Shown here in pieces: positions 1 through 64,000 of a stretch of DNA of 64,000 nt (positions within the stretch are counted from its first letter, which is position 1; every line of letters begins with the position of its first letter). Below the pieces are notes generated by a model. That model did no database searches. It had not been told where the DNA came from and saw only the letters and a program-made list of their open reading frames with translations. The position numbers and the translations under genes are program-made. This stretch comes from Clostridia bacterium (GTDB lineage: Bacteria; Bacillota; Clostridia; UBA1212; UBA1255). The stretch is from NCBI GenBank assembly GCA_017560225.1, contig JAFYOJ010000090.1, positions 1,386 to 65,385 on the forward strand, written 5' to 3'.

Positions 1-148
1 GGTTTTGAATGCTCAAATCATAATATTCCGTTTTGAGCTCTACAAAGGGATCTAATACAATCTCTTTAATCTTCGCCCACACAACGCGGGTCATTTCGTC
101 TCCGTCCATCTCCACCAAAGGTGTTTTCATCATAATCTTATTGTTCAT
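1..148 (-). CDS. icd: NADP-dependent isocitrate dehydrogenase, N-terminal fragment (gene continues beyond window start)
   Basis: Minus-strand translation from the ATG at 148..146 gives MNNKIMMKTPLVEMDGDEMTRVVWAKIKEIVLDPFVELKTEYYDLSIQN, which matches the N-terminus of IDH1-type NADP-IDH (PLVEMDGDEMTRIIW motif). GGAGG RBS lies 6 nt upstream. The ATG overlaps the upstream gene's TGA (ATGA). Confidence 0.7.
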   Translation of the reverse strand, partial: MNNKIMMKTPLVEMDGDEMTRVVWAKIKEIVLDPFVELKTEYYDLSIQN

Positions 149-1425
149 ATCTGTTCCTCCCATTTTCTCGGATTAGTTCTTTCAAATTCTAAATACATTT
201 CTCTGGCTGACTCTGCACTATCGATGCCCGTAGGATTCTTAACCGGGGCAAATTCTTCTGTCCGTTCGATGCGCACCACTTGTAAATCATCCAAGTATAA
301 GAACGTATCAAACAAGAATAATTCAAATTTATATCCTTTCGGCACTGTAATCTCCTGTTTTGTTTCCGGATCCAAATAGGTCAGCTTCTTAACCGCAATA
401 TGGTACTCCGTACCTAAGGCTGCCAAACGCTCCACGGCATCCAACGTAAATATGTAATTTAATACGTTGGTATCACCATAGGTCCATTCCCCATTGTCAT
501 TCTTCATTTCTGCATATAACGTAGGAATTTCCGTATACTCCAATACGCCGGGACGCCCATCGCGGCGACAGAAGATACCGGCTTTCTCTCCGGGATCCCG
601 TTTAATATAAGACTTTGCCGTAGCTTGCGGCTGCTTCTCATCGGTAAGCAGGGCACCTAAGAACATAGGATCTGCCATCTTTACTAAGCAGTTATCAATA
701 CCGCAAACAAATAAATATTTAGCACCGTGGGCCTTCATCACGTCTAACAAACCGCAATTGGCAAGAGAAATAAACATACCACCGTTTCCATTGGGACTTC
801 TCAGCAATTCACTTTCAGAAGCCAATTGTAATTTCCCATCTTCGGTAACCGCCGGAATCATGGTTTGAGGGAAAAAATGAATTTTCTCCTTGGGATAACC
901 AAAATAGTTCTTTGCTTCAAAGAATGCCACTGTATCCCCATGATTGATGGTACTGGTCATAATATACCAATGGGGCTGGTATCCTGCGCGCTTTGCCACG
1001 GCATCAATCCCCTTACACTGAATCTCAAATAAAGATTCATCTCCGGGAAGTTGAATGGAATAAGTTCCCTTTGGTCCATCATGCCCAAGACGCGTACCTT
1101 GACCGCCGGCCATGGTCAATACCGCCAATTCACCTTTGCCAATGGACGCTAAACCCACACGACTCAATGCAACCTTCTCAGCATCCGTCATCTTGGTGGT
1201 ATCCAAGTACGGCAACGGTTCAATTTCATTAAACGCAGGGGTCACTTCCGTAGTAGACGCTGCGCTGGCTTTCTCATAAAGTTTGCCCATCAGGTCAAAA
1301 TCAACTGCATCCAATTGTTGCAGTAAAGAAGCTTTGGCTTCGTCACCCAATCCGTCATAGGTAGACAGCAAGTGAAGCTGCCCCGCCTTCTCTAATTTCT
1401 CATAAATACGATTATATAAATCCAT
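145..1425 (-). CDS. UDP-sugar / UDP-N-acetylhexosamine pyrophosphorylase (UDPGP/UAP1 family)
   Basis: LTMAGGQGTRLG nucleotide-binding motif and overall UDPGP-family architecture. Start moved to M14 (ATG 1425..1423) because the track ORF otherwise overlaps the ricT stop by 38 nt. Stop overlaps the icd start (ATGA). Confidence 0.7.
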   Translation of the reverse strand: MDLYNRIYEKLEKAGQLHLLSTYDGLGDEAKASLLQQLDAVDFDLMGKLYEKASAASTTEVTPAFNEIEPLPYLDTTKMTDAEKVALSRVGLASIGKGELAVLTMAGGQGTRLGHDGPKGTYSIQLPGDESLFEIQCKGIDAVAKRAGYQPHWYIMTSTINHGDTVAFFEAKNYFGYPKEKIHFFPQTMIPAVTEDGKLQLASESELLRSPNGNGGMFISLANCGLLDVMKAHGAKYLFVCGIDNCLVKMADPMFLGALLTDEKQPQATAKSYIKRDPGEKAGIFCRRDGRPGVLEYTEIPTLYAEMKNDNGEWTYGDTNVLNYIFTLDAVERLAALGTEYHIAVKKLTYLDPETKQEITVPKGYKFELFLFDTFLYLDDLQVVRIERTEEFAPVKNPTGIDSAESAREMYLEFERTNPRKWEEQI

Positions 1426-1426
1426 A

Positions 1427-2293
1427 TTAATCTGCGTGCTCCTGTTCTGCTGTATGATTGGCATGATTGTGATGTTTCTTTTTCTTCAAAACCTCGACTT
1501 CTTCTGCCTTAAACTTATGCAGTTCACCATTCTCACCATCTTGATCCAAGCGAACTTGCACCGTCTCACGAAGCAAGTCATTGGCTTCCACCACACCTTT
1601 GCCCTCCGGGGTTTCTACCCAAGCACCTACACCGGGCACTCTTCGAATGGCATCCTCATAGGCCTCTTGCTCATACTTCAGACAGCACATCAGTCTTCCG
1701 CAAGTACCGGAAATTTTGGTTGGATTCAGCGACAAGCCCTGTTCTTTTGCCATCTTAATGGACACCGGTTGAAAATCTCCAAAGGCAGATGCGCAGCATA
1801 ACACGCGGCCGCAAATACCCAAACCGCCCACGGTCTTCGCTTCATCCCGCACACCAATCTGGCGAAGTTCAATGCGAGTACGGAAAACGGATGCCAACTC
1901 TTTCACCAAGTCACGGAAATCAATGCGATTCTCGGAGGTGAAATAGAACAACACTTTACTGCCGTCAAAGGTATATTCCACATCAATGAGTTTCATATCC
2001 AATCCGTGTTCCCGGATTTTCTCCTGACAAACTTTGAAAGCCTCTTTCTCTTTTTGTTTGTTTGACTCAAAGGTCTTTCGATCCTCTTCTGTGGCAATCC
2101 GAACAATATCCCGAAGAGGTGCTACCAGTTCGCTGTCCTCTACTTGCCGAACATCCGTAACGGCTTCACTATATTCAACACCTCTGGAGGTATCCGCAAG
2201 CACGTACATGCCTTTTCGAATTTCCAACCCATTCGGTGCAAAATAATACATCTTTCCTGTGTTCCGGAAACGAACACCTACTACTTCTGTCAT
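1427..2293 (-). CDS. ricT: PSP1 C-terminal domain protein RicT (YaaT), stage 0 sporulation / RNase Y regulator
   Basis: Cys-rich PSP1 domain (GICGRVLCC...CGRLMCC). Conserved position immediately downstream of holB as in Bacillus. Start ATG overlaps the holB stop (ATGA). Confidence 0.85.
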   Translation of the reverse strand: MTEVVGVRFRNTGKMYYFAPNGLEIRKGMYVLADTSRGVEYSEAVTDVRQVEDSELVAPLRDIVRIATEEDRKTFESNKQKEKEAFKVCQEKIREHGLDMKLIDVEYTFDGSKVLFYFTSENRIDFRDLVKELASVFRTRIELRQIGVRDEAKTVGGLGICGRVLCCASAFGDFQPVSIKMAKEQGLSLNPTKISGTCGRLMCCLKYEQEAYEDAIRRVPGVGAWVETPEGKGVVEANDLLRETVQVRLDQDGENGELHKFKAEEVEVLKKKKHHNHANHTAEQEHAD

Positions 2294-3300
2294 TTCATTG
2301 CCTCCTGCAATTTGATGGCCGTACTGCCCACCATCAATTTATAATTTATATTCCGTCTGAGTAATCCCCACGCATCGTTTAAAATACGAATACTGTCAAC
2401 TGCATGGTGATAACCCAGTGTTTCTGCCAACCGTTCAATTTCTCGTCTAAATTGTTCATTCTGTAAATCGCACCGGTTGCCGTATCGCGCCATTGTCATC
2501 GCATCTCTTAACAGAGAAAGTACAGAGAAGAACACAAACTCTCGATTTTCTTCGTTTTGTTCAAACAACCGTGTAAAACGAATTAAGAAATCCACCTTGC
2601 CACCGGGAAGTAAAGAAAGTACTTCCAGCGCTTCCGTAGGAATTTGTTTAAAAATCTCAAAATCCGCAATATCCAAAGCTCTTCCGATAATACCGTCAGC
2701 GTACGCACAAATCAACGTCTTAGAAACACCTTGTGCCCCATAATCAACCCCTTGGCGATCCATGGCACAAATCACTTCTTGGTCGCTGTTTCTGGCAAAA
2801 TCAATGCGTACCACGCGAGACCGAATGGTTTCTAACAGCAATGCAATATTGGTACAAACTAAGATGACTACCACATATTCCGCCGGTTCTTCCAACGTCT
2901 TCAAAAGCGCATTCTGCGCTTCTAACGTCATCTTCTCCGCCACACCAATCACATATACTTTACGCATACCGTATTCCGGTGCTTTCGCCATATCTTCCTG
3001 CAAAGCACGAATCGTTTCTACACCGATGGAGTTCTTATCCTCATCCTCCATAATAAGGGAGAAGTCCGGATTGGTCTGATTCTTCATCAAGGTACAGCCC
3101 ACACAGGCGCCGCAGCAATCATCCTCATCGGGATGCCTTTGTGCACACATAATCCCTTGGGCAAAAGCACGGGCAAAAGATTTACGACCAATTCCGGTAG
3201 GTCCGCAAAACGCAAAAGCATGACCCACACGATCGCCGGTGATCATATCCGTCAATGTTTTCTTTATTTCATTCTGCCCATACAATCCATCAAATAACAT
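2290..3300 (-). CDS. holB: DNA polymerase III subunit delta-prime
   Basis: AAA+ clamp-loader N-terminus (HAFAFCGPTGIGRKSFA) with a Zn-finger-like CCGACVGC. Conserved darA-holB-ricT order. Confidence 0.85.
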   Translation of the reverse strand: MLFDGLYGQNEIKKTLTDMITGDRVGHAFAFCGPTGIGRKSFARAFAQGIMCAQRHPDEDDCCGACVGCTLMKNQTNPDFSLIMEDEDKNSIGVETIRALQEDMAKAPEYGMRKVYVIGVAEKMTLEAQNALLKTLEEPAEYVVVILVCTNIALLLETIRSRVVRIDFARNSDQEVICAMDRQGVDYGAQGVSKTLICAYADGIIGRALDIADFEIFKQIPTEALEVLSLLPGGKVDFLIRFTRLFEQNEENREFVFFSVLSLLRDAMTMARYGNRCDLQNEQFRREIERLAETLGYHHAVDSIRILNDAWGLLRRNINYKLMVGSTAIKLQEAMK

Positions 3301-3309
3301 AATACTCCG

Positions 3310-3636
3310 TTAGAACTTATGAAACTGATCCACATCCACCACAAAAACCGTGGCACCACCCACTGTAATTTCCACAGGATAGGAAAGATATTCGCCGGTT
3401 GCTGCCGGAGACACGCCGGGATTGATCACTTTCCGATGGCTCTTACAAGTGGATTCTATAATTTCCAGAACGCGAGCCACACCATCTTCCTCTACGCCAA
3501 TTAAGAGCGTCGTATTGCCCACGCGTAAAAAGCCGCCGGATGAACACATCTTGGTCACCATAAAACCGTTTATGTTCAATTCATCCATCACATTCACTGA
3601 ATCTTCATCCTGGACAATAGCAAGCACCAGCTTCAT
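3310..3636 (-). CDS. darA: PII-like cyclic-di-AMP receptor DarA (YaaQ, DUF970)
   Basis: 108-aa PII-like protein (MKLVLAIVQDEDS...) upstream of holB, as B. subtilis yaaQ. Confidence 0.8.
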   Translation of the reverse strand: MKLVLAIVQDEDSVNVMDELNINGFMVTKMCSSGGFLRVGNTTLLIGVEEDGVARVLEIIESTCKSHRKVINPGVSPAATGEYLSYPVEITVGGATVFVVDVDQFHKF

Positions 3637-3655
3637 ACGAATCCCCCCAAACGTA

Positions 3656-3985
3656 TTAAACCCCTAATTTCGCCGCAGAAATTTCAGAAATTTCCATTTC
3701 AATTTCTTTCTCAATGCGACGAATATCTCTTTGAATATCCTCTAATGTCTCATTGGCTTTCACATGTTCATGGTGTCTGTGAGAAAAATCACGTCTGTAA
3801 TGCTGTCCGTTATTTCCGTTATTGTTATTGTTGCCATGACCGGCATTCTGTTCCCCCTCTTGTCTTTGGGGATTATTGTTATAACGGTTATGATTGCGGT
3901 GTCCGTGATGACGTCTGCGTCCACCGTTATGCCCACCTTGACGGCCATTTTGTTCCCGATTTCTCTCCTCGTTCCCTTCTGCCAT
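3656..3985 (-). CDS. His/Asn/Gly/Arg-rich low-complexity protein with C-terminal coiled-coil; hypothetical
   Basis: ATG start, 109 aa. N-terminal two-thirds is NGGRRRHHGHRNHNRYNNN...GHGNNNNNGNNG. C-terminus EDIQRDIRRIEKEIEMEISEISAAK is a predicted coiled-coil. No recognizable family. Confidence 0.45.
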   Translation of the reverse strand: MAEGNEERNREQNGRQGGHNGGRRRHHGHRNHNRYNNNPQRQEGEQNAGHGNNNNNGNNGQHYRRDFSHRHHEHVKANETLEDIQRDIRRIEKEIEMEISEISAAKLGV

Positions 3986-4019
3986 TCAACTTCACAATCC
4001 TTTCTTTTCTAATATGTCT

Positions 4020-4589
4020 TTACAGGATAGAATAACCAAATAAAATCCGTTCTTCCGTTAAAGACGTAAATACTACGTAATCGTCCCCCTCATTTCGATG
4101 CACCCGACCTTGCTGTGCCTCCTGTTCATAGTAAGCACGCAGTGCCAGTTCTTTGAATGCATCGGATTCTTGTACCGGTCCCAGCACACAATCCCGATAT
4201 AGCGATTCCGAATTCTCATACAAAAGCGGTTCGTCCATAGCAGCATCATACCGCTCAATCTGCTCCGGGAAAACGGAAGCAATAATCAAACAACGGGGCT
4301 TCCGGTACGTGCCCAATCGATAGGATTTAGCAGGGACAAGAGATGCAAGATAGCGTTCTCCCGTAAACATCCCCTCTCCTACGAATGCCTTGTTATCTTC
4401 CAACTGAAGTTTCAGCACCGCCGTACCACGCTTGGTTAAAGCGTAATCAGCCGGATGCAAATAGGCTTCCATATAAGGATGTTCTGTCCCGTACACAGAC
4501 ACACACCCAGCGGCATTATGGCTTAACTTAAGACCATACGTAACCGCATCTTCGGCAATCTCTTCAGTTGTAAACAAATAAGCCTTCAT
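4020..4589 (-). CDS. hypothetical protein
   Basis: ORF with ATG at M5 (MKAYLFT...) preceded by AGGTG RBS. No recognizable motifs. Confidence 0.5.
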   Translation of the reverse strand: MKAYLFTTEEIAEDAVTYGLKLSHNAAGCVSVYGTEHPYMEAYLHPADYALTKRGTAVLKLQLEDNKAFVGEGMFTGERYLASLVPAKSYRLGTYRKPRCLIIASVFPEQIERYDAAMDEPLLYENSESLYRDCVLGPVQESDAFKELALRAYYEQEAQQGRVHRNEGDDYVVFTSLTEERILFGYSIL

Positions 4590-4620
4590 GGATTCACACA
4601 CCTATTGAGAAAGGTTCTAA

Positions 4621-6990
4621 TTATACCTCCCTATTATACCTTGATTTTGCGTAAAATGCAACGAAACAAAATGCAGAAATCCCGGCTAATACAATCCACA
4701 AGCAGCCATTGGGCGGAGCTTCTTCTCCCGTAGTAGGATTCACAGGAATTTTTCGGTTCACAAGAGGAGTTCCACCATAAATGGTACCGTTTTCAACCCG
4801 GTAAATAGTTTCATCCAACTGATATTCTTCCGCTGTTACAATTTCCTGCACATATAAATCAACGGGAAAATACGTAAATAGGCAAACCCGCCCACTTTGA
4901 TCAGGACTGGCTACACACAAAAGGTCACCGGGATTCACCGCAGTGCCATCCGGGGCGACGTAACTGTCATTGGCATATAACCCAAACCAGACTTCTTGAA
5001 ATCGGCTTGCGTCGCCGTCTTCTAACTTTTTGTCAAACATAACCGGGTACTTTTTCAAAACATTCTCCACCTCTACCACGCAAATTTCTTCCGGCAAAAT
5101 CGTGACCAAAAGAGGGGACAAATCGCAGGGTGCTTCATACCCTTGCGCCACCACACACTCCACCAATTGATAGACGCCCGGATATAACGTTCCGGACAAA
5201 TAACGACCTTCGCAGCAACGAATCTGTTCTACCCACGTTCCTGCCGGAATGCGCACTGTCCCATCCTCTCCGCAAATGTCCGCATAGGCATATACGTCGA
5301 AAGCACACCCCTCTAATTCCACGCGATCCAATGTAGGCTTTTTAAATCCGCAAATTTCTTCCACCGACACAATCCCCAGCCCGGTTTTTGAAATTTCAAA
5401 TTGCCCCCGAAGGGCTTTATTTTCAAGGAAAACATTTGTGGTTTCGCCCGCTTCAATTTGGCAGGTAACCGGATCACACAAGGCATATCCTTTTGTATGC
5501 TCGTTCGCAAGTTCCGTAACGGTGTACGTGCCAATGGGCAATTCTGAAAGGAGAATACCGCCTTGTTCATCGGTAACAACCGTTTCGCAATATACGGTTT
5601 CCGACCCATAAGTTCCCACAATTTCAAACGCAACACCTGCACGCGACGTCATACACCCCTCAAAAGTTTTGACAATGGATAACGCCCCGGTTTTCAACCG
5701 ATTTTGAAAAACTACTTGCGTAGTAGTACGGTCCTGTACTTCCACACGCTGAGAAGGGGGCTGCTGCCAAGGAGTTTCATCGGCTAAAAGTTCCGACACC
5801 TGATACCAACCGGCAGGAAGCCCCGTTAGAAGAGCACAACCATCGTCGTTGGTTTCTACCAACCGGAGAAATTCAACATTTTCGCCTCGAACTTCAAACG
5901 CATATCCGGAAAGTGCTCCAATTTCCACCTGTTTCCGAATTTGGATATCGCCAATTTCCACGTAATCTTCCGTTTGAAGTGCCATCACACCCACTTTCCC
6001 CGCCGCCTCTGACACCGTGGATTTGCAGGCAACCACCTGGGTAGCACCACTCCCGTCGGAGAAGAACAACATTTTCTTACCACCGTCCGGAAGTTCCTTA
6101 TGAATCTCTACGGCCAATAAATTTTCAATGGGCTGTACTGACTCAAAGCGATATCGATACTCTCCTAAATAGGAAACTTGCAACCAGGGAATCGTGTTGC
6201 CTTGTGTGTCTGACAGGGTAAAATGTGCTCCTGTACAATATTCATCCTGCAGTTCCAACACATACCGGCCATTTTTCTCATACTGTACCAACGTTTCTCC
6301 GGTTTGACGCAAATCGCCGGAGGGTTGCACAAAAGAAGGAAGTTGCAAATAGGTCTCCATTTGCGTAAGAATCCAATGATAACAACGTTCCGCAGGGCGG
6401 TCTTTGATCATATTATAATAAATATCGGCTTCAACTTGCCCATTGTTCTGTCTTGGGAAAACGCCCCGGCGAATCCCTTGTTGATACTCCCACACCAGCA
6501 CTTGCGTGGCTAGCCAATAGTCATCTTCATTGGTATCGGGCACAGGGGAAGCTTTTCCATCTTCATATCCAAATTGAAGCGTCAACCAAATTCCTTGCCG
6601 AGCCGCCTCCGGCAGCCGTTCGTAGTAGTCATTTGGCATTTCCAAATCTTCTTGCATATATTTGTCCCCACCGTAATAATAAGGAAGTCCGGTACCGATA
6701 CAATAGACAGAATGAATGGTGCCATCATAGCAAGCAATGCGTAATTTCTTTTGGATGTGACCACCCGCCGTATACTTGTATGAAGCCGTACCATCCTCCT
6801 CGTAGAGCAGAATCCAATAATCTTGATCCGCCGTATATTTCTCCCCATCGCTGCCAATGCAATCTACCATATTAGGATCCCATATTTCATTCCACGCCGG
6901 TTCTTGGGCGTAGACCATCCCATTCCCTACGATTCCACCAATCAACAAAATCACCATCTGCACAATACAAATTACTTTTTTCACAAACAT
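4621..6990 (-). CDS. Cell-wall-anchored adhesin with N-terminal thioester domain (TED), Cna-B/SpaA-like stalk repeats and C-terminal NPxTG sorting signal
   Basis: Signal peptide (MFVKKVICIVQMVILLIGG). TED signature WLATQVLVWEY (TQxxVW Gln motif) with upstream Cys candidates (SVYCIGTG, RIACYDG). Repeated about 100-aa beta-rich segments follow. C-terminus is VNPTTGEEAPPNG + hydrophobic helix + KSRYNREV, a cell-wall sorting signal of the class-B type NPxTG. Start set to ATG at M5; the track M1 is TTG. Confidence 0.7.
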   Translation of the reverse strand: MFVKKVICIVQMVILLIGGIVGNGMVYAQEPAWNEIWDPNMVDCIGSDGEKYTADQDYWILLYEEDGTASYKYTAGGHIQKKLRIACYDGTIHSVYCIGTGLPYYYGGDKYMQEDLEMPNDYYERLPEAARQGIWLTLQFGYEDGKASPVPDTNEDDYWLATQVLVWEYQQGIRRGVFPRQNNGQVEADIYYNMIKDRPAERCYHWILTQMETYLQLPSFVQPSGDLRQTGETLVQYEKNGRYVLELQDEYCTGAHFTLSDTQGNTIPWLQVSYLGEYRYRFESVQPIENLLAVEIHKELPDGGKKMLFFSDGSGATQVVACKSTVSEAAGKVGVMALQTEDYVEIGDIQIRKQVEIGALSGYAFEVRGENVEFLRLVETNDDGCALLTGLPAGWYQVSELLADETPWQQPPSQRVEVQDRTTTQVVFQNRLKTGALSIVKTFEGCMTSRAGVAFEIVGTYGSETVYCETVVTDEQGGILLSELPIGTYTVTELANEHTKGYALCDPVTCQIEAGETTNVFLENKALRGQFEISKTGLGIVSVEEICGFKKPTLDRVELEGCAFDVYAYADICGEDGTVRIPAGTWVEQIRCCEGRYLSGTLYPGVYQLVECVVAQGYEAPCDLSPLLVTILPEEICVVEVENVLKKYPVMFDKKLEDGDASRFQEVWFGLYANDSYVAPDGTAVNPGDLLCVASPDQSGRVCLFTYFPVDLYVQEIVTAEEYQLDETIYRVENGTIYGGTPLVNRKIPVNPTTGEEAPPNGCLWIVLAGISAFCFVAFYAKSRYNREV

Positions 6991-7619
6991 CCCCCTTCCC
7001 AATCCTTCTCAAAAACCAACAAAGCGGCATACAAAACCACTTCCATTTCCCCAAAACCTTTACAGTCTTGCACGATTTCCTCCAATACATCCGCCTGTAC
7101 CATCGGGTTGCTCCCCGCCGCATGCATCACTTTCTGCAAACAAGTCCGAATCGCCTTTCCGTGACGTCCCCGGGGACTTTGATATAACAGAAGTTGAATT
7201 TGTTCCAATCCCGTAAACTTATCACTCATCAAGGCCCCTTCTACGTGAAGCAATTCATCCGGCACCTTCCCAAACAGCCACGTATGGACCGGCAAGCTAC
7301 CCAGCGCCATCAACAGCTGACGAAGACAATGCCGTTCTTCTAAAAGATAGGGCATCATAAAAATCAAATTAACAAACATACGTATAACCGGTGCGTATTT
7401 AAAGGTGTTCCAAAGACGTTCTGCCGCTTCCGAAACTGCATCCGAATCGCCTTGTTGCAAAGCCTGTAACCACGGCAGCAAATAATACGCCGCTACCTTC
7501 GGCAGTCCCACGGAGCAACGAGTATATACCTCATTTGCAGAAGAGGCTCCGGCTAAACCATAGCAAAAAATACGGATGGTTTTAGGAATTTGCCGAACAA
7601 ACATAAAATGACGAATCAT
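6981..7619 (-). CDS. hypothetical protein
   Basis: 212-aa ORF with ATG start directly abutting the upstream stop (TAAATG). No recognizable motifs. Confidence 0.5.
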   Translation of the reverse strand: MIRHFMFVRQIPKTIRIFCYGLAGASSANEVYTRCSVGLPKVAAYYLLPWLQALQQGDSDAVSEAAERLWNTFKYAPVIRMFVNLIFMMPYLLEERHCLRQLLMALGSLPVHTWLFGKVPDELLHVEGALMSDKFTGLEQIQLLLYQSPRGRHGKAIRTCLQKVMHAAGSNPMVQADVLEEIVQDCKGFGEMEVVLYAALLVFEKDWEGGCL

Positions 7620-9200
7620 TTAACCGATCAAACGCTCAATGATTTTTTCATACTGCAGCGCATCTTCCCGACAGGCTTCTGCCGGCTGTACAGGAAGACG
7701 ATTTTTCTTGCGCGTTCTGCTTTCGCTGTGAGTCACTTCGCCTAAATACAGTTCTTTACCCACAATTTTTGCCAGTTGATCCCGTTTCGGGGACGCGCCT
7801 TCACAATAGTCCCAGGCCACAAAACGCACTTTAGAGAAAACCAAGCGCTTATTGTCCGCCAAGGACACATAATAATCCCGATAAGACTCCAAATCCTCCA
7901 CACTGGAAAGCGGCGTTGTAATCACGCAGCTGCAATAGCGCATAAAACAGTCCACAACAGCAGGATCATCCTGTCGCTCTGCCGTAAATAACACCAAATC
8001 AAAATTTCCGTGACACCAATCAAAAAACTGATCAAAATCCGACTCCGTACGCAACGGAAGCTCCAGCAGAAGTTTCCCCGACCCTACAAACAACTTGTCC
8101 GAGCAAGCGTGAAGCAAGCCCCGCTGCACCCACTGATTACTGGTACGCAAATACAAAGACTGATGATCAAAAATAAAAGGATAATAATCTTCACAAACCA
8201 ATTCGCTCAATTGATTTAAATTTAAAAAATAATATTCCAAATTGCGTTGCCCTTTTTCCGAAACTGCGAATACGCCGGTGCGAAGCCCTAACAAATCCGA
8301 TGCAACGTGGGCCATTTCACTGGCGAAACAAGCATTGCAGTCCACCATAACCGAATATTTCCGATAATTCCCCAGCACACGAACACCATCCTGTCGTTCT
8401 GCCCGCACCGTATCCAAGGACAATATTTTCTTATCTTTTCTCCTTTTTCTCCGGGCAACATCAATCAAAGCTTCTTTCAATTCGCCCACGTGACCATACC
8501 GGCCGGCGGGGTCCGGATGAATACACTTCATAATAATCTGCCCGCAAGGAAAATCCCCTTCCAGCGTCCCCGGATATTCCTCCTTCCCTGTAAGCATCGT
8601 GTATAAAATAACACCCAGAGAATAAATATCACAGGTTATATCCGGAGATCCGAAAATCACCTCCGGCGCCGTATAGTAACAGCTGCCTAATTTTCGCGTT
8701 GCAGAAACTGCGCCGGACGACTCCGATTCTTTCTCCAGCCGAATGGCCGCCTCGTAGTCCACCAACGTGATCCCGAAGATACCGGTTTCAACGTCCCCCC
8801 GAATCATAATATTGGCGGGTTTCAAATCCACAAAAGCAATAGCGCCCCGCTTATTCCAATGAAGAAAAGAAAGTGCGTCACATAGCGCCTTTAGAATCTC
8901 CACGCTTTGCTCAAAAGAAAGGGCACCCTCGCGACGAATCAAATCCGAAAGGGTTTCTCCCGGAATCCATTCTTCTGCTAAATACCGAACCCCATCTTCT
9001 TCAAAAGTACAAATAAATTTAGGCGTATACGGACTGTCAATTCCCGTCAACATCGCAATTTCATTGTTCGCCTGTTCATCTCCCCCACGCCAACATTTCA
9101 GAAAAACATCCTGTTTGCTACCGTCATCATAGGCGCGATACGTACGATGGGTACACAAAGTTTCCCGTACCGTAAAACGGTTCCAGATTTGCTCACACAT
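7620..9200 (-). CDS. Atypical Ser/Thr protein kinase-like domain fused to a C-terminal degenerate ParA/MinD-like domain
   Basis: Kinase subdomains are recognizable: VFLKCW (VAIK Lys), FVDLKPANIMI (HRDLKPxN with the catalytic Asp but no His-Arg), LVDYE (DFG position), YYTAPE (APE). The Gly-rich loop is absent. The C-terminal 300 aa has the ParA/MinD-type motif DLVLFTAERQDDPAVVDCFMRYCSCVITTPLSSVEDL without a Walker A. Start set to the first ATG (M38) with GGGGAGAG RBS; the track M1 is TTG. Confidence 0.6.
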   Translation of the reverse strand: MCEQIWNRFTVRETLCTHRTYRAYDDGSKQDVFLKCWRGGDEQANNEIAMLTGIDSPYTPKFICTFEEDGVRYLAEEWIPGETLSDLIRREGALSFEQSVEILKALCDALSFLHWNKRGAIAFVDLKPANIMIRGDVETGIFGITLVDYEAAIRLEKESESSGAVSATRKLGSCYYTAPEVIFGSPDITCDIYSLGVILYTMLTGKEEYPGTLEGDFPCGQIIMKCIHPDPAGRYGHVGELKEALIDVARRKRRKDKKILSLDTVRAERQDGVRVLGNYRKYSVMVDCNACFASEMAHVASDLLGLRTGVFAVSEKGQRNLEYYFLNLNQLSELVCEDYYPFIFDHQSLYLRTSNQWVQRGLLHACSDKLFVGSGKLLLELPLRTESDFDQFFDWCHGNFDLVLFTAERQDDPAVVDCFMRYCSCVITTPLSSVEDLESYRDYYVSLADNKRLVFSKVRFVAWDYCEGASPKRDQLAKIVGKELYLGEVTHSESRTRKKNRLPVQPAEACREDALQYEKIIERLIG

Positions 9201-9343
9201 ATAACTCTCCCCCAATAATTTTTTCTCCCTGATTTTCAGGGAAGCACATTGTAGCACTCCCCATTTTCCTTGTCCACGCGTCTTAGCATTATTTCCCAAA
9301 ATGTACAACAAATGAACTTTCGATCCGGCGGCAAAACAAGGAA

Positions 9344-9371
9344 GGACGCCGTTTTTAAACCAACGGCGTCC
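9344..9371. terminator. GC-rich hairpin (ggacgccgtt-loop-aacggcgtcc) between cwlD and the kinase-like gene; putative intrinsic terminator
   Basis: 10-bp perfect inverted repeat with an 8-nt loop, flanked by T-rich tracts on both sides. Confidence 0.4.
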
Positions 9372-9402
9372 CTAAACGTTTTTTCTTTTATTTCCCAAAA
9401 CT

Positions 9403-10221
9403 TTACAATTCTGCAGGGCTCATAGTGGTAAAATAATCATCAATTCCCATCTTAATTGCCTCTGCAATACGTTTTTGATAATCCGCATTGACCAAACGCA
9501 TTTCTTCCGCTTCATTGGACAAAAAACCACATTCCACAATAGTGGTAGTCACTTTACAATCCTTTGTAATCAAGATATCTTCTGCTTTCAACAGCGCTTC
9601 TCGCGTATTGGACTCATCCAAATGTCCCCGCAAAGCATCTTGCAATGCAATGGCCAACTTCTTACTGGATACAGACTGCTTGGTATAGAACGTTTGGGCA
9701 CCGGAATACCGTTCATCGGTAAAAGCATTCAAATGAATACTGACCACAATATCCCCACCACTTTCGTCCATCATTTTCTTTCGTGCCTGCAAATCCTGCC
9801 GCCGTTTTCCCGTCATGGACAAATCCGAATCCGTGTAGTTCAAAATATCCTCACTACGGGTTAAAATAACCGTATATCCGTCTGCTTCCAACAGTTTCTT
9901 CGTTTCTAACGTAATGGCTAATGTAATATCTTTTTCTTTCGCACCGCTGAATTTGCTCACTGCACCGGGATCTTCGCCCCCGTGGCCCGCATCCAATACT
10001 ACCGTCTTCCCTGCTTGCGTCAGCGTTTCCACCCACTCCAAAGAAACATCCGCATCGCCCGCAGGTTCCGCCATAGACGAAGCATTTTCCCCGGAAACCA
10101 CCTGAACACCCACCAAGGTGACCACCAGCAGCAAAATCAAACCCAATAACATTACATTTGTTTTTCTGAATAAAAGAATCAACGACGACACGCCTTTCAC
10201 ACAAATTGCTTGATTCAACAA
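9403..10221 (-). CDS. cwlD: N-acetylmuramoyl-L-alanine amidase (amidase_3), CwlD-like germination-specific
   Basis: N-terminal membrane anchor plus the VVLDAGHGGEDPGAVS amidase_3 signature. The start is ambiguous: track M1 is TTG, ATG at 10152, TTG at 10182. Confidence 0.7.
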   Translation of the reverse strand: MLNQAICVKGVSSLILLFRKTNVMLLGLILLLVVTLVGVQVVSGENASSMAEPAGDADVSLEWVETLTQAGKTVVLDAGHGGEDPGAVSKFSGAKEKDITLAITLETKKLLEADGYTVILTRSEDILNYTDSDLSMTGKRRQDLQARKKMMDESGGDIVVSIHLNAFTDERYSGAQTFYTKQSVSSKKLAIALQDALRGHLDESNTREALLKAEDILITKDCKVTTTIVECGFLSNEAEEMRLVNADYQKRIAEAIKMGIDDYFTTMSPAEL

Positions 10222-10236
10222 TATGTGCGCAAGGGG

Positions 10237-11067
10237 TTATATATGCATAATATCTTCGTATTGACCGCCTAATTTATAAATAGCAGAGGCAATTTCTCTA
10301 CACCATTCCATATTAAGGGGCATCTGACGAACCAAGGATTCCAAATATTTACGCAGCACAAGAATGGCGCCGGGATTGCCGTAGTCCCCCAGCAATACCC
10401 CCAAGAACTGTTTCTCCTCTGCGTCTTTCGCTTCTTTAAAATACCGTTTCAAAATGCCATACAGGGTATCACGACGAATATCCGACTCACAAAGGTAATT
10501 CAAAAGGCCAATTTGAATGCCGCGATGGAAGGTTTCTGTGGTCAAGAAACACTCTAATTGTTGATTTTTTGTATGCAGCAAGCCTTTCATCAGTTTCTCC
10601 GGCACAAATTCATGTTCCAAAGGAATCTTCGGCAACCATTCTACACAAAACTCCCCAAAATCCTCCGGATAAACACATTCCAACAGGAAAAATGCCTCCG
10701 CAAACTGATTCATACGCCGCACCGTAGGGGCATCCACCTGTTCTTCCCAATCCAAAACCAACAAGTCTTCTGCAAGATAGGTTTTGAGCAAAGCCTTGGT
10801 CTTCTCGCCATCCCACGCCGCACTGTTTCTGGCCACGTGCAAAAGTACGGTATCGCCCGCTTCTAATTGGGTTTGCAAGATTTGAAAGCATTCTTCCGGC
10901 GTCCATGCAGGCAGCATTTTCTTCTCCTGAATCCACTGTTCTTCGCATCGCTCCCGTAAAATGGCATCATTCCAACAAGGTACTCCCTCGGATAAATATG
11001 CGAAGTAGTACGCCTCAAAATCTTTAAAGATTTCTTTTGGGAAAATGGGTGGTTGCTGTTCAGCCAT
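10237..11067 (-). CDS. hypothetical protein
   Basis: ATG at M3 with AGTGAGG RBS. Helical, acidic. No recognizable motifs. Confidence 0.5.
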   Translation of the reverse strand: MAEQQPPIFPKEIFKDFEAYYFAYLSEGVPCWNDAILRERCEEQWIQEKKMLPAWTPEECFQILQTQLEAGDTVLLHVARNSAAWDGEKTKALLKTYLAEDLLVLDWEEQVDAPTVRRMNQFAEAFFLLECVYPEDFGEFCVEWLPKIPLEHEFVPEKLMKGLLHTKNQQLECFLTTETFHRGIQIGLLNYLCESDIRRDTLYGILKRYFKEAKDAEEKQFLGVLLGDYGNPGAILVLRKYLESLVRQMPLNMEWCREIASAIYKLGGQYEDIMHI

Positions 11068-11077
11068 TTTCAATGCC

Positions 11078-11737
11078 TCACTGTTTCTTCATGGCTTTCT
11101 TACGTGCCTTTTCTTCTTGTCTGATCCGCTTGGGTTTTGGATAGAAAATGTTATGCAAGAATTTATTCTTAATATCCCACTTGATAATCCGTTTCCCGTG
11201 GAAACCCATATAGTAACCAAATGTAGAAAACACAATGATCAAGAGACCGGGAATCAAACAGTTCCAATAGGATACAGACGGAATGGGACAAAGTTCCCCT
11301 ACCGGTCCTTCAATCAAGCGGAAAAACCAGTAAAAGGGCATGCACAACGCCAGACGCACATAAGCGTTCAATACTTCAATCACAAATTTAGGGTGGGACA
11401 CAATTACGTATTCATTGGCTACCCCAATCATCACGTATTCAAGCAGCATAATAATTACATACGCAATGGCGCCACAAACCAAGCCTTTCCAAGGATAACG
11501 CACCCATTTATAGGGTTTCCGGTCATCCTCGCCAAAGCCATGCATAATACAATACGTTATGATACAAAAAACAATAGTAGAGAAAAGGGTATAGCTACTA
11601 AACCAAAAGTCCGGTGTCATATACCCGCTCAGCACAATGACAATTAAAGGGAATGCAGCCCAAGCCAGTACTACGGTTAAGACATAGCACAGCAGAACAT
11701 TTCTGATTCCCTTTAAATGTGTCTTGAAATTCTCCAC
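11078..11737 (-). CDS. hypothetical polytopic membrane protein
   Basis: GTG start with perfect AAGGAG RBS (6-nt spacer). Five or six predicted TM helices. Lys-rich C-terminus. Confidence 0.5.
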   Translation of the reverse strand: MENFKTHLKGIRNVLLCYVLTVVLAWAAFPLIVIVLSGYMTPDFWFSSYTLFSTIVFCIITYCIMHGFGEDDRKPYKWVRYPWKGLVCGAIAYVIIMLLEYVMIGVANEYVIVSHPKFVIEVLNAYVRLALCMPFYWFFRLIEGPVGELCPIPSVSYWNCLIPGLLIIVFSTFGYYMGFHGKRIIKWDIKNKFLHNIFYPKPKRIRQEEKARKKAMKKQ

Positions 11738-11747
11738 AAATAACTCC

Positions 11748-14420
11748 TTAAATCTGCGCCTTCAAAGCAACTACGCGAACGCTGTCGCTGATTGTCAGGT
11801 TGGACAAGTCCTCACCAAAGGCAATCAAGAGTTCCACGTCGCCCTTTGCAAGCATATCGGCCTCTTTTGCAGAAATCGCGCCAATGCCGCGAACTGCCAC
11901 ACCGTTTTGGTTGAAGCCTACTGCTAAATCTTCCCCTTCTGCCGCTTTCTTATTCCGAACAGCCGCATAAGTTGCACTGGCCTTCTGACGTCCTTCTTCA
12001 ATCACTTTGTTCAAAGAATTGGAAGCCACGAAAGCAACGTCTTGAGCAATCGCCAGAATCGCATCTACTTGTTGATTGGAACAAGTGGTACCTACCAAGA
12101 TCGCAACCTTAGAAGCATCCATAGACGCCATTGCCTCTTTTGCTGCAGCAACTTGATCCGTTACCGCGATCAACTTAGGCATTTCGAAACGTCCGCGAAC
12201 GCAAAGTACGTCTTGACCCTTACCCTTCTTGGGAAGTACACGGGTTACGCGGCTACCGCAAGAAGCAACCTGAACGTCACAACCTGCCTGACACATCACG
12301 CACTTGGCATCCTTCACAGTTTCCTTCACAGGAACTTGCTTATCCAAAGCAGAAATTTCCACCAAGGCACCGGTAGGACATACGCTTACGCAAAGTCCGC
12401 AGCCCAAACACTCAGTTTGAGACAAAGGCATACCCATCTCAGGCTGTACAATGGTATCAAAACCACGGCCCACAAGACCGAGAATGGTCTTGCCTGTAAT
12501 TTCTTCACAAGTACGGGCACACAGTCCGCAAAGTACACACTTATCAACATCGCGTACAAAGTACTTGCCGGCCGTCTTCATCTGTCTGTCGTGACGGTAA
12601 CCGCCAAAGCGATCCGGATCAATATCATACCGATTTGCGTAGTTGATCAACTTACACTCGAAGTAGTCCATACAGCCGCACTCTAAGCAACGTGCTGCTT
12701 CCTGCTGTGCTTCTTCCCGCGTAAAGCCGTGCATATATTCCTTAAAGTTGTTCTTACGCGCTTCCGCATGGGTATGTGCCATCTGTACTCTGTCAGAAGG
12801 TTCTTCCTTACGGTGCGCATACAATTCCTTCACTTGATCATCAGAAAGTTTCCGTTTGGAGTAGAATGCCGCCTTAGGCGCCTCTACTTTACCGGTACGC
12901 AAGTACTGATCCACTGCTTTCGCCGCTTTCTGGGCTTCGCCGATGGCTGCAACTGCAATGCCGGGGCCCTTGTTGGTGTCGTCACCGCAAGCAAAAACGC
13001 CGGGAACGGAAGTTGCAAAGGTTTGCTCGTCTGCAACGAACGTATTCTTTCTGGTGAGTTCCAAACCGTCGATGCCGGCAGGATTTACACCCTGACCGAT
13101 GGCCATAATAACCGTATCTACGGGGATAATCTCGAAAGCACCTTCAACAGGTACAGGGCTGCGACGGCCGGATGCATCGGGCTCGCCCAATTCCATCTTC
13201 TGCACTTTAACAGATACAACTTTGCCATTCTCATCGCCTATAATCTCAACAGGATTACAAAGGAACTTAAATACAACGCCTTCTTCCTCAGCCTCGCAAA
13301 TTTCAATATCTTCTGCAGGCATTTCAGCGCGGGTTCTTCTGTACAAAGTATAAACGTCTTTCGCACCTACGCGAACAGCGGTACGGCAAGCGTCCATAGC
13401 CGTGTTACCACCGCCGCAAATTGCAACGCTGTTTCCGATTGCCGGTGCGTTCCCAAGAGCAACGTCTCTCAAGAAATCGATACCGCCCAACACACCCTTC
13501 AAATCTTCTCCGGGTACGCGCATCTTACTGCTGGTCCATGCACCGATTGCAACGATCACCGCATCATTCTCTTTGCGAATGGTCTCAAAAGCAATGTCCT
13601 TGCCGATTTGAACACCGGTCTTGGCCTTTACGCCAAGGGCTTCAATCACGGCAATTTCCTGATCCAATACAGCCTTGGGAAGACGGTACTCAGGAATACC
13701 ATAACGAAGCATACCGCCCATCTTCGGCATCTGCTCGTAAATGGTTACGTCGTGACCCATGCCGGCAAGTTGTGTCGCTGCGGTCAAACCTGCAGGACCA
13801 CCACCGATAATAGCAACTTTCTTACCGGTAGAGCTAACCGGCTTTTGATAAACCTTGGCAGCTTCTTCCAAGCCAAGTGCCAAGTTCTTATCGGCAACGT
13901 AACGCTTTAAGAATGCAATAGAAACAGATTCATCCAACTGACCTCTGCGGCACTGCTTCTCACAAGGATGGGGACATACACGACCGATAGATGCAGGAAG
14001 AGGAATCTTCTCCATTACCAAACGAACCGCTTCTGCGTCCATACCATTTGCGATCATACCTACGTAACCTTGACAATCGGTTTCAGCAGGACACGCCAAC
14101 ATACAAGGCGGACGACAGTCGCCGGTGTGGTCTGTCATAAGCAATTCCAAAGCCACCTTGCGGGCCTGAATAACACGGGGAGTCTCGGTGTAATACTCCA
14201 TTCCTTCTGTACGCTCATTGACTTCCGTAGAGCAAGAACGAAGCAGTTTGCCACCGCCCTTCGCTTCAATCACACACATACCGCAAGCGCCATAGGACTT
14301 CACCTTAGGATCGTGACAAAGGGTAGGAATGTCAATACCAAAGCGAGCCGCTACGTCGGAAATCATCTCGCCGGCTTCTGCATAAACCGGAATATCGTTA
14401 ATCTTAAAATTTATACTCAT
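11748..14420 (-). CDS. Multi-FeS / GltD-like NAD(P)H flavoprotein fusion subunit of a NuoEF-type bifurcating oxidoreductase (StnC/HydA-N-terminal-like, no H-cluster)
   Basis: Domain order: 2Fe-2S ferredoxin (CHDPKVKSYGACGMC) -> His-ligated 4Fe-4S (HTGDCRPPCMLACP) -> GltD-like FAD/NAD(P)-binding (VAIIGGGPAGLTAA; AICGGGNTAMD) -> two 4Fe-4S ferredoxin motifs (CVLCGLCARTCEE; CLGCGLCVSVCP) -> truncated molybdopterin-type 4Fe-4S (CVMCQAGCDV...C). No TSCCPxW, MPCxxK or ExMACxxGCxxG hydrogenase motifs. Start set to M6 (GGAGG RBS). Confidence 0.7.
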   Translation of the reverse strand: MSINFKINDIPVYAEAGEMISDVAARFGIDIPTLCHDPKVKSYGACGMCVIEAKGGGKLLRSCSTEVNERTEGMEYYTETPRVIQARKVALELLMTDHTGDCRPPCMLACPAETDCQGYVGMIANGMDAEAVRLVMEKIPLPASIGRVCPHPCEKQCRRGQLDESVSIAFLKRYVADKNLALGLEEAAKVYQKPVSSTGKKVAIIGGGPAGLTAATQLAGMGHDVTIYEQMPKMGGMLRYGIPEYRLPKAVLDQEIAVIEALGVKAKTGVQIGKDIAFETIRKENDAVIVAIGAWTSSKMRVPGEDLKGVLGGIDFLRDVALGNAPAIGNSVAICGGGNTAMDACRTAVRVGAKDVYTLYRRTRAEMPAEDIEICEAEEEGVVFKFLCNPVEIIGDENGKVVSVKVQKMELGEPDASGRRSPVPVEGAFEIIPVDTVIMAIGQGVNPAGIDGLELTRKNTFVADEQTFATSVPGVFACGDDTNKGPGIAVAAIGEAQKAAKAVDQYLRTGKVEAPKAAFYSKRKLSDDQVKELYAHRKEEPSDRVQMAHTHAEARKNNFKEYMHGFTREEAQQEAARCLECGCMDYFECKLINYANRYDIDPDRFGGYRHDRQMKTAGKYFVRDVDKCVLCGLCARTCEEITGKTILGLVGRGFDTIVQPEMGMPLSQTECLGCGLCVSVCPTGALVEISALDKQVPVKETVKDAKCVMCQAGCDVQVASCGSRVTRVLPKKGKGQDVLCVRGRFEMPKLIAVTDQVAAAKEAMASMDASKVAILVGTTCSNQQVDAILAIAQDVAFVASNSLNKVIEEGRQKASATYAAVRNKKAAEGEDLAVGFNQNGVAVRGIGAISAKEADMLAKGDVELLIAFGEDLSNLTISDSVRVVALKAQI

Positions 14421-14434
14421 TGTCCTTACCTCCA

Positions 14435-16198
14435 TTAGTCCTTGACGATTGCACCGAACTTACAACTTTCGAAGCACTTACCGCACTTGATACACTTGTC
14501 TGCATCGATCACGTGAGCTTCTTTCACTTTGCCTGCGATAGCATCTACCGGACACTGGCGAGCGCAAAGGGTACAACCCTTACACTTATCCGCGTCGATG
14601 GTAAAATGAATCAAAGTCTTACAGTTGCCGGCAGGACATTTCTTATCCCGAATATGAGCTTCGTACTCATGACGGAAATAACGAATGGTAGTAAGTACAG
14701 GGTTCGGTGCCGTCTGGCCCAAACCACAAAGGGCACCATCCTTCACCGTAGTACAAAGTTCTTCCAAATTCTCAATGTCGCCTTCACGGCCTTCACCCTC
14801 CACGATACGAGTTAAGATTTCGTGAAGACGCTTAGTACCCAAACGGCAGTGTACACACTTACCGCAAGATTCCTTGGTGGTGAAATCCAAGAAGAAACGA
14901 GCCATATCCACCATACAAGTACTCTCGTCCATAACAACCATACCGCCGGAACCCATGATAGCACCGGTAGCACCCAGTTTCTTATAGTCAATCACCGTAT
15001 CCAGCAAGTCTGCAGGAATACAACCGCCGGAAGGACCGCCCATCTGAACGGCTTTGAATTCTGCATCATTCTTAATACCGCCGCCGATATCAAAGATAAC
15101 GTCGCGCAAAGTCTTACCCATAGGGATCTCCACAAGGCCTCCCTTGCGAATCTTACCGGTCAAAGCAAATACCTTGGTACCCTTGCTGTCTTCGGTACCC
15201 ATTGCAGCAAATGCTTCGCCGCCATGGAGCAAAATCCATGCAACGTTGGCAAAGGTTTCTACGTTGTTAATGTTAGAAGGCTTCTGCCAGTAACCCTTCT
15301 GTGCCGGGAACGGAGGCTTCAAACGAGGCATACCGCGCTGGCCTTCTAAGGATTCGATCAATGCTGTTTCCTCACCGCATACGAATGCACCGGCACCGGC
15401 TTTGATTCTCATCTTACAAGAAAAACCTGTGCCCAAAATGTTCTCACCCAAGAAACCGGCTTTCTCTGCCTGCTCAATAGCCTTGGTCAAACGAACAATA
15501 GCCAAAGGATACTCTGCGCGTACGTATACGACTGCTTCGGATGCACCGATGGCGTAGGCGCCGATCAACATACCCTCAATCAAATTATGAGGATCACTTT
15601 CGATAACCGCACGGTCCATAAATGCACCCGGGTCGCCCTCGTCCGCATTACAAATCAAATACTTCTGCTCGCCGGGAGAGCTCTTAGCCGCATTCCACTT
15701 AAACCAAGTGGGGAAACCTGCACCGCCACGGCCTGCCAGACCGGAAGTCTTAATCACTTCGATAACGTCGTCCGGCGTCATGGTCTTCAGTACTTTGGTC
15801 AAAGCCTGATAACCGTCAGCCGCCATATATTCTTCAATGCTCTCCGGATTGATATTACCGCAATGGCGAAGGGCAATTCGAGTTTGCTTTCTTAAATAGT
15901 CCTTGTCTTCCTCTGCAATTTCATAAGCTTTCAGTGCATCTGCATCTAAATTGCCGGATGCCACAGCTTCAGCTAACGCAAGAGCAAATTTCTCGTCCGC
16001 TTTGCAATAGGTACGACGTGCATCACCTTCGTAAACATCTACGATAGGCTCTAAATAACACATACCAATACAGCCGGTAATGGAAAGTGTAACTTCGGGA
16101 TTGCCGGATACTTTCTCGTTCAAAACATCATATACTTTGCCGGCACCGGCAGCAATACCACAGCTACCTTGTCCTACTTTAATTAAAAACTTACTCAT
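14435..16198 (-). CDS. NuoF/HydB-like NAD(P)H-binding flavoprotein subunit (FMN, 4Fe-4S) with N-terminal thioredoxin-like 2Fe-2S and C-terminal 2x[4Fe-4S]
   Basis: GAGAFVCGEETALIESLEG (FMN/NADH site), the SxGGxCxxC-type cluster motif region (ESCGKCVHCR), and C-terminal CKGCTLCARQCP / CIKCGKCFESC. ATGA overlap with the upstream NuoE-like gene. Confidence 0.85.
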   Translation of the reverse strand: MSKFLIKVGQGSCGIAAGAGKVYDVLNEKVSGNPEVTLSITGCIGMCYLEPIVDVYEGDARRTYCKADEKFALALAEAVASGNLDADALKAYEIAEEDKDYLRKQTRIALRHCGNINPESIEEYMAADGYQALTKVLKTMTPDDVIEVIKTSGLAGRGGAGFPTWFKWNAAKSSPGEQKYLICNADEGDPGAFMDRAVIESDPHNLIEGMLIGAYAIGASEAVVYVRAEYPLAIVRLTKAIEQAEKAGFLGENILGTGFSCKMRIKAGAGAFVCGEETALIESLEGQRGMPRLKPPFPAQKGYWQKPSNINNVETFANVAWILLHGGEAFAAMGTEDSKGTKVFALTGKIRKGGLVEIPMGKTLRDVIFDIGGGIKNDAEFKAVQMGGPSGGCIPADLLDTVIDYKKLGATGAIMGSGGMVVMDESTCMVDMARFFLDFTTKESCGKCVHCRLGTKRLHEILTRIVEGEGREGDIENLEELCTTVKDGALCGLGQTAPNPVLTTIRYFRHEYEAHIRDKKCPAGNCKTLIHFTIDADKCKGCTLCARQCPVDAIAGKVKEAHVIDADKCIKCGKCFESCKFGAIVKD

Positions 16199-16695
16199 GC
16201 CTGCTTCCCTCTCAATTCCCGGATAATCTCTTTCGCTTTAGAAGGAGTAAGAGAACCGTATGTTTCGTCATTGATCATCATAACAGGAGACAAACTGCAG
16301 CAGCCAAGGCAAGCTACCGTCTTCAAAGAGAACAAGCCGTCATCGGTGGTGTCGCCGTCTTTAATGCCTAACTCTTCTTCCAATGCCGCCTCTACCAACT
16401 TAGCCCCATTTACGTGACAAGCGGTACCCTGGCAAAGCAAAATCAAGTACTTACCAACGGGTTTAAAACGGAACTGGGTGTAGAAAGTCGCAACGCCCAA
16501 TACCTTTGCCGGTTTGATACCGGTCTTCTCCGCTACGTGCCACAAAACATCTGTGGGCAAATAACCGTATATATCCTGTGCATGTTGCAAAATCGTAATT
16601 AAACTGCCCGGTACACTTGCGTACTTAGCAAGTACCGGTTCCAACAAAGTAAGATCACTCTTACTACCGCATGTACAACAAAATTCTTTCTCCAT
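16195..16695 (-). CDS. NuoE/HydC-like 2Fe-2S thioredoxin-fold subunit
   Basis: 166 aa with CQGTACHVNG ... CLGCCSLSP cysteine pattern typical of the 24-kDa NuoE family. Confidence 0.85.
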   Translation of the reverse strand: MEKEFCCTCGSKSDLTLLEPVLAKYASVPGSLITILQHAQDIYGYLPTDVLWHVAEKTGIKPAKVLGVATFYTQFRFKPVGKYLILLCQGTACHVNGAKLVEAALEEELGIKDGDTTDDGLFSLKTVACLGCCSLSPVMMINDETYGSLTPSKAKEIIRELRGKQA

Positions 16696-16743
16696 ACTTT
16701 CGCTTCTTTCTATAAAAAATCTATTCCAATCAAATTGTAATCA

Positions 16744-18351
16744 TTATTCCCCGGAAGGTTCCTGAGAAGATTCTTCGGTAGGCTCATCAGAAGGCTCCTG
16801 GGAAGGTTGTTCCGTAGGTTCATCAGAAGGCTCTTGGGTAGGCTCTTCCGTAGGCGCATCAGAAGGCTCCTGGGAAGGTTCTTCCGTAGGTTCTCCGGAA
16901 GGCTCCTGAGAAGGTTCTTCTGTAGGTTCTTCAGAAGGTTCTTCGGAAGGTTCCTGGGAAGGAATGTCAGAAGGCTCTTCTGTCGGTGTTCCGGAAGGTG
17001 TCGCCGTAGGTTGTGTAGACGGCGGCGGTGACCATACCGGTTTAAGCGTAGGCGTTTGTGTAGGCTCCGAGGTGCTCGCATCTACGGTTTCTGATGCTGC
17101 AGGAATCGACGGAAGTGCCTGTTCGCCATCATTGGGCGTACTCAAATACTTATAACCAAGCACAATAAACAGAATAACAATAATCAAGCAAAGGGCGAAC
17201 ACAATCACTGCCGGCCAGATTTGCGCATCGGGAGAATCCGAATCTAATCCCAAGAAATTCTTTACCTTCGCCATAAAACCGGAGCTCTGCTTAGCCGTGC
17301 GGCGAGAAGAAACACGTCTGCGAACCGGCGCTACCGGCGCTACAGGATCCGCTTTCTCTTCGTCCATCACAAACAAAGAGGTCTTGGAAACAGGACGACT
17401 CGATGCAACACGGTCTTCCTGCGTACTCTCTTCCGTTCTCCAAGTATTGGGACGGGTATGAACATCTGCAGAAGCCATGGTAACGCCTGAAATGCTTGCA
17501 GGATCCACAACCGATTTGGGTGTATCCATCGCTGTCAGTACAACCAAAGTCGTATCTTCTTGAAAACCGGTTTCCGATACTTCTGCCATCAACTTATCAA
17601 TAATGTCAGCAGCAGTTTGGTTTTTCGAAAGAATTGCCTGAATATCTTCCGCAGTAATACTTTCACAAAAGGCATGGCTGCAAATCAAGAATACGTCACC
17701 TGCTTCTGCCGTCATTTCAAAAACAGCAGGATTCAACGGAGACGAGTCACTATGGATGCCCATATACTGCGTCAATTTGTGTCTTTTCGGATGGGCTGCC
17801 GCACGCTCTGCAGGAATCATGCCCGCATCCACCATCTTCTGGGCTTGCGTATGATCTTCAGAAATTTGCTGCAGCAATCCATTTCTAAAATGATAAATTC
17901 TGGTATTGCCCAAATTGGCGGTAACTACCCGCTTCCCTTTCACACAAATCATGGCAAGGGTCGCACGCAATTGGTCGTCCCCTAAATTAGATGCCTTTGC
18001 CTTAATCGTGTTATTTGCGGATTGGATATAGGTATTTACAAAACCCACCATATCCATACCTGCGGTAGATTTCCCTGCCTCTCGGGCTGCTGCAAGTTCC
18101 TGCAATTTCTTGCCATGGAACTTAAACAGGGTCTTCATAGCAGACAATGAAGCTTCTTCACTGTACGTATCTGCACCAAAGCCCTCACTAATGGCATATA
18201 ACTGAAGTCCTTTCTGATCTTTCTTCTGTGTCAGCAGGACTTGGGAGGAACAAAATTCCTCGGTTATGTATTTGGAATTTAAGTAGAAATTGTTGCTATT
18301 GTAGCTTTTCTTCTTGCCCGGACAAGTCGCCGCGGCTGCCCTATAAATCAT
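16744..18351 (-). CDS. Membrane-anchored PP2C-like (PPM) domain protein with a C-terminal Pro/Glu/Ser/Thr-rich tandem-repeat tail
   Basis: N-terminal about 270 aa aligns to bacterial PP2C (PrpC/Stp1): [25 protein letters not shown]. Several metal-binding positions are substituted (DGxGG -> EGFGA, GDSR -> GNTR, CSDG -> CSHA). A single TM helix ([23 protein letters not shown]) follows. The C-terminus is about six copies of [12 protein letters not shown]. Confidence 0.65.
16747..17010 (-). repeat. Roughly 36-nt in-frame tandem repeat (about 6-7 copies) encoding [12 protein letters not shown]-type units
   Basis: Visible nucleotide periodicity (ggttcttc[a/c]g[a/t]aggctcctg[g/a]gaa...) at the 3' end of the PP2C-like gene. 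Confidence 0.7.
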
Positions 18352-18467
18352 CTCAACACCTCATACTCCCACGATAAAATTATACAGACTGATTATAGCA
18401 CAAAAGAACAGCAAGAACAACACCCGGAACAATAAAAATAGGGTTTGGAAATATGCGCCAAAAAGCG

Positions 18468-19235
18468 TCAGGCAATCAGCGTAAAATGGAGAATTCCCAG
18501 TATTTCCCGCACCCAATATTCAGGTTGCATGGAGAAAGTTGTAAAGGTAAATGAGGTTACCGGAATTGCATACGCAGGATGATGAACGGCATTAGCGTGA
18601 AGATAGGCGCGAAGTTGATGGAAACCATCAGTTGCAATCAACATTGTTTCCGGCAAACCCTCCCGACGGATAATTTCGCCTGCATAGAGAATATTTTGTT
18701 TTGTATCACGAGACTGTTCCTCACAATAAATGCGTGTGGACGCAATGCCATTTTCCATTAAATACTTGCGCATCACGTAAGCTTCCGAATAAATTTCGTC
18801 GTCCCCCACCCCACCGGCGACCACCACCGGCGTTTCCGGGTGTTGCGTTAAATAAGAAAGGGCCGCATCCAAGCGAGCTTTCAGCACCCGAGAAGGACGC
18901 TCTCCGTGGATTTCGCAACCAAGGACCACCACTGTCCCCTGTATATCTGCAGGGGGTGTGTGGACATACCCAAACCAAATCATAAACCCGGAAATCATAA
19001 AGCCACATACGAAACAAGTCAAGAGGACACCGGAGGCCGTGTAGCGTAAAATGCGCAAAGCGATCGTCTTTTGCAATTGTGTCCAAAAGACCGAAAGAAG
19101 AAAGGCAAAGATGCCGAATAAAATCAGCGCACCATTCCCCGTATTCAGATGTCCGTAGAAACACAGGGGAAATATCCCACAAAAGAGAAAAAAGACAGCA
19201 ATTGTACGAACAACACCATGCAAAATACGTTTCAT
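18468..19235 (-). CDS. DUF218 / YdcF-SanA-ElyC family membrane protein
   Basis: N-terminal TM helices plus a DUF218-like core (VVVLGCEIHGERPSRVLKARLDAALSY...). Confidence 0.65.
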   Translation of the reverse strand: MKRILHGVVRTIAVFFLFCGIFPLCFYGHLNTGNGALILFGIFAFLLSVFWTQLQKTIALRILRYTASGVLLTCFVCGFMISGFMIWFGYVHTPPADIQGTVVVLGCEIHGERPSRVLKARLDAALSYLTQHPETPVVVAGGVGDDEIYSEAYVMRKYLMENGIASTRIYCEEQSRDTKQNILYAGEIIRREGLPETMLIATDGFHQLRAYLHANAVHHPAYAIPVTSFTFTTFSMQPEYWVREILGILHFTLIA

Positions 19236-19237
19236 CT

Positions 19238-20422
19238 TTACAGGCCCTCAAAAAAACCGCGTTTTCGCCGTAATGACACAGACAAAAGCACACCAATTGC
19301 AAAGAAATTGGTAATCATAGCACTTCCGCCTTTGCTGACAAAAGGCAACGGCAAACCTGTAATCGGCATAACGCCTAAATTCATACCGATATTTTCAAAG
19401 ATATTGAATAAGAACATGGCAAAAATACCGATGGCCACACATTGCCCAAACACATCGCGGGCGCGCATGGAAATATAGCACATGCGCAGCAATAAAACAG
19501 CAAATAACACAACCAGAAGAACCGTCAGGATAAATCCGCCCTCTTCTCCAATCACGGCAAAGATAGAGTCCGACAGTTTAACCAAGATCTTCTTGCCATT
19601 ATTCATAGGCCCTTCCCCAAGTCCCTTTCCAAATAACTGTCCGGAGCCGATGGCCGTTTCCGCGCGTCTTAATTGCAAAGAGAAATCCGAATATTTCTCA
19701 GGATCCATAAAAGCCAGCAATCGAGCCCGTCGCACACCGTTTATGTAGAATTTCCAAACAAAAGGCACCATACATACACCGGTTCCAATAATGGAAAGAA
19801 TGTACCACCATTTGGCGCGACCAATAAACAAAGTCATCAGAAAGGCAAAAGTCAATACCATCGCCTGACCGATATCCCGCTGCAGAAAAATCAACCCCAA
19901 CGGGATTAAATAGGCCACCAAAATTTTCGTTCCATTCGCACGGGTAAAGCCATCCTCTTGGGCTCGTTCCAATTCTTTTGCCACCACCAATACCATCGCT
20001 AATTTCATGAGCTCCGAAGGTTGGTACGTAATGACACCGAAATTAAGCCACGCCCGACTGCCATTCTCCTCAATGCCCAGCGGCGTATAGACGCACAGCA
20101 TCAATAAAACGTTCACTGCATAGAAAGGAACGGTAATATTCTTAAGCAGATTATAATCAAAAACCGCCATGACCACAGCACAGATTAAACCTAAAATCAA
20201 GCCTACAACCTGCACAATCATAGCGCCTGTACCGCCGTCGGCGTACATATTGTCCATAGCACTATCTAAGAAAACCAATCCAATGGCAGTAATTAAAAAC
20301 GCAACACCAAGAAGAAAGTAATCAAACTCCCCTAAGTAGTCAATTTCTTTATTCTTGGATACCGAGCGGAATAAGTTTCGCTGAGCAAAGCCATCCGAAC
20401 GGTTAAAACGATTGCGCCACAT
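19238..20422 (-). CDS. SEDS family peptidoglycan glycosyltransferase (FtsW/RodA/SpoVE)
   Basis: 394 aa, 10-TM SEDS topology and motifs. GGAGG RBS. Confidence 0.85.
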   Translation of the reverse strand: MWRNRFNRSDGFAQRNLFRSVSKNKEIDYLGEFDYFLLGVAFLITAIGLVFLDSAMDNMYADGGTGAMIVQVVGLILGLICAVVMAVFDYNLLKNITVPFYAVNVLLMLCVYTPLGIEENGSRAWLNFGVITYQPSELMKLAMVLVVAKELERAQEDGFTRANGTKILVAYLIPLGLIFLQRDIGQAMVLTFAFLMTLFIGRAKWWYILSIIGTGVCMVPFVWKFYINGVRRARLLAFMDPEKYSDFSLQLRRAETAIGSGQLFGKGLGEGPMNNGKKILVKLSDSIFAVIGEEGGFILTVLLVVLFAVLLLRMCYISMRARDVFGQCVAIGIFAMFLFNIFENIGMNLGVMPITGLPLPFVSKGGSAMITNFFAIGVLLSVSLRRKRGFFEGL

Positions 20423-20423
20423 A

Positions 20424-21356
20424 TTATTCCTCCGCGTCTAAACGCTCTCGCGTAGCCTCAAAACCCGTTGTTTCCGAATCAGACACATTCTCTGCCATTT
20501 GTTTCTTACGATAACGGACACGGAACACTGCAAACAACGCAATACCGCCCGCCACAAGAATCACGGATAACAACTGGGATACGCGAATGCCCGTGTTTCC
20601 GATCATCAAGCTGTCTGTACGCAAACCTTCCACAAAGGCGCGCTCCACCCCATATAAAATCATGTACAAACACACACATTCTCCGTTTGTTTTCTTCAAA
20701 CGGCTTCTGCGATAGAGCAATATGACAACAAAACCAACGAAACACCAAAGAGATTCGTATAAGAACGTAGGATGGACCAACGTATCTGCGCGCCATCCCC
20801 TATAAATATTCTCCACTGCAATTTGGTCACCGGTCATCCCCCAAGGCAATGTGGTCACCCCACCGTACGCCTCCTGGTTAAAGAAATTCCCCCACCGACC
20901 AATGGCCTGTCCCAATAAAATATACGGCATCGCAAAGTCTGCCAACTTTAAGAAACTCTGCTTCTTATAGCGGGATACCAAGAAAGCCGTAAGCAGCGCC
21001 GCAATAACACCGCCATACACTGCCAGTCCGCCTCCGCGAATATCGAATACGGAAAGCAAATCCTTCTTAAACCGTCCAAAATTGAATAAAACGTAGTAAA
21101 CCCTTGCGCCGATCACAGCAGCAGGCAAAGAAAACAAGGCATAATCCAATAAATCATCCTGCTCAATCTCATAACGGCGGCAAGCGCGCATCCCCAAGGC
21201 CACGCACAACAAGACGCCAAGACCGATCAGCAATCCGTACCAACGCACACTGAAACCAAAAATTTCAAAAGCTTCTTCGGATAAAGAAAATTTCAATCCG
21301 CCAAACAAGTTAGGAAATTCAACATAGCCTGTGTTAGCGCCAAGCAACTGCGTCAT
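20424..21356 (-). CDS. lgt: Prolipoprotein diacylglyceryl transferase
   Basis: Lgt signature GRWGNFFNQEAYG, plus a C-terminal acidic tail. Confidence 0.9.
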   Translation of the reverse strand: MTQLLGANTGYVEFPNLFGGLKFSLSEEAFEIFGFSVRWYGLLIGLGVLLCVALGMRACRRYEIEQDDLLDYALFSLPAAVIGARVYYVLFNFGRFKKDLLSVFDIRGGGLAVYGGVIAALLTAFLVSRYKKQSFLKLADFAMPYILLGQAIGRWGNFFNQEAYGGVTTLPWGMTGDQIAVENIYRGWRADTLVHPTFLYESLWCFVGFVVILLYRRSRLKKTNGECVCLYMILYGVERAFVEGLRTDSLMIGNTGIRVSQLLSVILVAGGIALFAVFRVRYRKKQMAENVSDSETTGFEATRERLDAEE

Positions 21357-22639
21357 AGACTGCGACTCCTTTCATTCTCCACCAGAGATACCGCCATGTC
21401 ACCCAAGAAAACTTCTCGAAAAACACGGTCCACTTCATCAAAAGTTATTGTACCACACGCGGTAAAATAGTCAAATGCCTGCACCCCTTGCAAAGAAGAC
21501 ACGCAAACCATGGTGCCCAAAGACTCGGGAGAATTCAATTTCTTCAACATTTTACCCGCTATAGACGCCCGCACCATCCGGAAATCCTCCAAATCCAAGC
21601 CGACTTTGGCAATCTGCGCCAAATGCCCGCGCACCCGGTTCTCCACCTCTTCCGGCCGTTCTGTTTCGCCGGAAATCATGGCCAGCGCAAACTCCCGCTC
21701 GATCTCGTAGGATGCACCAAATTCCTGGTTGATCAACCCTTCTGCGTACAATTGTTCATAGAAATCCGTATGTCTTCCAAATAACATTTCTTTCGCAATG
21801 GTGCCGGCTAAATCCCGACGTACCCGAGCAGCGCCCCGGTACGCTTCGTGCCGATCCTTGAAGGCAAAATGGAACAAAGGAAGAGACACATCCATATATT
21901 TTCGGTCCATTTTACCGTAAAGAACAGCGGGTTCCGGTTCCGAAATTCGTCTTACGCCGGGTAAAACATTCCCGGGAATTTCCACAGACTCCACCAAAGC
22001 CTGCACCGCAATCGGATCTTCATCCGCCACAATCGTCAAGCACATATTGTCCGGCCGATAGAAAGTGTTATAACACTTCATCAGCAAATCCCGATTGAGC
22101 CCTCGAATATCCTCCACACTGCCGGCAATGTCGTTTCGCACCGGATTTTTTTGATAAAGCAAGCGAATGACACCCAACATACTTTGGTAGTACGGGTCAT
22201 CTTCATACATGCGAATTTCCTGTTCAATAATCCCTTTCTCTTTCTCCACATTTTCCGGCGTCAGATGGGGGTGAAATACAAAGTGAAGCAACAACCGCAG
22301 GCAATCTTCAAAACGATCGGTGCAGTTAAAATAATAATACGTATTGCTGAAACCGGTGGCCGCATTGGGACTGGCCCCCATACGGGTGTATTTCTCCAAT
22401 ACGTTTCCGTCCTCTTGTTCAAACAATTTATGCTCCAAGAAATGGGCAATACCTTGCGGCACCGTGGTAATCGGCTCACCGGCAACTTGGAAACACGTGT
22501 TCACGGAGCCAAAGTCCACGCCAATAACCCCGAATTTTCGGGTGAAACCTTTCTTTTGAATCAAGATCACCGGCAAGCCGGAGGAATGTGTAAACGTATA
22601 GAGGGTTTCTCCTAAGCTACTATAAATCAACTTATCCAT
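21353..22639 (-). CDS. M16-family zinc peptidase (active subunit, HxxEH)
   Basis: HFLEH inverted zinc motif. Start set to ATG at M16 (AGGAGGGG RBS); the track M1 is TTG. Confidence 0.8.
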   Translation of the reverse strand: MDKLIYSSLGETLYTFTHSSGLPVILIQKKGFTRKFGVIGVDFGSVNTCFQVAGEPITTVPQGIAHFLEHKLFEQEDGNVLEKYTRMGASPNAATGFSNTYYYFNCTDRFEDCLRLLLHFVFHPHLTPENVEKEKGIIEQEIRMYEDDPYYQSMLGVIRLLYQKNPVRNDIAGSVEDIRGLNRDLLMKCYNTFYRPDNMCLTIVADEDPIAVQALVESVEIPGNVLPGVRRISEPEPAVLYGKMDRKYMDVSLPLFHFAFKDRHEAYRGAARVRRDLAGTIAKEMLFGRHTDFYEQLYAEGLINQEFGASYEIEREFALAMISGETERPEEVENRVRGHLAQIAKVGLDLEDFRMVRASIAGKMLKKLNSPESLGTMVCVSSLQGVQAFDYFTACGTITFDEVDRVFREVFLGDMAVSLVENERSRSL

Positions 22640-23918
22640 GCCGGAACCCCTCCTTGCTTGTAAGGAAATAAATTGTGTCTGCAACCACCCGCTGCGCCAC
22701 CCGAATTACGTCTTCTTTCGATACGCTTTGAATTTGTTCGATATACGTTTCTACAGACGTAGCTTTCTCCAGGAAGGATTGGCCAACGTAGTAATTCATC
22801 AACGAAAATTGCGTATCGGACAACCCCCGCAAACCATGGATGACCGTAGCCTTGGCGCCCTCTAATTCTGCCGCAGTAATATGACCCTGTTGTATTTCTT
22901 CCAATTGCGCCAGAATCAACCGCTGCGCTTGTTCTTTGTTCCCTACGTCGATGCCGGAAGTAACGTACATTAGTCCCTTGTACCGTTCCAATCGACTGGA
23001 GGCATAATATGCCAGAGAATGTTTCTCCCGAACGTTCATAAACAATTTAGACTGGGGGCCCCCACCAAAAAGAGTACTCATTACGTACAATGCCGGATAA
23101 TCCAATGAATCCGGTGCCGTATTGGTGCGAAAACCAATATTTAACTTGCCTTGAAGCACCTCTGCATATTCGGTCACTTCTTGAAGCGTACATTTTGGCA
23201 CTGCACGGTACCCCAAATCCAAGGGCTGTACACTTGCGCCGGAAGTCAGTACACCACCGGCTTCTAACTGTTCAATCAGCGCAGTGGGTTCTTGCATAGC
23301 ACAACAAAAAATGCGAACGGGCATCTTTTGTAAAAAGTTTTCTTGGTAATCTCTGTACAAAGTTTCCGGCGTCAGCCCATCTCCATCGCCTAAACTACCC
23401 AATTCGGAAATGCCGAAAGGTTCTTCTTTACACATGGTTTCAATGCATCGACGCATGGCATAACTTTGTTTATCATTGATTTCAGAGCGAATAAATTGAT
23501 CCGTGTTGCTCCGTTCTTGCCGGAAATAAGCCGGATCAAAACCTCCGGCATCCGAAACCACCGGATTGGTTATGATGTCAACTAAGAATTCACCCATTTG
23601 TCTGCCAATATCAGGACAGTTTTGTGCATAAGCGGGAGCAATATAGTCAGACTGAAACTGAAGGAGTTGAATCTCACCCCGTTTATCCACATCTACACCA
23701 AAACTTGCACCATATAAGCCCATTAAATGTTTGGTAACAGCACCGGTGGTGGGATATGTCTTACTTCCCCGATTCAAAACCATTGGAATCAAAGCATTTC
23801 CGTAGGCTTTTTCTTGGGTAAGGGGAGCACAAAAAGTCACCGATAAAGTTTCTGTCTTAAATTTATCTGTGGGCATATAGTACAAACGCACGCGGCCCTT
23901 TTCGTAAATTAAATGCAT
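22632..23918 (-). CDS. M16-family peptidase, non-catalytic partner subunit
   Basis: M16 fold without HxxEH. Start set to MHLIYEKGR (ATG 23918, AAAGGAA RBS) so it does not overlap ribF. Confidence 0.7.
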   Translation of the reverse strand: MHLIYEKGRVRLYYMPTDKFKTETLSVTFCAPLTQEKAYGNALIPMVLNRGSKTYPTTGAVTKHLMGLYGASFGVDVDKRGEIQLLQFQSDYIAPAYAQNCPDIGRQMGEFLVDIITNPVVSDAGGFDPAYFRQERSNTDQFIRSEINDKQSYAMRRCIETMCKEEPFGISELGSLGDGDGLTPETLYRDYQENFLQKMPVRIFCCAMQEPTALIEQLEAGGVLTSGASVQPLDLGYRAVPKCTLQEVTEYAEVLQGKLNIGFRTNTAPDSLDYPALYVMSTLFGGGPQSKLFMNVREKHSLAYYASSRLERYKGLMYVTSGIDVGNKEQAQRLILAQLEEIQQGHITAAELEGAKATVIHGLRGLSDTQFSLMNYYVGQSFLEKATSVETYIEQIQSVSKEDVIRVAQRVVADTIYFLTSKEGFRHG

Positions 23919-23931
23919 AGATGAATTCCTT

Positions 23932-24882
23932 TCACTGAAGCACTGCATCCTCCATAGACGCACGCTTCGCAACATCTTTGCCCAGCTGGGTTTGCAGCGC
24001 TTCCACGCTCTCAAATTTACATTCTCCCCGCATCTTACACAAGAAATACACTTCAATGGCAGCCCCGTACAAAGCGCCTTCAAAATCCAGGAGGAAAGTT
24101 TCCACGGTTACGTGACGAATCCCTGCAAAAGTAGGATTATTGCCAATATTGGTAACACTTCTGTACGCCTTTCCGTTTCGCACCGTCACAGTTGCATATA
24201 CGCCGAAATCCGGCAAGGCAAATCCTTCTCGCGGTAAAATGTTGGCGGTAGGATAACCTAAACTTCGGCCTACGTGTCTTCCTTCCACCACGTGTCCGGG
24301 AATCGAGTAATAATGGCCGGCAAGATCTGCAAAATCTTCCATACGTCCTTCCCGAATCATACGACGAAGGACCGTACTGGAAACCACCACCGATTCCTCG
24401 GTGTCACCAAGATTGCGCATTACGTGGGGGACCGCAATTACGTCAAAACCGTACACTTGGCCCAGCTTCGTCAATAATTCCGCATTGCCTTTCCCAAAAC
24501 TGCCGAAGGAATAATTATGGCCCACAACTACCACTTGGGCTTGCAGTTTCTTTACCAAAATTTCCTTCACAAAAACTTCAGGCTCCATAGAAGCGTATGC
24601 GTGGTCAAAATGTTCAAAATAGAGTTCATCAATCCCCTGTGCTTCCACAAGAGCAGATTTCTGTTCATTGGTAATGATCAGAGGCGTTTCCGCAATCTTC
24701 CCTAAGATATGATTGGGATGATTTGCAAAAGTATACACCATTGCAGAGATGCCCCGTTGGTCGCAAGCCGCTTTCAGCACACGCATCAATTCCGCGTGGC
24801 CAATATGGACACCGTCAAAATTGCCTAATCCCACACCCCGTTTGATATCTGCGGGTTTCATTTGATTGGTGTAGATTTGCAT
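23932..24882 (-). CDS. ribF: Bifunctional riboflavin kinase / FMN adenylyltransferase
   Basis: GNFDGVHIGH (adenylyltransferase HxGH) and a C-terminal flavokinase domain (PTANI...E). The track M1 is GTG; the first ATG is used. Confidence 0.85.
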   Translation of the reverse strand: MQIYTNQMKPADIKRGVGLGNFDGVHIGHAELMRVLKAACDQRGISAMVYTFANHPNHILGKIAETPLIITNEQKSALVEAQGIDELYFEHFDHAYASMEPEVFVKEILVKKLQAQVVVVGHNYSFGSFGKGNAELLTKLGQVYGFDVIAVPHVMRNLGDTEESVVVSSTVLRRMIREGRMEDFADLAGHYYSIPGHVVEGRHVGRSLGYPTANILPREGFALPDFGVYATVTVRNGKAYRSVTNIGNNPTFAGIRHVTVETFLLDFEGALYGAAIEVYFLCKMRGECKFESVEALQTQLGKDVAKRASMEDAVLQ

Positions 24883-24902
24883 ATCCCGTCTCAACCTCAC
24901 TC

Positions 24903-26465
<1,563 letters not shown>

Positions 26466-26602
26466 GGATTCACCAACCTATGTAAAATTATAAATATTGA
26501 GTATTTTCTTGTTCTGCAATGAAAAATAGAAAAAAGAATAATAAAAAGACTACAAATGAATGGATAATCTATCCAACATTGTAGCCTTTTTTGCCAAAAT
26601 TG

Positions 26603-27481
26603 TCAACCTTGCACCGCTTGTATTAAACTTCTGCCCACATCATGCAAAAGTTTTGCCCCGGATAACTGCGCACCGGCCGGAAGACGGGCACAAAGACTGT
26701 TTGCCTCAAAAGTCATATCCCCTTGGTAACCGATTTCCCGAAGGGCCTGCGTCACACCGGCAAAATCAATGCGCATGGTGTACGGCAATGCGTGATTGTC
26801 TTCCTTAAAATTGTTGTCGTGTACATGAAGAGCCTGCAACCGATCCCGGCCCAACATCTTAATGATGCGGGGTAAATCTTCATCCACCAAAGGTACGTGA
26901 CCAATATCCAAACACCCTACAATCCACGGGCTTCCGATACGGTCAATGTACCGGCAAAATTCCTCCGCTTTGGAACAAGTGCTGTCAACAATACGGCATT
27001 TTTCCGGATCATACTGCCACATATTTTCCACCGCCACACGAATTCCGAATTGCTCACAGTAAGGAATTAAACTCCGGTAGAACTGGATGTTCATTTCTTC
27101 CAATCGCTCCGGATTTCCCGGTTCCCGATAAGTTAAATGCTGCTTAGGATGAACCACAATAATCTTTGCCCCTGCAATGGCCGCAATTTCCATAGAGCGA
27201 ACAATCTGTCCGTAAATCACGGCATCTTGCTCAGGATCCCCTACGCTGCTGGGGAATGGTGCGTGTGCCTGATTACAGACGATCCCCGCCCGGTCGGCTG
27301 CTTGTCGAAGTGCTTCCGCATAGGCGCGATAATCGTCCTTGCAAAAAGGGCAATTTACATCACGCCCCATGGCAAACAAAGATAGATCATAGGCATCAAA
27401 ACCGGCCTTCGCCAACATTTCTACCGCCGGAATTTCTCCCAATGTGCGGGACAATGAACTAATTTCCGTAGATAGCAACAT
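26603..27481 (-). CDS. Sugar phosphate isomerase/epimerase (xylose-isomerase-like TIM barrel)
   Basis: AP-endonuclease-2 / xylose-isomerase-like TIM-barrel pattern (VHPK..., VAVENM, HVHDNN). Confidence 0.65.
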   Translation of the reverse strand: MLLSTEISSLSRTLGEIPAVEMLAKAGFDAYDLSLFAMGRDVNCPFCKDDYRAYAEALRQAADRAGIVCNQAHAPFPSSVGDPEQDAVIYGQIVRSMEIAAIAGAKIIVVHPKQHLTYREPGNPERLEEMNIQFYRSLIPYCEQFGIRVAVENMWQYDPEKCRIVDSTCSKAEEFCRYIDRIGSPWIVGCLDIGHVPLVDEDLPRIIKMLGRDRLQALHVHDNNFKEDNHALPYTMRIDFAGVTQALREIGYQGDMTFEANSLCARLPAGAQLSGAKLLHDVGRSLIQAVQG

Positions 27482-27485
27482 ACAA

Positions 27486-29207
27486 TCACTCCGCTACAAA
27501 AATAAAGGGATAAACGTCCTGTCCGCCTTCCGTCAGATACAACTCAACTTCCGGATAATTGTCCTTTACAAAACTTTCCACGTTTTGTGCTTGTTCCGGT
27601 GCCACGCCGTGACCCACAAACGCGGTAACCACATAGAAGGAACCATCAGAAAGCATATGTTTCAAAAGTCCGCAGGCCGCTTCCGCCGCACAACTTTCAG
27701 ATACCAGCATTTCTTTGCCCACAAAACCGATATAATCGCCATTGTGAATTTCCACACCATTCAGCTGTGCATCCCGTACTGCAGGAGAAACGCAACCGGT
27801 GGCTACGTGTTTCATAGCCGTTTCCAACTGTTCCTTCAAGTCCATGGGATTCTCCACAGAAGTATCCATCGACGCAAGGGCTACGTACCCGCTACCTAAA
27901 TCCTTACTGCCAACAACGTAAACCGCAACGGGATTAAATTGATCTTCTTGATAAATTTCTGCAGCTTGCTGCGCTGCCAACATAATATTTCCGTTATTGG
28001 GAAATACAAAAATATGTTCTGCGGCAACTTGATCAAAGGCATCCAAGAAGTCTTGGATGGAGGGATTCTTGGTCTGGCCACCGTGAACAATTACATCCAC
28101 ACCTAAATCCGTAAAAATCTGTTCAATTCCGGCGCCGTTTGCAACAGCAATAGCACCATATTTCTTTCGTTTCACAGCAGGTTTGGAAGACGTTTCCTTC
28201 TTCGGTGCCGTTTCAGGCTTATCAATGGTTTCGCTGTGCTGCAAAGACATATTTTCAATTTTGACATTGATAAACTCACCAAATTGACGGCAGTACGCCA
28301 GCACCTTCTCCGGTGTCATAGTATGCACGTGAATCTTCACGATACTATCTGCCTTGAACGCCACGATAGAATCTCCGATTTCTTGCAAGAAAGCCGTAAG
28401 GGGCTCAATATTAAAAGTATCAATTTGCACTTTACTGTGCTGCAGTTGCACCAAAAGTTCCGTACAATATCCGTATTCCATCACGCTGTTCGGTCCAAAC
28501 GTATGGGCTTGGGGGGCAGGCTTCGCTTTTTCTTTCTTGCCACGACCGGCTTTCACTTCTTCTCCTTGAAGAATTTTATTAAAGCCTTCCATAATGTATA
28601 AAAGTCCGGCACCGCCGCTGTCAATGACGCCGGCTTCTTTCAAAGCTTCCAACAAATCCGGCGTACGAGCCAAAGATGCTTTCATCTCTTTCTCTAAATC
28701 CGAGAAAAGAGTTTGAATACTGCTCTTGGGCGTAATTCTGGAAACGGCATAGTCGACCGCCTCTCTGGCAACCGTAAGAATCGTCCCTTCCATAGGAGTC
28801 AGTACGGATGCGTACGCCTGCTTTACACCTTCTCGTAACGCGTTACCTACGGTGCCCACATCTGCCTTCTCACAAGTTGCAAGCCCTCTGCCCACGCCTG
28901 CAAAGAACTGGGAAAGAATAACACCGGAATTGCCCCGGGCACCCAACAACATACCTTTCGACAGTGCCTGAGATACCTCGCCTAAATTGCCGGAATCCAT
29001 CCCATCTAATGCCGCCACACCACCTTCAATGGTCATCCGCATATTATCGCCGGTATCACCATCGGGAACGGGAAACACATTCAAATTATTCACCGTATCC
29101 GCCTTGGCACTTAATCGAGCCGCACCACCCCGTAACATACGGGCAAAAGTCCAACCATCCAGAAAACGTGTGGTTTTCTGCTTCTTACTCTTCGTTTCTT
29201 TCTTCAT
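27486..29207 (-). CDS. DAK2 domain fusion protein YloV
   Basis: N-terminal Dak2 motif DGDTGDNM and a C-terminal DegV-like/DAK1-like domain. Confidence 0.8.
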   Translation of the reverse strand: MKKETKSKKQKTTRFLDGWTFARMLRGGAARLSAKADTVNNLNVFPVPDGDTGDNMRMTIEGGVAALDGMDSGNLGEVSQALSKGMLLGARGNSGVILSQFFAGVGRGLATCEKADVGTVGNALREGVKQAYASVLTPMEGTILTVAREAVDYAVSRITPKSSIQTLFSDLEKEMKASLARTPDLLEALKEAGVIDSGGAGLLYIMEGFNKILQGEEVKAGRGKKEKAKPAPQAHTFGPNSVMEYGYCTELLVQLQHSKVQIDTFNIEPLTAFLQEIGDSIVAFKADSIVKIHVHTMTPEKVLAYCRQFGEFINVKIENMSLQHSETIDKPETAPKKETSSKPAVKRKKYGAIAVANGAGIEQIFTDLGVDVIVHGGQTKNPSIQDFLDAFDQVAAEHIFVFPNNGNIMLAAQQAAEIYQEDQFNPVAVYVVGSKDLGSGYVALASMDTSVENPMDLKEQLETAMKHVATGCVSPAVRDAQLNGVEIHNGDYIGFVGKEMLVSESCAAEAACGLLKHMLSDGSFYVVTAFVGHGVAPEQAQNVESFVKDNYPEVELYLTEGGQDVYPFIFVAE

Positions 29208-29223
29208 AACCGACTGTTTCTCC

Positions 29224-30090
29224 TTATCGCTCTTTCCCTACGAAAAACAACGCAAGGGTACCGGGACCCGAATGGGCGCCAATAACCGGACCTACGTCGG
29301 AAACAACCTCTACATCTGCATTGTACTGTTCTTTCAACATTTTCTTTAAAAGCTCCACATCCTGCATACAATCGCCGTGAGAGATATAAACAGGCGCCTG
29401 GATGGAAGGGTCAACCAATTGGCCATACTGATCGGCCATTGCCTGCAAAGCCGCTCTTCTGCCCCGTACTTTAGACATGGGAATCAATTTACCCTCGTTA
29501 TCGACATGCATAACCGGCTTAATGCCCAACACGCCGCCAACAAAAGCCGCCGTGGGACTCACCCGTCCGCCGCGCTTAAGATATTGCAAGTCATCCACCG
29601 TAAACCAATGACATAATTTCAAACGTAAATCCGTTACATACTGCGCAACCGTCTCAATGGATGCACCGGTTTTCTTCTGCTGCACCGCCAAATAAATCAG
29701 AAGACCAACACCTGCAGACGCCGCCAAGGTATCCACTGTCAAAATCTTTCTATCCGGATACGCCGGAGCCAACTCCTGCGCAGCCAAGCGGGCAGAATTG
29801 TAGGTCGTACTAATGCCGGAAGAAAATCCCAGATAAAGGATATCTGTCCCGTTCTCCAAGTACGGTGCGAAAAGATTTTTGAAATCTTCCACGTTTACGG
29901 CCGAAGTCTTCGCCACACCACCGGCACGCATTTTTTGGTAAAAAGCCGCTGCGGGAAGCTCATTATTGTTGTATTCCTCCGGCTCCCCTTCAAATCGAAA
30001 ACGCAAACTGGCCGAGCCAACTTCCCAGTCACGCAATATAGTTTCGCTCATATCACAAGCCGAATCTGTACAAATCACATATGGGTTCAT
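29224..30090 (-). CDS. DegV family fatty-acid-binding protein
   Basis: DegV/EDD fold signature (ICTDSACDM..., SGISTTYNSA). Confidence 0.85.
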   Translation of the reverse strand: MNPYVICTDSACDMSETILRDWEVGSASLRFRFEGEPEEYNNNELPAAAFYQKMRAGGVAKTSAVNVEDFKNLFAPYLENGTDILYLGFSSGISTTYNSARLAAQELAPAYPDRKILTVDTLAASAGVGLLIYLAVQQKKTGASIETVAQYVTDLRLKLCHWFTVDDLQYLKRGGRVSPTAAFVGGVLGIKPVMHVDNEGKLIPMSKVRGRRAALQAMADQYGQLVDPSIQAPVYISHGDCMQDVELLKKMLKEQYNADVEVVSDVGPVIGAHSGPGTLALFFVGKER

Positions 30091-30250
30091 CTTTACACAA
30101 GCCCTCCTTGTTTTAATGTTCTTATTATAACGGAGTTATAAAGTGCCACGCAAGAGAATTTATCTCCCGACGTGTAAACGATTTGTTCCAGGTGCGTAGA
30201 ATTGTCAATTTCTTACTCTACCCCCGGTAGAAACCCGCACCAATAAAGGG

Positions 30251-30279
30251 TTGCAAAGAACAAAAAAATATGGGATAAT
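30251..30279 (+). promoter_or_regulatory. Sigma-70-type promoter for the divergent XRE-family gene (-35 TTGCAA, 17-nt spacer, -10 GATAAT)
   Basis: TTGCAAagaacaaaaaaatatggGATAAT about 20 nt upstream of the GAGGTG RBS and ATG 30300. Confidence 0.45.
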
Positions 30280-30299
30280 GTTGCAGTGAGGTGTTTTGT

Positions 30300-30899
30300 A
30301 TGGAGGATATGAAATCCATTATTGCCCAAAATATTATTCGTCTTCGCAAGAATGCCAATATGACACAGGCAGAGTTAGCAGAGAAATTAAGTTATACCGA
30401 TAAAGCGGTTTCAAAATGGGAGCGGGGCGAGTCTATTCCGGATGTGCTTGTATTAAAGAAATTAGCAGATTTATTTCAAGTTCGAGTGGACGATCTGCTG
30501 ACAGAATTCGACGAAACGCAAGTGTTCAAACAAACCGGCACCGGTCCCAGTATCCGCAATCACGGCTTTATTACAGGGATGAGTATCTTATTAGTGTGGT
30601 TGATTGCCACCTTGCTGTTTGTCATTTTTGAATCCGCTCCGGGCTTTCATGGGCATTGGCTTGCGTTTATTTACGCCATTCCCACCACGATGATCATTTG
30701 GCTGATTTTCAATTCCGTTTGGTTTAATCGCAGACGAAATTTCTTAATTGTATCGCTTTTAATGTGGTCCGTACTGGGTGCCTTGTATTTAAATTTATTA
30801 CTAGCAGGGCTTCACATTTGGTTATTGTTTGTATTAGGTATCCCCGGACAGATTATTATTTTAATGTGGTCCGGCATTCGGGGAAAAGGAAAGAAATAA
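30300..30899 (+). CDS. XRE-family HTH (Cro/C1-type) regulator fused to a 4-TM membrane domain
   Basis: N-terminal IRLRKNANMTQAELAEKLSYTDKAVSKWERGESIPD is a canonical HTH_XRE. The C-terminal half is hydrophobic. Start at ATG 30300 (GAGGTG RBS); 30291 lies inside the predicted 5' UTR. Confidence 0.7.
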   Translation: MEDMKSIIAQNIIRLRKNANMTQAELAEKLSYTDKAVSKWERGESIPDVLVLKKLADLFQVRVDDLLTEFDETQVFKQTGTGPSIRNHGFITGMSILLVWLIATLLFVIFESAPGFHGHWLAFIYAIPTTMIIWLIFNSVWFNRRRNFLIVSLLMWSVLGALYLNLLLAGLHIWLLFVLGIPGQIIILMWSGIRGKGKK

Positions 30900-30936
30900 T
30901 CCCCATTTTACACAACTCTACCACTAAACCGCAAAT

Positions 30937-30987
30937 AGAGCCGTCTTCTACCGCCGAGAAATCGGAAGCAGAAAGACGGCTCTTTTC
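30937..30987 (+). terminator. Intrinsic terminator (agagccgtctt ... aagacggctct TTTT)
   Basis: 11-bp stem followed by a T-tract, downstream of the XRE gene. Sits between convergent genes. Confidence 0.5.
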
Positions 30988-31005
30988 ATCGTCTAATCTT
31001 GAACG

Positions 31006-32361
31006 TTAAATTTTGATAACGCCCAAGCCTTCCAACACAGAGAAGCCCAATATTAACAAAATACATACCGGTGCAATATACTTAATCATAACGGTGAAAA
31101 GCGCTTTCGCACGGAACTTACCGGAAAGTTCCACTTCCTCAATGAGCGCTTTAGGTTTAATAATATAGCCAATAAAGATACAGGTGAGGAATGCCACAAT
31201 CGGCATAATTACGCTATTGCTGATGAAGTCAAAGAAGTCCAGGAAGGGCATTCCGATAATCTTCACACCATCCAACAAGCCGTAACCCATAGAAGACAGC
31301 GAACCGACTAAAAGGGCACCGCCCAATACAAGCAAACAAGTCTTCCTTCTGCCCCATTTCAACTTATCCTGGAAGATGGACACCACAGTTTCCATCAAAG
31401 AAATGGAAGACGTCAAGGCAGCCAAGAACACCAGTAAGAAGAAAGCAATGCCCAAATACACACCGCCCTTCATGCTGGCAAAGACTTTCGGCAGCGTAAC
31501 AAACATCAAACCGGGGCCTTTCCCCAAAGCATCAGGATCTCCACCGGAGAATGCAAACACCGCAGGAATAACCATCATGCCGGCGAGGAACGCAATACCG
31601 GTATCAAAAATCTCAATTTGGTGAACAGAAGATTCAATACCGACATCTTTCTTCATATAAGAACCATAGGTAATCATAATGCCCATAGCCAAAGACATCG
31701 AGTAGAACAACTGCCCCATGGCCGCCAGCACCGTCGTTACAGAGAAATGACTGAAGTCCGGCTTTAAGTAATAGCTAATACCGGCTTTCGCCCCCGGCAT
31801 ACAAGCTACATAAATTGCAATAATCAAAGTAAGGCCAACCAAAATGGGCATCATCCATTTGCTAACTTTCTCAATGCCTTTCTCCACGCCCAACATAACA
31901 ATCAAAGCCGTAATACCAATAAATACGCAAAACCAAATCAAAGGTTCTGCGGTTTGGGTAATAAATCCATCAAAATAGCCGGAATGTGCCGCCATAGCCG
32001 CATCGCCGGAAACAAAAGCGATTAAATATTTAATAACCCAGCCGCCGATGACGGAATAATAAGGTAAAATAATCATCGGTACAATGGATGCCAGATACCC
32101 AATAAAAGCATATTTCTTGTTCAGCGCCCGAAATGCACCAATGGCGCTTAAGCCGGTCTTTCTGCCCAAGGCAATTTCGCCTGCCATCAAAGCAAAGCCA
32201 AATGTAACCGACAAGATTAAATAGGTGAGCAAGAAAATACCGCCGCCGTACTGTGCCGCAAGATATGGAAATCTCCAAATATTGCCCAGACCCACCGCGG
32301 ACCCCGCGGCAGCAAGTACAAAACCGATCTTACCGGTAAAACTACTTCGATTATCGTTCAT
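31006..32361 (-). CDS. Neurotransmitter:sodium symporter (NSS/SNF) family transporter
   Basis: GLGNIWRFPY signature and 11-12 TM. Start moved to MNDNRSSF (AGGAG RBS); the track M1 is TTG. Confidence 0.85.
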   Translation of the reverse strand: MNDNRSSFTGKIGFVLAAAGSAVGLGNIWRFPYLAAQYGGGIFLLTYLILSVTFGFALMAGEIALGRKTGLSAIGAFRALNKKYAFIGYLASIVPMIILPYYSVIGGWVIKYLIAFVSGDAAMAAHSGYFDGFITQTAEPLIWFCVFIGITALIVMLGVEKGIEKVSKWMMPILVGLTLIIAIYVACMPGAKAGISYYLKPDFSHFSVTTVLAAMGQLFYSMSLAMGIMITYGSYMKKDVGIESSVHQIEIFDTGIAFLAGMMVIPAVFAFSGGDPDALGKGPGLMFVTLPKVFASMKGGVYLGIAFFLLVFLAALTSSISLMETVVSIFQDKLKWGRRKTCLLVLGGALLVGSLSSMGYGLLDGVKIIGMPFLDFFDFISNSVIMPIVAFLTCIFIGYIIKPKALIEEVELSGKFRAKALFTVMIKYIAPVCILLILGFSVLEGLGVIKI

Positions 32362-32427
32362 ATAACAACTCCTACAATCAACATCCAAAAACGAACCTAC
32401 TTATTATGCCATATTCCCCGGGAAAAC

Positions 32428-33489
32428 TCAACCCATTTTGCGTTTCAGGCGAATATCATCTCCGCAAAAACGAAGCACATCAAACGTGCCCAGTATTCGG
32501 GAGGCCACACGTTCTCCATAGGTATCAAATAAGTTCTTCGGTGTCATATTGGTGGTAATAATCGTCTTGCAAGGATGCTTTCGTCCATTTAATTCACGGG
32601 TATTCAGAATTTCCAACAATTCTTCATACCGGGTGGCAGTCTGTTTCTCCGAGCCCAAATCATCAATAATTAAAAGCTCTACGTTCAAAATTAAGTCTTT
32701 CAGCACTTGCAGCATCTCTTTCTCCTCATCGGAAGCAAACGCTGCCGCGGCAAAAGGCTTAAACAACGTAGAAACGGGCATATACAATACCGGAACACCT
32801 TGTTCCAGCAAACCGGAAGCCACACAACTACTGAAGAATGTTTTTCCCACGCCACTTCTGCCCACAAATAATAAATTGGGTGTATCGGAGCAGGTAAAAC
32901 GTTCCACAAATGTCTCACAAATCTCCTTCATCTTCAACATATGTTGGCGAGGAGATTGTGGGATTCCGTAAAGTTCCGCATTGGGTTCATCCGGATACAA
33001 TGAAGCGTCGAAACGTGCAAACGTATCTAAATCCGAAGGTAAATTCGCTTTCTCCCGTAATTTCTCCACTAAAATAATTTTTGCGCAGTTACAAGGAGTC
33101 CCCATAGGTGCATCTTTCAAGAAACCGGTATCGTCACACAACGTACACGTGAAAACAGGACGAAAATCTTGTTCCGTCAAGTGCAGCTGATCCAACAAAG
33201 CCTGCTTGCGCTGTTTCAGCCGTGCAACGGATGCTTCCACTTGCACCGCATTTCCTTGATCCAGTTCCGGCAGCAATTGTTTCATAGTTTCCACAACTTG
33301 ATTCGGCAAAGGTTTCCGCAATTTCAAATACACCCTTAGGATGTGCAACGCATTTAATTGTTCTTCGATATACTTCAGTTCCGGACATTGAACGTATGCT
33401 TTCTGACGCTTTGTTTCTCCCAGCGCTTTCGCCCGCGCCCTGCGTGCAGCAAATTCCTCCTGCAAAGCTTTTCGAATTTCGTGAATCAT
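32428..33489 (-). CDS. dnaI: DnaC/DnaI-type helicase loader (IstB-like AAA+ ATPase)
   Basis: Walker A GRSGVGKTF, Walker B LLIIDDLG, N-terminal Zn-binding Cys pairs (CTLCDDTG...CNC). ATGA overlap with the upstream DnaD-domain gene. Confidence 0.75.
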   Translation of the reverse strand: MIHEIRKALQEEFAARRARAKALGETKRQKAYVQCPELKYIEEQLNALHILRVYLKLRKPLPNQVVETMKQLLPELDQGNAVQVEASVARLKQRKQALLDQLHLTEQDFRPVFTCTLCDDTGFLKDAPMGTPCNCAKIILVEKLREKANLPSDLDTFARFDASLYPDEPNAELYGIPQSPRQHMLKMKEICETFVERFTCSDTPNLLFVGRSGVGKTFFSSCVASGLLEQGVPVLYMPVSTLFKPFAAAAFASDEEKEMLQVLKDLILNVELLIIDDLGSEKQTATRYEELLEILNTRELNGRKHPCKTIITTNMTPKNLFDTYGERVASRILGTFDVLRFCGDDIRLKRKMG

Positions 33490-34469
33490 TGAGAATCACT
33501 CTCCTTGTATAAACGGTTAAAGAAATCTTGGCTGTACTGACGTTGGCTATGGTTATCCTTCTGGGCCACATCCCCACTGCCGGAATTTCCGGTTCCACTC
33601 GGTTTCTTTCCACGCGCAGCAAGGTGCGCTTTCACATCTTGTGCCGTGCGCAATCCCAGGTCACACCAATCTTTCAAAATTTTCTCATACAGATTAAATG
33701 TAGGACGCGCAAAACCGGCGCCCTCTTTCAAAGCTAAGGCAATAATTTCCCAATTGTAGCCGTATGTATAGAACCAACGATGGACATATTCACTCTGATA
33801 ATCGGTAAGGGGTGCTTGGATATGTAACCTCTTCCGAATTTCCTTCCGAATCTTGTCAAATTCCTCATAAGAGCGGAAATACTGCTCTAATTGCTCCGCG
33901 GTGCGAATATGATGCTGCGCACCCCAGCTTTCTGCCACTTTTCGCATATAAGGTTTGGTAACTGCATTATTTTGGGCACAATGTTGGAAAAGCATAAATA
34001 CCACTTCCGGAGAAAAGCCGTATTTCCCAATCCATAAATCAATCTCACCATACCAAGAATTGGGCATCTGTCCTGAGAAGAAGCGATCACTCACAGCGCG
34101 AATCATTTGGGAACGTGCTTTATCCCCACCATTCTCAGCATCCTCATCCGGGCGTTTCGATGTGCGCGGCCGATAATTTCGGTCAATTTCTTTTCTGGCT
34201 AAGTTCTCCAAATAAATGGAACTACCTTCTGCTGTAACCACGCCGGCAGCACAAAGTTGCACCATCGCCGCATCAATGACAGAACCATCCACATTCAAAA
34301 TGGCCGCCATGGCGTCTTTGGTACATTTTCGACCGGTTTCAGTCAAATACAGCAAATACAAATAAACCTTTACTGAATTTCCATCCAGCATAGGCAAATA
34401 TTCCTCCATAAAAATATTGCTGATGGCGGTTGTATCCAATAATTCGTCTCGTTTCTTCTCTACTTTCAT
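33486..34469 (-). CDS. DnaD-domain replication initiation / membrane attachment protein (DnaB-like of Firmicutes)
   Basis: DnaD/DnaB C-terminal domain pattern, paired with dnaI as in the Bacillus dnaB-dnaI operon. The track M1 is GTG; ATG at M7 with GGAG RBS is used. Confidence 0.7.
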   Translation of the reverse strand: MKVEKKRDELLDTTAISNIFMEEYLPMLDGNSVKVYLYLLYLTETGRKCTKDAMAAILNVDGSVIDAAMVQLCAAGVVTAEGSSIYLENLARKEIDRNYRPRTSKRPDEDAENGGDKARSQMIRAVSDRFFSGQMPNSWYGEIDLWIGKYGFSPEVVFMLFQHCAQNNAVTKPYMRKVAESWGAQHHIRTAEQLEQYFRSYEEFDKIRKEIRKRLHIQAPLTDYQSEYVHRWFYTYGYNWEIIALALKEGAGFARPTFNLYEKILKDWCDLGLRTAQDVKAHLAARGKKPSGTGNSGSGDVAQKDNHSQRQYSQDFFNRLYKESDSQ

Positions 34470-34483
34470 CGTCCTTGCTCCAA

Positions 34484-35461
34484 TCACATATAGGGGGCCG
34501 TGCCCACCTTCACTGCATGCACCGTAAGTCTTCCTTTTGCACCACCATTAGGTCTATAGCACGTGGATAACGTCAGTACGTCATCCTCCGCGGTCAGTAC
34601 CGTATTGGTTTGAAATTTCGATTTCGCCCCTAAATCTTCAATGAAGGCCAAATAAGCCGCATCATCTCTAAAGTAGGTTTCTATATAATACTCGTCTGTG
34701 GTGGTAATGTAAACAGAATATACGCGCCACATGGTAATGCCTTCTTCTGTAAGCGTGTAAAGGTACCGATGACTGTCAAAGAAATCCTTTTGCAAATATC
34801 CGCGCAATTTCCCGAACACACTTAAATCATTCATGGTGTGGCCGTACACAATGGTATGCCCCTCCATGGTCACCGGATCACACCGATAGTCCAAGAAACA
34901 GGAACCGCTCACCAAATACTGCTTATAAATATTCTTATAAAGGTAGAAGTCGTTATCTTCCGCTTGCATTACATAGTAGCTCACTTCAGAGTCCGGAATA
35001 TGGAGCCAAAATTGAAAATCCGAATTGATTTCTTTCAATTTCTTTAAAGAATCAACAGAAGGAAGCTCCTTTGCCGGATAAGTAACTCGCTCCGGTGTAG
35101 CTAATGGGTAGGACGGCGGTGTGCGTTCCGGCGTAGAAAAAGGTTCCTCCGTAGTCTTCGCAATCAACTGATCAATCTCACTGCGGTGTTCGTTGCCTTC
35201 CACGCTGCCCTTATAATTCTCGCCCAACTGCCCAATGGAGAATAACATAATCGCCAGCATGAGGGATTGGATAAAAATATAGATTGCTTGAGAACGGCGC
35301 TTCTTCTCTGCCAGCTGTCGCATCCGCAATCTTCTGCGGGCCGCATCATGTTCATTAAACCCTTCCACACGACGAATGGCCAAAGTGTAGGATTCTTTCG
35401 TGGGTTTCAACCGTTTTCCCGAGAAAGCCACAATTTTCTTCAATCGAAGCATTTTCTTCAT
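34484..35461 (-). CDS. srtB: Class B sortase
   Basis: N-terminal TM anchor, catalytic His (VYGHTMND), TLSTCY Cys motif and conserved Arg (GRLTVHAV). Overall SrtB-type length and layout. Confidence 0.8.
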   Translation of the reverse strand: MKKMLRLKKIVAFSGKRLKPTKESYTLAIRRVEGFNEHDAARRRLRMRQLAEKKRRSQAIYIFIQSLMLAIMLFSIGQLGENYKGSVEGNEHRSEIDQLIAKTTEEPFSTPERTPPSYPLATPERVTYPAKELPSVDSLKKLKEINSDFQFWLHIPDSEVSYYVMQAEDNDFYLYKNIYKQYLVSGSCFLDYRCDPVTMEGHTIVYGHTMNDLSVFGKLRGYLQKDFFDSHRYLYTLTEEGITMWRVYSVYITTTDEYYIETYFRDDAAYLAFIEDLGAKSKFQTNTVLTAEDDVLTLSTCYRPNGGAKGRLTVHAVKVGTAPYM

Positions 35462-35487
35462 CTATATTTCAACCTCCCTTCTGACCT

Positions 35488-37029
35488 TTATTCATAGATT
35501 CTGGTAATCAGACAATCTGCATACGCAGCTTCCGCCCAATTAGTCACAATCATAGACTGCAAACTCTCTCCATAGCACTCTACGGAATAAATTTGCTTCA
35601 CATCACTAAAATCCAATGTTTCAATTTGATTATAACTGCATCGCAAATAGCGAATTTTTGCAAAGAGAGTCACATCCAATTCCGTCAAAGAACAGGATGC
35701 ACAGTCCAATTGTTCCAAGGAAGCAAATGTATCCAATTGAATCGATGTAACACTTTCATTCTCCGCTATGCGAAGAGTAACCAAAGATGGTAATGTTTCT
35801 CCCGTAATCTCCGTTTCCTCAATGGCAGTATCGGAACAATCTAAATATTGCAATTTAGATACTTCACTGTAATCCAACCACCCCAACGGCGTTCCACGAT
35901 AACTCAGCGTAACCAATTCCGGCACTGCGTAAAATGGAATCTCCGTCAACTGTGTTTCTTCTACAATCAAACGCTTCAATCCGGGCACGTTGGTCAAATC
36001 CAACGTTTCCAACGGAGTGGAAGAAATTTCCAATTCCACCAAATCCGTCAGCCCCACCGGCGCAAACTCTGTCAATACCGCATTTCGAATCGTAAGAGAA
36101 GATAATGCGGTAAATTTCTGCAAATCCCGCTCCGGAAGCGTCAACGTACAATCTTCAATGTGCAACGCGGTAATGACCTGCAAATCCCGTCTTAATACCT
36201 GACTATCCTGTGTGTACTGGTCATAACGGCCATCCGTGTTATGCTTTAATAAGAATTCAATAGCAGCTTTGCGAATCCCTTCATTTTGAAGCTCCACCAC
36301 ACTGAGCCCATCCATAATCGCCTCGTATCCGGTGAAAGGAACTTCTTTATTGGACAATCGAGAACCGGTGATCTCCGGCGCCAAAATTTGTCCATATAAA
36401 TATGTATCTTGGCAAGTAACGGTGGCATAGGGCGCCAGTAATGTTCCGGTAAAAATGCAATTGGTTAAATCCACCGAAGTAGCTTCATAACAATTAATCA
36501 GCACCCGGGAAGCATACCGCACAGAATCATCTCGAGAAAGTATGTAATAATCAGACAGATCAATTTCTTCCCCCGCTAAATTAACCACCACATAGAAATA
36601 ATTATGTTCGGAATTCATCCAAATGTGGTCAAAATTTTGAAGGGTGAAATCATTCTCACACAACGCATTGCTATCTGCGTGAAAGATACTAAACTCCGGA
36701 TTTTCTTTCGAGATAAAATATAGGCCGCCCTTCTCCCCCTTGGAAGAAGCATCCTCCGTCAATTCGGTCCAAACCTCTGCCGTAGCGTCCAAAGAGGCAT
36801 AAGCTTCTGAAAGTTCTTTGTAGTTCAAGGCGCCGGAAAGCACATCGGAAGCAGCGTCACCTACAGAGGCGTTTACAACACTGTCCCCGCGCAACAAAAC
36901 GTTCTCGTATAAGTGCACACCGTAAGACAGTACCACCATAACAAACACCAGTACAACCAGTGTTAGAAGCGTCAGTACAGTATCCATCTTATGCTGTTTC
37001 AAAAAAGCAATTATCGGTTTCCGTTTCAT
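35488..37029 (-). CDS. Membrane-anchored leucine-rich-repeat (LRR) protein
   Basis: N-terminal TM (LTLLTLVVLVFVMVVL), then 10 or more LxxLxLxxN/CxxL repeats (LTELDVTLFAKIRYLRCSYNQIETLDFS...). Start set to ATG M15; the track M1 is TTG. Confidence 0.6.
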   Translation of the reverse strand: MKRKPIIAFLKQHKMDTVLTLLTLVVLVFVMVVLSYGVHLYENVLLRGDSVVNASVGDAASDVLSGALNYKELSEAYASLDATAEVWTELTEDASSKGEKGGLYFISKENPEFSIFHADSNALCENDFTLQNFDHIWMNSEHNYFYVVVNLAGEEIDLSDYYILSRDDSVRYASRVLINCYEATSVDLTNCIFTGTLLAPYATVTCQDTYLYGQILAPEITGSRLSNKEVPFTGYEAIMDGLSVVELQNEGIRKAAIEFLLKHNTDGRYDQYTQDSQVLRRDLQVITALHIEDCTLTLPERDLQKFTALSSLTIRNAVLTEFAPVGLTDLVELEISSTPLETLDLTNVPGLKRLIVEETQLTEIPFYAVPELVTLSYRGTPLGWLDYSEVSKLQYLDCSDTAIEETEITGETLPSLVTLRIAENESVTSIQLDTFASLEQLDCASCSLTELDVTLFAKIRYLRCSYNQIETLDFSDVKQIYSVECYGESLQSMIVTNWAEAAYADCLITRIYE

Positions 37030-37048
37030 GTACCTCTCCCAAAATGAT

Positions 37049-37138
37049 CTAACCGTCGTTATGGGCCGCAACCATCAGTGCCATTACAAAAACACCCATA
37101 AATCCGCCAATCAGAAGCCCACAAAAAAATTGTAACAT
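37049..37138 (-). CDS. Putative 29-aa hydrophobic micropeptide (MLQFFCGLLIGGFMGVFVMALMVAAHNDG)
   Basis: ATG preceded by GAGGTG RBS (6-nt spacer) in the cpsB-LRR intergenic region. Single predicted TM helix. Not in the ORF track (below the size cutoff). Confidence 0.3.
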   Translation of the reverse strand: MLQFFCGLLIGGFMGVFVMALMVAAHNDG

Positions 37139-37197
37139 ACAAACACCTCGGCTTACAACAGAAAATTCCTTCCTATTCTGTCCCTTCCGAGGGCGTA

Positions 37198-37920
37198 TTA
37201 TTCAATCTTTAATTCACAACACTGCACCCAAGAAAGACGTTCCGGAAAGTCCTTGCCCATCTTCTTTGTAAGCCACTGCCGAATCTGCGCATAGCCCGAC
37301 ACATCCGTAGGCCCTCTGTCAGAAACACCATGGCAATCACTGCCGAAGAAAACAGGATACCCTTCCTTCATTACTTTCTTTATGAAAGCTTTTGCTTTCC
37401 GATCGTTAAAAGCAGTATGATTAAACTGAAAACAGATTCCGGGAATTTCCAGAATCTTCTTCAAATCCTTCTTGCTGATACGGGACAACACGCGCTCCAC
37501 ATGGGCAATCACCGGACGCACATTATAAATGGCAGTCACGCCGGAAAGTACGGTGTACATCCATTCTCTAAATTCAGACACAGGCAACTCTAAGAGTAAT
37601 AAATCTGTATCTCCAATACACAACAGATCTAAATCTTCCGTAAGAAGCAGATTGCGTTCCACATAAACTTCTGCCCCCAACAAAATACGGGGCATTGTCT
37701 GTCCATTTTGTGCGGCAGCGTCTTGCAATATCCGCGCCGCCTCCGAAATTCTTTGTTTAAAAGCAACAGGCTTTTCGTCTAAAGAAAAATAATGAGGGGT
37801 AGCAATGACAAGATCGACTTGACTTTTCTCCATTTCCCGCAGCATACGAAGCGACGTGTCCACATTTTGGGCACCGTCATCTACGTTTGGTAAAATATGG
37901 GTATGGAAATCAATCCTCAT
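37198..37920 (-). CDS. cpsB: PHP-family Mn-dependent protein-tyrosine phosphatase (CpsB/YwqE type)
   Basis: MRIDFHTHILPNVDDGA ... PHYF ... GSDCH motifs of CpsB/YwqE. Confidence 0.8.
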   Translation of the reverse strand: MRIDFHTHILPNVDDGAQNVDTSLRMLREMEKSQVDLVIATPHYFSLDEKPVAFKQRISEAARILQDAAAQNGQTMPRILLGAEVYVERNLLLTEDLDLLCIGDTDLLLLELPVSEFREWMYTVLSGVTAIYNVRPVIAHVERVLSRISKKDLKKILEIPGICFQFNHTAFNDRKAKAFIKKVMKEGYPVFFGSDCHGVSDRGPTDVSGYAQIRQWLTKKMGKDFPERLSWVQCCELKIE

Positions 37921-38737
37921 CGTCCTCTTCCTTGTTCAGCAAGTCGGCAAAATCTGCAGTGGTCTGCTTCGCAGCAGGCGCAAACTCCATAGTCTTGTCC
38001 CCGCTTCGCTTGTATCCGTAGGATGCGTAACGCGTATATTTCTTGTATTTTCGACTGTAATACTTGCCGTGACCACTGGGAACTTCCGCAATGGTGTAAC
38101 CAAGAAGTGCAACACCGGTTGCAGAGAACGCATCTACCGCACGATGTAAATCATCATACGTAGTATGTCCGTAACGAAGTACAAACATAACGCCTGAAAC
38201 GTACGCAGAAAGTACCGCAGCATCGGTTACCAAATTAACCGGCGGTGTATCCAGGATAATATAATCGTAATACTCATTCATCTTCTCCAAGAAAATCTTC
38301 ATCCGCTCACTGCCCAAAAGTTCAGACGGGTTCGGCGGAATAACACCGGAAGGCATAAAATCCAAATTCGGCAGTACCTCTCTGCAAAGGGCCTCAGAGA
38401 AAGACTCAAATCCAACCAAGAATCTGGAAAGACCGTGATTGTAATTTACCTTAAAGAAGGTATGAAGCGTAGGCTTTCGCATATCCGCATCAATCAACAG
38501 TACTTTACTGCCATTCTGCGCCAGAGCAATAGCTAAATTAGCAGCCGTCGTACTCTTACATTCAGAAGCATTGGCCGAGGCAACAATGACACTCTTGCCA
38601 CCGGTGGGTGCTAACGCGAACACAATATTCGTACGCAACGTATTAAACGCTTCACGGACAGGAAACGCAGTCTTGTCATTCAAGATACGATCTTTGGGCA
38701 TCAATTTATTCTTCTTATTCTTCTTGCCAAACAGCAT
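37910..38737 (-). CDS. cpsD: BY-kinase catalytic subunit (CpsD/YwqD-type tyrosine kinase)
   Basis: Walker A' / A region (VIVASANASECKSTTAANLAIALA), Walker B (LLIDADMRKP), C-terminal Tyr cluster (YYSRKYKKYTRYASYGY). Confidence 0.8.
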   Translation of the reverse strand: MLFGKKNKKNKLMPKDRILNDKTAFPVREAFNTLRTNIVFALAPTGGKSVIVASANASECKSTTAANLAIALAQNGSKVLLIDADMRKPTLHTFFKVNYNHGLSRFLVGFESFSEALCREVLPNLDFMPSGVIPPNPSELLGSERMKIFLEKMNEYYDYIILDTPPVNLVTDAAVLSAYVSGVMFVLRYGHTTYDDLHRAVDAFSATGVALLGYTIAEVPSGHGKYYSRKYKKYTRYASYGYKRSGDKTMEFAPAAKQTTADFADLLNKEEDDED

Positions 38738-39495
38738 TAGCGTCTGCCCCCTTTCCGTTCGGAAATTTGTTCACTGTATTTGTAGTACGTATAACCGCCT
38801 TTAAAGGTATCATTCATATCGGGAATTTCGCCCATGAATCGAAGTTTCGTCGTTTCTGTCACACGTGCAGATTCCCGAACCGTATTATCCATCATATGAA
38901 CGATGATAATAATACCACAACTCAGCACAAGGCCGACCAACACACCCAAAAATGTGTTGGTTTGGATATTGGGCGATGCCGGACTGGACGGAACTCTTGC
39001 AGAATCCAATTTCGCCAAGGTATAGCCCACATACATAGGCGCCACAACATCGGGGGCAATTTCCGTAATTTTATTACAAATCAAATAGGACAATTCCGGG
39101 TCTGTGGTGTTTACGGAAATATATAAAACATCAGAAACATCTTCATTTGTAGAAACGGAAATGCGTACATTGGCAGAAGCCGGAATTTGCACTCCGTCAT
39201 CCCAAAGAGCCTGATACAAATACTCCCGGTAATCATAAGAATCTAATTTCTCCTTATACACCGGAACAATCTTTAAGCGAATAGAAACCTCTCCGGTGCT
39301 TACAGAATCCGATTCCATGTCCATATTACTCATTCCCTGCACATGCATCTTTGCAGAAGAAGTATATGTAGGGGCAATCAGAAAAGCGGAGTACGCATAA
39401 GAAAGCGCACCCACCACAACGGCACTAATCAAAATCCACACAATCTTGTCCAGCAAAAGTCTGGCAATTGTCTTAAGATCTATTGTATCCTTCAA
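38737..39495 (-). CDS. cpsC: BY-kinase transmembrane activator / Wzz-like chain-length determinant (CpsC/YwqC type)
   Basis: Two TM helices flank a periplasmic Wzz-like domain. N-terminus KDTIDLKTIARLLLDKIVWILI fits CpsC. Start set to an in-frame TTG with AAGGAG RBS, since the ORF has no ATG before residue 58. Confidence 0.7.
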   Translation of the reverse strand: MKDTIDLKTIARLLLDKIVWILISAVVVGALSYAYSAFLIAPTYTSSAKMHVQGMSNMDMESDSVSTGEVSIRLKIVPVYKEKLDSYDYREYLYQALWDDGVQIPASANVRISVSTNEDVSDVLYISVNTTDPELSYLICNKITEIAPDVVAPMYVGYTLAKLDSARVPSSPASPNIQTNTFLGVLVGLVLSCGIIIIVHMMDNTVRESARVTETTKLRFMGEIPDMNDTFKGGYTYYKYSEQISERKGGRR

Positions 39496-39566
39496 AACAG
39501 CATTCTCCTTTAGCTTCAATTACAGATATACAAATCACATTATAGCACACATCTTTTTTTTTGTCA

Positions 39567-40298
39567 TCAAGTAAACCATGCCCAAAAACTTTTAATTTCC
39601 TGCTTGGTTTTTTGGAAAAGATCAATCACCTTAAAACGTACGGTCACCCGATTGGTTTCTACCTTTTCCGGAAGGCTTACAGGCGTTTCGGTTGCTTCAG
39701 CTTCAGGCGCAGCCGTATTTTCCGGCACTCGGGCATTCACAAAACATAATTTCGGGAAAAGGACGCACCACCAGTTTCTACCGGCCGCCTCTCCAATTTC
39801 TACGCGGAGAGCCTGATAAACCCCCGCAGGCAAAGACCCACCTTCGTAGTCACGAGTAGGAAAATAGACTTCCTCCAGCCGCACAGACACAGGATAGTCG
39901 TAGCCCTCCTCACCAATACAGACGGCTGCCGCCTGAGAAAGAACCTCCGTATTTTCCGCTATGCGGGCTTTAGCTTCCTCCCGGGTCTTGCAGTCGGACA
40001 GCAATGTTTCCGACGCCGTCAACACACAATCCCGCACTTTTAATTTTAATGCCTGATCTGCAGCAGAATCACTGTTGGCAAGCACGTGAAGACGAAGCAC
40101 CTCTTCAGAAATGCCACGAAATTCCATTTCTGAATAGACGCAAAAACTCCAAACCACCACAAAAATACATGCCGCCACGGTAGCCATTATTTTCTTTCGC
40201 CGTTCTGTTTTTTGTTCTGTACAAGGGAAGGGAATAATTTCCATTTCCATTTTACATCGCCTCCTCATTCCAAGTTTCTCCCATTTTTTTGAATTCAT
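39567..40298 (-). CDS. spoIIR: Stage II sporulation protein R
   Basis: LRLHVLANSDSAADQALKLKVRD core motif of SpoIIR, with an N-terminal signal/TM segment. Confidence 0.8.
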   Translation of the reverse strand: MNSKKWEKLGMRRRCKMEMEIIPFPCTEQKTERRKKIMATVAACIFVVVWSFCVYSEMEFRGISEEVLRLHVLANSDSAADQALKLKVRDCVLTASETLLSDCKTREEAKARIAENTEVLSQAAAVCIGEEGYDYPVSVRLEEVYFPTRDYEGGSLPAGVYQALRVEIGEAAGRNWWCVLFPKLCFVNARVPENTAAPEAEATETPVSLPEKVETNRVTVRFKVIDLFQKTKQEIKSFWAWFT

Positions 40299-40364
40299 AC
40301 AAAAAATACTGAAAATTTGTCTAATTTATGGTATACTGTACAGGAACAACAGAAGGAGGATTTT

Positions 40365-41297
40365 ATGGCAGGACGTCCCCATCATCATACAACTTGTTCT
40401 ATTTATGATTTATGCAGTGCCCGGCACGACCCTGCCTTCATTGTGGTTGCCGCTCGTTTTAAAGGACATTGGGTCTTTATCCAGCGCAAAGGGACTGAAT
40501 TATTTGAATGTCCCAGCGGACGTGTGCGCCAAGGAGAGTCCCCTGTAATTACAGCAAGACGCATTTTATACGAGCAAACCGGCATTACCGCCGGGAAATT
40601 ATATCCTGTTTGTAATTATTCTTTGGCCACAGCCCAAAGCTTTAAATCTCACGGATCTCGGAAAGAAACCTACGGAAGACTTTACTATGTAGAAGCCCTT
40701 TGCAAGACAGCACTGCCCAATTTTGACGTAGCTTGTACAAGAGAAGACGGTTGGATTCCCGGCGAGAATGAATGGAATCACCCTTTGGTACAGAAACCGC
40801 TTTTCCGAAAAGTATCTGCTTGGTTAGAGGACGTCAAAGAGAATGGAGCCCCGGAAACAGAAGCATTTTTCTTTGAGAAAGTCTGCGGTATCGTTCCCTA
40901 TTGCATCAAAGACGGCGTCCGTCACTATTTAGCTATTCAAAATTTATCCGGCCATATCGGTTTCCCGAAAGGTCATACCGAGAACGGAGAAACGGAAATA
41001 GAAACAGCCCGTCGAGAAGCAAAAGAAGAAGCGGGCGTACAAGTAGAAACGCTCCCCGGTTTCCGATTCTGTTTTTCCTACCGAGCACAAGAACACGCCT
41101 TGCGCATTCATAAATACGCCGTCTACTTTATTGGCGAATTTTCCTTAAATCAGGCGCAGATTCAGGCTCAACCGGAAGAAATTTTGAACTGGTGGCTGAA
41201 ACCCTACGAAGAAATACTTACCATGTTGAACAAACCCAACGACAAAGCGTTACTGACCCGCGCAGAAGAATTCCTTTCCCAGAAAGACGAAGCATAA
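40365..41297 (+). CDS. Tandem Nudix-hydrolase-domain protein
   Basis: C-terminal domain carries a canonical Nudix box GHTENGETEIETARREAKEEAGV. The N-terminal domain carries a degenerate box (GESPVITARRILYEQTGI). Start at the ATG with GAAGGAGGA RBS; the track start is TTG. Confidence 0.7.
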   Translation: MAGRPHHHTTCSIYDLCSARHDPAFIVVAARFKGHWVFIQRKGTELFECPSGRVRQGESPVITARRILYEQTGITAGKLYPVCNYSLATAQSFKSHGSRKETYGRLYYVEALCKTALPNFDVACTREDGWIPGENEWNHPLVQKPLFRKVSAWLEDVKENGAPETEAFFFEKVCGIVPYCIKDGVRHYLAIQNLSGHIGFPKGHTENGETEIETARREAKEEAGVQVETLPGFRFCFSYRAQEHALRIHKYAVYFIGEFSLNQAQIQAQPEEILNWWLKPYEEILTMLNKPNDKALLTRAEEFLSQKDEA

Positions 41298-41307
41298 AGT
41301 ATCAAGG

Positions 41308-41345
41308 CACCTCATAAGATTGCATAGAAGCATTCCTATGAGGTG
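41308..41345 (+). promoter_or_regulatory. Hairpin (cacctcata-20 nt loop-tatgaggtg) whose 3' arm contains the GAGGTG RBS of the downstream lipoprotein gene
   Basis: 9-bp perfect inverted repeat. The right arm ends 5 nt before ATG 41351. Could act as terminator for the Nudix gene and/or a translational attenuator. Confidence 0.35.
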
Positions 41346-41350
41346 TTATT

Positions 41351-42016
41351 ATGTTGAAGTCTACATTTAAATCCATGCTTGCAGGCGGGCTGACAATCCT
41401 CTCCATTTTATCCCTTTGTGCTTGCAAGGCAGAAATTCCCACCGGAACGGAAGATGAGAACTTTGCACCGGTGAGCAGTGTTGCGGTCGGCACTGAAGAA
41501 ACGTCGGCGCTTTCCGGTAAAATGCATTTTCGAATCTACTACGCCAATGCCACCGGCACAAAATTGGCACCTGAAATAAAATTAACGGAATACAGCAAAG
41601 ATTTTCGCCATACCGATACCTTAGCGAAAGCTATGCTTTCCCAAATGTTAGTCCCTCCTGCCAATCAAAAACTGCAAAAAACTTTACCGGAGGGTACCAT
41701 TATCAATAGCGTCATTGCCGTAGGAAACTGCCTGACGGTAGATCTTTGCCAAGCATTTTACGATAACCTGGCTGCAAACACCAAAACCGCGCCACTGGTA
41801 CTGGCCTCCATTGTCACCACATTGACCGAATTGAAAGACATTACGTACGTTACTTTCTTGTGCGACGGGAAAACGCCCGCCATGTCCGGCAATTTCATCA
41901 AATTGACGCGAAACAGCGCCGTAGTGGCGGCCGCTTTGGAAATCACCACCTTGGCAGAAATCAATCAGGACGCAGTGGAAGCGGGCGCTTCCTGGGAAGA
42001 CGTGGTGTTGGAGTAA
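41351..42016 (+). CDS. GerMN-domain lipoprotein (sporulation/germination-associated)
   Basis: Lipobox LSLCAC. GerMN (germane) domain pattern: LPEGTIINSV...GNCLTVDLCQAFYDN...LVLASIVTTLTELKDITYVTFLCDGKT. Confidence 0.6.
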   Translation: MLKSTFKSMLAGGLTILSILSLCACKAEIPTGTEDENFAPVSSVAVGTEETSALSGKMHFRIYYANATGTKLAPEIKLTEYSKDFRHTDTLAKAMLSQMLVPPANQKLQKTLPEGTIINSVIAVGNCLTVDLCQAFYDNLAANTKTAPLVLASIVTTLTELKDITYVTFLCDGKTPAMSGNFIKLTRNSAVVAAALEITTLAEINQDAVEAGASWEDVVLE

Positions 42017-42037
42017 TCCCATAGGTAAAAACACATC

Positions 42038-42655
42038 TTGCGTCCCACCGCGAATTCCTTTATACTGAAGCAAATACAGAAGGGAGTTTCGCCGTTGGAC
42101 GCAAATTTTTCCACAATCATACAAGAAGCCTTGCCCCAAACTGCCCACACCCCCCATCTTCTTCTTCGAAGTCGGGAGAACAGCGTGCAGTTATACACCA
42201 ACTATGCCTTGGTGACCGGCATTGCTCCGGAAATTTGTGCAGATACGTTCAACAGGCAAAGCAGCGTCGGAAAGGCCATAGCGCAGGGGGATTTTATTCA
42301 TTTTACCCTCTCCCAAACAGAACTCCAAAACACGCTGGCCACCATCGCATCGGCCTACCAACCGGCCCCCCCGGCACTTCCTGATGAGGTGGTAAAATAT
42401 CTGCAATATGTCATCACGGAACTAATCAAAACCTATCCCACCGCAGAAACAGCCAAGCCGTATACCCAAGAAGAACAAGACTTAGCCATCCTGCTCATTT
42501 ATATGGCGCAACGTTCCGAGAACAAACAAAAACGGCAACAAGAGCTTGCTGCTCGTATTGCCGCATTTCTGAAGAATATACTCTTTTCCAAAATTTCCGC
42601 CGACACCCAACTATTACTTCGGGCGGCCCACGTTATGCTTCAGCCAACTTACTGA
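42038..42655 (+). CDS. hypothetical protein (start uncertain; alternative TTG at 42095 with GAAGGGAG RBS)
   Basis: No internal ATG for about 150 codons. Converges on and overlaps the LMW-PTP 3' end by about 23 nt. Confidence 0.35.
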   Translation: MRPTANSFILKQIQKGVSPLDANFSTIIQEALPQTAHTPHLLLRSRENSVQLYTNYALVTGIAPEICADTFNRQSSVGKAIAQGDFIHFTLSQTELQNTLATIASAYQPAPPALPDEVVKYLQYVITELIKTYPTAETAKPYTQEEQDLAILLIYMAQRSENKQKRQQELAARIAAFLKNILFSKISADTQLLLRAAHVMLQPTY

Positions 42656-43103
42656 CCAGTACGCGAAGGGCTTGCTCAATCAGACCGGCACAACGGTCAT
42701 AGTCTTCTTCGTCCCCTCTGTAAGGATCTTCAATATCTTGCACGCCGGAAAGTCCGTCCTCTCCGTACACGTATTCCAACAAAGTATAAATCTTCTCCTC
42801 CGCCTCCGGATATGCCTCGATCAAAGTATGCTTCAAATCCATATCCATGGTCAGAATACAATCGCTCTCCTCTGCCAATTCCTCTGTCATAGGCTGCGCC
42901 TTATGTTTCTCCCCCTCAAGGTCATACAATCGAGCAAGCACGTCTACCGCTTCCTCTACTGCTTCATCATCTTCCACCGCAAAAATACCGGCAGATTGCA
43001 CGTCACAATCCAAATCAGCCTCTTTCAAAAGCATCTTCATCAGATACTCCGCCAAGAAACTCCGACACGTATTGGATGTACAAACAAAAAGAATATTATC
43101 CAA
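42633..43103 (-). CDS. Low-molecular-weight protein-tyrosine phosphatase
   Basis: C(X)5R P-loop CTSNTCRS and a DPY-like Asp loop. Start set to TTG giving LDNILFVC... (GGAAAGGGAAAGAG RBS); the track start is also TTG, 10 codons upstream, with no RBS. Confidence 0.75.
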   Translation of the reverse strand: MDNILFVCTSNTCRSFLAEYLMKMLLKEADLDCDVQSAGIFAVEDDEAVEEAVDVLARLYDLEGEKHKAQPMTEELAEESDCILTMDMDLKHTLIEAYPEAEEKIYTLLEYVYGEDGLSGVQDIEDPYRGDEEDYDRCAGLIEQALRVLVSKLAEA

Positions 43104-43119
43104 CTCTTTCCCTTTCCTT

Positions 43120-44205
43120 TCAAACTTCCTCAATACAATCTATAATTCGTCCTCCGGCTGCCCGGAATAACCGATTCATCACCGCATCACCAACGCCATC
43201 TTCCGAAACCGCTTGTGCGAAAACCACTTGTACGTCTTGCGTATCAAAGGTGCGCAAACAATCAAACAAACGTTCCGCGTGGGCCAGGCTGTCACCCATC
43301 TTCCCTAATGATAACACAACTTGGGCCTCTTTGTACAATTTTTTTGTTTCATCCGTTGCCAGCACCCCTACCCGAAGGCCTTTTGCCGCGGCCGACCGGA
43401 TTTCTCGCTGCATCCGAGCCACCACAGCGGCTTGACTTCCCGCATACACAGTGGTCTCTGCCACAGGTGCATAATGGCGATATTTCATGCCCGGGCTTCT
43501 GGGTTTTTCCACTTTACCCTCCAAGCCTTTCCAATCGTACGCCGCGCAAGTACCCAATACCCGCATCACATCTTCTTTCGTAACTGCGCCGGGACGAAGC
43601 ACCGTAGGTTCTTGGGAAACCAAATCCAGCACCGTGGACTCCACACCCACACGGGCATCCCCGCCGTCAATAATCACGTCCACTTTTCCATTCATATCTT
43701 CATAGACGTGGCTAAACTTCGTAGGGCTGGGACGGCCGGAAGAATTCGCACTGGGGGCCGCAATGGGTACGCCGCTCTCCCGAATGAGTGCCAGGGCCAC
43801 CGGATGCACCGGCATTCGAATACCTACTGTTTGCAATCCGCAAGAAACGGCCGGCGGAATCTGTTCATCCTTGCCCACAATCATGGTAAGGGGGCCGGGC
43901 CAGTACACTTCGCCCAAGGCCATGAGCCGTCTTTGTTCTTCTTCGTTATTGAAGGCCGCCACGCCTTGCAGCATCCCATAATCACTAATATGGACAATCA
44001 GAGGATTATCGGCAGGACGGTTTTTGGCGGTAAAAATACTTCGTACCGCTGCATCGTTAAAGGCATTGGCCCCTAACCCATACACCGTTTCTGTGGGAAA
44101 CGCAACCAAGCCGCCTTCCCGAATGACAGAACCGCAGTACTTTAGGGCCTCTATGTCCGGATCCTCTCCGGAAATTCGAATAATCTCAGTCTTCATCGCT
44201 GCCAC
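43120..44205 (-). CDS. tsaC: L-threonylcarbamoyladenylate synthase (Sua5/YwlC/TsaC)
   Basis: [15 protein letters not shown] motif and C-terminal Sua5 domain. The track start is GTG (AAGAGG RBS); an ATG lies 3 codons in. Confidence 0.85.
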
Positions 44206-45262
44206 TTAACCTCTTTGCCTGATCCGAAAGGATCAAAGCATCTACAATTTCATCCAAATCACCGTTTAAAATCGCTTCCAAACGGTACAATGTCAATTCA
44301 ATCCGGTGGTCGGTCACACGGTTTTGGGGATAGTTATACGTACGAATGCGCTCACTGCGATCGCCCGTACCCACCTGGGACTTTCTCTCCTGAGACAGCG
44401 CTTGATCCGCCGCATTCTGAGAAATCTCATATAACTTCGCATACAAAACTTTGAAAGCTTTCTCTTTGTTCTTCAGCTGAGAACGCTGATCCTGACACGT
44501 TACCACAATGCCGGTAGGACGGTGTGTCAGACGAATAGCCGAGTCGGTCTTATTGATATGCTGACCGCCGGCACCGCTGGAACGATAAATGTCAATATCC
44601 ACGTCATTGGGATCTAACTGTACGTCCACTGCTTCTGCTTCCGGCAGAACAGCCACCGTAGCCGTCGACGTATGAATACGTCCGCCCGCTTCTGTTGCAG
44701 GCACACGTTGCACACGGTGAACACCGCTTTCAAACTTAAAACGGCTGTACGCACCGTTTCCCTCCACAGAGAAAACAACTTCTTTCATGCCGCCGATTTC
44801 CGTTTCGCTCACGTCCATAATTTCCACGTGCCAGCCGCGACTTTCTGCGTAATGGGCATACATTCTGAAAAGAACCGCCGCAAACAAGGCCGCTTCTTCT
44901 CCACCGGCGCCGCCGCGAATTTCAATAATAACGTTCTTGCGATCATTGGGATCTTGGGGGGTCAACAGTAATTTGAGCCGCTGTTCTAAATCACGGCAAG
45001 CCTGTGTCTTCTCTTCAAATTCCTCCCGGACCATTTCCTTAAATTCGGGATCCGTAAGGCCTTCCAACATTTCCCGAGCGCCGTCCCGTTCTTCAATACA
45101 CTTCTTGTATTCCCCATACACCTGGGCAATTTCAGAAAGCTCTGCGTGTTCCTGCAAAAGCTTACTGTAAAGTTCCCGATTGTTGATTACGTCAGGTTCT
45201 GTCAATTGCTGATTCAATTCTTCAAAGCGGTTCTCCGCCGCTTGTAATTTCTCTAACATCAT
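44186..45262 (-). CDS. prfA: Peptide chain release factor 1
   Basis: GGQ motif ([19 protein letters not shown]) and the RF1-type PAT tripeptide. ATGA overlap with recR. Confidence 0.9.
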
Positions 45263-45855
45263 AGTGTCACCCGATGCTGCAGCGCCATGGCCAGCGTCAC
45301 GTCATCCGCATATTCCAAATCGCCGCCGACGGGTACGCCGTGGGCAATTCGGGTCACCTTAATTCCTAAAGGTTTAATTAAACGTGCCAAATACATAGCC
45401 GTGGCCTCTCCCTCCACATTGGGATTGGTGGCCACAATCACTTCCGTCACACCCTCGTTCAAGCGAGCCAATAATTCCGCAATGCGCAAATCATCCGGAC
45501 CCACCCCGTTCATGGGTGAAATAGCGCCGTGGAGCACGTGATAAAGTCCGCGAAACTCTCTGGAGCGCTCCATAGCCAGCACATCACGAGGATCCTCCAC
45601 TACACAAATTAAAGAGGTATCCCGTGCCGTGTTGCTGCACACGTCACACACGTCCTTGTCAGACATATTCTGACAAACTGTACAGAACTTCAGTCCTCGG
45701 CGCGCGGACACAATGGCCTCCGCAAAGGCTTCCACATCCGCTTCGCTTCGGTGCATCAAGAAAAATGCCAAACGCTCGGCACTCTTATGGCCGATGCTGG
45801 GCAATTGCTCAAACGCTTCAATTAACTTGGTAACAGACGCTCCGTATACGCTCAT
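45259..45855 (-). CDS. recR: Recombination protein RecR
   Basis: HhH, C4 zinc finger ([16 protein letters not shown]), Toprim domain. Confidence 0.9.
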
Positions 45856-45873
45856 AGCCTCTCCCGCTTCAAA

Positions 45874-46218
45874 TTACATCGGAAGTCCTGCGGTGTACTT
45901 CCCCATCTTTTCTTCACTGACTGCATCAATCTTAGAGGTGCAATCGTTTATGGCTGCCACAATCAAATCCTGGAGCATTTCAACGTCATCAGGATCCACA
46001 ACTTCCGGCTTCAATTCAACGCCGGTAACCTTCTTGGAGCCCTGCATGGTCACCTTTACCATACCGCCACCGGAAGTACCTTCAAAAACAGTGGCTTCCA
46101 ATTCTTCCTGTTCCTTGGCCATTTCTCTTTGGAGCTGTTGTGCCTGCTGCATCATACGCTGCATGCTGTTGCCGCCACCGCTCTTCTGACCAAATCCACC
46201 TCTGAAACCTTTAGACAT
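45874..46218 (-). CDS. ybaB: Nucleoid-associated protein YbaB/EbfC
   Basis: YbaB family. Start at MSKGFRGG with AAGGAGG RBS; the track M1 lies upstream and contains this RBS. Confidence 0.85.
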   Translation of the reverse strand: MSKGFRGGFGQKSGGGNSMQRMMQQAQQLQREMAKEQEELEATVFEGTSGGGMVKVTMQGSKKVTGVELKPEVVDPDDVEMLQDLIVAAINDCTSKIDAVSEEKMGKYTAGLPM

Positions 46219-46289
46219 TATGTCGTCCTCCTTCAAATCATCATACGAAGTTCATTATACAAGAAAAACGGCAAAGTTTCAATAACCGG

Positions 46290-46319
46290 TTGCAGACAAT
46301 CGTCAGGTTGTGGTACAAT
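46290..46319 (+). promoter_or_regulatory. Sigma-70-type promoter with extended -10 (TTGCAG - 18 nt - TGgTACAAT)
   Basis: Located about 30 nt upstream of the GAGGGAGG RBS of the + strand membrane-protein gene at 46349. Confidence 0.45.
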
Positions 46320-46348
46320 GAAACCCTAAAATATGAGGGAGGTTCTCT

Positions 46349-47026
46349 ATGACAGATTTCCAGCAAGAGCAAGAGCAAGAACTCGAGCAGCAACCGGAAA
46401 CAAAAGAAAATCTGCGCACAGCACTGCTTAACCGCGTGCTGGATTTTGTGGCACCGGAATCCAAAGGAAACCGCAAATCGGCCCCCAAGAAAGATCCCAA
46501 CGCCCCGAGAAAATCCTCCTACTTCTCCCAGGCAGTCCATAAGAACCGCAATCCATTAAACTTATCCGGTCCTGCGCAGCGGACGCTTGGCCTTATCTTA
46601 TTGGCAGTAGCCGCCATTGATTTAGTGGCATTTTCCAGAATTGTTACCAATCGGTTCTTTACTTTGGCAGGAAATTTGATGTATTTCTTCCGATTAGATA
46701 CGTTGACGTACCACTTAAACACATTGGTAGAGATTCAAGTTATTATTAGTTTAATATTAAGCGCGGTATTGGGCGGTCTTTTAATCTATTGGTTCTCGAA
46801 ATTTACCGTTTACCTTTCCACCACCGCCGGACTTTCCGTGCAAAGGCGACACGTAACCTACGTATTAGGGATTCTCGCCCTGATTTTCTTCTTGTGTTTC
46901 TTTGTCAGCATTTGCAGCGGAAACTCGTATGCGTCCTATGAAACGTTTCATTATCTGGCGCCTTTCCTGACCTATTTAAGCGGTCTTTGCATCTTCGGTC
47001 TCAGCCAAGTGCAATTCGATATTTAA
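46349..47026 (+). CDS. hypothetical membrane protein (acidic N-terminus, 4 TM)
   Basis: Strong RBS. Predicted TM helices. No recognizable family. Confidence 0.5.
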   Translation: MTDFQQEQEQELEQQPETKENLRTALLNRVLDFVAPESKGNRKSAPKKDPNAPRKSSYFSQAVHKNRNPLNLSGPAQRTLGLILLAVAAIDLVAFSRIVTNRFFTLAGNLMYFFRLDTLTYHLNTLVEIQVIISLILSAVLGGLLIYWFSKFTVYLSTTAGLSVQRRHVTYVLGILALIFFLCFFVSICSGNSYASYETFHYLAPFLTYLSGLCIFGLSQVQFDI

Positions 47027-47530
47027 TCACAAAATTTTGCAAATCAGCAGTGCAAAGATACAAGCAAACAAGTTAGCAATCAATGCCGCAGGAATCACAC
47101 CGGGAAGTTTCTTCACCGGTGTTCCTTGTGTATACACCGCCATCGTATATAACACCGTTTCCGAGGAGCCCATCATCACGCAGGCAACACGGCCGGCATA
47201 AGAATCGGGGCCGCAATTTTCCAGAATATCTCGTACCACAGCAAGGGCGGCGCTGCCGGACATAGGCCGTACCATCACAAGGGGCAACAATTCTTCCGGG
47301 ACACCCAAATATGACAGAGGTGTCTGTAAAATATTTCCTAATATCTCCAAAGCCCCGGATGCACGCAACACCCCAATAGCGGTAATCAAGCCCACCAGCG
47401 AAGGTACCAGGTTCAAAATGGTCATGGCACCTTCTTTCGCGCCTCGGGTAAAATGTTCAAACGCAGCCACTTTGCGCACCAACCCCAGGGAAACAATCAA
47501 AAAAATCAAGGCAGGCAATATGTACTTCAT
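47027..47530 (-). CDS. spmB: Spore maturation protein B (nucleoside-transporter-like)
   Basis: Hydrophobic SpmB-like sequence downstream of spmA. Start chosen at MKYILPAL. Confidence 0.7.
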   Translation of the reverse strand: MKYILPALIFLIVSLGLVRKVAAFEHFTRGAKEGAMTILNLVPSLVGLITAIGVLRASGALEILGNILQTPLSYLGVPEELLPLVMVRPMSGSAALAVVRDILENCGPDSYAGRVACVMMGSSETVLYTMAVYTQGTPVKKLPGVIPAALIANLFACIFALLICKIL

Positions 47531-47531
47531 T

Positions 47532-48107
47532 TTACCTGCGCCCCCTGCAAATGCGATACGCAAGAAGCGCCATCAAAACAGCCCCCAAAGACGTGATCCA
47601 CGTAGGAAGCAAAATATCCATAGCGGCTTGGCTACCCAGCCCCGCCCGCATGGCAATCACGGTGGTGGGCATCAACTGCAAGGCCGCCGTATTAAGGACT
47701 AAAAATAAACAGATATCCCGAGAAGCGCGTTCGCCATCGCCGCCAAGGCGTGACAATCCCTGTACTGCCGCAATGCCGGAAGGTGTGGCACCGTTCCCCA
47801 ACCCCAGAAAATCCGCCGTTAAATTGGTGATGATATTTTGCTGTGTTTCCGGATCTTTTTTAGCCGAGGGAAAGAGCCGGACAATCACCGGCCTCACCCA
47901 CTTTTGCAAGGCAGCAAGTCCCCCTGCTGCCTCTAAAATCCGAATAAGTCCGCACCAAAAGGCACAAATGCCCACCATCCCAATGGCAAACGTAACAGCT
48001 TCCCGGGAACAATTTACAACGGCTTCTGTCACCGCTTCCGTCCTCCCCGTGGCAATGCCGCAAAGAATCCCCACCATCAGCAGCACGCACCAAATGATAT
48101 TTAACAT
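47532..48107 (-). CDS. spmA: Spore maturation protein A
   Basis: SpmA-like N-terminus MLNIIWCVLLMVGIL (compare Bacillus MINYIWFFL...). GGGAG RBS 7 nt upstream of this ATG. Confidence 0.7.
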   Translation of the reverse strand: MLNIIWCVLLMVGILCGIATGRTEAVTEAVVNCSREAVTFAIGMVGICAFWCGLIRILEAAGGLAALQKWVRPVIVRLFPSAKKDPETQQNIITNLTADFLGLGNGATPSGIAAVQGLSRLGGDGERASRDICLFLVLNTAALQLMPTTVIAMRAGLGSQAAMDILLPTWITSLGAVLMALLAYRICRGRR

Positions 48108-48164
48108 ACGCATGCTCCCTGCACAGATCATTGGTACTGGTTATATATGCGCAAGAGAAATTTC

Positions 48165-49553
48165 TTATGCCACTAATTCCACCCGTTCTTCCGAGCCTTC
48201 CACGGCGTCCACATAGATCATAAACGTATGGCCAAGACCGGTGCAACGAAATTCATAGAAATAATCTTCTCCGCCATAGCCGTTGTCCATATAACACAGC
48301 CGTACTTCTTCCACCGTTAATGCAGGGTTAATTTTAGATTGAGCCGCCTCTTGTGAAATCGTTTTGGTGCCTTGTTGATTTTCTCGGGCACAGTGATACA
48401 TAAAATAGGCGTAGGCGTCAAATCCAATCACTTCGCCGCTGCCGGATGCTACTTTGACCCGCACCCAATCGGGATAACAATAAACGCCATCCATCACGGG
48501 ACAGAAGGTAAGCAGCGTAGCACCGCCTAAATCTTCCGTTTGCACCAAGGCCATATTTTTCATCCCCAATGCTTTTAAGAAAGCGCTGCCGGACTCCTCT
48601 ACTTGCGCCGCAGACAATGCTCCTGCGGGCAATTCTTTATTATATAGCAAATCGCACAAAACGCCGCCTTGTTTGGTAAGGCTCACATAGGCCACCGTAT
48701 CGTCTTCTCGCGTCACTTCATAGCAAAGTAAATCGATGCCATTCATAGAAGTTTCCCCGGTGTAGCGCACTTGGGGCTTTTCTCCAAAGGCGTCATTAAA
48801 TATTTTACGAATGTGATCCGCCCCCTGCTCCTGTCCAACTACGTACCCTGTAAGGCCTTTTGGGGTCAAGTGTTTCATGTGGTCGGAAAATGGTCCATCA
48901 TATTCCACCACGGGATAATCCTGAAAAGGATCCGCCAAGAGTTCTTCCGTATCTTTTTCTATATTCTTCCAGCTGTAATGATTTTCCGTCACCCGAACCG
49001 CCAATTCTGAAAGCGCCGCACTTAAATCTAAGGAGTAGCCGTGCAGTTCTTTCAGTAAGGTGTAATTTTCTTCTGTGAAACCGGCCCAGCCTTTCTCCGT
49101 ATTCCCGCCACTGGAAGCCTCCACCAATTCATCCCCCACATTCACCTGTTGGCTCTTTAATTCGTCTGAAATCGCCGCATCCGCCCAGGCTTTCGCCAGG
49201 TCATCCACCTGAACAAGATAATTGGAAATTTTCGCCGAAACGTTGGCATCAATGGGCAGCAAGGCCATACTCCCCTCTGCGTAACTGCTGGCTCTCGCCG
49301 CTTCTTGCAGCATCCGTGCTGTTTGTTTAGCAGAGCCGGAAGCCATAGCTTTGAGCAAATATTCTTCTGATCGGGAAACCGCATAAGCCATATCCGACAA
49401 AGCGCGGTCATACTGCAGCATGAGTGTATTCCGTGTCTTTCGCTCCATACGAAGAGAAACTGCTACCGCAACCACTAAGCACAAACTGACACCCGCCAAA
49501 ATCCAAACCGATGCCAATAAAATCGTATATTTTTTCTTCTTCATAAAAATCAT
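48165..49553 (-). CDS. ypeB: Germination protein YpeB (PepSY-domain membrane protein)
   Basis: N-terminal TM. LMLQYDRALSDMAYAV matches the YpeB N-domain (B. subtilis ENNYQRAFHELTYQV). C-terminal PepSY-like repeats. Confidence 0.7.
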   Translation of the reverse strand: MIFMKKKKYTILLASVWILAGVSLCLVVAVAVSLRMERKTRNTLMLQYDRALSDMAYAVSRSEEYLLKAMASGSAKQTARMLQEAARASSYAEGSMALLPIDANVSAKISNYLVQVDDLAKAWADAAISDELKSQQVNVGDELVEASSGGNTEKGWAGFTEENYTLLKELHGYSLDLSAALSELAVRVTENHYSWKNIEKDTEELLADPFQDYPVVEYDGPFSDHMKHLTPKGLTGYVVGQEQGADHIRKIFNDAFGEKPQVRYTGETSMNGIDLLCYEVTREDDTVAYVSLTKQGGVLCDLLYNKELPAGALSAAQVEESGSAFLKALGMKNMALVQTEDLGGATLLTFCPVMDGVYCYPDWVRVKVASGSGEVIGFDAYAYFMYHCARENQQGTKTISQEAAQSKINPALTVEEVRLCYMDNGYGGEDYFYEFRCTGLGHTFMIYVDAVEGSEERVELVA

Positions 49554-49616
49554 GCCTTTCCTTCAAGGTTCCACAAAGACAAGTGTTTCCAAAGAAAAGG
49601 CAATTTATACAATGAT

Positions 49617-50564
49617 TTATGCGTAAAGGGCGGCCAATCGAGTGGCTTCTTTCATAGAAATAGGATCTGCAATGCCTTTCCAGGCAATGTCGAAAGCGGT
49701 GCCGTGATCGACCGAGGTACGAAGATAAGGAAGTCCGTGAGTAACGGAAATGGTGCGATGGAAATCCAGTGTCTTCGCCGCAATGTGGCCTTGATCGTGA
49801 TACAAAGAAAGGACTGCGGCGTATCTTCCAATATGTGCCTGATGGAATACGGAATCTGCGCTCACCGGTCCTTCTACCCGGTAGCCTTCTTCTTTCGCCT
49901 TGGCAACCGCCGGTACAATGGCGTCCATTTCTTCCGTACCGAATAAACCGTGTTCACCGCTGTGAGGATTTAATCCTGCCACCGCCAGCGTACCGTCTTG
50001 AATCCCAATATTACGAAGAGCCGCCGTACATCTTCGAATATAGTCCAGCACCCGATTCGCGGTCACTTGGTCACAGGCCTGCCGCAAAGACAGATGCCGC
50101 GTCAGGAAGAAAATGCGAAGTCCGGTGGTTTCGAACATCGTAAGAGGATCTGCTGCGCCGGTAAGGCCTGCAAAAATTTCCGTGTGGCCAATGTAGGGCA
50201 CTTGGGCCGCTTTCAAAGATTCTTTGTTAATAGGCGCCGTGGCTACCGCTTGACATACGCCTTGAGTACAAAGTTCATGCGCCCGTTCAATACAGGCATA
50301 GGCTGTGCGTCCCGCTTCCGCCTGCACCGTGCCGGCATACGCCTGCGGTGCGGAAAGATTACAAGGCACGTGCTCAATTTCTCCGCCGAACTTGGCTTCA
50401 AAATCCGCGATGCCGCAAAGGGCCGCCGCTTGTGCCAGAATCGATCGATCCCCCACCAAAATCATCTTGCATTGTTGTCGTAATGCCGGATCCGCAAGAG
50501 TTTGTACCGCAATTTCAGGACCCACCCCTAAAGGATCGCCCATAGTAATGGCAATGGTTTTCAT
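49617..50564 (-). CDS. pdxA: PdxA-family NAD-dependent 4-hydroxythreonine-4-phosphate / 4-phospho-D-threonate dehydrogenase
   Basis: MKTIAITMGDPLGVGPEI N-terminus and HGTAFDIAWKG C-terminal motif typical of PdxA/PdxA2. Confidence 0.8.
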   Translation of the reverse strand: MKTIAITMGDPLGVGPEIAVQTLADPALRQQCKMILVGDRSILAQAAALCGIADFEAKFGGEIEHVPCNLSAPQAYAGTVQAEAGRTAYACIERAHELCTQGVCQAVATAPINKESLKAAQVPYIGHTEIFAGLTGAADPLTMFETTGLRIFFLTRHLSLRQACDQVTANRVLDYIRRCTAALRNIGIQDGTLAVAGLNPHSGEHGLFGTEEMDAIVPAVAKAKEEGYRVEGPVSADSVFHQAHIGRYAAVLSLYHDQGHIAAKTLDFHRTISVTHGLPYLRTSVDHGTAFDIAWKGIADPISMKEATRLAALYA

Positions 50565-50572
50565 CGTGTGTT

Positions 50573-51049
50573 TCACTCCCATAAAAACATCCAGTCTTCA
50601 AAAGTATCCGCTGCCTCTTCGCCGTAATTTGCGTAGAGCCAGTCGTAAACTTCTCCGGCGTCGCTGAAATCCGGCAAGAAGGGTTCCATAATTAAATACA
50701 CAAAGGCGAACATCAACACAATCAATGCGATGCATAAGCCAAGAATCGCAAGAATCATGCCCACAAGCGCGATGCCGCTCAAACGACGATTCGTTTCTTT
50801 TCTGGATAAAATAGCAAAAACAATAGCAACAATGGAGGAAGTCAAGCCTAAGACACCCATTTGGATAGGCCAAATCAGCGCAAAGAAAGGCGCGATCATA
50901 CTGATAATCCCCAAAATCAGCGCAAGTGTCGCCTTCCAAGAGGATACACGCTCCACTTCTACCGTTTCTTCGGGACGCGGGGCGCCGCAATTAGAGCAAA
51001 AATGTTCTTTGCTTCTTAACTTTCTTCCGCACTCTGTACAACGTATCAT
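50573..51049 (-). CDS. Zinc-ribbon + DUF4190-like small membrane protein
   Basis: N-terminal CxxC...CxxC (CTECGRK...CSNCG) followed by two or three TM helices. Confidence 0.55.
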   Translation of the reverse strand: MIRCTECGRKLRSKEHFCSNCGAPRPEETVEVERVSSWKATLALILGIISMIAPFFALIWPIQMGVLGLTSSIVAIVFAILSRKETNRRLSGIALVGMILAILGLCIALIVLMFAFVYLIMEPFLPDFSDAGEVYDWLYANYGEEAADTFEDWMFLWE

Positions 51050-51250
51050 CGTTCCGCCTCCATTCTTACGACGATTTTATAATGAGGCGGTCAAAAAGTC
51101 AAGTCGAGTGGTATGTAAAATGGTCGTTAGACGTATCCAAGCAACCGCAAAACAAAGGCATAGCTACTTCTGTTAAACCGTTCGGTATCTAAAGTAGTGT
51201 TTTGGAGTATGCAAGCTACCGCATTTTACAGTCGACAATACCGCCTTCCC

Positions 51251-51283
51251 CAACAAAAAAGCGGCCCGGTATTCCGAGCCGCT
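51251..51283 (-). terminator. Intrinsic terminator downstream of pnp (agcggc-loop-gccgct + TTTTTGTTG on minus strand)
   Basis: 6-bp GC stem with a 12-nt loop, followed by a T-tract on the transcribed strand, about 25 nt after the pnp stop. Confidence 0.5.
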
Positions 51284-51307
51284 TTCAAATCCGCTTTTGT
51301 GATTAAA

Positions 51308-53392
51308 TTATTCAACATCTTTAATGGAGAAGTCCATTCTGCCCTGCTTATCAAGACCGATATACTTCACTTTCACGATGTCACCAACATTCACAACGTC
51401 TTCTGTCTTCTCAACGCGGTGCTTTGCAAGCTTGGAGATGTGAACCATTCCCTCTTTGCCCGGGAGATACTCAACGAATGCACCGAATGCCATAGTACGT
51501 GTAACTTTACCTTCGAAGATGGTACCTACTTCGATATCGCCAACGATACCCTTAATGATATCCATTGCTTTGTTTGCAGCATCTTCATCAATGGTTGCAA
51601 CAAAGATGGTACCGTCATCGTTAATATCAATCTTAACACCGGTCTCATCGATGATGCGGTTGATTACCTTACCACCTGTACCGATTACTTCACGAATCTT
51701 ATCGGGATCGATCTTCATCTGGTACATCTTCGGTGCATACTTGGAAACTGTCTCACGAGGAGCAGAGATACAAGGAAGAATTACTTCGTTCAAAATCTGT
51801 GCACGACCTTCGTGGGTAAGTTCAAATGCCTGACGAATAATTTCATAGGAAAGACCCTGAACCTTAATATCTACCTGAATCGCAGTGATACCCTTCTCGG
51901 TACCGGCAACCTTAAAGTCCATATCGCCGAAGAAGTCTTCGATACCCTGAATATCCATAAAGGTTACGAAATCATTCTCATCATCGGGGTTTGTTACCAG
52001 ACCTGCGGAAATACCGGTTACAGGACGCTTAATCGGAACACCGGCATCCATCAAAGCCAAAGTAGAACCGCAAACGCTACCCTGAGAGGTAGAACCGTTG
52101 GACATCAATACTTCAGAAACCAAACGAAGTGCGTAAGGGAACTCCTCAACAGAAGGAATTACCGGCTCCAAAGCACGCTCAGCCAAAGCGCCGTGACCGA
52201 TCTCACGACGGCCGGGACCTCTGGAAGTCTTTGCCTCACCTACACTGTATGCAGGGAAGTTATAGTGGTGCATATAACGCTTGGTCTCTTCCAAATCGAT
52301 ACCGTCCATCTTCTGCACTTCGGACATAGGTCCTAAAGTTGCGATGGTCAATACCTGAGTAAGACCTCTTCTAAACAAACCGGAACCATGGGTTCTGGGA
52401 AGCAAACCAACTTCAGCGCTCAAAGGACGGATCTCGCGAAGACCACGGCCGTCAACACGCTTATGTTCACGAAGGATACCCTCACGAACAATTGCCTTCT
52501 CAATCTTGTAGATAGACTCGCCAATCTTAGCCTTGCCATCAGGATACTTCTCTGCCAAATCAGCAACAGCCTTCTTGGTGATCGCATCGATCTTCGCATC
52601 TCTTTCCTGCTTGTCCGCAGTAAATACAGCGCTCTTCATATCGTCGTATACAAGCGCCTTCACGTCTGCATACAAATCAGCCGGAACATCTGCAGAAGTG
52701 TACGTGAACTTCGGCTTACCGATCTCTTCGCGAACGCTCTCGATGAACTCACAAATCTTCTTAATGGTGCCGTGACCCTTGATAATCGCGCTGAGCATAA
52801 CGTCCTCAGGAACTTCGTCCGCACCTGCTTCTACCATGGTGATCTTATCCTTGGTACCGGCAAGGGTTACGTACATACGGCTCTTTGCTCTTTGTTCAGC
52901 ATTGGGGTTAATAACAACCTCGTCATCTACCAAACCCAATACAACCGCACCGATAGGGCCTGCAAAAGGAATATCGGAAATAGTCAATGCAGCAGAAGCA
53001 CCGATCATCGCTGCAATTTCAGGAGAGTTGTCCTGATCAACAGACATAACCGTGTTTACTACAACAACGTCATTTCTCAAATCCTTGGGGAACAAGGGGC
53101 GGATCGGACGGTCAATAACACGAGAGGTCAAAATAGCCTTCTCAGAGGGCTTACCCTCTCTCTTGGTGAAACCGCCGGGAATCTTACCTACGGAATAAAG
53201 CTTCTCCTCGTAATCTACGCTTAAGGGGAAGAAATCAATACCGTCTTTCGGCTCTTTGGAAGCAGTTGCAGTAGACAAAACTACAGTCTCACCGTAACGA
53301 ACCAAAACTGCGCCGTTTGCAAGCTGTGCCATCTTACCAAATTCTAAGGTAAGGGTTCTGCCTGCCAATTGTGTCGTAAAAGTCTTAAACAT
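51308..53392 (-). CDS. pnp: Polyribonucleotide nucleotidyltransferase (PNPase)
   Basis: Two RNase PH domains, KH and S1 domains, at full length. Start at MFKTFTTQLAGRTL (GAAAGG RBS). Confidence 0.95.
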   Translation of the reverse strand: MFKTFTTQLAGRTLTLEFGKMAQLANGAVLVRYGETVVLSTATASKEPKDGIDFFPLSVDYEEKLYSVGKIPGGFTKREGKPSEKAILTSRVIDRPIRPLFPKDLRNDVVVVNTVMSVDQDNSPEIAAMIGASAALTISDIPFAGPIGAVVLGLVDDEVVINPNAEQRAKSRMYVTLAGTKDKITMVEAGADEVPEDVMLSAIIKGHGTIKKICEFIESVREEIGKPKFTYTSADVPADLYADVKALVYDDMKSAVFTADKQERDAKIDAITKKAVADLAEKYPDGKAKIGESIYKIEKAIVREGILREHKRVDGRGLREIRPLSAEVGLLPRTHGSGLFRRGLTQVLTIATLGPMSEVQKMDGIDLEETKRYMHHYNFPAYSVGEAKTSRGPGRREIGHGALAERALEPVIPSVEEFPYALRLVSEVLMSNGSTSQGSVCGSTLALMDAGVPIKRPVTGISAGLVTNPDDENDFVTFMDIQGIEDFFGDMDFKVAGTEKGITAIQVDIKVQGLSYEIIRQAFELTHEGRAQILNEVILPCISAPRETVSKYAPKMYQMKIDPDKIREVIGTGGKVINRIIDETGVKIDINDDGTIFVATIDEDAANKAMDIIKGIVGDIEVGTIFEGKVTRTMAFGAFVEYLPGKEGMVHISKLAKHRVEKTEDVVNVGDIVKVKYIGLDKQGRMDFSIKDVE

Positions 53393-53521
53393 ACACGTCA
53401 TCCTTTCTTCTTAACTTGAAGACAGAGGCGGTAGCATGTAGATTCTGCGTCGGAATCTGCGGGTAAAAAGGCATCCGGCGTACAATCTACGCTCTACGGC
53501 CACGGTCTTCCTACTGTAAAA

Positions 53522-53562
53522 TATTTATAAAAAGCGAGGCTCCCGGAACAGAACCTCGCTTT
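53522..53562 (-). terminator. Intrinsic terminator downstream of rpsO (gcgagg...cctcgc + T-tract)
   Basis: Hairpin about 12-40 nt after the rpsO stop, followed by TTTTATAAATATTTT on the minus strand. Sits in the 170-nt rpsO-pnp intergenic region, the classic pnp leader. Confidence 0.55.
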
Positions 53563-53573
53563 CTATGTTCGAA

Positions 53574-53837
53574 TTACTTTCTCAGACCGAGCTTCTCAAT
53601 AATTGCACGATAACGGTCCATATCAACTTTCTGCAAATAAGCAAGCAAGCCTCTACGCTGACCTACCAAAATGAGCAAGCCTCTTCTGGAGTGGTGGTCC
53701 TTCTGGTGAGAAGCAAGGTGCTTGTTCAGCTCGTTAATACGCTCTGTCAAAATAGCAACCTGTACTTCCGGAGAACCGGTGTCGCCTTCTTTAAGGCCAT
53801 AAGTCTTGATAATTTCTTGTTTTCTTTCTTTCGTCAT
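53574..53837 (-). CDS. rpsO: 30S ribosomal protein S15
   Basis: [41 protein letters not shown]... The track ORF is an upstream extension; the true ATG has an AAAGGAGA RBS. Confidence 0.95.
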
Positions 53838-53960
53838 GACGAAAATCTCCTTTACTTTAAAATTCACCGTGTTCCAAGAAGGGGTTGGAGTGTCCACACA
53901 TCCGGGAATCGGCATGCCTGGGAATTATAGCACAGAGCAAAAGGCGTTGTCAACTCTTTC

Positions 53961-54275
53961 TTACTCTGTTTCTGCCACGATACTTTCAATCGTTTCAAAG
54001 GTAGGCAACTTTCCCTCTTCCCCATATAAAAGATATTCTGCAGAAACTTCCAAGGCTACCGCCAAATATTTAAGTTCAATATCTGAAACTTGCCGTGTAC
54101 CCTTTTCAATGCGACACACCGTTACACGTTCAAAATTTTCTAATCCCTTTAATTGTAATTTTGCTGCCAAATCCGCTTGGGTCATACGCACACGATGGCG
54201 TTTTCCATAGTTCTTGCGGGCAAGACGGACATTCTCCCCACAGGCATTTTGGCGTCTGATTGGTAACTTCTTCAA
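53961..54275 (-). CDS. XRE-family HTH transcriptional regulator
   Basis: GENVRLARKNYGKRHRVRMTQADLAAKLQLKGLENFERVTVCRIEKGTRQVSDIELKYLAVALEVS matches HTH_XRE. Start placed at TTG with AGAGAGGTG RBS; the track ATG at 54320 lacks an RBS. Confidence 0.5.
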   Translation of the reverse strand: MKKLPIRRQNACGENVRLARKNYGKRHRVRMTQADLAAKLQLKGLENFERVTVCRIEKGTRQVSDIELKYLAVALEVSAEYLLYGEEGKLPTFETIESIVAETE

Positions 54276-54343
54276 AATCGGCACCTCTCTTACGTAGAGT
54301 TTCTGCCGATAAGTTATCATTTATTCTTTTCAAAAAAGTTCAT

Positions 54344-54823
54344 CTAATGAACTTCTCTGTAAAATTTTACCTTTTTAACCCAAGTTCCCAGCAGGACCAG
54401 CCCCGCCGCCACCGCAAATCCGGCAAAATCCAGCCATACGTCCGCCAAACTACTGCCGCGCCCTGTAAAAAGCTGCAAAGTTTCATCCATGGCACCCACC
54501 AGAAAGCCGAAACAGAAGCAATGCGCCATCCAATGAAGTTCTATTTTCCTGCGCACCCAAAGCAGTAAAAAACATTCCAAACCCAGCGCAAAGAACTCCG
54601 CAAAATGACCCAGTTTTCGAACAAAATATTCGGTGATATTTTCCGCGCCGAACAAGGGTCCCAACAGCGGCTTCACAAGATTCTCCAGTAGCGCTTGACT
54701 CTTCTTAGACGAATCTTGGGGGCCTTCCAAAGAATGCCCCCAAATCACACACAATGTAATGACAATCAAAACGATCAAGATTGCCGTCCAAATATTTTGT
54801 TTCGTCCACTTACAGTGCTGCAT
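54344..54823 (-). CDS. VanZ-like family membrane protein
   Basis: VanZ-like hydrophobic pattern (...FVRKLGHFAEFFALG...). Overlaps the ald 3' end by about 14 nt. Confidence 0.55.
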   Translation of the reverse strand: MQHCKWTKQNIWTAILIVLIVITLCVIWGHSLEGPQDSSKKSQALLENLVKPLLGPLFGAENITEYFVRKLGHFAEFFALGLECFLLLWVRRKIELHWMAHCFCFGFLVGAMDETLQLFTGRGSSLADVWLDFAGFAVAAGLVLLGTWVKKVKFYREVH

Positions 54824-55922
54824 GAAGCTCCGTGTACGCCAAATCCAAGCTGGTGGCCACATTCTTGTTCACGCACTTGCCGCCGTAGATATTCACACCG
54901 TTTGCCAAACCTGCGCACTCGGAAACAGCTGCCTCCAAGCCCATCTCCGCAATCATCAAACCGTAGCGAATGGTTGCGTTGGCAAGCGCCACAGTAGAAG
55001 TATAAGGAACAGCACCGGGCATATTGCCTACACAGTAGTGTACAATGCCTTCTTCAATATAAACAGGATTGTCGTGGGACGTTACGCGAGAAGTCTCGCA
55101 GCAACCGCCCTGGTCGATGGCGATATCTACAATGACAGCGCCTTTCTTCATCAGTTTCAAATGCTCCTTGCGTACCAATTTCGGCGTAGCGGCACCGGGA
55201 ATCAAAACAGAGCCGATTACAAGATCTGCTTCCTTCAAAGACTTGCGAATATTGGCTTCCGTGCTGTACAAAGTGGTAACAGACGCGCCGAAGATATCTT
55301 CCAAATAAGCAAGACGATTGGCATTGACATCCAGCAAAGTTACCTGGGCGTCGCTACCTACCGCTGCCTTTGCCGCATAGGTACCGGCAATACCGCCGCC
55401 GATGATTACAATCTTACCCCGCTCTACACCAGGCACACCGCCAAGCAAAATACCGCGGCCGCCGTAGCTGCGCTCCAAATACTTGGCACCTTCCTGTACA
55501 GAAAGACGACCGGCAATCTGGCTCATGGGACGAAGACAAGGAAGATTGCCCTGCTCATCGGTAATGGTTTCAAAAGCAACGGCCTTTACCTGCTTCTCCA
55601 TCAAAGCCTTGGCCAATTCCGGATTGGCCGCCAAGTGCAAATACGTGTAAAGAATCTGGCCCGGTCTTAAATATTCAACCTCACAAGCCTCCGGTTCCTT
55701 TACCTTAACAATCATATCTGCAATGTCAAAAACTTCTTTCGGCGTAGCCAGAATCTTGGCACCCGCTTCTATATATTCTTCATCGGAAAAGCCTGCGCCT
55801 GCACCTGCACCGGTCTCTACATAGACGGTGTGCCCTTTTGCGGTATATGCAAGGACGTTATCCGGCGTCAAACCTACTCGATATTCGTGATTCTTCAATT
55901 CTTTTGTTGTACCAATAATCAT
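54810..55922 (-). CDS. ald: Alanine dehydrogenase
   Basis: Full-length AlaDH: N-terminal substrate domain, NAD Rossmann motif VIIGGGIAGTYAAKAA, and HYCVGNMPGAVP. Confidence 0.9.
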   Translation of the reverse strand: MIIGTTKELKNHEYRVGLTPDNVLAYTAKGHTVYVETGAGAGAGFSDEEYIEAGAKILATPKEVFDIADMIVKVKEPEACEVEYLRPGQILYTYLHLAANPELAKALMEKQVKAVAFETITDEQGNLPCLRPMSQIAGRLSVQEGAKYLERSYGGRGILLGGVPGVERGKIVIIGGGIAGTYAAKAAVGSDAQVTLLDVNANRLAYLEDIFGASVTTLYSTEANIRKSLKEADLVIGSVLIPGAATPKLVRKEHLKLMKKGAVIVDIAIDQGGCCETSRVTSHDNPVYIEEGIVHYCVGNMPGAVPYTSTVALANATIRYGLMIAEMGLEAAVSECAGLANGVNIYGGKCVNKNVATSLDLAYTELHAAL

Positions 55923-56023
55923 AAAGATTCCCCACTTTCTGTTCGGTTTATTTTACAACCCGTGAGATAAAAATACAATACTGTGTATAAAAAAAGTTAT
56001 AAACTCAACACAATGCCCTTGCG

Positions 56024-57187
56024 TTACAAACCCAACTCGTCTAATAACGCTTGCATCTCATCTGCTTTTTCCCGGGAAACATTATGATTGTACAACAATT
56101 CTCTCATAGACCTTTTGGCATGACCACAAAACACTAATTTAAACCACCGTCGAACCTGCATAACCGGTGTGAGCCACTTGTGTTTTTGAAGAATTGGATA
56201 ATGCCGCTTAATTAAATCATACGGAATCACAATTTTTGAAAAAGCGTATTGCAAACGCCCACCTAACTTTTGTTGGCGGAGAACAATTCTATTTTGCAGC
56301 GTTCCGTAAACACCTCCGGAAAGAATAAAGTATTCCATCTTTTTCGTGCAGGCATTACCGGGCTGATTATCAAACCACATTTCGCCAAGAAGTGTTGCAT
56401 TTCTGGCAAATTTACCCACCCCACCTTTTTCAAGGAGTTCCTCATACTTATCTAAATCCTTTTCAGGAAGATGATTCAATATCCACAAATCTAATACCGA
56501 GCGAATACCACAACCGCCGTTTCGAAAATGCTTCGACATATGAACAACATGATAAAAATAGAACAAATCAGCCGGCATTTCCATTTGATATAACCATCCC
56601 GGACGAGCAGTTGCCACATCCCAAAGATTATCAAAAATCCCTGCTATTTTTCCGGTATAATCATCTTCTATAAGGAGAAAGTGCAATTCAATGTGATAGC
56701 CGTTTTGTGAATACAGAGCCACGTCGTGTAAACATCGTGAGCGTTCAACAAATTGCAACTCACCAACTAAAATGGAAACAGCATTTTCCAAATCTTCAAC
56801 TTTCACTAATATGTCAAGATCGCTACAAGTTCGCATCCACGGTTCCGGATAATAGTTTTGCATCACAGCACCTTTTAACGGAATAAATGAAATTTTTGCC
56901 TTTTCAAAGGCATTACAAATACGCACCCGTTCATACTGTTGATTTTCATGTCGATATATGGCCCGAAAAATATACTTTTGCAGCCGAGATTTGCTTTCAT
57001 CATTTACCAAACCATTTTTTATTGCGCCTAACGCTACCAAGTGTGCCAGATCGTGTTTTTCTGCCAAGCGAATAATGTTTGAAAGCAAGTTTTCAGATGC
57101 AATTTGCTTGCTTTCGCTATTCATCGGTTTATTTTGAATAACTGATTGAAGAATTGAAAAAAATATATCTCGCTCTTTCTCGTTCAT
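56024..57187 (-). CDS. Uncharacterized nucleotidyltransferase (NTP_transf_5-like)
   Basis: About 390 aa with the DLDILV nucleotidyltransferase Asp motif, a family common in polysaccharide loci. Start at ATG M24 (AAAGGAAG RBS). First gene of the AT-rich island. Confidence 0.55.
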   Translation of the reverse strand: MNEKERDIFFSILQSVIQNKPMNSESKQIASENLLSNIIRLAEKHDLAHLVALGAIKNGLVNDESKSRLQKYIFRAIYRHENQQYERVRICNAFEKAKISFIPLKGAVMQNYYPEPWMRTCSDLDILVKVEDLENAVSILVGELQFVERSRCLHDVALYSQNGYHIELHFLLIEDDYTGKIAGIFDNLWDVATARPGWLYQMEMPADLFYFYHVVHMSKHFRNGGCGIRSVLDLWILNHLPEKDLDKYEELLEKGGVGKFARNATLLGEMWFDNQPGNACTKKMEYFILSGGVYGTLQNRIVLRQQKLGGRLQYAFSKIVIPYDLIKRHYPILQKHKWLTPVMQVRRWFKLVFCGHAKRSMRELLYNHNVSREKADEMQALLDELGL

Positions 57188-57240
57188 AGTAATGAACTTC
57201 CTTTCAACAATACATTCACGCGCAATCCGTATGGTAAATT

Positions 57241-58347
57241 CTACTGTTCCAAACAACGCATAAAGTTTTCTTTATTTTCTTTGGCAGTTGTAGTAGGTCT
57301 TCCCAAATCAGCTCTAGCGCCAATAGCACATTTAATTTCTATCAACGTAAGATTATTTTTGTTTTTTGCTTGCCAAAGCGCTTTATCCAGTTCGTCAAAA
57401 TTATCTACAGAAACAACGTTAGAATAGCCGCAACCTTTTGCAATAGCACAAATATCAATTTTGGATGCCACCGTAGGCATTCCGCCAACCGTTTCATGGG
57501 CGCCGTTGTTGATAACAATGTGTACTATGTTTTCAGGAGCCATTGATCCTAATAGAGCAACTGAACCCATATGCATTAACAACGCTCCGTCACCATCAAT
57601 ACACCAAATCTTTTTTTGGGGATTTTGCAATGCAATGGATAGCGCAATAGAGGAACTATGTCCCATAGAACCCACGGTAAGAAAATCATACTGATGGCCT
57701 TGACCATTGATCTCCCGAATTTCAAACAATTCTCGCGATGCTTTTCCCGTGGTAGATATAACAGGATCTGTATCCGACACGGCAACAATGTGTCGAATAA
57801 TCTCCTCACGAAGCATTTTATTGTCATTATTATACGAAACTTTCAAATCACATTCTAATGCGCCTTTCTTAACAACAAAAGCAACCTGTTTCCCCGATTC
57901 CAATAAAGGCTTCCATTGTTCAAGTTGCATAACAACTTCACTTTCGGTTGTTTCCTTACTGATAACAAAAGTACGAATATCCATATCTTCCAAAAGTTTT
58001 ATCGTAACTTCTCCCTGATAAATGTGTTGCGGTTCATCATGAACACCCGGTTCACCTCTCCAGCCAACAAAAAAGATACAAGGAATCCCGTACACTTTAT
58101 CATTCATAAGGGAAGCAACGGGATTAATAATATTGCCAATACCGCTATTTTGCATATAAACCACCGGAATCTTTCCTGTAGACAAATAATAACCTGCCGC
58201 AAGCGCTACGCAATTTCCTTCATTGGCTGCAATAATATGTTGTTTGCCAATACCGTAAGTAGCCATCAAATAGTTGCATAACGGTTTCAGTTGAGAATCC
58301 GGCACGCCTGTAAAAAAATCATAATTCTTTAAAAAATCTAATTTCAT
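57241..58347 (-). CDS. ppd: Phosphonopyruvate decarboxylase (TPP-dependent)
   Basis: Fused alpha/beta TPP-enzyme of about 370 aa with ThDP motif CIDGDGALLMHMGS...N. Sits immediately downstream of a PEP mutase gene. Confidence 0.8.
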   Translation of the reverse strand: MKLDFLKNYDFFTGVPDSQLKPLCNYLMATYGIGKQHIIAANEGNCVALAAGYYLSTGKIPVVYMQNSGIGNIINPVASLMNDKVYGIPCIFFVGWRGEPGVHDEPQHIYQGEVTIKLLEDMDIRTFVISKETTESEVVMQLEQWKPLLESGKQVAFVVKKGALECDLKVSYNNDNKMLREEIIRHIVAVSDTDPVISTTGKASRELFEIREINGQGHQYDFLTVGSMGHSSSIALSIALQNPQKKIWCIDGDGALLMHMGSVALLGSMAPENIVHIVINNGAHETVGGMPTVASKIDICAIAKGCGYSNVVSVDNFDELDKALWQAKNKNNLTLIEIKCAIGARADLGRPTTTAKENKENFMRCLEQ

Positions 58348-58348
58348 T

Positions 58349-59464
58349 TCATTTCACGTCCAATTTTAAAATTAATATATATAAATCATATAAATTTTGT
58401 GTTTCAAGTTTAACAGGATTATTATTCAATCGTGTAAGGTTAACAGATGCAGACAAAACAGGTAAGTCATCCACATGTGCTTTGCACGGAGCTTCCAAAC
58501 CTATTTCGTTGAGTAAATCCGAAAATTTGCAAACCGCCTCATCCACATTTTCACACCCTAATGACTTAGCAATCGCTTCAAAGGTGCTTGCCAAATAAGA
58601 TTTTCCTCTGCGGTCGATACACAAATCCAGATTTTGATGCATATACGCCCATATATAAGGCAAACAAATTGCAACTGCATGACCATGCGGAAGCCCATAC
58701 AGTGACGTGATTTTATAGCTCATAGCATGCGCTGATGTCGTTTGTGTAATATTAATCGCCTGTCCTGCATAGTTGGCGGCCAAAAATATTTCGGTTGTTG
58801 CATGGTCATCGTTTTTAAAAAGATAGGCCTTGTAATTCTTCATAATTGTTTCAACGGCTTTTTGGGAAAGCTTTTTACTTGTTTCCGTAGAATTAACCGA
58901 CCACCATGACTCAATCCCCTGACAAAGAGCATCCATTAACGTACACGTTTTTTGGTAAAATGGAAGTGTTTTTAACACACTAGGCTCAAGAATAGCATAC
59001 TCCGGTATCAAACTTTGGTGGGTAACAGACTGCTTTTCACCGTTATAATAAATAACTGCATATCTTGTTGATTCGCTTCCTGTACCCGCTGTTGTAGGAA
59101 TTGCAATCAGTGGAATCCCTGTATCTTTATATTCCTGTTGCAAAAAGTTGGTTGTTTCATCCATTTTGCAATACAGCTTGATGCATTTCGCAACGTCAAT
59201 ACTACTTCCGCCACCAACCGCCAAAAGCGTATCACATCCTTCAGCATTGAACAAATGCACCCCTTTTGCTACATCTGCATATTGAGGATTCGGTGTAAAG
59301 TCATCAAAAAAAACAATTGGAATTTGAATGTTGTCAATTTGTTCTTTAATGGGTAAGAACTGATAAGAACAGCTGCAAACAATCATAACCTTTCTTGCCC
59401 GCACCGTATTCAAAATATGTTTAAGTTGTTGTATACTCCCGTTTCCTGCAATAACTTTTTGCAT
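58349..59464 (-). CDS. Iron-containing (group III) alcohol dehydrogenase; predicted phosphonoacetaldehyde reductase
   Basis: GGGSSIDVAKCI NAD/Fe-ADH motif and His-rich metal site (HAMSY...HGHAVA). AAGGAG RBS. Function inferred from its position between pepM and ppd. Confidence 0.65.
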   Translation of the reverse strand: MQKVIAGNGSIQQLKHILNTVRARKVMIVCSCSYQFLPIKEQIDNIQIPIVFFDDFTPNPQYADVAKGVHLFNAEGCDTLLAVGGGSSIDVAKCIKLYCKMDETTNFLQQEYKDTGIPLIAIPTTAGTGSESTRYAVIYYNGEKQSVTHQSLIPEYAILEPSVLKTLPFYQKTCTLMDALCQGIESWWSVNSTETSKKLSQKAVETIMKNYKAYLFKNDDHATTEIFLAANYAGQAINITQTTSAHAMSYKITSLYGLPHGHAVAICLPYIWAYMHQNLDLCIDRRGKSYLASTFEAIAKSLGCENVDEAVCKFSDLLNEIGLEAPCKAHVDDLPVLSASVNLTRLNNNPVKLETQNLYDLYILILKLDVK

Positions 59465-59477
59465 AGCGGTACGCTCC

Positions 59478-61487
59478 TTATTCCTCAGGAATTAACGTAA
59501 TAATTTCTTTAATCGACATACACAAATCATCCGCTTCTTTTGCTCTATGGTTGGTTAAAATGATTTTAGCCACATTCTGCATGGCGGGGAATCCGCTCCT
59601 GGTAAGCTGATTTGCATAAATTACAACATTAACACCCCGTTGTTTCCATTCATCTTCCGTCACCGTATTAAATGATGTGGGCACAACTACAATAGGTGTA
59701 TGTGCGTCCTGTTGCCTAAATCTTTCTACAAACGTAAAGATTTCCGTAGGGTCTTTCTTTCGGCTATGAATCATAATGGCATCTGCACCAGCTTTTACAA
59801 ACGCAAAAGCACGTTCAAGTGCATCCTCCATTCCTCGTTCAAGAATCAAACTCTCAATACGGGCACATATCATAAATTCTTTCGTTTTTTGCGCCTTTTT
59901 TCCTGCCTGAATCTTTGCACAGAAATTTTCAATACTATCCTGTGTCTGTTCAACCTCCGTACCAAACAGGGAGTTCTTCTTCAAGCCCGTTTTGTCCTCA
60001 ATAATAACCATAGATACACCCATTCGTTCTAAGGTTTTAACTGTATAAACAAAATGTTCGGTCAATCCGCCTGTATCTCCATCAAAAATAATAGGTTTTG
60101 TGGTAACTTCCATAATATCGTCAATTGTGCGGAATCGAGAAGTCATATCCACAAGCTCAATATCCGGTTTGCCTTTGGCTGTACTATCGCAAAGAGAAGA
60201 AACCCACATAGCATCAAATTGATACGTTTTACCATCTTGAAGCACAGTTGTTTTCTCCGCAATAAGACCGGTAAGACCGCTATGGGCCTCAATTGCAGTA
60301 ACCGTTTTTTTCATATTGATCAATTTTTTCAATCTGCCACGGCGTACATCCGGCATGGCTAATTGTGCACGACTCAATTTGTCCAAATCAGCATATTTAG
60401 CATCTTTGGAATAAGGGTATTCTACAAGTGTTCCACCATATTCTGCAAGAACTTTGGTGACCTCATCTCGAATTGGTTTTTGAAAGCCTTCTTTCCAATC
60501 ATCACCGTGAACAACGTAGGTGGGTTTCATAGTTTTAAGATTTTCCGCATAGCTCAGTTGTTTCTGTTCAATAACCTGATATACACCATTAATGTTTTCA
60601 ATCAAAGATTTTCTTTCCTCGTATGGAAGCAACGGAAAGCGCTTGTAACTGGATACCGCTTCATCAGACAACACACCAATGGTCAACCGTCCAAGTTTCG
60701 CTGCTTTCTTAATAATTGCAATATGACCGCTGTGGATCATATCCGTGGAAAAGCACATATAAACTGTGCGATTTTCCACTTCCGCCAATTTAGTCTTCAC
60801 AACAGCTAAATCTTCCGGGGTATCAATCTCCGTACACAACCGATTGCCAACGTCATACGCCATAATCTCACATTGATCAGAAATCTCGTTAAACGCAACT
60901 TCTGCATAGCATTTTCGGTTATTAGATTCACAGTACTCGCAAATCTTATCTAACCAAACATTCCAATCCTGACTATTTAACTTGTACAATGCCTGCGCTT
61001 CCATAGCGTCGTTAAAAAATTCAACACCGATTTTTTCAACACGGCCATCGTGAACAACTGCCTTAAAATCTTTCTCCGGCAAAGCACAAGTAGAGCTGAC
61101 CTTCATGCAGCTTTTTTCAAAAGCCAACAGTTCATCAAGAACAGATGCTTCAAAAACCAAATCGCCATGCATCAACACAATATCTTCATTCCGAAGATAT
61201 TCTTTTGCACAGTAAATAGAATAAATATAATTTGTCTGGTCGTAAATCGGATTATTCACAAATGTATACTGTAGTTTCAGATTTAACGAATGACAGTAAT
61301 TTACAAGGATTTCATTATAATAGCCTGTTGTCATAACAACGTCGGTAACGCCGGCATCCGCAAGCAATTTAAGCTGGCGGCTTAATATTGTCTCTTTGGC
61401 AGATATTTCCGTCATACATTTTGGATGTTCAGAAGTAAGCACACCCATACGATGACCTAAACCGGAATTTAAAATCAGCGCCTTCAT
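59478..61487 (-). CDS. pepM: Tri-domain fusion: LicC/MobA-like nucleotidyltransferase + HxGH cytidylyltransferase (TagD/CCT-like) + phosphoenolpyruvate mutase
   Basis: Residues 1-230: MKALILNSGLGHRMG (NTP_transferase G-x-G-x-R). Residues about 240-370: CFSTDMIHSGHIAIIKKA (HxGH cytidylyltransferase). Residues about 380-669: PEP mutase motifs FDGDTGG, IIEDKTGLKKNSL, GADAIMIHSRKKDP. Confidence 0.85.
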   Translation of the reverse strand: MKALILNSGLGHRMGVLTSEHPKCMTEISAKETILSRQLKLLADAGVTDVVMTTGYYNEILVNYCHSLNLKLQYTFVNNPIYDQTNYIYSIYCAKEYLRNEDIVLMHGDLVFEASVLDELLAFEKSCMKVSSTCALPEKDFKAVVHDGRVEKIGVEFFNDAMEAQALYKLNSQDWNVWLDKICEYCESNNRKCYAEVAFNEISDQCEIMAYDVGNRLCTEIDTPEDLAVVKTKLAEVENRTVYMCFSTDMIHSGHIAIIKKAAKLGRLTIGVLSDEAVSSYKRFPLLPYEERKSLIENINGVYQVIEQKQLSYAENLKTMKPTYVVHGDDWKEGFQKPIRDEVTKVLAEYGGTLVEYPYSKDAKYADLDKLSRAQLAMPDVRRGRLKKLINMKKTVTAIEAHSGLTGLIAEKTTVLQDGKTYQFDAMWVSSLCDSTAKGKPDIELVDMTSRFRTIDDIMEVTTKPIIFDGDTGGLTEHFVYTVKTLERMGVSMVIIEDKTGLKKNSLFGTEVEQTQDSIENFCAKIQAGKKAQKTKEFMICARIESLILERGMEDALERAFAFVKAGADAIMIHSRKKDPTEIFTFVERFRQQDAHTPIVVVPTSFNTVTEDEWKQRGVNVVIYANQLTRSGFPAMQNVAKIILTNHRAKEADDLCMSIKEIITLIPEE

Positions 61488-61489
61488 AA

Positions 61490-62248
61490 TTATACATTTC
61501 CTTTCTTTTCATTTGATTGATCTTTACGAATATAATTGTTTTTCCTCGGGGTCATATAATCTCCATAGAGCGACGTAAGAAACATATCATATTCTGCTAT
61601 ACATTGATATTGTTGGTCTTCAAAAGGAAGTTCAACCGTTTTCTGCATCATAGTTTTAGGATAAGCATCATAATACGGAGGTGCAAACACTGTTACGTAT
61701 TCAGAATCACTCCAACCATATTGTGTCGAATATGTACGATATACTTTGTTCGTATATGTATCCGGAACAAATATTGCAAACATCTTTGTAAAAAATAACA
61801 ATATCGGTTTCTTAGTAGCGTGAAAAGGTTTGTATTTAGCAGAGAAGAATTGATATAATCTGCGAGTCTTTTTCAAAAAGCGTATACGTTCTTGTGCATC
61901 ATTCGGTGCGCCAATTAAACCATAGATATCAATATGACAATCATAGTGTGACTGACCTTCAAGAATCAAGCGTTCATGACACGAGCCAAAACCTTTTTCA
62001 ACACCGGGAACGCAAAGATGATAATGACTCTTTTTGTCACAACGAATGGCATTTCGTAATTTCAGCAAATCGTCGTGCCGCACAAAAATATCGACATCTA
62101 AGTCCCAAGGGATAAAGCCTTTTTCTCGTACCGCACCCAAAAGAGTTCCATACGCAAGAGAATACCAAATATCGTTCTCTTTGCATACGCGGTGTAGATA
62201 ATTCAGCATTTGTAACAAGTCATCTTTTTGATCATTTTGGGCTATCAT
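61490..62248 (-). CDS. licD: LicD-family phospho-head-group transferase
   Basis: YSLAYGTLLGAVREKGFIPWDLDVDIFV is the LicD family signature. Start at ATG M26 (AAAAGAGGA RBS). Confidence 0.8.
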   Translation of the reverse strand: MIAQNDQKDDLLQMLNYLHRVCKENDIWYSLAYGTLLGAVREKGFIPWDLDVDIFVRHDDLLKLRNAIRCDKKSHYHLCVPGVEKGFGSCHERLILEGQSHYDCHIDIYGLIGAPNDAQERIRFLKKTRRLYQFFSAKYKPFHATKKPILLFFTKMFAIFVPDTYTNKVYRTYSTQYGWSDSEYVTVFAPPYYDAYPKTMMQKTVELPFEDQQYQCIAEYDMFLTSLYGDYMTPRKNNYIRKDQSNEKKGNV

Positions 62249-62268
62249 GCAAATCCTCTTTTCTGTTT

Positions 62269-63396
62269 TTACTGTAGCAAATCCCGAAACAACGCGTCTA
62301 ACTTTGCTACAACCTCGCCCCAACCATATTGTTGGGCTATAATTTCAGATTTTTTACTATACGCGTCCCACAAAGTATTGTCATCTGCAATTTTTGTCAT
62401 AGCATTGCAGACACTTTGGCTATCAGAAGGCGGAAAAATAATTCCGGAATCCTGTACAACACTGGCAATATTTCCAACATCCGAAGAAAGTACGGGCGTT
62501 GCAGTTGCCATTGCTTCAATAATAACTTTTGGAAATCCCTCTGTGACAGATGTCAGAACAAAAGCACGCGATTGATTCAACTCGTTTGCAATGACTGATC
62601 TATTTTGTATGCCGCAAAACTCAACTGCATGGGAAATTCCAAATTGCTCGCACATCGCACAAAGTTCTTCTCTTCGTTCTCCATCACCAATCATTTTTAA
62701 TGTATAATCTTGATGCTGCTCATAGAACTTTGCAAAGCCTTCCAATAAGATATGTTGAGCTTTTTGCCACCGCAAACTGGCCACGTGAATAAATTGTTTT
62801 TTTCTCGGCAGTTTATTATTTTGAAACACGGTGAGATCCACTCCATTTCCAACACAAACAACCGGTTTTGAATAGGAACGACCTAGTGGCAGCAAATCAA
62901 TCATATTTTCTCCGACTGTAACAACTGCGTCCGGAATCCTTAGTATATACTTTCCAATGAGCGGTTTTTTTTTCATGCGCAATGCATCGGAACCATGTAA
63001 ACTCATTACAATTTTGGTACCGTATTTTTTTCTTGCATAGATACCACATTTAATTGTCATGGGCGAAACCACGTGAATAACATCCGGCTTAAAAGCATCA
63101 ATCAGGGGATGCACACTTTTCGCAAATTGATTATACGCATTATTTTTCCGAATAAACTTTAGAACTCGCGCAAAAATATTCTCGTCATATTTGCCCAGCG
63201 GCACATTATCGAGTTCCACTTCAACAACTTCGACGCCTTCTCGATTTTGAAACATCGTACCATCTCGTTTACCGGTTACAATCATTTCATCATAGTCAGA
63301 AAACATCGAATAATAGTACGCATGCAGACCCGCTCCCGGTAGTGTATCCCGCGGGTACGTAGCACTAACGCGCATCACTTTCAATTTCTTTTCCAT
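62269..63396 (-). CDS. Glycosyltransferase family 4
   Basis: GT-B fold with the E-x7-E region EGFPKVIIEAMA. Start at ATG M3 (GAGGT RBS). Confidence 0.8.
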   Translation of the reverse strand: MEKKLKVMRVSATYPRDTLPGAGLHAYYYSMFSDYDEMIVTGKRDGTMFQNREGVEVVEVELDNVPLGKYDENIFARVLKFIRKNNAYNQFAKSVHPLIDAFKPDVIHVVSPMTIKCGIYARKKYGTKIVMSLHGSDALRMKKKPLIGKYILRIPDAVVTVGENMIDLLPLGRSYSKPVVCVGNGVDLTVFQNNKLPRKKQFIHVASLRWQKAQHILLEGFAKFYEQHQDYTLKMIGDGERREELCAMCEQFGISHAVEFCGIQNRSVIANELNQSRAFVLTSVTEGFPKVIIEAMATATPVLSSDVGNIASVVQDSGIIFPPSDSQSVCNAMTKIADDNTLWDAYSKKSEIIAQQYGWGEVVAKLDALFRDLLQ

Positions 63397-63423
63397 AGTC
63401 AACCTCTAATGTCCAAAGTAATG

Positions 63424-64000
63424 TTATCTATCCAATAAATCCATAAACATCTCTGTAATATAGATGTACCACTTTTGGTCCGGTGTTAAATCTTTTCCGT
63501 ATCCCAGATTAAACTCGGGACGTGTTGCACCTTGGTAGTCTCGCATCCATTGTTCCAATGCACGTGGGAGCGGAAGTTTTTTAGGCTGCCCCCATCCAGG
63601 ATATAATTTACTAAACACTTCACGGACTAAATATTTATTTTCTCCGCTTCTAATTCTATCTAAATCCAACGGTATATCTAATTTGGTAGTAAGATAAGGA
63701 GCCACGAAGTCAACACCAGCCAAAGAACACGAATTGATATAAGAATTGGGCGATTGACGAAGATGAATATCATTCAGAAAACCATATACATCCATACGAC
63801 CGTCTTTATAATGTCGCTCATACGGTTCTCGAATGATCACGCCATTTTTCAATGCTTTCGTGGGGTCAACAAAATTATGATATTCTATATATTCATCCAA
63901 CTGAAACTCTCTGCAAAGTTGAATACTGTGTCCACCGTAAATAATATCTGCGGTCTCTCCAAAAATCAGTTTTTCATATCCAGCTTTCCGTGCAATTAAT
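63424..64000 (-). CDS. Asparagine-synthetase-like amidotransferase, C-terminal part (ORF open to window end)
   Basis: Reading frame continues upstream of the track Met to position 64000 with no stop. IFGETADIIYGG resembles the AsnB LSGEGADELFGGY region. Confidence 0.5.
   Translation of the reverse strand, partial: LIARKAGYEKLIFGETADIIYGGHSIQLCREFQLDEYIEYHNFVDPTKALKNGVIIREPYERHYKDGRMDVYGFLNDIHLRQSPNSYINSCSLAGVDFVAPYLTTKLDIPLDLDRIRSGENKYLVREVFSKLYPGWGQPKKLPLPRALEQWMRDYQGATRPEFNLGYGKDLTPDQKWYIYITEMFMDLLDR

Follow-up and report, generated by a model that had tools for sequence, protein, structure and literature searches.

The stretch of DNA analysed here, called the window (64 kb), carries a gene for a thioester-domain (TED) surface protein on the minus strand at 4621..6990. 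Its product is 789 aa long when read from an ATG at 6990, with the stop codon at 4621-4623. The open reading frame spans 4621..7002 and also offers a GTG start at 6984, which gives the 787-aa version represented by the public protein P0001. Two genes of the same strand precede it. One encodes a Hanks-type Ser/Thr kinase with an orphan domain of ~300 aa at its C-terminus (7620..9311; Pfam Pkinase, 99 bits), whose probable true start is an ATG at 9200 (526 aa). The other, p212 (6981..7619), lies between kinase and TED gene; its start ATG directly adjoins the stop codon of the kinase gene, and it ends in a TGA that overlaps the GTG start of the TED gene. Kinase, p212 and TED gene are apparently one transcription unit with the kinase first. 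Upstream of the kinase start (9248..9373, minus strand), a terminator-like hairpin at 9373-9342 (12-bp stem, 7 G-C pairs) is followed by a promoter-like site at 9276-9248 (TGGACA-17-TACAAT with a TG extension); both are consensus matches only, and such sites are no more frequent in the region than in shuffled sequence. Just downstream of the TED gene, p193 (4020..4601, minus strand) encodes a cytoplasmic protein. The wider neighbourhood contains holB, PSP1, cyclic-di-AMP receptor, amidase and electron-bifurcating enzyme genes, and shows synteny with relatives (47-70% identity).

A first-pass annotation of the window had assigned to the 789-aa protein a thioester domain and a beta-rich stalk of the Cna-B/SpaA type, and profile searches bear out both assignments. 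Pfam TED (PF08341) matches residues 95-212 with 42.6 bits (E = 8.7e-11; gathering cutoff 22), and Pfam SpaA matches two stretches with 78 bits against 23.1 (E = 6.3e-22). The NCBIfam library gave no thioester-domain model at E <= 1, its sole match being a weak one to MSCRAMM_SdrD. A putative Sec-type signal peptide (residues 1-29; 6904..6990, minus strand) was judged by eye from the pattern MFVKK, hydrophobic core and VYA-Q; the pattern recurs in orthologues (n=13), and the full-length AF2 model begins with a helix followed by a disordered linker. The mature protein holds 21 cysteines. The Cys, the TQ motif, the downstream Gln and the NPxTG...KSRYN tail are kept in those orthologues that retain the respective regions, down to 46% identity. 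Given this conservation and the Pfam TED and SpaA scores, the quoted sequence features lie well beyond chance. At NCBI, the 90%-identity cluster of the TED protein already includes an entry named "Cys-Gln thioester bond-forming surface protein", and the TED protein is therefore a further member of a known, annotated family of Gram-positive covalent surface adhesins.

Sorting signal and candidate sortase

The TED protein ends in ...KIPVNPTTGEEAPPNGC-LWIVLAGISAFCFVAFYA-KSRYNREV. From sequence and conservation, a cell-wall sorting signal is recognised here (4624..4746, minus strand), composed of N751-P-T-T-G755 (NPTTG at nt 4726-4740), a hydrophobic segment at residues 764-781, across which the AF2 model places a helix, and the tail KSRYNREV. 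The motif stands in the context NPTTG-EE, with E756 as an acidic P2' residue. All the parts from which an NPxTG-type signal had been read at first pass (VNPTTG, hydrophobic stretch, KSRYNREV) are thus present, and motif and tail are conserved. Among orthologues with a preserved C-terminus (to 46% identity), the N, P, T and G of the motif and KSRYN reach 90% conservation or more, while flanking residues vary freely. More distantly related TED proteins of other Clostridia carry analogous xPxTG[DE] signals at their ends. No other protein of the 64-kb window has a true sorting signal.

One open reading frame of the window combines a sortase domain with a TLxTC motif (34484..35461, minus strand; Pfam Sortase). 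It lies 28 kb from the TED gene in a separate operon, and none of the TED loci examined lies next to a sortase gene. Its 325-aa product passes the NCBIfam class B equivalog TIGR03064 (167.6 bits, cutoff 153.75), in agreement with the earlier statement that the sole sortase of the window is a class B enzyme about 28 kb away. The catalytic H208, the Cys of TLSTC and the Arg of GRLTVH correspond to H140, C233 and R243 of Bacillus anthracis SrtB (baSrtB), and the catalytic domain is preceded by a cytoplasmic region of ~58 aa, a TM helix (~59-79) and a linker of ~55 aa. The best PDB relative is baSrtB itself (2oqw/1rz2, E = 1e-43), which recognizes NPKTG followed by acidic P2'/P3' residues, as in DNPKTGDE (PMC11987632); C. 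difficile SrtB, an enzyme for (S/P)PxTG, also acts on NPKTG, weakly (PMC5118464). With TIGR03064 passed and an NPKTG-specific SrtB as the nearest solved relative, the proposal that the NPxTG motif points to a class-B-type sortase as likely partner is upheld.

The five baSrtB residues that contact P3 Pro and P4 Asn (L106, F121, Y138, Y191 and S231) are all identical in the window sortase; several of them are common to SrtB enzymes at large (PMC11987632), so they support compatibility with NPxTG without proving specificity. R116, which reads the P3' Glu in baSrtB, is replaced by Val, and E240 (P2 Lys) by Ala. Taken as a system, the proposed pair resembles B. anthracis SrtB/IsdC (NPKTG) and C. 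difficile SrtB ((S/P)PxTG) in joining a class B sortase to NPxTG and acidic residues. It differs from SrtB/IsdC in that the substrate is a TED adhesin instead of a NEAT-domain haem protein, that sortase and substrate genes lie apart, and that the sortase has a long N-terminal region and Val at the R116 equivalent. Class B sortases are known to anchor adhesins in Clostridia too (PMC5118464, PMC11987632). Judging from these sequence relations, the enzyme at 34484..35461 most probably anchors the TED protein; the search took in the 64-kb window, and another sortase may exist in the genome.

It is conceivable, but unlikely, that the C-terminus stays unprocessed, with the protein held in the membrane by its C-terminal helix and the NPxTG motif incidental. 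The motif does differ from canonical LPxTG, eight residues separate it from the hydrophobic segment, the sortase is distant in the genome, and the class II TED adhesin TIEpLS20 functions without sortases (PMC8092201). However, chance retention of the motif would sit poorly with N, P, T and G being so strongly conserved to 46% identity while their neighbours vary, with a complete three-part signal, with the xPxTG[DE] ends of the distant relatives, and with the presence of a class B sortase that has an NPKTG-specific enzyme as its nearest solved relative. Processing by a sortase is the preferred reading.

The same sortase could act differently, as a class B pilin-polymerising enzyme that joins the TED protein, as a Cpa-like tip adhesin, to a shaft pilin encoded elsewhere. 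Streptococcus pyogenes Cpa is a TED protein (PMC6194298), the window sortase matches Spy0129 (3psq, E = 1.2e-16), and Foldseek returns many pilins through the common CnaB modules. But the enzyme is far nearer the wall-anchoring SrtB of B. anthracis (E = 1e-43) than Spy0129, and the best structural match of the TED protein overall is a stand-alone adhesin, BaTIE. Neither the 64-kb window nor the surroundings of the orthologues contain a shaft pilin, a second sorting-signal protein, a SipA-like gene or a class C sortase; likewise, no neighbouring shaft pilin with a pilin-specific sortase was found, and window and orthologous loci are without a second sortase. A place at a pilus tip is thus a little less probable still than an unprocessed C-terminus, and attachment to the cell wall is retained as the likely fate of the protein.

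Thioester domain and stalk

The thioester domain occupies residues ~31-342 (5965..6900, minus strand), as outlined by Pfam TED, the AF2 model and Foldseek. The AF2 model of this region (pLDDT 81.7, pTM 0.83) shows a head built of a beta-barrel and three helices, an inserted beta-sandwich (~230-311) and a returning P/Q hairpin, in that order; seven beta-strands (model residues 202-281) lie between helix 169-185 and the hairpin (274-281/290-298). In published class II TEDs, helix alpha3 and the P/Q hairpin are separated by an inserted beta-sandwich of ~75 residues, and the alpha0 helix of class I is missing (Miller et al. 2018). When the TED-only model was searched with Foldseek, the only matches at E <= 1e-3 were the class II TEDs 6fwy and 6fwv (5e-6 to 8e-5), with low TM-scores of ~0.3, and no class I TED structure was found among the significant matches. 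The top one was EfmTIE86 (6fwy; E = 5e-6, probability 1.00). With EfmTIE86 and SaTIE, the domain shares head, inserted beta-sandwich and hairpin topology (Miller et al. 2018), but identity is 9%, the TM-score ~0.3, and there is no match at sequence level. As modelled, the fold is class II and BaTIE-like.

The first-pass annotation had quoted WLATQVLVWEY together with upstream Cys residues and had taken the Gln of TQxxVW and one of these Cys residues to form the thioester. The quoted residues are there, VYC97IG among the Cys sites (codon 6700..6702, minus strand) and T162-Q163-V-L-V-W167 at 6490..6507 (minus strand). The motif stands as a TED signature, whereas Q163 as the bond partner does not: the predicted bond joins Cys97 to Gln318 (SDGSGATQ318VVACKS; codon 6037..6039, minus strand). 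In solved TEDs, the motif Gln adjoins the bond, and neither it nor the motif Trp is needed for the bond to form (Miller et al. 2018, PMC6194298). Q163 was rejected as the thioester partner on this ground (PMC6194298), and Q236 was rejected for its variation across an alignment of 31 sequences (19-84% identity). Invariant in that alignment are C97, T162/Q163, W167, E168 and Q318, the last being the sole invariant Gln downstream of the head. The TQxxPhiW motif falls within model helix 125-140 (residues 155-170), helix alpha2, where its T, Q and W do not vary.

Comparison with BaTIE (BasC/BA5258 of B. anthracis, 6fwv) points to the same pair. Cys71 and Gln266 are bonded in the BaTIE crystal structure (PMC6194298); a profile of 31 diverse relatives aligns C97 with BaTIE Cys71 (chain C40) and Q318 with BaTIE Gln266 (chain Q235). 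A weaker, family-only profile sets Q318 opposite chain Q224, 11 residues off, so that the assignment of Q318 rests on conservation and on one of two BaTIE alignments. In TEDs, the bond-forming Gln follows the Cys by ~150-200 residues; the spacing is 221 here, compared with 171-204 in published class II domains and 195 in BaTIE. From Q318 to the first isopeptide Lys the distance is 35 residues, compared with 31 for its BaTIE counterpart. The Cys motif ([YFL]-C-hydrophobic-hydrophilic) was judged to be represented by YCIG, with Gly at the fourth position; this residue is Gly in the clade and Glu in most distant relatives.

A degenerate, non-reactive domain, in which the protein would lack a thioester and bind non-covalently or be merely structural at the surface, is very unlikely. 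The atypical YCIG motif, the missing NCBIfam thioester-domain match and the AF2 confidence, which is lowest around C97 (pLDDT ~50-65) and Q318 (~57), could be taken to favour it. However, both are among the few residues that stay invariant down to 19% identity. Only the bond-forming Cys/Gln pair is universally conserved in TEDs (PMC6194298), and the invariance of C97 and Q318 agrees with this and counts against degeneration of the domain. A reactive Cys97-Gln318 thioester is the favoured prediction.

The domain is followed by four all-beta, Ig-like modules (AF2 pLDDT 80-94) with fold matches to BaTIE and pilins. Module 1 (residues 343-431; 5698..5964, minus strand; CnaB/SpaA type, pLDDT 80-90) has the putative triad K353/E400/N430, which is invariant in orthologues and aligns with BaTIE Lys297, chain E312 and Asn373. 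Module 2 (432-526; 5413..5697, minus strand) is matched by Pfam SpaA over 451-524. Its triad K441/E493/N524 is likewise invariant in orthologues, with K441 aligned to BaTIE Lys384 and N524 to Asp464. In the Cys-rich, CnaB-like module 3 (527-646; 5053..5412, minus strand; pLDDT 85-94), the residues K535/E611/N643 are kept in every orthologue that has the region, and weak profile matches to CnaB2/SpyCatcher occur near E611. Module 4 (647-748; 4747..5052, minus strand) is CnaB-like and all-beta (pLDDT 85-93), with a conserved F-x-K-x-L-E, YVQE and N745, a candidate triad K654/E716/N745 and a weak match to the collagen-binding adhesin 7k1u. For modules 3 and 4, the triads were assigned from conserved sequence patterns, K535 being also aligned to BaTIE (Lys475). 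All four modules probably self-crosslink through isopeptide bonds.

Related adhesins and proposed mode of action

BaTIE, a sortase-anchored class II TED with three CnaB isopeptide domains, is both the best structural and the best PDB sequence match of the TED protein. The full-length model finds the complete BaTIE as its top Foldseek match (E = 5e-26, ~630 aligned columns); architecture is shared, and the positions of thioester Cys/Gln and isopeptide Lys/Asn align residue for residue. The two differ in that identity is ~18%, the stalk has four modules instead of three, the Cys motif is YCIG, the anchor is NPxTG instead of LPATG, and the protein comes from anaerobic gut Clostridia and contains its 21 cysteines. 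TIEpLS20 (p34 of the Bacillus subtilis plasmid pLS20) also combines a class II TED with a CnaB stalk in 778 aa, and its Cys68-Gln256 pair was likewise predicted, through modelling on BaTIE (PMC8092201). Whereas TIEpLS20 is plasmid-borne, acts in conjugation, lacks a sorting signal and is sortase-independent, the gene described here is chromosomal and its product has a sorting signal. A role as mating-pair-formation adhesin of a conjugative element, suggested by the similar length (789 vs 778 aa) and architecture, is hardly credible at all for a protein with a sorting signal, encoded in a syntenic chromosomal housekeeping neighbourhood (47-70% identity in relatives) where Pfam scans of the neighbouring genes, covering part of the window ORFs, found no relaxase, T4SS or integrase.

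The 789-aa product is most likely a secreted, sortase-anchored TIE adhesin (thioester/isopeptide/ester family) of uncultured gut/rumen Clostridia. It would be exported through Sec by its cleavable signal peptide, after which the class II TED would fold and form an internal thioester spontaneously between Cys97, which a barrel strand carries, and Gln318 in the hairpin returning from the beta-sandwich, with Q163 and W167 packed beside it. A primary amine of the target, for example of a lysine, may then attack the thioester and bind bacterium and target covalently. The chemistry proposed, capture of a target amine by a Cys-Gln thioester, is that described for S. pyogenes SfbI and Cpa (PMC4450167, PMC6194298); these two belong to class I and lack the inserted beta-sandwich. 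The four modules (343-748), each with its Lys/Glu/Asn triad, would make a rigid, protease-resistant stalk that keeps the TED off the wall. The NPTTG signal, membrane segment and KSRYNREV tail would hold the precursor in the membrane until the sortase, most probably the enzyme at 34484..35461, cuts T754/G755 and attaches the protein to peptidoglycan. Apparent co-transcription with the Ser/Thr kinase and p212 may hint at regulated display, short of proof.

Most work on thioester adhesins has concerned pathogens, S. pyogenes, B. anthracis, S. aureus and Enterococcus among them. The present protein is a clear case of class II in an uncultured gut/rumen Clostridia lineage, with a residue assignment that is precise and testable (the predicted Cys97-Gln318 thioester and four stalk triads) and with an NPxTG signal that is probably class B sortase-dependent. 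It is a candidate colonisation factor and might yield a new covalent 'catcher' or sortase-ligation motif. Taken alone, it adds one more member to a large, already annotated family, and the wider point is its locus.

Kinase and interchangeable cassettes

The flanking genes had been described at first pass as uncharacterized. This is still true of them, yet they are relevant, as the kinase is a conserved partner of the TED lineage and cassettes have been exchanged at the locus. The kinase retains the catalytic D/N, the DFG-equivalent Asp and the APE motif. Neither Pfam nor the PDB gave a match to its C-terminal domain, of which a set of 1.84 billion proteins contains only 31 representatives, and the kinase adjoins TED genes in two clades. 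Orthologues of p212 are confined to the close clade; the protein has no Pfam match, and profile comparison shows no resemblance to the gene that takes its place in other clades. p193 belongs to a conserved frame round the variable cassette, with homologues after a pilus-like cluster in two loci (L038, 39.5% identity; L039, 35%) and directly after the kinase in a third (L040, 25.6%).

In related lineages, a Tad-like pilus cluster occupies the position of the TED gene between the same conserved flanks. The cassette is thus a Tad-like pilus cluster in some lineages and a TED adhesin with a sorting signal here; in a sister clade, it consists of a TED protein, a signal-peptidase-like gene and TasA/camelysin-like fibre genes. 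At this locus, lineages exchange gene cassettes for surface structures. Such interchangeable cassettes, framed by a rare kinase family and conserved flanks, suggest how Clostridia exchange adhesion structures, and hint at a possible regulatory link. One may speculate, with considerable doubt, that the kinase, through an orphan domain that is possibly TadZ/CpaE-like, is a dedicated regulator or organiser of an evolutionarily swapped adhesion cassette downstream, which would make the TED adhesin a kinase-controlled pilus replacement; nothing that addresses a kinase-adhesin regulatory link was found in the literature searched. The occupation of a pilus-cluster position by the TED gene is the less expected point of the locus.

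Thioester domain and stalk of the surface protein

The surface protein is encoded by a minus-strand open reading frame running from 7002 to 4621, and comprises 789 residues if started at the ATG at 6990, from which residues are numbered throughout; an identical public protein (P0001) is started at a GTG two codons after this ATG. Judged on sequence and modelled fold, it would work like, and qualifies as, a class II thioester-domain (TED) "TIE" adhesin of the type of the Bacillus anthracis protein BaTIE (PDB 6fwv), and all of the defining sequence and fold features open to computational testing were found. The features quoted in the first-pass annotation are all present, namely WLATQVLVWEY, several cysteines upstream of it, and the C-terminus KIPVNPTTGEEAPPNGC-LWIVLAGISAFCFVAFYA-KSRYNREV. 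Its TED and SpaA/Cna-B stalk calls were both borne out, by Pfam matches to TED (42.6 bits against a cutoff of 22, E = 8.7e-11, residues 95-212) and to SpaA (78 bits against a cutoff of 23.1, in two stretches). These Pfam domain calls are statistically firm; NCBIfam gave no thioester-domain model for the protein. The N-terminus is that of a typical Sec signal as judged by eye, with MFVKK, a hydrophobic core and VYA, the boundary falling before Q. A beta-propeller was also considered for residues 43-93 (6712..6864, minus strand), from a weak PDB sequence match to designed "Bagel" proteins (E = 3e-4) that concerns single blades of designed beta-propellers derived from a cell-surface protein. The similarity is regarded as a single local hairpin resemblance and not as a propeller; in the structural model these residues sit in the TED barrel.

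A search of 5.8 billion proteins yielded only 13 full-length orthologues (46-100% identity), all with TED and SpaA, followed by remoter TED/SpaA proteins at 30% identity or less, and a second, word-indexed search with the TED region alone as query added one new protein only. Invariant or near-invariant in the orthologue alignment are VYC97[IV]G, ATQ163xxxWEY, SDGSGxTQ318VVxC and the stalk residues. NCBI uses the name "Cys-Gln thioester bond-forming surface protein" for MBR5280089.1, a protein of a Clostridia metagenome-assembled genome that falls into one 90%-identity cluster with this one, so the TED identity is already in public annotation; the first-pass finding is correct and, as an annotation, fairly ordinary.

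Which residues form the bond needed correction. The first-pass annotation had emphasized the Gln of the TQ motif (Q163), but published structures place the Gln and Trp of TQxxPhiW beside the thioester, where they are not essential for the bond, and locate the bonded Gln far downstream on strand Q (Miller et al. 2018, PMC6194298). The published pairs are Cys71-Gln266 in BaTIE, Cys296-Gln467 in SaTIE and Cys88-Gln292 in EfmTIE86 (PMC6194298), and Q163 is ruled out as bond partner by these structures. Within the close family, two Gln are invariant after C97, Q236 and Q318. When 20 far more distant TED homologues taken from genome contigs were aligned with the family (31 sequences, 19-84% identity), the invariant residues included C97, T162, Q163, W167, E168 and Q318; Q236 (LVQ236YEK, with a class I-like spacing) is not retained across the distant relatives and was rejected on that ground. 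Comparing the profile of this 31-sequence alignment with PDB sequences placed C97 on C40 of the BaTIE chain (Cys71) and Q318 on Q235 (Gln266), the chain numbering offset of 31 having been set through the isopeptide Lys297 in the family-profile alignment. From Q318 to the first stalk Lys is 35 residues, against 31 for the corresponding stretch of BaTIE. The case for Cys97-Gln318 as the predicted thioester is strong but not beyond doubt, since a narrower, family-only profile displaced the Gln by 11 residues. That the TED is instead non-reactive is given a low probability.

Downstream of the TED, four all-beta modules follow at residues 343-431, 432-526, 527-646 and 647-748. The family-profile alignment to BaTIE sets K353/N430 on Lys297/Asn373, K441/N524 on Lys384/Asp464 and K535 on Lys475, with E400 and E493 at the position of the catalytic acid, and the same conserved pattern recurs in modules 3 and 4 (K535/E611/N643 and K654/E716/N745). 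The TED together with these triad-bearing modules thus supplies both the "T" and the "I" of a TIE protein. Compared with characterized TIE members, the host is an uncultured anaerobic Clostridia bacterium and the stalk is four-module and Cys-rich.

AlphaFold models were built from 13-16 sequences, leaving aside 17 divergent TED sequences derived from the loci. For residues 31-350 (AlphaFold2, 16 sequences; pLDDT 81.7, pTM 0.83), the model runs from five beta-strands, with C97 at the end of the fifth, through helices to a seven-strand sandwich and a hairpin; the TQ motif sits in the long second helix, and Q318 is at the start of the hairpin's second strand. As modelled, this order of elements is the class II TED layout. 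A Foldseek search of the PDB with the TED model gave only three matches at E <= 1e-3, all to class II TEDs (EfmTIE86, 6fwy chains A and C, and BaTIE, 6fwv), with low TM-scores of ~0.3; the surroundings of C97 and of Q318 are where the model is least confident. With the model of the full-length protein (pLDDT 74.8 overall, 80-94 in the stalk), whole BaTIE was the best match (E = 5e-26), far ahead of CnaB-containing pilins.

Sorting signal and class B sortase

The sorting signal is complete in its three-part form, with a conserved pentapeptide in variable surroundings. NPxTG and AFYxKSRYN are kept in orthologues with an intact C-terminus, one truncated orthologue being without them. A purely membrane-anchored protein is given a low probability. 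Distant TED relatives in other Clostridia carry C-terminal xPxTG[D] signals (for example TPKTGD, IPQTGD, PPKTGD and NPPTGA), which makes NPxTGE one variant of a general clostridial pattern. Compared with characterized TIE members, the signal here is NPxTG, and would probably be served by a class B sortase.

As had been stated at first pass, the window holds one sortase, at 34484..35461 (minus strand), and its assignment to class B is upheld by its passing the class B equivalog model. A transmembrane helix at ~59-79 follows its cytoplasmic N-terminus and is joined through a linker to the catalytic domain (138-317). Its nearest solved relative is B. anthracis SrtB (E = 1e-43), followed by the SrtB enzymes of L. 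monocytogenes, C. difficile and S. aureus. The motif recognized by B. anthracis SrtB is NPKTG, with acidic residues required at P2' and P3' (DNPKTGDE; PMC11987632), where the TED protein reads VNPTTGEE. The residues of this enzyme that contact P4 Asn and P3 Pro (PMC11987632) are identical in the window sortase, several of them being general to class B sortases. C. difficile SrtB prefers (S/P)PxTG and cuts NPKTG less well (PMC5118464). That the window sortase serves the NPxTG signal of the TED protein is plausible but unproven; the two genes are 28 kb apart and no sortase adjoins the TED gene in any TED locus examined.

The pre-catalytic region of the sortase is unusually long (a ~58-aa basic cytoplasmic segment, the transmembrane helix and a ~55-aa linker). 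A DnaB_2/DnaD-like replication-initiation gene (33486..34487, minus strand), an odd operon partner, has its start within the sortase gene, the overlap being 4 nt. The gene directly upstream of the sortase (35488..37071, minus strand) codes for 527 aa, with leucine-rich repeats and a "choice-of-anchor A"/pAdhesive_15 domain but no C-terminal sorting signal.

Kinase gene and exchange of neighboring cassettes

Modest extra interest comes from the locus itself, through cassette exchange and a conserved, uncharacterized kinase. The kinase gene (7620..9311, minus strand) encodes a Hanks-type Ser/Thr kinase with its catalytic residues kept, fused to an orphan C-terminal domain of ~300 aa (7623..8549). 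Neither Pfam nor the PDB sequences give a match to this domain, 1.84 billion proteins contain just 31 representatives of it, and a word-indexed search with it recovered close relatives only; the impression is of a putatively ParA/TadZ-like fold. No useful literature was found on a connection between kinase and TED or on TEDs of gut commensals. The kinase stop codon runs directly into the start of p212 (6981..7619, minus strand; TAAATG), and p212 in turn ends in an overlap with the start of the TED gene (GTGA). Immediately upstream of the probable start of the kinase gene (9200) are a terminator-like hairpin and a promoter-like site, both consensus matches only. The transcription-unit model draws chiefly on the way the genes abut and overlap, since promoter- and terminator-like sites were no more numerous in the scan than in shuffled sequence.

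Whole-neighborhood synteny is retained in orthologous genomes. In a sister clade (L012, L015, L016 and L018), TED genes with products only 24-29% identical are closely preceded by a full-length kinase homologue (37-41% identity), and the remaining neighbors differ. The arrangement of a kinase gene with a TED gene directly downstream thus occurs in two clades, and all seven loci recovered from metagenomes with the C-terminal domain of the kinase as query have a TED gene downstream. The sister-clade TED protein (L012 9158-16383; also L015, L016, L018 and L030-L035) has ~830-880 aa and a conserved tail (...VNRVVNQEKTTDTAFC...) without a sorting signal. Its gene is followed by a signal-peptidase-like gene (weak Peptidase_S24 match) and two Peptidase_M73 (TasA/camelysin-like) genes, and the protein may be associated with a TasA-type fiber.

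From the contexts of more divergent kinase-family members and tblastn (window 3656..11737 compared with the related loci L036-L041), a conserved frame was deduced, p219 - p278 - Amidase_3 - kinase ... p193 - p109 - holB - PSP1, in which the interval between the kinase and p193 (4020..4601, minus strand) varies. It holds p212 and the TED gene in the window, an eight-gene cluster in L037, L038, L039 and L041, and nothing in L040. The cluster encodes a membrane protein with a weak, below-cutoff RcpC/CpaB match (E = 1e-3), a ~560-aa ATPase (PF00437 T2SSE in L037; 50-55% identical among loci), ~320-aa and ~216-aa proteins, the latter with a faint T2SSF match, and several 120-140-aa proteins. These weak matches and gene sizes tentatively suggest a Tad/Flp-like pilus cluster. 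Its homologues are found nowhere in the 64-kb window, and p193 homologues are present at its far end; the TED gene thus fills the slot that the cluster takes in related lineages. A pilus tip adhesin is given a low probability, as is a conjugation adhesin, and specific evidence stands against both of these readings as well as against the membrane-anchored and the non-reactive ones. L040 has the kinase but neither pilus cluster nor TED gene, which speaks against strict dependence. Comparison of p212 and p193 with their positional counterparts in the sister clade and the pilus-type loci (BLASTP, hhalign) detected no homology for p212 (probability below 1%).

Within the frame, p109 (3656..3985, minus strand) is small, its N-terminal half being of low complexity and rich in His, Asn, Gly and Arg and its C-terminus a short coiled coil. 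The close relatives keep it beside p193, and a gene in L039 is also matched by the C-terminus. Elsewhere in the window, 16744..18351 (minus strand) encodes a PP2C-like phosphatase domain followed by a long Pro/Thr/Glu/Ser-rich "PT" repeat tail, and an orthologue occupies the corresponding place in L027. In the final 8 kb of the window (56001..64000), G+C falls from 0.45-0.50 to 0.38-0.40, and this stretch may be a horizontally acquired or surface-polysaccharide region.

Follow-up and report, generated by a model that had tools for sequence, protein, structure and literature searches.

A clostridial NuoE-NuoF-NuoG/GltD-type operon that very probably encodes an Stn/NfnABC-type electron-bifurcating transhydrogenase with a shortened large subunit

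We analysed a 64-kb stretch of DNA from a Clostridia bacterium (the window) and found that three tightly packed minus-strand genes in its ORF list, for a NuoE-like protein of 166 aa, a NuoF-like protein of 587 aa and an 890-aa fusion protein, form an operon that, judged from its sequence, very probably encodes an electron-bifurcating transhydrogenase of the Stn/NfnABC type (Nfn-Bfu, Bfu family type 1). This family, whose enzymes keep the NADH, NADPH and ferredoxin pools of anaerobes in balance, is already characterised, with three cryo-EM structures and a defined mechanism, and the locus is an ordinary member of it apart from the shortened tail of the largest subunit.

Results

The genes and the domains of the large subunit, all on the minus strand, are as follows.

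16195..16695, minus: stnA/nfnC, NuoE-like subunit, 166 aa (Pfam 2Fe-2S_thioredx, E 6e-52)
14435..16198, minus: stnB/nfnB, NuoF-like, putative bifurcating-core subunit, 587 aa (Pfam Complex1_51K, NADH_4Fe-4S and Fer4)
11748..14420, minus: stnC/nfnA, large subunit, 890 aa (PDB matches, Shine-Dalgarno sequence and start; 895 aa from the alternative ATG 14435)
14130..14420, minus: HydA/NuoG-type N-terminal [2Fe-2S] domain, residues 1-97, with C35, C46, C49 and C63 (Pfam Fer2_4)
12696..14129, minus: inserted GltD/NfnL-like module, residues 98-575 (Pfam Fer4_20 and Pyr_redox_2)
12351..12695, minus: second half of the split NuoG-type motif and 2x[4Fe-4S] ferredoxin-like domain, residues 576-690 (Pfam Fer4_21 and Fer4_Nqo3)
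12186..12350, minus: Fdh/NuoG-type [4Fe-4S] module, residues 691-745 (weak Pfam Molybdop_Fe4S4; aligned to 9bov_A and 8oh5_C)
11751..12185, minus: compact alpha/beta tail, residues 746-890 (AF2 model, fold match and HMM)

As an earlier note on this DNA had given them, the ORFs run from 16695 to 16195 (166 aa), from 16198 to 14435 (587 aa) and from 14435 to 11748 (895 aa from the first ATG). That note described the genes as translationally coupled, and both overlaps are present in the sequence, an ATGA at 16198-16195 and a TAATG at 14437-14433. However, a GGAGG Shine-Dalgarno sequence lies 8 nt upstream of another ATG, at 14420; this start fits the N-termini of the solved homologues and yields the 890 aa that the note had quoted for the large subunit. 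In a syntenic relative (L081) the large-subunit start is called at the matching ATG, 15 nt past the stop of the B gene. This suggests that ATG 14420, beyond the TAATG overlap, is the likely start, and thus that the B gene and the large-subunit gene probably do not overlap in translation. Scans for promoters and terminators gave no more sites than in shuffled sequence, and none at either end of the operon was convincing. A search for Rex operators (TTGTKAAN4TTMACAA, up to 2 mismatches) found none near the operon, its single match at 54260 being at chance level, and an Rfam scan of the whole window gave no match.

The best solved-structure matches of all three subunits were 9bov (C. saccharolyticus), 8oh5 (S. 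ovata) and 9n5u (T. sibiricus), while [FeFe] and [NiFe] bifurcating hydrogenases and complex I ranked below Stn/NfnABC for every subunit in the PDB search. The similarity to solved family members is far beyond chance (E 1e-251, 1e-265 and 1e-63). The gene set also fits Nfn-Bfu/StnABC, with a NuoE-like, a NuoF-like and a large NuoG/HydA-like subunit all encoded adjacently, and Pfam and NCBIfam confirmed the domain content previously proposed, including the GltD-type FAD/NADPH insert in the large subunit. All ligand sets that could be checked are present (K172, R239, C116, YRRT, the Zn-hinge His and Cys residues, the NuoE [2Fe-2S] site and the FeS motifs). The structural matches and these conserved family-specific residues support the assignment to the Stn type that the note had put forward. 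NADH/NADPH/ferredoxin transhydrogenase activity is known for the S. ovata (PMC7483475) and T. sibiricus (PMC9304861) enzymes; the electron path, the Lys ligand and the non-bifurcating FAD are described in PMC10482914, and the flavobicluster site in PMC11829005 and PMC12018979.

A motif search of the NuoE-like subunit located the thioredoxin-like [2Fe-2S] site (C88, C93, C129 and C133) that is a BfuC feature, and its top PDB matches were 9bov_C (3.5e-63) and 8oh5_A (4e-57). The N-terminus of this subunit carries a Cys-rich tag (C6, C7 and C9), which could be an undescribed metal site.

We found that the B subunit has all hallmarks of a bifurcating BfuB: an N-terminal thioredoxin-like domain (C13, C43 and C47), the FMN/NAD(H) motifs GRGGAGF and NADEGDPG, the B1 [4Fe-4S] ligands C445, C448, C451 and C491, a Zn-hinge site (the three Cys C428, C521 and C526 together with H515, the His that Bfu B subunits share) and a C-terminal 2x[4Fe-4S] ferredoxin domain with two CxxCxxCxxxC motifs (C539-C549 and C569-C579). 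It scored 883 bits against 8oh5_B, 849 against 9bov_B and 771 against 9n5u_B, compared with at most 728 bits for hydrogenase HydB, and is 67% identical to StnB and 63% to Csac NfnB.

The large subunit matched 9bov_A (E 1.9e-251), 8oh5_C (1.9e-213) and 9n5u_A (4e-165) and over about 750 aa is 53% identical to Csac NfnA (9bov) and 48% to StnC (8oh5). By Pfam and NCBIfam its domains run in the order Fer2_4, Fer4_20 with Pyr_redox_2 (GltD type), 2x[4Fe-4S] and a weak Molybdop_Fe4S4. The GltD-like module has two [4Fe-4S] sites, C102/C106/C110/C116 and C149/C153/C157 with K172, an FAD fold with GGGPAG at 206, the conserved Arg R239, and an NADPH fold with GGGNTAMD at 336 and YRRT at 360. In the alignment of structural homologues K172, R239 and C116 correspond to K170, R239 and C114 of S. 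ovata StnC (PMC10482914). The Lys ligand of the FAD-proximal cluster is conserved across all NfnABC enzymes according to the T. sibiricus paper, and we found it kept in all sequences listed from 78 loci, 8 per length class.

The N-terminal array had been described as including a His-ligated [4Fe-4S] cluster. The large subunit contains no contiguous HxxxCxxCx5C motif by motif search; the motif is instead split by the GltD insertion into H98xxxC102xxxC106xxxC110P and C578xxC581xC583x5C589. Both halves align to 9bov_A and 8oh5_C, and the same split was described for StnC by Kremp et al. 2020 (PMC7483475); H98 is a putative ligand. The second half is followed by the cluster motifs C628-C638 and C671-C681, and the N-terminal part of NCBIfam FeFe_hydrog_A6 matches this region (residues 576-690). 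The FeS chain seen in 9bov_A and 8oh5_C is present by alignment, from the N-terminal [2Fe-2S] through HxxxCxxxCxxxCP and CxxCxCx5C to the ferredoxin-type clusters, and the large subunit lacks none of the cluster-binding sites known from the bacterial enzymes.

The Fdh-type [4Fe-4S] module has all four of its Cys residues (C707, C710, C714 and C740); in the solved homologues this cluster lies off the electron path (PMC10482914, PMC12018979). What had been called a truncated molybdopterin-type 4Fe-4S is thus an intact module; the truncation affects the domain behind it, which is down to about 150 aa in place of a full FdhF/NuoG-like C-terminal domain of about 430-490 aa. A full tail is not a defining feature of the family, because the active T. 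sibiricus enzyme is also without one (PMC12018979).

We considered the tail as a Mo-pterin domain and rejected this, since PF00384 gave no match in it even at E<=10 and a Pfam search with the tail alone at that threshold returned just the Fe4S4 module. An AF2 model of residues 690-890 had a pLDDT of 94.4. The best fold match of the tail module was T. sibiricus NfnA (TMq 0.51-0.54), followed by NuoG/Nqo3, and a tail HMM matched two separated stretches of the long-form domain. This suggests that the tail is probably a non-catalytic remnant of the FdhF/NuoG-like domain. The shortened tail is conserved across a clade, and we tentatively propose, as a reading that may well not hold in full, that large subunits of about 890-960 aa mark a distinct Stn/Nfn clade in which the FdhF-like remnant is one small alpha/beta module, apparently made of two subdomain halves joined after an internal deletion. 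A still shorter form was found in 28 of 78 species loci, from gut and rumen Clostridia, where the large subunit is about 675 aa long and ends right after the ferredoxin-type clusters.

The note had remarked that sequences of this kind are commonly misnamed as hydrogenases or formate dehydrogenases; consistent with this, the 8oh5 chains were deposited as 'formate dehydrogenase-O major subunit' and 'NAD-reducing hydrogenase HoxF'. The H-cluster motifs TSCCPxW, MPCxxKxxE and ExMACxxGCxxG were absent from a scan of all six frames of the window and did not appear after alignment, and NCBIfam FeFe_hydrog models matched the N-terminal FeS part only, far below their cutoffs. Likewise, Pfam gave no PF00384 or PF01568 match, in agreement with the claim that a Mo-bisPGD catalytic domain is lacking. 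An adjacent hydA or fdhA gene would speak against a transhydrogenase, and none lies beside the operon or anywhere in the window, where the other ORFs of at least 600 aa encode an adhesin, a PNPase and a PEP-mutase fusion. A hydrogenase in the window or in related loci was rejected: matches were isolated, single-motif and attributable to chance, and none of the 80 related loci had all three motifs.

These results bear on three other readings. It is improbable that the operon encodes a non-bifurcating or differently specialised NADPH oxidoreductase on the same scaffold, such as a sulfur/polysulfide reductase like T. litoralis NsoABCD or an NAD(P)H:ferredoxin oxidoreductase. NsoABCD, a homologue first reported as an NADPH-dependent sulfur/polysulfide reductase, has a partial C-terminal domain, as here (PMC7483475, PMC10482914); the S. 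ovata enzyme with NADPH reduces the artificial dyes methyl and benzyl viologen (PMC7483475), and benzyl viologen also served in assays of T. sibiricus Nfn-Bfu (PMC9304861). However, the closely Nso-like T. sibiricus enzyme is a tightly coupled Nfn (PMC9304861), and sulfur-metabolism genes were not found near the operon. Homology of the subunits to HydBC/HndAC and to the HydA N-terminus would also suit an NAD(P)H electron-input module for a hydrogenase or formate dehydrogenase subunit encoded elsewhere (Hnd/Hyt/Fdh-Bfu-like, with split loci). This is very unlikely, as the Bfu hydrogenases and formate dehydrogenases have their catalytic domain fused to or adjoining the A subunit, the A subunit here carries a complete NADPH-oxidising GltD module that already supplies a third substrate site, the B subunit is closest to StnB/NfnB and not HydB, and the searches of the window and the 80 loci found neither the H-cluster motif set nor, in the window, PF00384. 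Scarcely credible is a glutamate-synthase- or dihydropyrimidine-dehydrogenase-related small-subunit paralogue that serves an unlinked amidotransferase or synthase as its source of NADPH electrons: the best NCBIfam match is indeed PRK12814 ('putative NADPH-dependent glutamate synthase small subunit'), but its 629 bits fall below the cutoff of 916, the window has no gltB-like gene, the FAD-proximal cluster has the Stn-type Lys, NuoG-type clusters are fused to the module, and in all 80 loci, wherever the contig extends far enough upstream, the gene shares an operon with NuoEF homologues.

In those 80 loci the three-gene unit stands alone, and in the window its neighbours have unrelated cell-envelope and housekeeping functions. 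A gene for a 219-aa membrane protein, preceded by an AAGGAG ribosome-binding site of its own, starts 10 nt past the large-subunit stop. We rejected this protein as a fourth subunit because it belongs to no Pfam family and occurs only in the syntenic close relatives L001 and L081, being absent from the other 79 loci of the related-loci set. The closest GTDB species genome is a rumen Clostridia MAG (65% identical), and identity reaches 83% for a syntenic MAG contig from NCBI (GCA_965350485.1). Homologues gave more than 8000 matches below 1e-20, with 288 confirmed loci among GTDB species genomes.

Discussion

Our data suggest that the operon encodes a transhydrogenase closely resembling those already solved. 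S. ovata StnABC (8oh5/8oh9; Kremp 2020, PMC7483475; Kumar 2023, PMC10482914) has the same three subunits, the same seven cluster-binding sites in its large subunit (48% identity over residues 3-747) and the same Zn hinge and C-terminal ferredoxin domain in StnB. However, StnC has 1172 aa with an FdhF-like domain of about 490 aa that mediates a tetramer, and the S. ovata genes adjoin metVF of the Wood-Ljungdahl pathway. C. saccharolyticus NfnABC (Bfu family; 9bov/9bp5; Li 2025, PMC11829005), the top match for the large and NuoE-like subunits, is found in a fermentative Firmicute that is not an acetogen, and the window probably derives from one as well, but its NfnA has 1178 aa and it forms a tetramer of heterotrimers. 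The B5 site holds Zn in C. saccharolyticus and was modelled with [2Fe-2S] in S. ovata; as all three share one Cys arrangement, either may be present here. T. sibiricus Nfn-BfuABC (9n5u/9n5v; Schut 2022, PMC9304861; Xiao 2025, PMC12018979) has a shortened large subunit of 963 aa and is active as a single heterotrimer. It is archaeal and less similar (554 bits), its NfnA is without the Cys residues of one ferredoxin-type cluster that the window protein retains (C671-C681), and its tail, though itself shortened, exceeds that of the window protein by about 55 aa. Canonical NfnAB/NfnSL (T. maritima, P. furiosus; 4ylf, 5jca) catalyses the same overall reaction, and its large subunit and the GltD-like module are homologues (E 1e-94 to 1e-97). 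Its architecture is otherwise unrelated, with two subunits, an FAD that itself bifurcates, a Glu-ligated proximal cluster and no NuoEF-type core. We rejected assignment to it, as the operon has no adjacent NfnS-like gene and has Lys instead of Glu at the ligand position.

The steps of the mechanism are taken from the solved homologues, and we infer them here by residue conservation. NADP(H) would bind at the FAD of the GltD-like module, from which single electrons would pass through the Lys-ligated [4Fe-4S], the second GltD cluster, the split NuoG-type cluster and one ferredoxin-type cluster to the N-terminal [2Fe-2S] and on to the B subunit. There the 'flavobicluster' of FMN, B1 [4Fe-4S] and the NuoE-like [2Fe-2S] would split or merge electron pairs. 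One branch would lead to NAD(H) at the FMN. The other would reach ferredoxin at the B subunit's C-terminal 2x[4Fe-4S] domain, with movement of the thioredoxin domain in the NuoE-like subunit acting as the gate. In this genome of a fermentative, spore-forming Clostridia member the likely direction would be from NADH and reduced ferredoxin to NADPH for biosynthesis.

Since the FdhF-like tail of about 150 aa is shorter than that of the single-heterotrimer T. sibiricus enzyme, we infer that the complex is a lone heterotrimer and not a tetramer as in S. ovata and C. saccharolyticus. Removing the FdhF-like domain from the S. ovata enzyme by engineering yielded no active complex (PMC10482914), and truncation of the tail might thus, in principle, hinder assembly. 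Its confident folding in the AF2 model and its conservation across a clade weigh against this concern.

The finding is of value mainly for annotation and metabolic modelling and opens no new question. NCBI names the homologues 'FAD-dependent oxidoreductase', the large subunit stays below the cutoff of every NCBIfam model, and loci also go under 'glutamate synthase small subunit', 'NuoF' or 'formate dehydrogenase'. They probably serve to link the NADH, NADPH and ferredoxin pools. Since gut and rumen Clostridia very commonly carry homologues, recognising them alters redox-balance predictions for many uncultured fermenters. If the natural minimal forms are active lone heterotrimers, the FdhF-like domain and the off-path clusters would be dispensable for bifurcation, in contrast to the failed engineered deletion in S. 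ovata, and no natural Nfn-Bfu scaffold would be smaller. The series of tails truncated in nature could also help in designing minimal bifurcating enzymes.

The operon is a further member of the Nfn-Bfu/Stn family

The operon consists of three ORFs, all co-directional on the minus strand.

16695..16195, minus strand: NuoE-like ORF (stnA/nfnC, the C subunit), 166 aa
16198..14435, minus strand: NuoF-like ORF (stnB/nfnB, the B subunit), 587 aa
14435..11748, minus strand: large-subunit ORF (stnC/nfnA), 895 aa if counted from the first ATG

The first two genes overlap by ATGA, as the earlier note on this DNA had described. The TAATG junction it reported between the second and third genes is also present in the sequence, but the large subunit probably starts later, at a second ATG at 14420, 15 nt downstream of the first. 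This ATG is preceded by GGAGG at a spacing of 8 nt, and it agrees with the N-termini of the solved homologues and with a syntenic relative, L081, in which the large-subunit start is placed 15 nt past the B-gene stop. On these grounds the large subunit is probably 890 aa, the length originally claimed for it, without translational overlap with the B gene.

Using Pfam and NCBIfam we found a thioredoxin-like [2Fe-2S] NuoE domain in the NuoE-like protein, and NuoF FMN and [4Fe-4S] domains with a C-terminal 2x[4Fe-4S] domain in the NuoF-like protein. The large subunit reads Fer2_4, then Fer4_20 and Pyr_redox_2 (GltD/NfnL type), then 2x[4Fe-4S] and a weak Molybdop_Fe4S4 match. No NCBIfam model matched it at its cutoff; the top match, "putative NADPH-dependent glutamate synthase small subunit", scored 629 bits, below the cutoff of 916.

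Among all PDB sequences, the best matches of each subunit were the complexes of Caldicellulosiruptor saccharolyticus NfnABC (9bov), Sporomusa ovata StnABC (8oh5) and T. sibiricus NfnABC (9n5u). The B subunit was placed by bit-score ranking in place of a phylogeny, and StnB (883) stood above C. saccharolyticus NfnB (849) and T. sibiricus NfnB (771), followed by HydB of a [NiFe]-hydrogenase (728) and of [FeFe]-hydrogenases (725, 680 and 605). Counted from the alignments, it is 67% identical to S. ovata StnB and 63% to C. saccharolyticus NfnB, while the large subunit is 53% identical to C. saccharolyticus NfnA and 48% to S. ovata StnC over ~750 residues. Every defining feature of the Nfn-Bfu/Stn family that can be tested in sequence is present; the hallmarks that would make the locus an [FeFe]-hydrogenase, a formate dehydrogenase or a canonical NfnAB are lacking. 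The Stn/Nfn-type assignment was correct. The locus is less novel than first judged: the family, described in 2020 and classified in 2022 as BfuB clade 53, with structures solved three times in 2023-2025, is now well characterised. The operon is a further member of it, with a modest variation of the tail.

Cofactor sites and proposed mechanism

The following sites were located in the large subunit and the B subunit.

Large subunit, [2Fe-2S] site: C35, C46, C49, C63
Large subunit, GltD-type clusters: C102, C106, C110, C116; C149, C153, C157 with K172
Large subunit, NADPH-type site: R239, GGGPAG, GGGNTAMD, YRRT
Large subunit, second half of the split His motif: C578xxC581xC583x5C589
Large subunit, Fdh-type site, complete: C707, C710, C714, C740
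B subunit, predicted Zn hinge: C428, H515, C521, C526

K172 aligns with K170 of StnC, an unusual cluster ligand that is essential by mutagenesis (PMC10482914), and an equivalent lysine was found in all sequences printed (8 per length class) from 78 related sequences. A contiguous His-ligated HydA/NuoG motif was not found in the large subunit. Both halves of the His-ligated 4Fe-4S motif claimed earlier are there, H98xxxCxxxCxxxCP and CxxCxCx5C, with the GltD insertion between them and H98 as a putative ligand; Kremp et al. noted the identical split in StnC (PMC7483475). The large subunit also has two CxxCxxCxxxC motifs. Its Fdh-type site, described earlier as truncated, keeps all four cysteines.

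The B subunit retains the hallmarks of the bifurcating core (FMN/NAD motifs, the B1 cluster and the C-terminal ferredoxin domain), and its N-terminal thioredoxin-like domain has the same cysteine pattern as all three solved NfnB/StnB proteins. The NuoE-like subunit has all four [2Fe-2S] cysteines.

In the mechanism drawn from the solved homologues (PMC10482914, PMC11829005, PMC12018979), NADP(H) would react at a non-bifurcating FAD in the GltD-like module of the large subunit, and electrons would pass singly along the large-subunit cluster chain to the B subunit. The bifurcation site would comprise FMN, the B1 [4Fe-4S] cluster and the NuoE-type [2Fe-2S] cluster, with NAD(H) served at FMN and ferredoxin at the B subunit's C-terminal clusters; the NuoE-like thioredoxin domain would provide the gating as it moves. 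Every checkable residue being conserved, we infer that this mechanism carries over to the window enzyme, and likewise infer its activity, direction and stoichiometry.

The NuoE-like subunit begins with a Cys-rich tag, MEKEFCCTCGSK (first 9 codons, 16669-16695, minus strand), a stretch that lies outside the PDB alignments. In a survey of C-subunit genes in loci L001-L080, similar tags with 2-4 cysteines on the N-terminal side of the first helical motif (MCNCN, MNCCCN and MGCCNC are examples) were found in 59 of 73 genes, and were missing from most loci with a ~735-aa large subunit. The tag might be an extra metal site; more Zn was reported than modelled for C. saccharolyticus NfnABC (PMC11829005).

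Hydrogenase and formate dehydrogenase genes are absent from the neighbourhood

A six-frame search of the 64-kb window found no H-cluster motif, as had been expected, and none of 80 related loci from GTDB species genomes has all three. These loci all show the NuoE-NuoF-large-subunit order wherever the contig extends far enough upstream. PF00384, the molybdopterin catalytic domain, was not found in the large subunit, including a Pfam search of the tail alone at E<=10, which bears out the claim that a Mo-bisPGD catalytic domain is lacking. No other ORF of the window is big enough or from the right family to be FdhA. An adjacent hydA or fdhA would have spoken against the assignment; the flanking genes are unrelated.

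Promoter-proximal flank: PP2C-like phosphatase, DUF218, FtsW/RodA, Lgt, M16 peptidases, RibF, Rho
Distal flank: 219-aa membrane protein and 278-aa protein (both without families), amidase, Ser/Thr kinase, thioester-domain adhesin
11078-11737, minus strand: the 219-aa protein, multi-pass, GTG start 10 nt after the large-subunit stop

The 219-aa protein has its own AAGGAG ribosome-binding site and no Pfam family. We rejected it as a subunit and regard it as a lineage-specific neighbour, since it is conserved only in two syntenic close relatives, L001 (51% identity) and L081.

The PP2C-like phosphatase gene (16744-18351, minus strand) lies upstream of the operon and stops 48 nt short of it. Its product has a long repeat tail rich in Pro/Thr/Glu/Ser (Pfam PT repeat); a 123-aa ORF overlapping the gene at 16710-17081 is a spurious product of this repeat. 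The Ser/Thr kinase gene (7620-9311) lies a few genes downstream. A 793-aa protein (4621-7002, minus strand) combines a thioester domain, TED, with domains of the SpaA/prealbumin-like kind; it is a covalent-adhesin-type surface protein with a counterpart in L081. At 56000-64000 GC falls to 38-39%, against 45-50% elsewhere. Encoded here are a 669-aa protein that joins nucleotidyltransferase, cytidylyltransferase and PEP mutase (59478-61487), as well as an uncharacterised nucleotidyltransferase. This points to a surface-glycan cluster with phosphonate decoration, perhaps acquired horizontally.

The large subunit has a shortened FdhF-like tail

In S. ovata StnC (1172 aa) and C. saccharolyticus NfnA (1178 aa), tetramer formation is mediated by a ~490-aa FdhF-like domain that is catalytically dead, whereas the window protein has only ~150 aa past the Fdh-type cluster. 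T. sibiricus NfnA (963 aa) has a partial FdhF-like domain, and its enzyme is active as a lone heterotrimer. With 30 homologues as input, AlphaFold modelled residues 690-890 of the window protein confidently (pLDDT 94.4). The fold closest to this model was that of T. sibiricus NfnA (TMq 0.51-0.54); NuoG/Nqo3 came next. The window enzyme would be a single heterotrimer.

A tail HMM matched the long-form domain at two separate places, ~757-810 and ~982-1033, weakly (E ~1e-5, in a small database). This suggests that the tail may have arisen by internal deletion together with loss of the C-terminal part. When the ~700 residues shared by all forms were used for a rough neighbour-joining tree, the window protein fell in a coherent clade of ~890-960-aa forms, and the tree indicates that tails were probably shortened independently in several clades. 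Kremp et al. already list short homologues, e.g. of 898 and 955 aa, in their Table 1 (PMC7483475).

Large subunits from 78 species loci fell into classes of ~675 aa (28; within the range L030-L078), ~735 aa (11; L007, L017, L022, L024, L036, L042, L045, L049, L061, L068, L080), 917-1003 aa (5) and >1050 aa (34). Among the ~675- and ~735-aa loci, in many Ruminococcus and Oscillospiraceae MAGs, the protein stops directly after the second ferredoxin-type cluster (...CPTGALKLL*). These forms wholly lack the Fdh-type cluster and tail, with no Fdh-like gene downstream. By contrast, an engineered deletion of the FdhF domain of S. ovata StnC failed (PMC10482914).

Follow-up and report, generated by a model that had tools for sequence, protein, structure and literature searches.

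A predicted 2-hydroxyethylphosphonate cassette in a low-GC surface-polysaccharide locus beside ald in a gut Clostridia genome

Introduction

LicD and LicC are classically phosphocholine enzymes. The pneumococcal Lic pathway, which places phosphocholine on a Wzx/Wzy-type teichoic acid, has in common with the locus described here a LicC-fold cytidylyltransferase and LicD, and pneumococcal LicD takes the head group from a cytidine nucleotide and places it on a lipid-linked repeat of the glycan, as is proposed below. A glycan bearing 2-hydroxyethylphosphonate (HEP) was reportedly described from Glycomyces, by Yu et al. in 2014. Two sources (PMC8942020, PMC13576164) cite the HEP-containing exopolysaccharide of Stackebrandtia nassauensis. 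No HEP-glycans other than these two are known to have been shown experimentally; they share with our locus a PhpC-type route and HEP esterified to a polysaccharide, both being predicted from the genes here.

The Pnt clusters of Treponema denticola, Atopobium rimae and Olsenella uli (Rice et al., 2019, PMC6697681) share with our locus a PepM–nucleotidyltransferase fusion, phosphonopyruvate decarboxylase (Ppd), a LicC-fold cytidylyltransferase and LicD-like or glycosyltransferase neighbours. Each of them also has a pair of nucleotidyltransferases, of which one is fused to Ppm and the other encoded close by. For phosphonoglycans, Rice et al. (2019) proposed CMP activation followed by LicD-type transfer onto a glycan of the cell surface, and the same logic is predicted for our locus. 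The Streptomyces fosfomycin enzymes Fom1, Fom2 and FomC likewise provide a cytidylyltransferase (CyTase)–PepM fusion, Ppd and an Fe-dependent alcohol dehydrogenase (Fe-ADH), and their route passes through HEP and then CMP-HEP, as predicted here.

Gene Content and Proposed Pathway

The window, the whole 64,000-nucleotide stretch that was analysed, ends in a cluster of seven genes, six complete and one truncated at the window end; all seven lie on the minus strand, and every intergenic gap is below 110 nt. The first-pass annotation had described eight co-directional genes; the common direction was confirmed and the count was corrected to seven. Its listed gene order is the reverse of transcription, which runs from the AsnB-like gene to the NTP_transf_5 gene and on toward ald (alanine dehydrogenase), and where it had PepM followed by Ppd, Fe-ADH comes between the two (PepM, then Fe-ADH, then Ppd). 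Gaps of 1–13 nt separate the LicD, fusion, Fe-ADH and Ppd genes. The domain calls were reproduced by Pfam and NCBIfam profile searches, that of Asn_synthase only on the full-length protein.

The cut gene (63424..64000, minus strand) encodes a 344-aa Asn_synthase-like protein, of which the last 191 codons lie in the window, and runs to the equivalent of position 64458. The part in the window gave no Pfam or NCBIfam match, and the full protein, read from the extended contig (L001 6384-7418), matched PF00733 at 54.7 bits. This match is limited to AsnB model positions 253-373; the full 344-aa protein therefore has no glutaminase domain, and the earlier term amidotransferase was an overstatement. 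The next gene encodes a 375-aa GT4 glycosyltransferase (62269..63396, minus strand; PF00534, PF13692, PF13439), whose NCBIfam matches to EPS and LPS glycosyltransferases were all sub-threshold. The last gene of the locus encodes a 387-aa NTP_transf_5 protein (56024..57187, minus strand; PF14907, 133.6 bits) without a match in the NCBIfam search. NTP_transf_5 was present in 13 of 81 loci with the phosphonate cassette and goes with the polysaccharide locus, not specifically with the phosphonate genes.

The low-GC block was followed past the window on the identical metagenome contig and is at least 14.9 kb long. The extension carries genes for Wzx, Wzy, a second LicD, a TagD-like enzyme, another GT4 and a TviC-like epimerase, which point to a Wzx/Wzy-type polysaccharide; the TagD-like gene adjoins the second LicD gene. 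Wzx and Wzy are located just past the window end. No priming phosphoglycosyltransferase was seen in the part of the locus on the contig, because the contig ends within the locus. The coupling of a LicD/GT4 glycan module to phosphonate genes is supported by domain matches and extension genes. The proposed phosphonate-decorated glycan or teichoic acid could be sharpened to a predicted Wzx/Wzy-type polysaccharide with 2-HEP as its head group. The description of the host as a spore-former from a gut sample also agrees with the SpoIIR, YpeB, Germane and SpoVE-type genes in the window, and the nearest relatives are rumen and faecal MAGs.

We consider it reasonably likely (probability about 0.7) that these genes make up the promoter-distal half of a Wzx/Wzy-type surface-polysaccharide locus with a three-gene HEP cassette, at a conserved site by ald and most likely placed there by locus replacement. 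From the observed families, motifs, gene order and co-occurrence we infer each catalytic step and the final product as follows. The PepM domain would convert PEP to phosphonopyruvate, Ppd would irreversibly decarboxylate this to phosphonoacetaldehyde, and Fe-ADH would reduce the latter to HEP. The Fom1-type CyTase domain, possibly with the LicC/PntC-type N-terminal domain, would form CMP-HEP from HEP and CTP. GT4 enzymes would build a lipid-linked repeat unit, the adjacent LicD would attach the hydroxyethylphosphonyl group at one of the sugar hydroxyls of this unit, Wzx would flip the unit and Wzy would polymerise it.

Phosphonate Core Enzymes and the Triple Fusion

The 669-aa protein (59478..61487, minus strand) is a fusion of a LicC/PntC-fold nucleotidyltransferase, a Fom1-type cytidylyltransferase and PepM, matched in Pfam by NTP_transf_3, CTP_transf_like and PEP_mutase. 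Its PEP mutase domain (aa 376-669; 59478..60362, minus strand) scored 404.7 bits against the TIGR02320 equivalog model (cut-off 319.55) and matched the PDB PEP mutases 1m1b and 5unc with E values of about 1e-37. The motif EDKTGLKKNS at 497-506 is kept in 69-75 of 75 homologues, and the defining residues E497, D498, K499, N505 and S506 in 74-75 of 75. The CPEP mutase, methylisocitrate lyase and phosphonopyruvate hydrolase models reached 36.4, 91.3 and 140.6 bits, respectively, and the better fit to isocitrate lyase or carboxyvinyl-carboxyphosphonate mutase that had been contemplated earlier was not found.

Ppd (368 aa; 57241..58347, minus strand; TPP_enzyme_N/C) scored 474.5 bits against the TIGR03297 equivalog model (cut-off 312.5). 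The sulfopyruvate decarboxylase subunit models (114.6 and 71.8 bits) and acetolactate-synthase-type decarboxylase models (at most 45.7 bits) stayed far below their own cut-offs; the Ppd model wins over these alternative assignments of the gene, and pepM is present. In 65 of 81 loci, the fusion gene has a Ppd family member as its neighbour. With PepM and Ppd both above equivalog cut-offs, the earlier call of C-P bond biosynthesis was upheld.

The Fom1-type cytidylyltransferase domain (aa 239-375; 60363..60773, minus strand; PF01467) gave the top PDB match of the whole fusion, the Fom1 CyTase domain 5x3d (E 1.2e-40, aa 239-361), compared with only 3e-6 for TagD (1coz). Its HSGH motif at 252-255 is kept in 71-75 of 75 homologues, and the histidines and glycine of this motif in 74-75 of 75. 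By its likeness to Fom1, this domain is predicted to make CMP-HEP. In the N-terminal LicC/PntC-fold domain (aa 1-238; 60774..61487, minus strand; PF12804, PF00483), G9-x-G11-x-R13...P22-K23 is kept in 74-75 of 75 homologues. The AF2 model of this domain (pLDDT 81.9, pTM 0.84) had LicC 1jyk and PntC-AEPT 6pd2 as top Foldseek matches (TM 0.74-0.80). Its substrate is probably also a phosphonate head group.

LicD and Predicted Head-Group Transfer

The LicD-family phosphotransferase (252 aa; 61490..62248, minus strand) matched PF04991 at 92.6 bits (cut-off 22.6), and its gene stops 2 nt before the start of the fusion gene. Of the 46 well-flanked cassette loci, 28 encode a CDP/CMP-dependent transferase of the LicD or TagF family no farther than 10 kb away, and the remaining 18 have no such relative in that range. 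LicD is predicted to move the HEP group from CMP-HEP onto the glycan. It is unlikely, though conceivable, that this LicD, the N-terminal LicC-like domain or both serve phosphocholine or glycerol phosphate, with HEP attached otherwise or not to a glycan at all. Such a role would fit the classical substrate of both families, the sole NCBIfam match of LicD, a cholinephosphotransferase model below its cut-off, and the presence of a TagD-like enzyme and a second LicD in the locus; moreover, the LicDs near cassettes in other genomes are merely 20-33% identical to this one. However, licA (choline kinase) and licB (transporter) are absent from the locus, the LicD gene all but touches the fusion gene, the TagD-like gene beside the other LicD makes a natural second pair, and the N-terminal domain is without the acidic residue that contacts a cationic head group. 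With two LicDs and three nucleotidyltransferase domains in the cluster, these pairings are tentative.

Composition and Origin of the Locus

The shift to AT-rich sequence after ald noted in the first-pass annotation was borne out, and the GC and GC3 values below support its claim of foreign composition. The GC content is 0.466 in window positions 1-55922 and 0.387 in 55923-64000, and the lowest 8078-nt block inside 1-55922 does not fall below 0.440. GC3 is 0.476 ± 0.028 in 33 backbone genes (minimum 0.435), 0.30-0.357 in the six complete cluster genes of the window and 0.28-0.384 in seven further extension genes, so that all cluster genes lie below the backbone minimum. In 1-kb windows the switch is abrupt, from 0.508 at ald to 0.390 in the adjoining kilobase. 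The boundary was placed in the spacer that separates the stop of the NTP_transf_5 gene from the start of ald (55923..56023), where the GC switch coincides with the end of nucleotide similarity to a relative, L090 (ald 96% identical at the protein level); this similarity covers pnp through ald and ends at window position 55995. A search of the boundary for a terminator-like site and a tRNA found neither.

At the same site, two close relatives (ald 96% and 93% identical) hold other polysaccharide genes, with none for phosphonates. Both of these loci end in an NTP_transf_5 gene beside ald, and these positional counterparts are only 34-41% identical to the gene here. The region therefore looks like a replaced variable surface-polysaccharide locus, not a demonstrated mobile island, and the low-GC version most likely arrived when the locus was replaced. 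That the block is instead a classical integrative mobile island is decidedly improbable. The compositional break at ald is sharp, the cassette occurs in three phyla at 74-83% identity, and an integrase could lie at the far border beyond the contig. Against this, there is no tRNA in the window or extension, no integrase or transposase among the 13 cluster genes and no visible flanking repeat, and the relatives hold other polysaccharide loci at the same junction, each with its divergent NTP_transf_5. Reading past 64 kb, as had been suggested, lengthened the block and reached neither a border nor an integrase or tRNA.

Predicted Product

The Fe-ADH (371 aa; 58349..59464, minus strand; PF00465, PF25137) is the cluster's sole candidate for the step after Ppd. 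Its best NCBIfam model was Phn_Fe-ADH TIGR03405 at 165 bits, under the 423.7 cut-off. All 66 cassette homologues share H246-x3-Y250-x9-H260; the residue at the Y250 position is reported to be a strictly conserved Tyr in PhpC and Phe in sulfoacetaldehyde reductases (PMC13576164). Fe-ADH is thus a predicted phosphonoacetaldehyde reductase, PhpC/FomC-like, giving 2-HEP. No 2-aminoethylphosphonate (AEP) transaminase was found within 15 kb, and no class-V aminotransferase among the called genes covering most of the 77.7-kb contig portion. This absence, together with a PhpC-like Fe-ADH between PepM and Ppd, makes HEP, not AEP, the predicted product.

It is very unlikely that the product is AEP or another derivative, made through a transaminase encoded elsewhere, with the Fe-ADH acting on an unrelated sugar or alcohol. 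Across ppm neighbourhoods, 56% are predicted to go through AEP and 8.5% through HEP (PMC8942020), and the lactaldehyde-reductase and ErcA models score nearly as well on the Fe-ADH as its sub-threshold best model. On the other hand, besides the lack of a class-V aminotransferase among the called genes and the PhpC-type Tyr, 66 of 81 loci have Fe-ADH placed between PepM and Ppd, the CyTase domain is similar to the HEP-specific domain of Fom1, and the N-terminal domain has His107 aligned to the amine-binding Glu104 of the AEP-specific Tde-PntC. The nearest multi-domain relatives of that domain are fused to Fe-ADH in 41 of 51 cases and to an aminotransferase in none. A small, diffusible, fosfomycin-like natural product in place of a glycan decoration is exceedingly improbable, since the cassette does hold Fom1-, Fom2- and FomC-like enzymes but the 15-kb cluster lacks a B12-radical-SAM methyltransferase (Fom3), HppE (Fom4), FomD hydrolase and resistance kinase, and its neighbours, here and in other loci, are polysaccharide genes throughout.

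Comparison With Known Systems

At least 591 species genomes, from Bacillota, Bacteroidota and one spirochaete, carry the three-gene cassette, and the fusion, Fe-ADH and Ppd genes are found as a set in 65-66 of 81 loci. In the 80 other loci, neither ald nor rpsO nor pnp lies near the cassette. The cluster type, triple fusion included, is already inventoried (PMC6697681, PMC8942020), with 42 cases of the same fusion counted by Rice et al. (2019). The HEP cluster is a solid yet fairly ordinary find, of a kind catalogued before.

Compared with the Pnt clusters, which make AEP and have PntC fused to or beside an AEP transaminase, the locus has an Fe-ADH branch predicted to lead to HEP, a His at the amine-binding position and both nucleotidyltransferases fused to PepM in one protein. 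Compared with the fosfomycin route, it has no Fom3, Fom4 or FomD, and its fusion carries an extra N-terminal LicC-fold domain beyond Fom1. Since polysaccharide genes surround the cassette, CMP-HEP would serve here as the final donor, whereas it is a transient intermediate in the fosfomycin route. In contrast to the pneumococcal Lic pathway, the locus is predicted to synthesise its head group de novo, as a C-P compound, and has no choline kinase or transporter. Stackebrandtia and Glycomyces, to which the locus is likened by their descriptions, are actinomycetes, whereas the present genome is an anaerobic gut Clostridia MAG that combines the triple fusion with LicD.

Composition and gene content of the low-GC region

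In 2-kb windows, the G + C content was 0.43-0.51 over the first 56 kb and 0.38-0.40 in the remaining sequence (56-64 kb). Positions 55923-64000 had a total G + C content of 0.387 compared to 0.466 for positions 1-55922, where the lowest block of the same length was not under 0.440. GC3 was 0.476 ± 0.028 (minimum, 0.435) in 33 long backbone genes and 0.30-0.357 in the six complete genes of the region, all under the backbone minimum. The shift to AT-rich sequence after ald, which had been described in the first-pass annotation, was thus borne out by computation.

Seven genes, not the eight previously claimed, were counted in this region, all on the minus strand and tightly packed with gaps of 1-101 nt. 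In transcription order, they encode a partial Asn_synthase-like protein (63424..>64000), a GT4 glycosyltransferase (62269..63396), a LicD protein (61490..62248), a 669-aa fusion of NTP_transf_3, CTP_transf_like, and PEP_mutase domains (59478..61487), an Fe-ADH (58349..59464), a TPP enzyme (57241..58347), and an NTP_transf_5 protein (PF14907; 56024..57187), which is the last gene before ald (54810..55922). Pfam agreed with every earlier domain call except that of the partial last ORF, which had no match inside the window. The finding of the first-pass annotation is real, and its interpretation as phosphonate genes coupled to glycan decoration was largely correct. A sharper reading of the gene content is that of a likely 2-hydroxyethylphosphonate (HEP)-type phosphonoglycan locus, with CMP-HEP as the probable donor and LicD as the probable transferase.

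Identification of the predicted phosphonate pathway

The C-terminal domain of the fusion scored 404.7 bits against the PEP mutase equivalog TIGR02320 (cut-off, 319.55), compared to 140.6 bits for phosphonopyruvate hydrolase, 91.3 bits for methylisocitrate lyase, and 36.4 bits for carboxyvinyl-carboxyphosphonate (CPEP) mutase. Its identity as PepM was therefore upheld against rivals of the isocitrate lyase superfamily. The motif EDKXXXXXNS is the PepM-specific criterion of Rice et al. (2019; PMC6697681); the fusion carries EDKTGLKKNS at aa 497-506, and the defining E, D, K, N, and S were kept in 74-75 of 75 homologs. The TPP enzyme, in which both TPP domains are present, scored 474.5 bits against the equivalog TIGR03297 (cut-off, 312.5). 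The scores of the rival models were 114.6 bits for the sulfopyruvate decarboxylase beta subunit (cut-off, 221.5), 71.8 bits for the other subunit, and at most 45.7 bits for acetolactate synthase-type enzymes. By these scores, the product of 57241..58347 is a phosphonopyruvate decarboxylase (Ppd), as first proposed, and not an enzyme of either rival type.

The top NCBIfam model of the Fe-ADH was the phosphonate-associated TIGR03405 at 165.2 bits, which is far below the cut-off of 423.7 and does not set it apart from ErcA (158) or lactaldehyde reductase (151). A Tyr four residues past the first metal-binding His has been used as a criterion for PhpC, with Phe in sulfoacetaldehyde reductases (PMC13576164). 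The Fe-ADH contains H246-A-M-S-Y250-x9-H260, with H246, Y250, and H260 assigned by spacing and not by alignment to a PhpC sequence, and this arrangement was invariant in all 66 homologs adjoining related fusions. The Fe-ADH is predicted to be an NAD(P)H-dependent phosphonoacetaldehyde reductase with HEP as its product, an identification less decisive than those of PepM and Ppd.

The cluster contained no class-V aminotransferase, and none was detected among the called genes that were examined elsewhere in the window. Li and Horsman (2022; PMC8942020) separate PhpC-type (HEP) from 2-aminoethylphosphonate (AEP) neighborhoods, and in their scheme this absence assigns the locus to the PhpC type and not to the AEP type. 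A fosfomycin-type small-molecule cluster would be expected to encode Fom3 (B12 radical SAM), Fom4 (HppE), and FomD, none of which was present among the 13 genes of the cluster and its extension beyond the window.

Nucleotidyltransferase domains of the triple fusion

When the whole 669-aa fusion was compared with the PDB, the best match was the CyTase domain of Fom1 (5x3d; E value, 1.2e-40; aa 239-361), with TagD reaching an E value of only 3e-6. In the Pfam layout, PF01467 (aa 249-346) is followed by PEP_mutase (aa 386-643), which places the CyTase directly upstream of PepM. The CyTase motif HSGH is located at aa 252-255, and H252, G254, and H255 were kept in 74-75 of 75 homologs. The Fom1 domain is described, in the citation of Cho et al. 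(2017) by PMC6697681, as converting HEP and CTP to CMP-HEP.

The N-terminal 238 aa matched LicC (1jyk; E value, 1.7e-9) and Tde-PntC (6pd1; E value, 3.3e-5) in the PDB. An AlphaFold2 model of this domain (pLDDT, 81.9; pTM, 0.84) had LicC 1jyk (TM, 0.76/0.79) and PntC-AEPT 6pd2 (TMq, 0.74-0.80) as its top Foldseek matches, and IPCT (inositol-phosphate) and sugar-1-P nucleotidyltransferases ranked behind them. Head-group cytidylyltransferases of the PntC/LicC type (PF12804) share the signature GXG(T/S)RX4-8PK with catalytic Arg and Lys (PMC6697681). The corresponding segment of the N-terminal domain is G9-L-G-H-R13-x8-P22-K23, in which G9, G11, R13, P22, and K23 were kept in 74-75 of 75 homologs; the T/S position was occupied by His in 40 of the 75. 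Judging from these conserved residues, both nucleotidyltransferase domains of the fusion look catalytically intact. The architecture itself is already known, since Rice et al. (2019) tallied 42 triple fusions, 2.8% of Ppm proteins (PMC6697681).

In Tde-PntC, Glu104 hydrogen-bonds the amine of AEP, and its counterpart in LicC is given as Asp105 (PMC6697681). Glu104 aligns with His107 of the N-terminal domain, so that the acidic amine-contact residue is missing, and H107-G108-D109 was invariant in both alignments (A2 and A3). This substitution indicates that the domain is not an AEP-type PntC. An uncharged head group, for example HEP, would fit this position.

The fusion partners of the N-terminal domain were surveyed in a 50%-identity representative library. 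Among the 150 representatives nearest to this domain alone, 51 exceeded single-domain length; 41 of these carried an Fe-ADH, four CTP_transf_like, three LicD, one PepM, and none an aminotransferase. A 616-aa NTase-Fe-ADH fusion adjoins a CyTase-PepM fusion, Ppd, a TagF-like protein, and a sulfatase-family protein, and a stand-alone 239-aa relative lies in the gene order Ppd, NTase, CyTase-PepM, Fe-ADH. These two contexts demonstrate that the same five domains recur under differing fusion patterns. The PntC domain of Tde1415 is joined to the transaminase supplying its substrate, AEP. By analogy, fusion to the HEP-forming reductase suggests that this NTase subfamily may act on a substrate of the HEP pathway. 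A Gtp1/Gtp2-like route to CDP-2-glycerol was considered for the NTase/Fe-ADH pairing and set aside because both NTase-relative contexts examined were PepM/Ppd clusters; it could still apply to some of the 41 fusions. The presence of two nucleotidyltransferases in one cluster is not new either, since Rice et al. reported three AEP clusters in which one NTase is fused to Ppm and another lies one or two genes away (PMC6697681).

Two further arrangements were observed among loci with relatives of the N-terminal NTase. On the short contig of locus L092 (234-5764), a 912-aa chain combines the same NTase subfamily with Fe-ADH and LicD and adjoins a 931-aa Stealth-family protein. A small APS_kinase-like P-loop protein is encoded among the phosphonate genes of L087-L089 (9911-10429) and L093 (5347-5853), both of which represent HEP-type clusters; the cluster in the window has no such gene. 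In the Campylobacter phosphoramidate pathway, such a kinase 3'-phosphorylates the cytidine diphosphoramidate donor. By analogy, the clusters with the APS_kinase-like protein might modify CMP-HEP likewise.

Polysaccharide genes surrounding the cassette

An identical copy of the fusion protein is recorded on L001, a 77.7-kb ENA metagenome contig and the only long one found to carry these genes. Its sequence matches the window without a difference along the 14,523 bases that the two share. This contig runs 6.8 kb beyond the window end at a G + C content of 0.35-0.40 and stops still inside low-GC polysaccharide genes, which extends the low-GC block to at least 14.9 kb and 13 genes. Its extension encodes a TviC-like UDP-GlcNAcA 4-epimerase (L001 121-1095; 317 bits, below the cut-off of 760), a second LicD (288 aa) directly upstream of a TagD-like cytidylyltransferase (137 aa; L001 3517-4799, equivalent to window 66043-67325), and the full Asn_synthase-like protein (344 aa; L001 6384-7418), together with a GT4 glycosyltransferase, a Wzy_C polymerase (PF04932), and a Wzx flippase (PF01943). 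With Wzx, Wzy_C, and two GT4 genes present, the low-GC block looks like a Wzx/Wzy-type heteropolysaccharide locus. No priming phosphoglycosyltransferase was seen before L001 ends inside the locus.

The LicD protein downstream of GT4 (61490..62248) matched PF04991 over profile positions 1-227 of 227 with 92.6 bits (cut-off, 22.6). The best model of the TagD-like protein was glycerol-3-phosphate cytidylyltransferase (95.8 bits, below the cut-off of 165.4). The position of the second LicD beside the TagD-like enzyme suggests that the polysaccharide may bear a second head group, for example glycerol phosphate, in addition to HEP. The locus would then contain two head-group modules, one formed by the TagD-like enzyme and its LicD and the other by the fusion and its LicD.

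The Asn_synthase-like protein had been taken for an AsnB-like amidotransferase. It covers only positions 253-373 of 517 in the AsnB model (52.3 bits; cut-off, 267.1) and comprises the synthetase core only, without the N-terminal glutaminase domain; the amidotransferase call was therefore not sustained. Together, the TviC-like epimerase and the AsnB-like enzyme raise the possibility that the repeat unit includes an amidated hexuronic acid.

Genes for Wzz (PF02706), a CpsD-like P-loop protein of the tyrosine-kinase type, and a CpsB/CapC phosphatase lie in DNA of normal G + C content approximately 17 kb from the locus, with a low-molecular-weight phosphotyrosine phosphatase a few kb beyond. The whole set is located at window 37198-39495 and 42633-43040 and may comprise chain-length and export regulators for the polysaccharide locus. 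Two surface-adhesin features were also noted: a 793-aa protein that combines a thioester domain (TED) with a SpaA prealbumin-like domain (4621-7002), and a 513-aa pAdhesive_15/LRR protein followed by a sortase (34484-37071).

A probable variable locus beside ald

The site of the low-GC block was compared with that of two relatives, L090 and L097, in which ald is 96 and 93% identical, respectively. Nucleotide similarity to L090 spans pnp, rpsO, and ald and ends at window 55995, inside the 101-nt spacer. At the same junction, L090 has NTP_transf_5 preceded by Epimerase_2, Epimerase/Cupin, CTP_transf_like, and Polysacc_synt_2 genes at a G + C content of 0.42-0.50, and no phosphonate genes were found there. 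L097 has a different gene set, including CTP_transf_3 and HMGL-like genes, again terminating in NTP_transf_5. The three NTP_transf_5 copies (window 56024-57187, L090 3922-5061, and L097 6263-7432) are only 34% (window and L090), 41% (window and L097), and 35% (L090 and L097) identical, compared to 93-96% for ald. On these identities, NTP_transf_5 is the apparent hypervariable terminal gene of the polysaccharide locus. A more remote ald homolog (86%) was found in an unrelated gene context.

The region had initially been regarded as a horizontally acquired island. Acquisition is supported by G + C content, GC3, and the different genes in L090 and L097. A mobile island is not supported: no tRNA was found in the window or the extension, and no integrase or transposase among the 13 cluster genes. 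Promoter-like and terminator-like sites showed no excess over shuffled controls. The far border lies beyond the end of L001, and the contigs of L090 and L097 likewise break inside the locus. The best reading of these sequences is a conserved chromosomal site adjacent to ald that would hold a hypervariable surface-polysaccharide locus, of which the version described here appears compositionally foreign.

The host, named "MAG: Clostridia bacterium" as the source of NCBI protein MBR5280141.1, had been described as a spore former. This is backed by sporulation and germination genes for SpoIIR (39567-40250), Germane (41351-42016), YpeB (48165-49553), and an FtsW/RodA/SpoVE-family protein (19238-20422). 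At window 11748-16198, a NuoF-like FMN/4Fe-4S protein (587 aa) adjoins an 895-aa Fer2/Fer4/pyridine-nucleotide-disulphide oxidoreductase protein, with a 2Fe-2S thioredoxin-like gene beside the pair; these genes resemble the NADH-binding module of an electron-bifurcating enzyme.

Distribution and history of the cassette

A one-genome-per-species scan with the fusion as the query found relatives in at least 591 genomes, of which the best 80 were analyzed in detail. The fusion was 74-83% identical over its full length in these 80, which include Oscillospiraceae, Lachnospiraceae, Christensenellaceae, Ruminococcus, Prevotella, and one Sphaerochaetaceae MAG and are mostly rumen or fecal MAGs. Cultured carriers were [Clostridium] symbiosum ATCC 14940, Ruminococcus sp. 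FC2018, and Bacteroides cutis Marseille-P4118. The cassette of fusion, Fe-ADH, and Ppd occurred together in 65-66 of 81 loci (the window and the best 80 of at least 591), with the gene order fusion, Fe-ADH, Ppd in Bacillota; in Bacteroidales, Ppd precedes Fe-ADH after the fusion. Of the 46 loci with sufficient flank, 28 had a transferase of the LicD or TagF family within 10 kb. NTP_transf_5 was present in only 13 of the 81 cassette loci, and ald, rpsO, and pnp were near none of the other 80.

Among these best 80 of at least 591 (L005-L084), Ppd identity was bimodal, with 61-79% in Bacillota-type loci and approximately 50% in Bacteroidales, and Fe-ADH identity was approximately 44-62% throughout. 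These differing patterns indicate that the cassette genes do not have one simple shared history. The G + C content of the fusion gene ranged from 0.35 to 0.62 and correlated with that of its own locus (r = 0.86), so many copies appear to be long-resident and adapted to host composition. Mean identity across 75 homologs was 86% for PepM, 74% for the CyTase, and 69% for the N-terminal domain, and the 74-83% identity of the fusion also reflects strong constraint, especially on PepM. On both grounds, recent transfer was rejected as the sole cause of the cross-phylum conservation.

Comparison with known phosphonate systems

The decoration of surface glycans with phosphonates is considered the main use to which bacteria put C-P biosynthesis, and only a handful of such glycans have been chemically demonstrated. 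The HEP glycans in the literature cited here are all actinomycete exopolysaccharides. The locus described in this study cleanly exemplifies the HEP branch in an anaerobic Firmicute of the gut, and the same three-gene cassette extends across Bacillota, Bacteroidota, and one spirochete, mostly in gut and rumen MAGs. The cultured carriers make the role of the triple fusion and the need for two nucleotidyltransferases testable in culture.

We consider it unlikely, and raise only as a speculation, that the two NTases perform distinct activation steps with HEP as not only a terminal decoration but a bridging or polymerized unit and, separately, that cassette-bearing bacteria are a candidate source of environmental HEP. 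If the former were true, HEP, which has its phosphonate and a free hydroxyl at opposite ends, could form a C-P-bonded chain resembling teichoic acid. The LicD or TagF-type enzymes found beside the cassette in many genomes would assemble this chain. If HEP glycans are really made, the carriers could supply HEP that other gut and rumen bacteria can degrade. This would offer a possible tie to the work of Piazza et al. (2026), who drew attention to the unexplained abundance of HEP in the environment and inferred an unidentified source from widespread HEP catabolic clusters.

Our literature search found no work on PntC, CMP-HEP, or phosphonoglycans newer than the papers of 2019 and 2022. Published accounts already cover the logic of the pathway, the architecture of the fusion, and the link to LicD and glycosyltransferases (PMC6697681; PMC8942020), and the known picture of phosphonate biosynthesis is unchanged by this locus. 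Compared to these known systems, what is modestly new is the breadth of the cassette across phyla in gut and rumen bacteria, cultured strains included, and, for the N-terminal NTase subfamily, its link to Fe-ADH by fusion and its His-for-Glu replacement at the head-group position.
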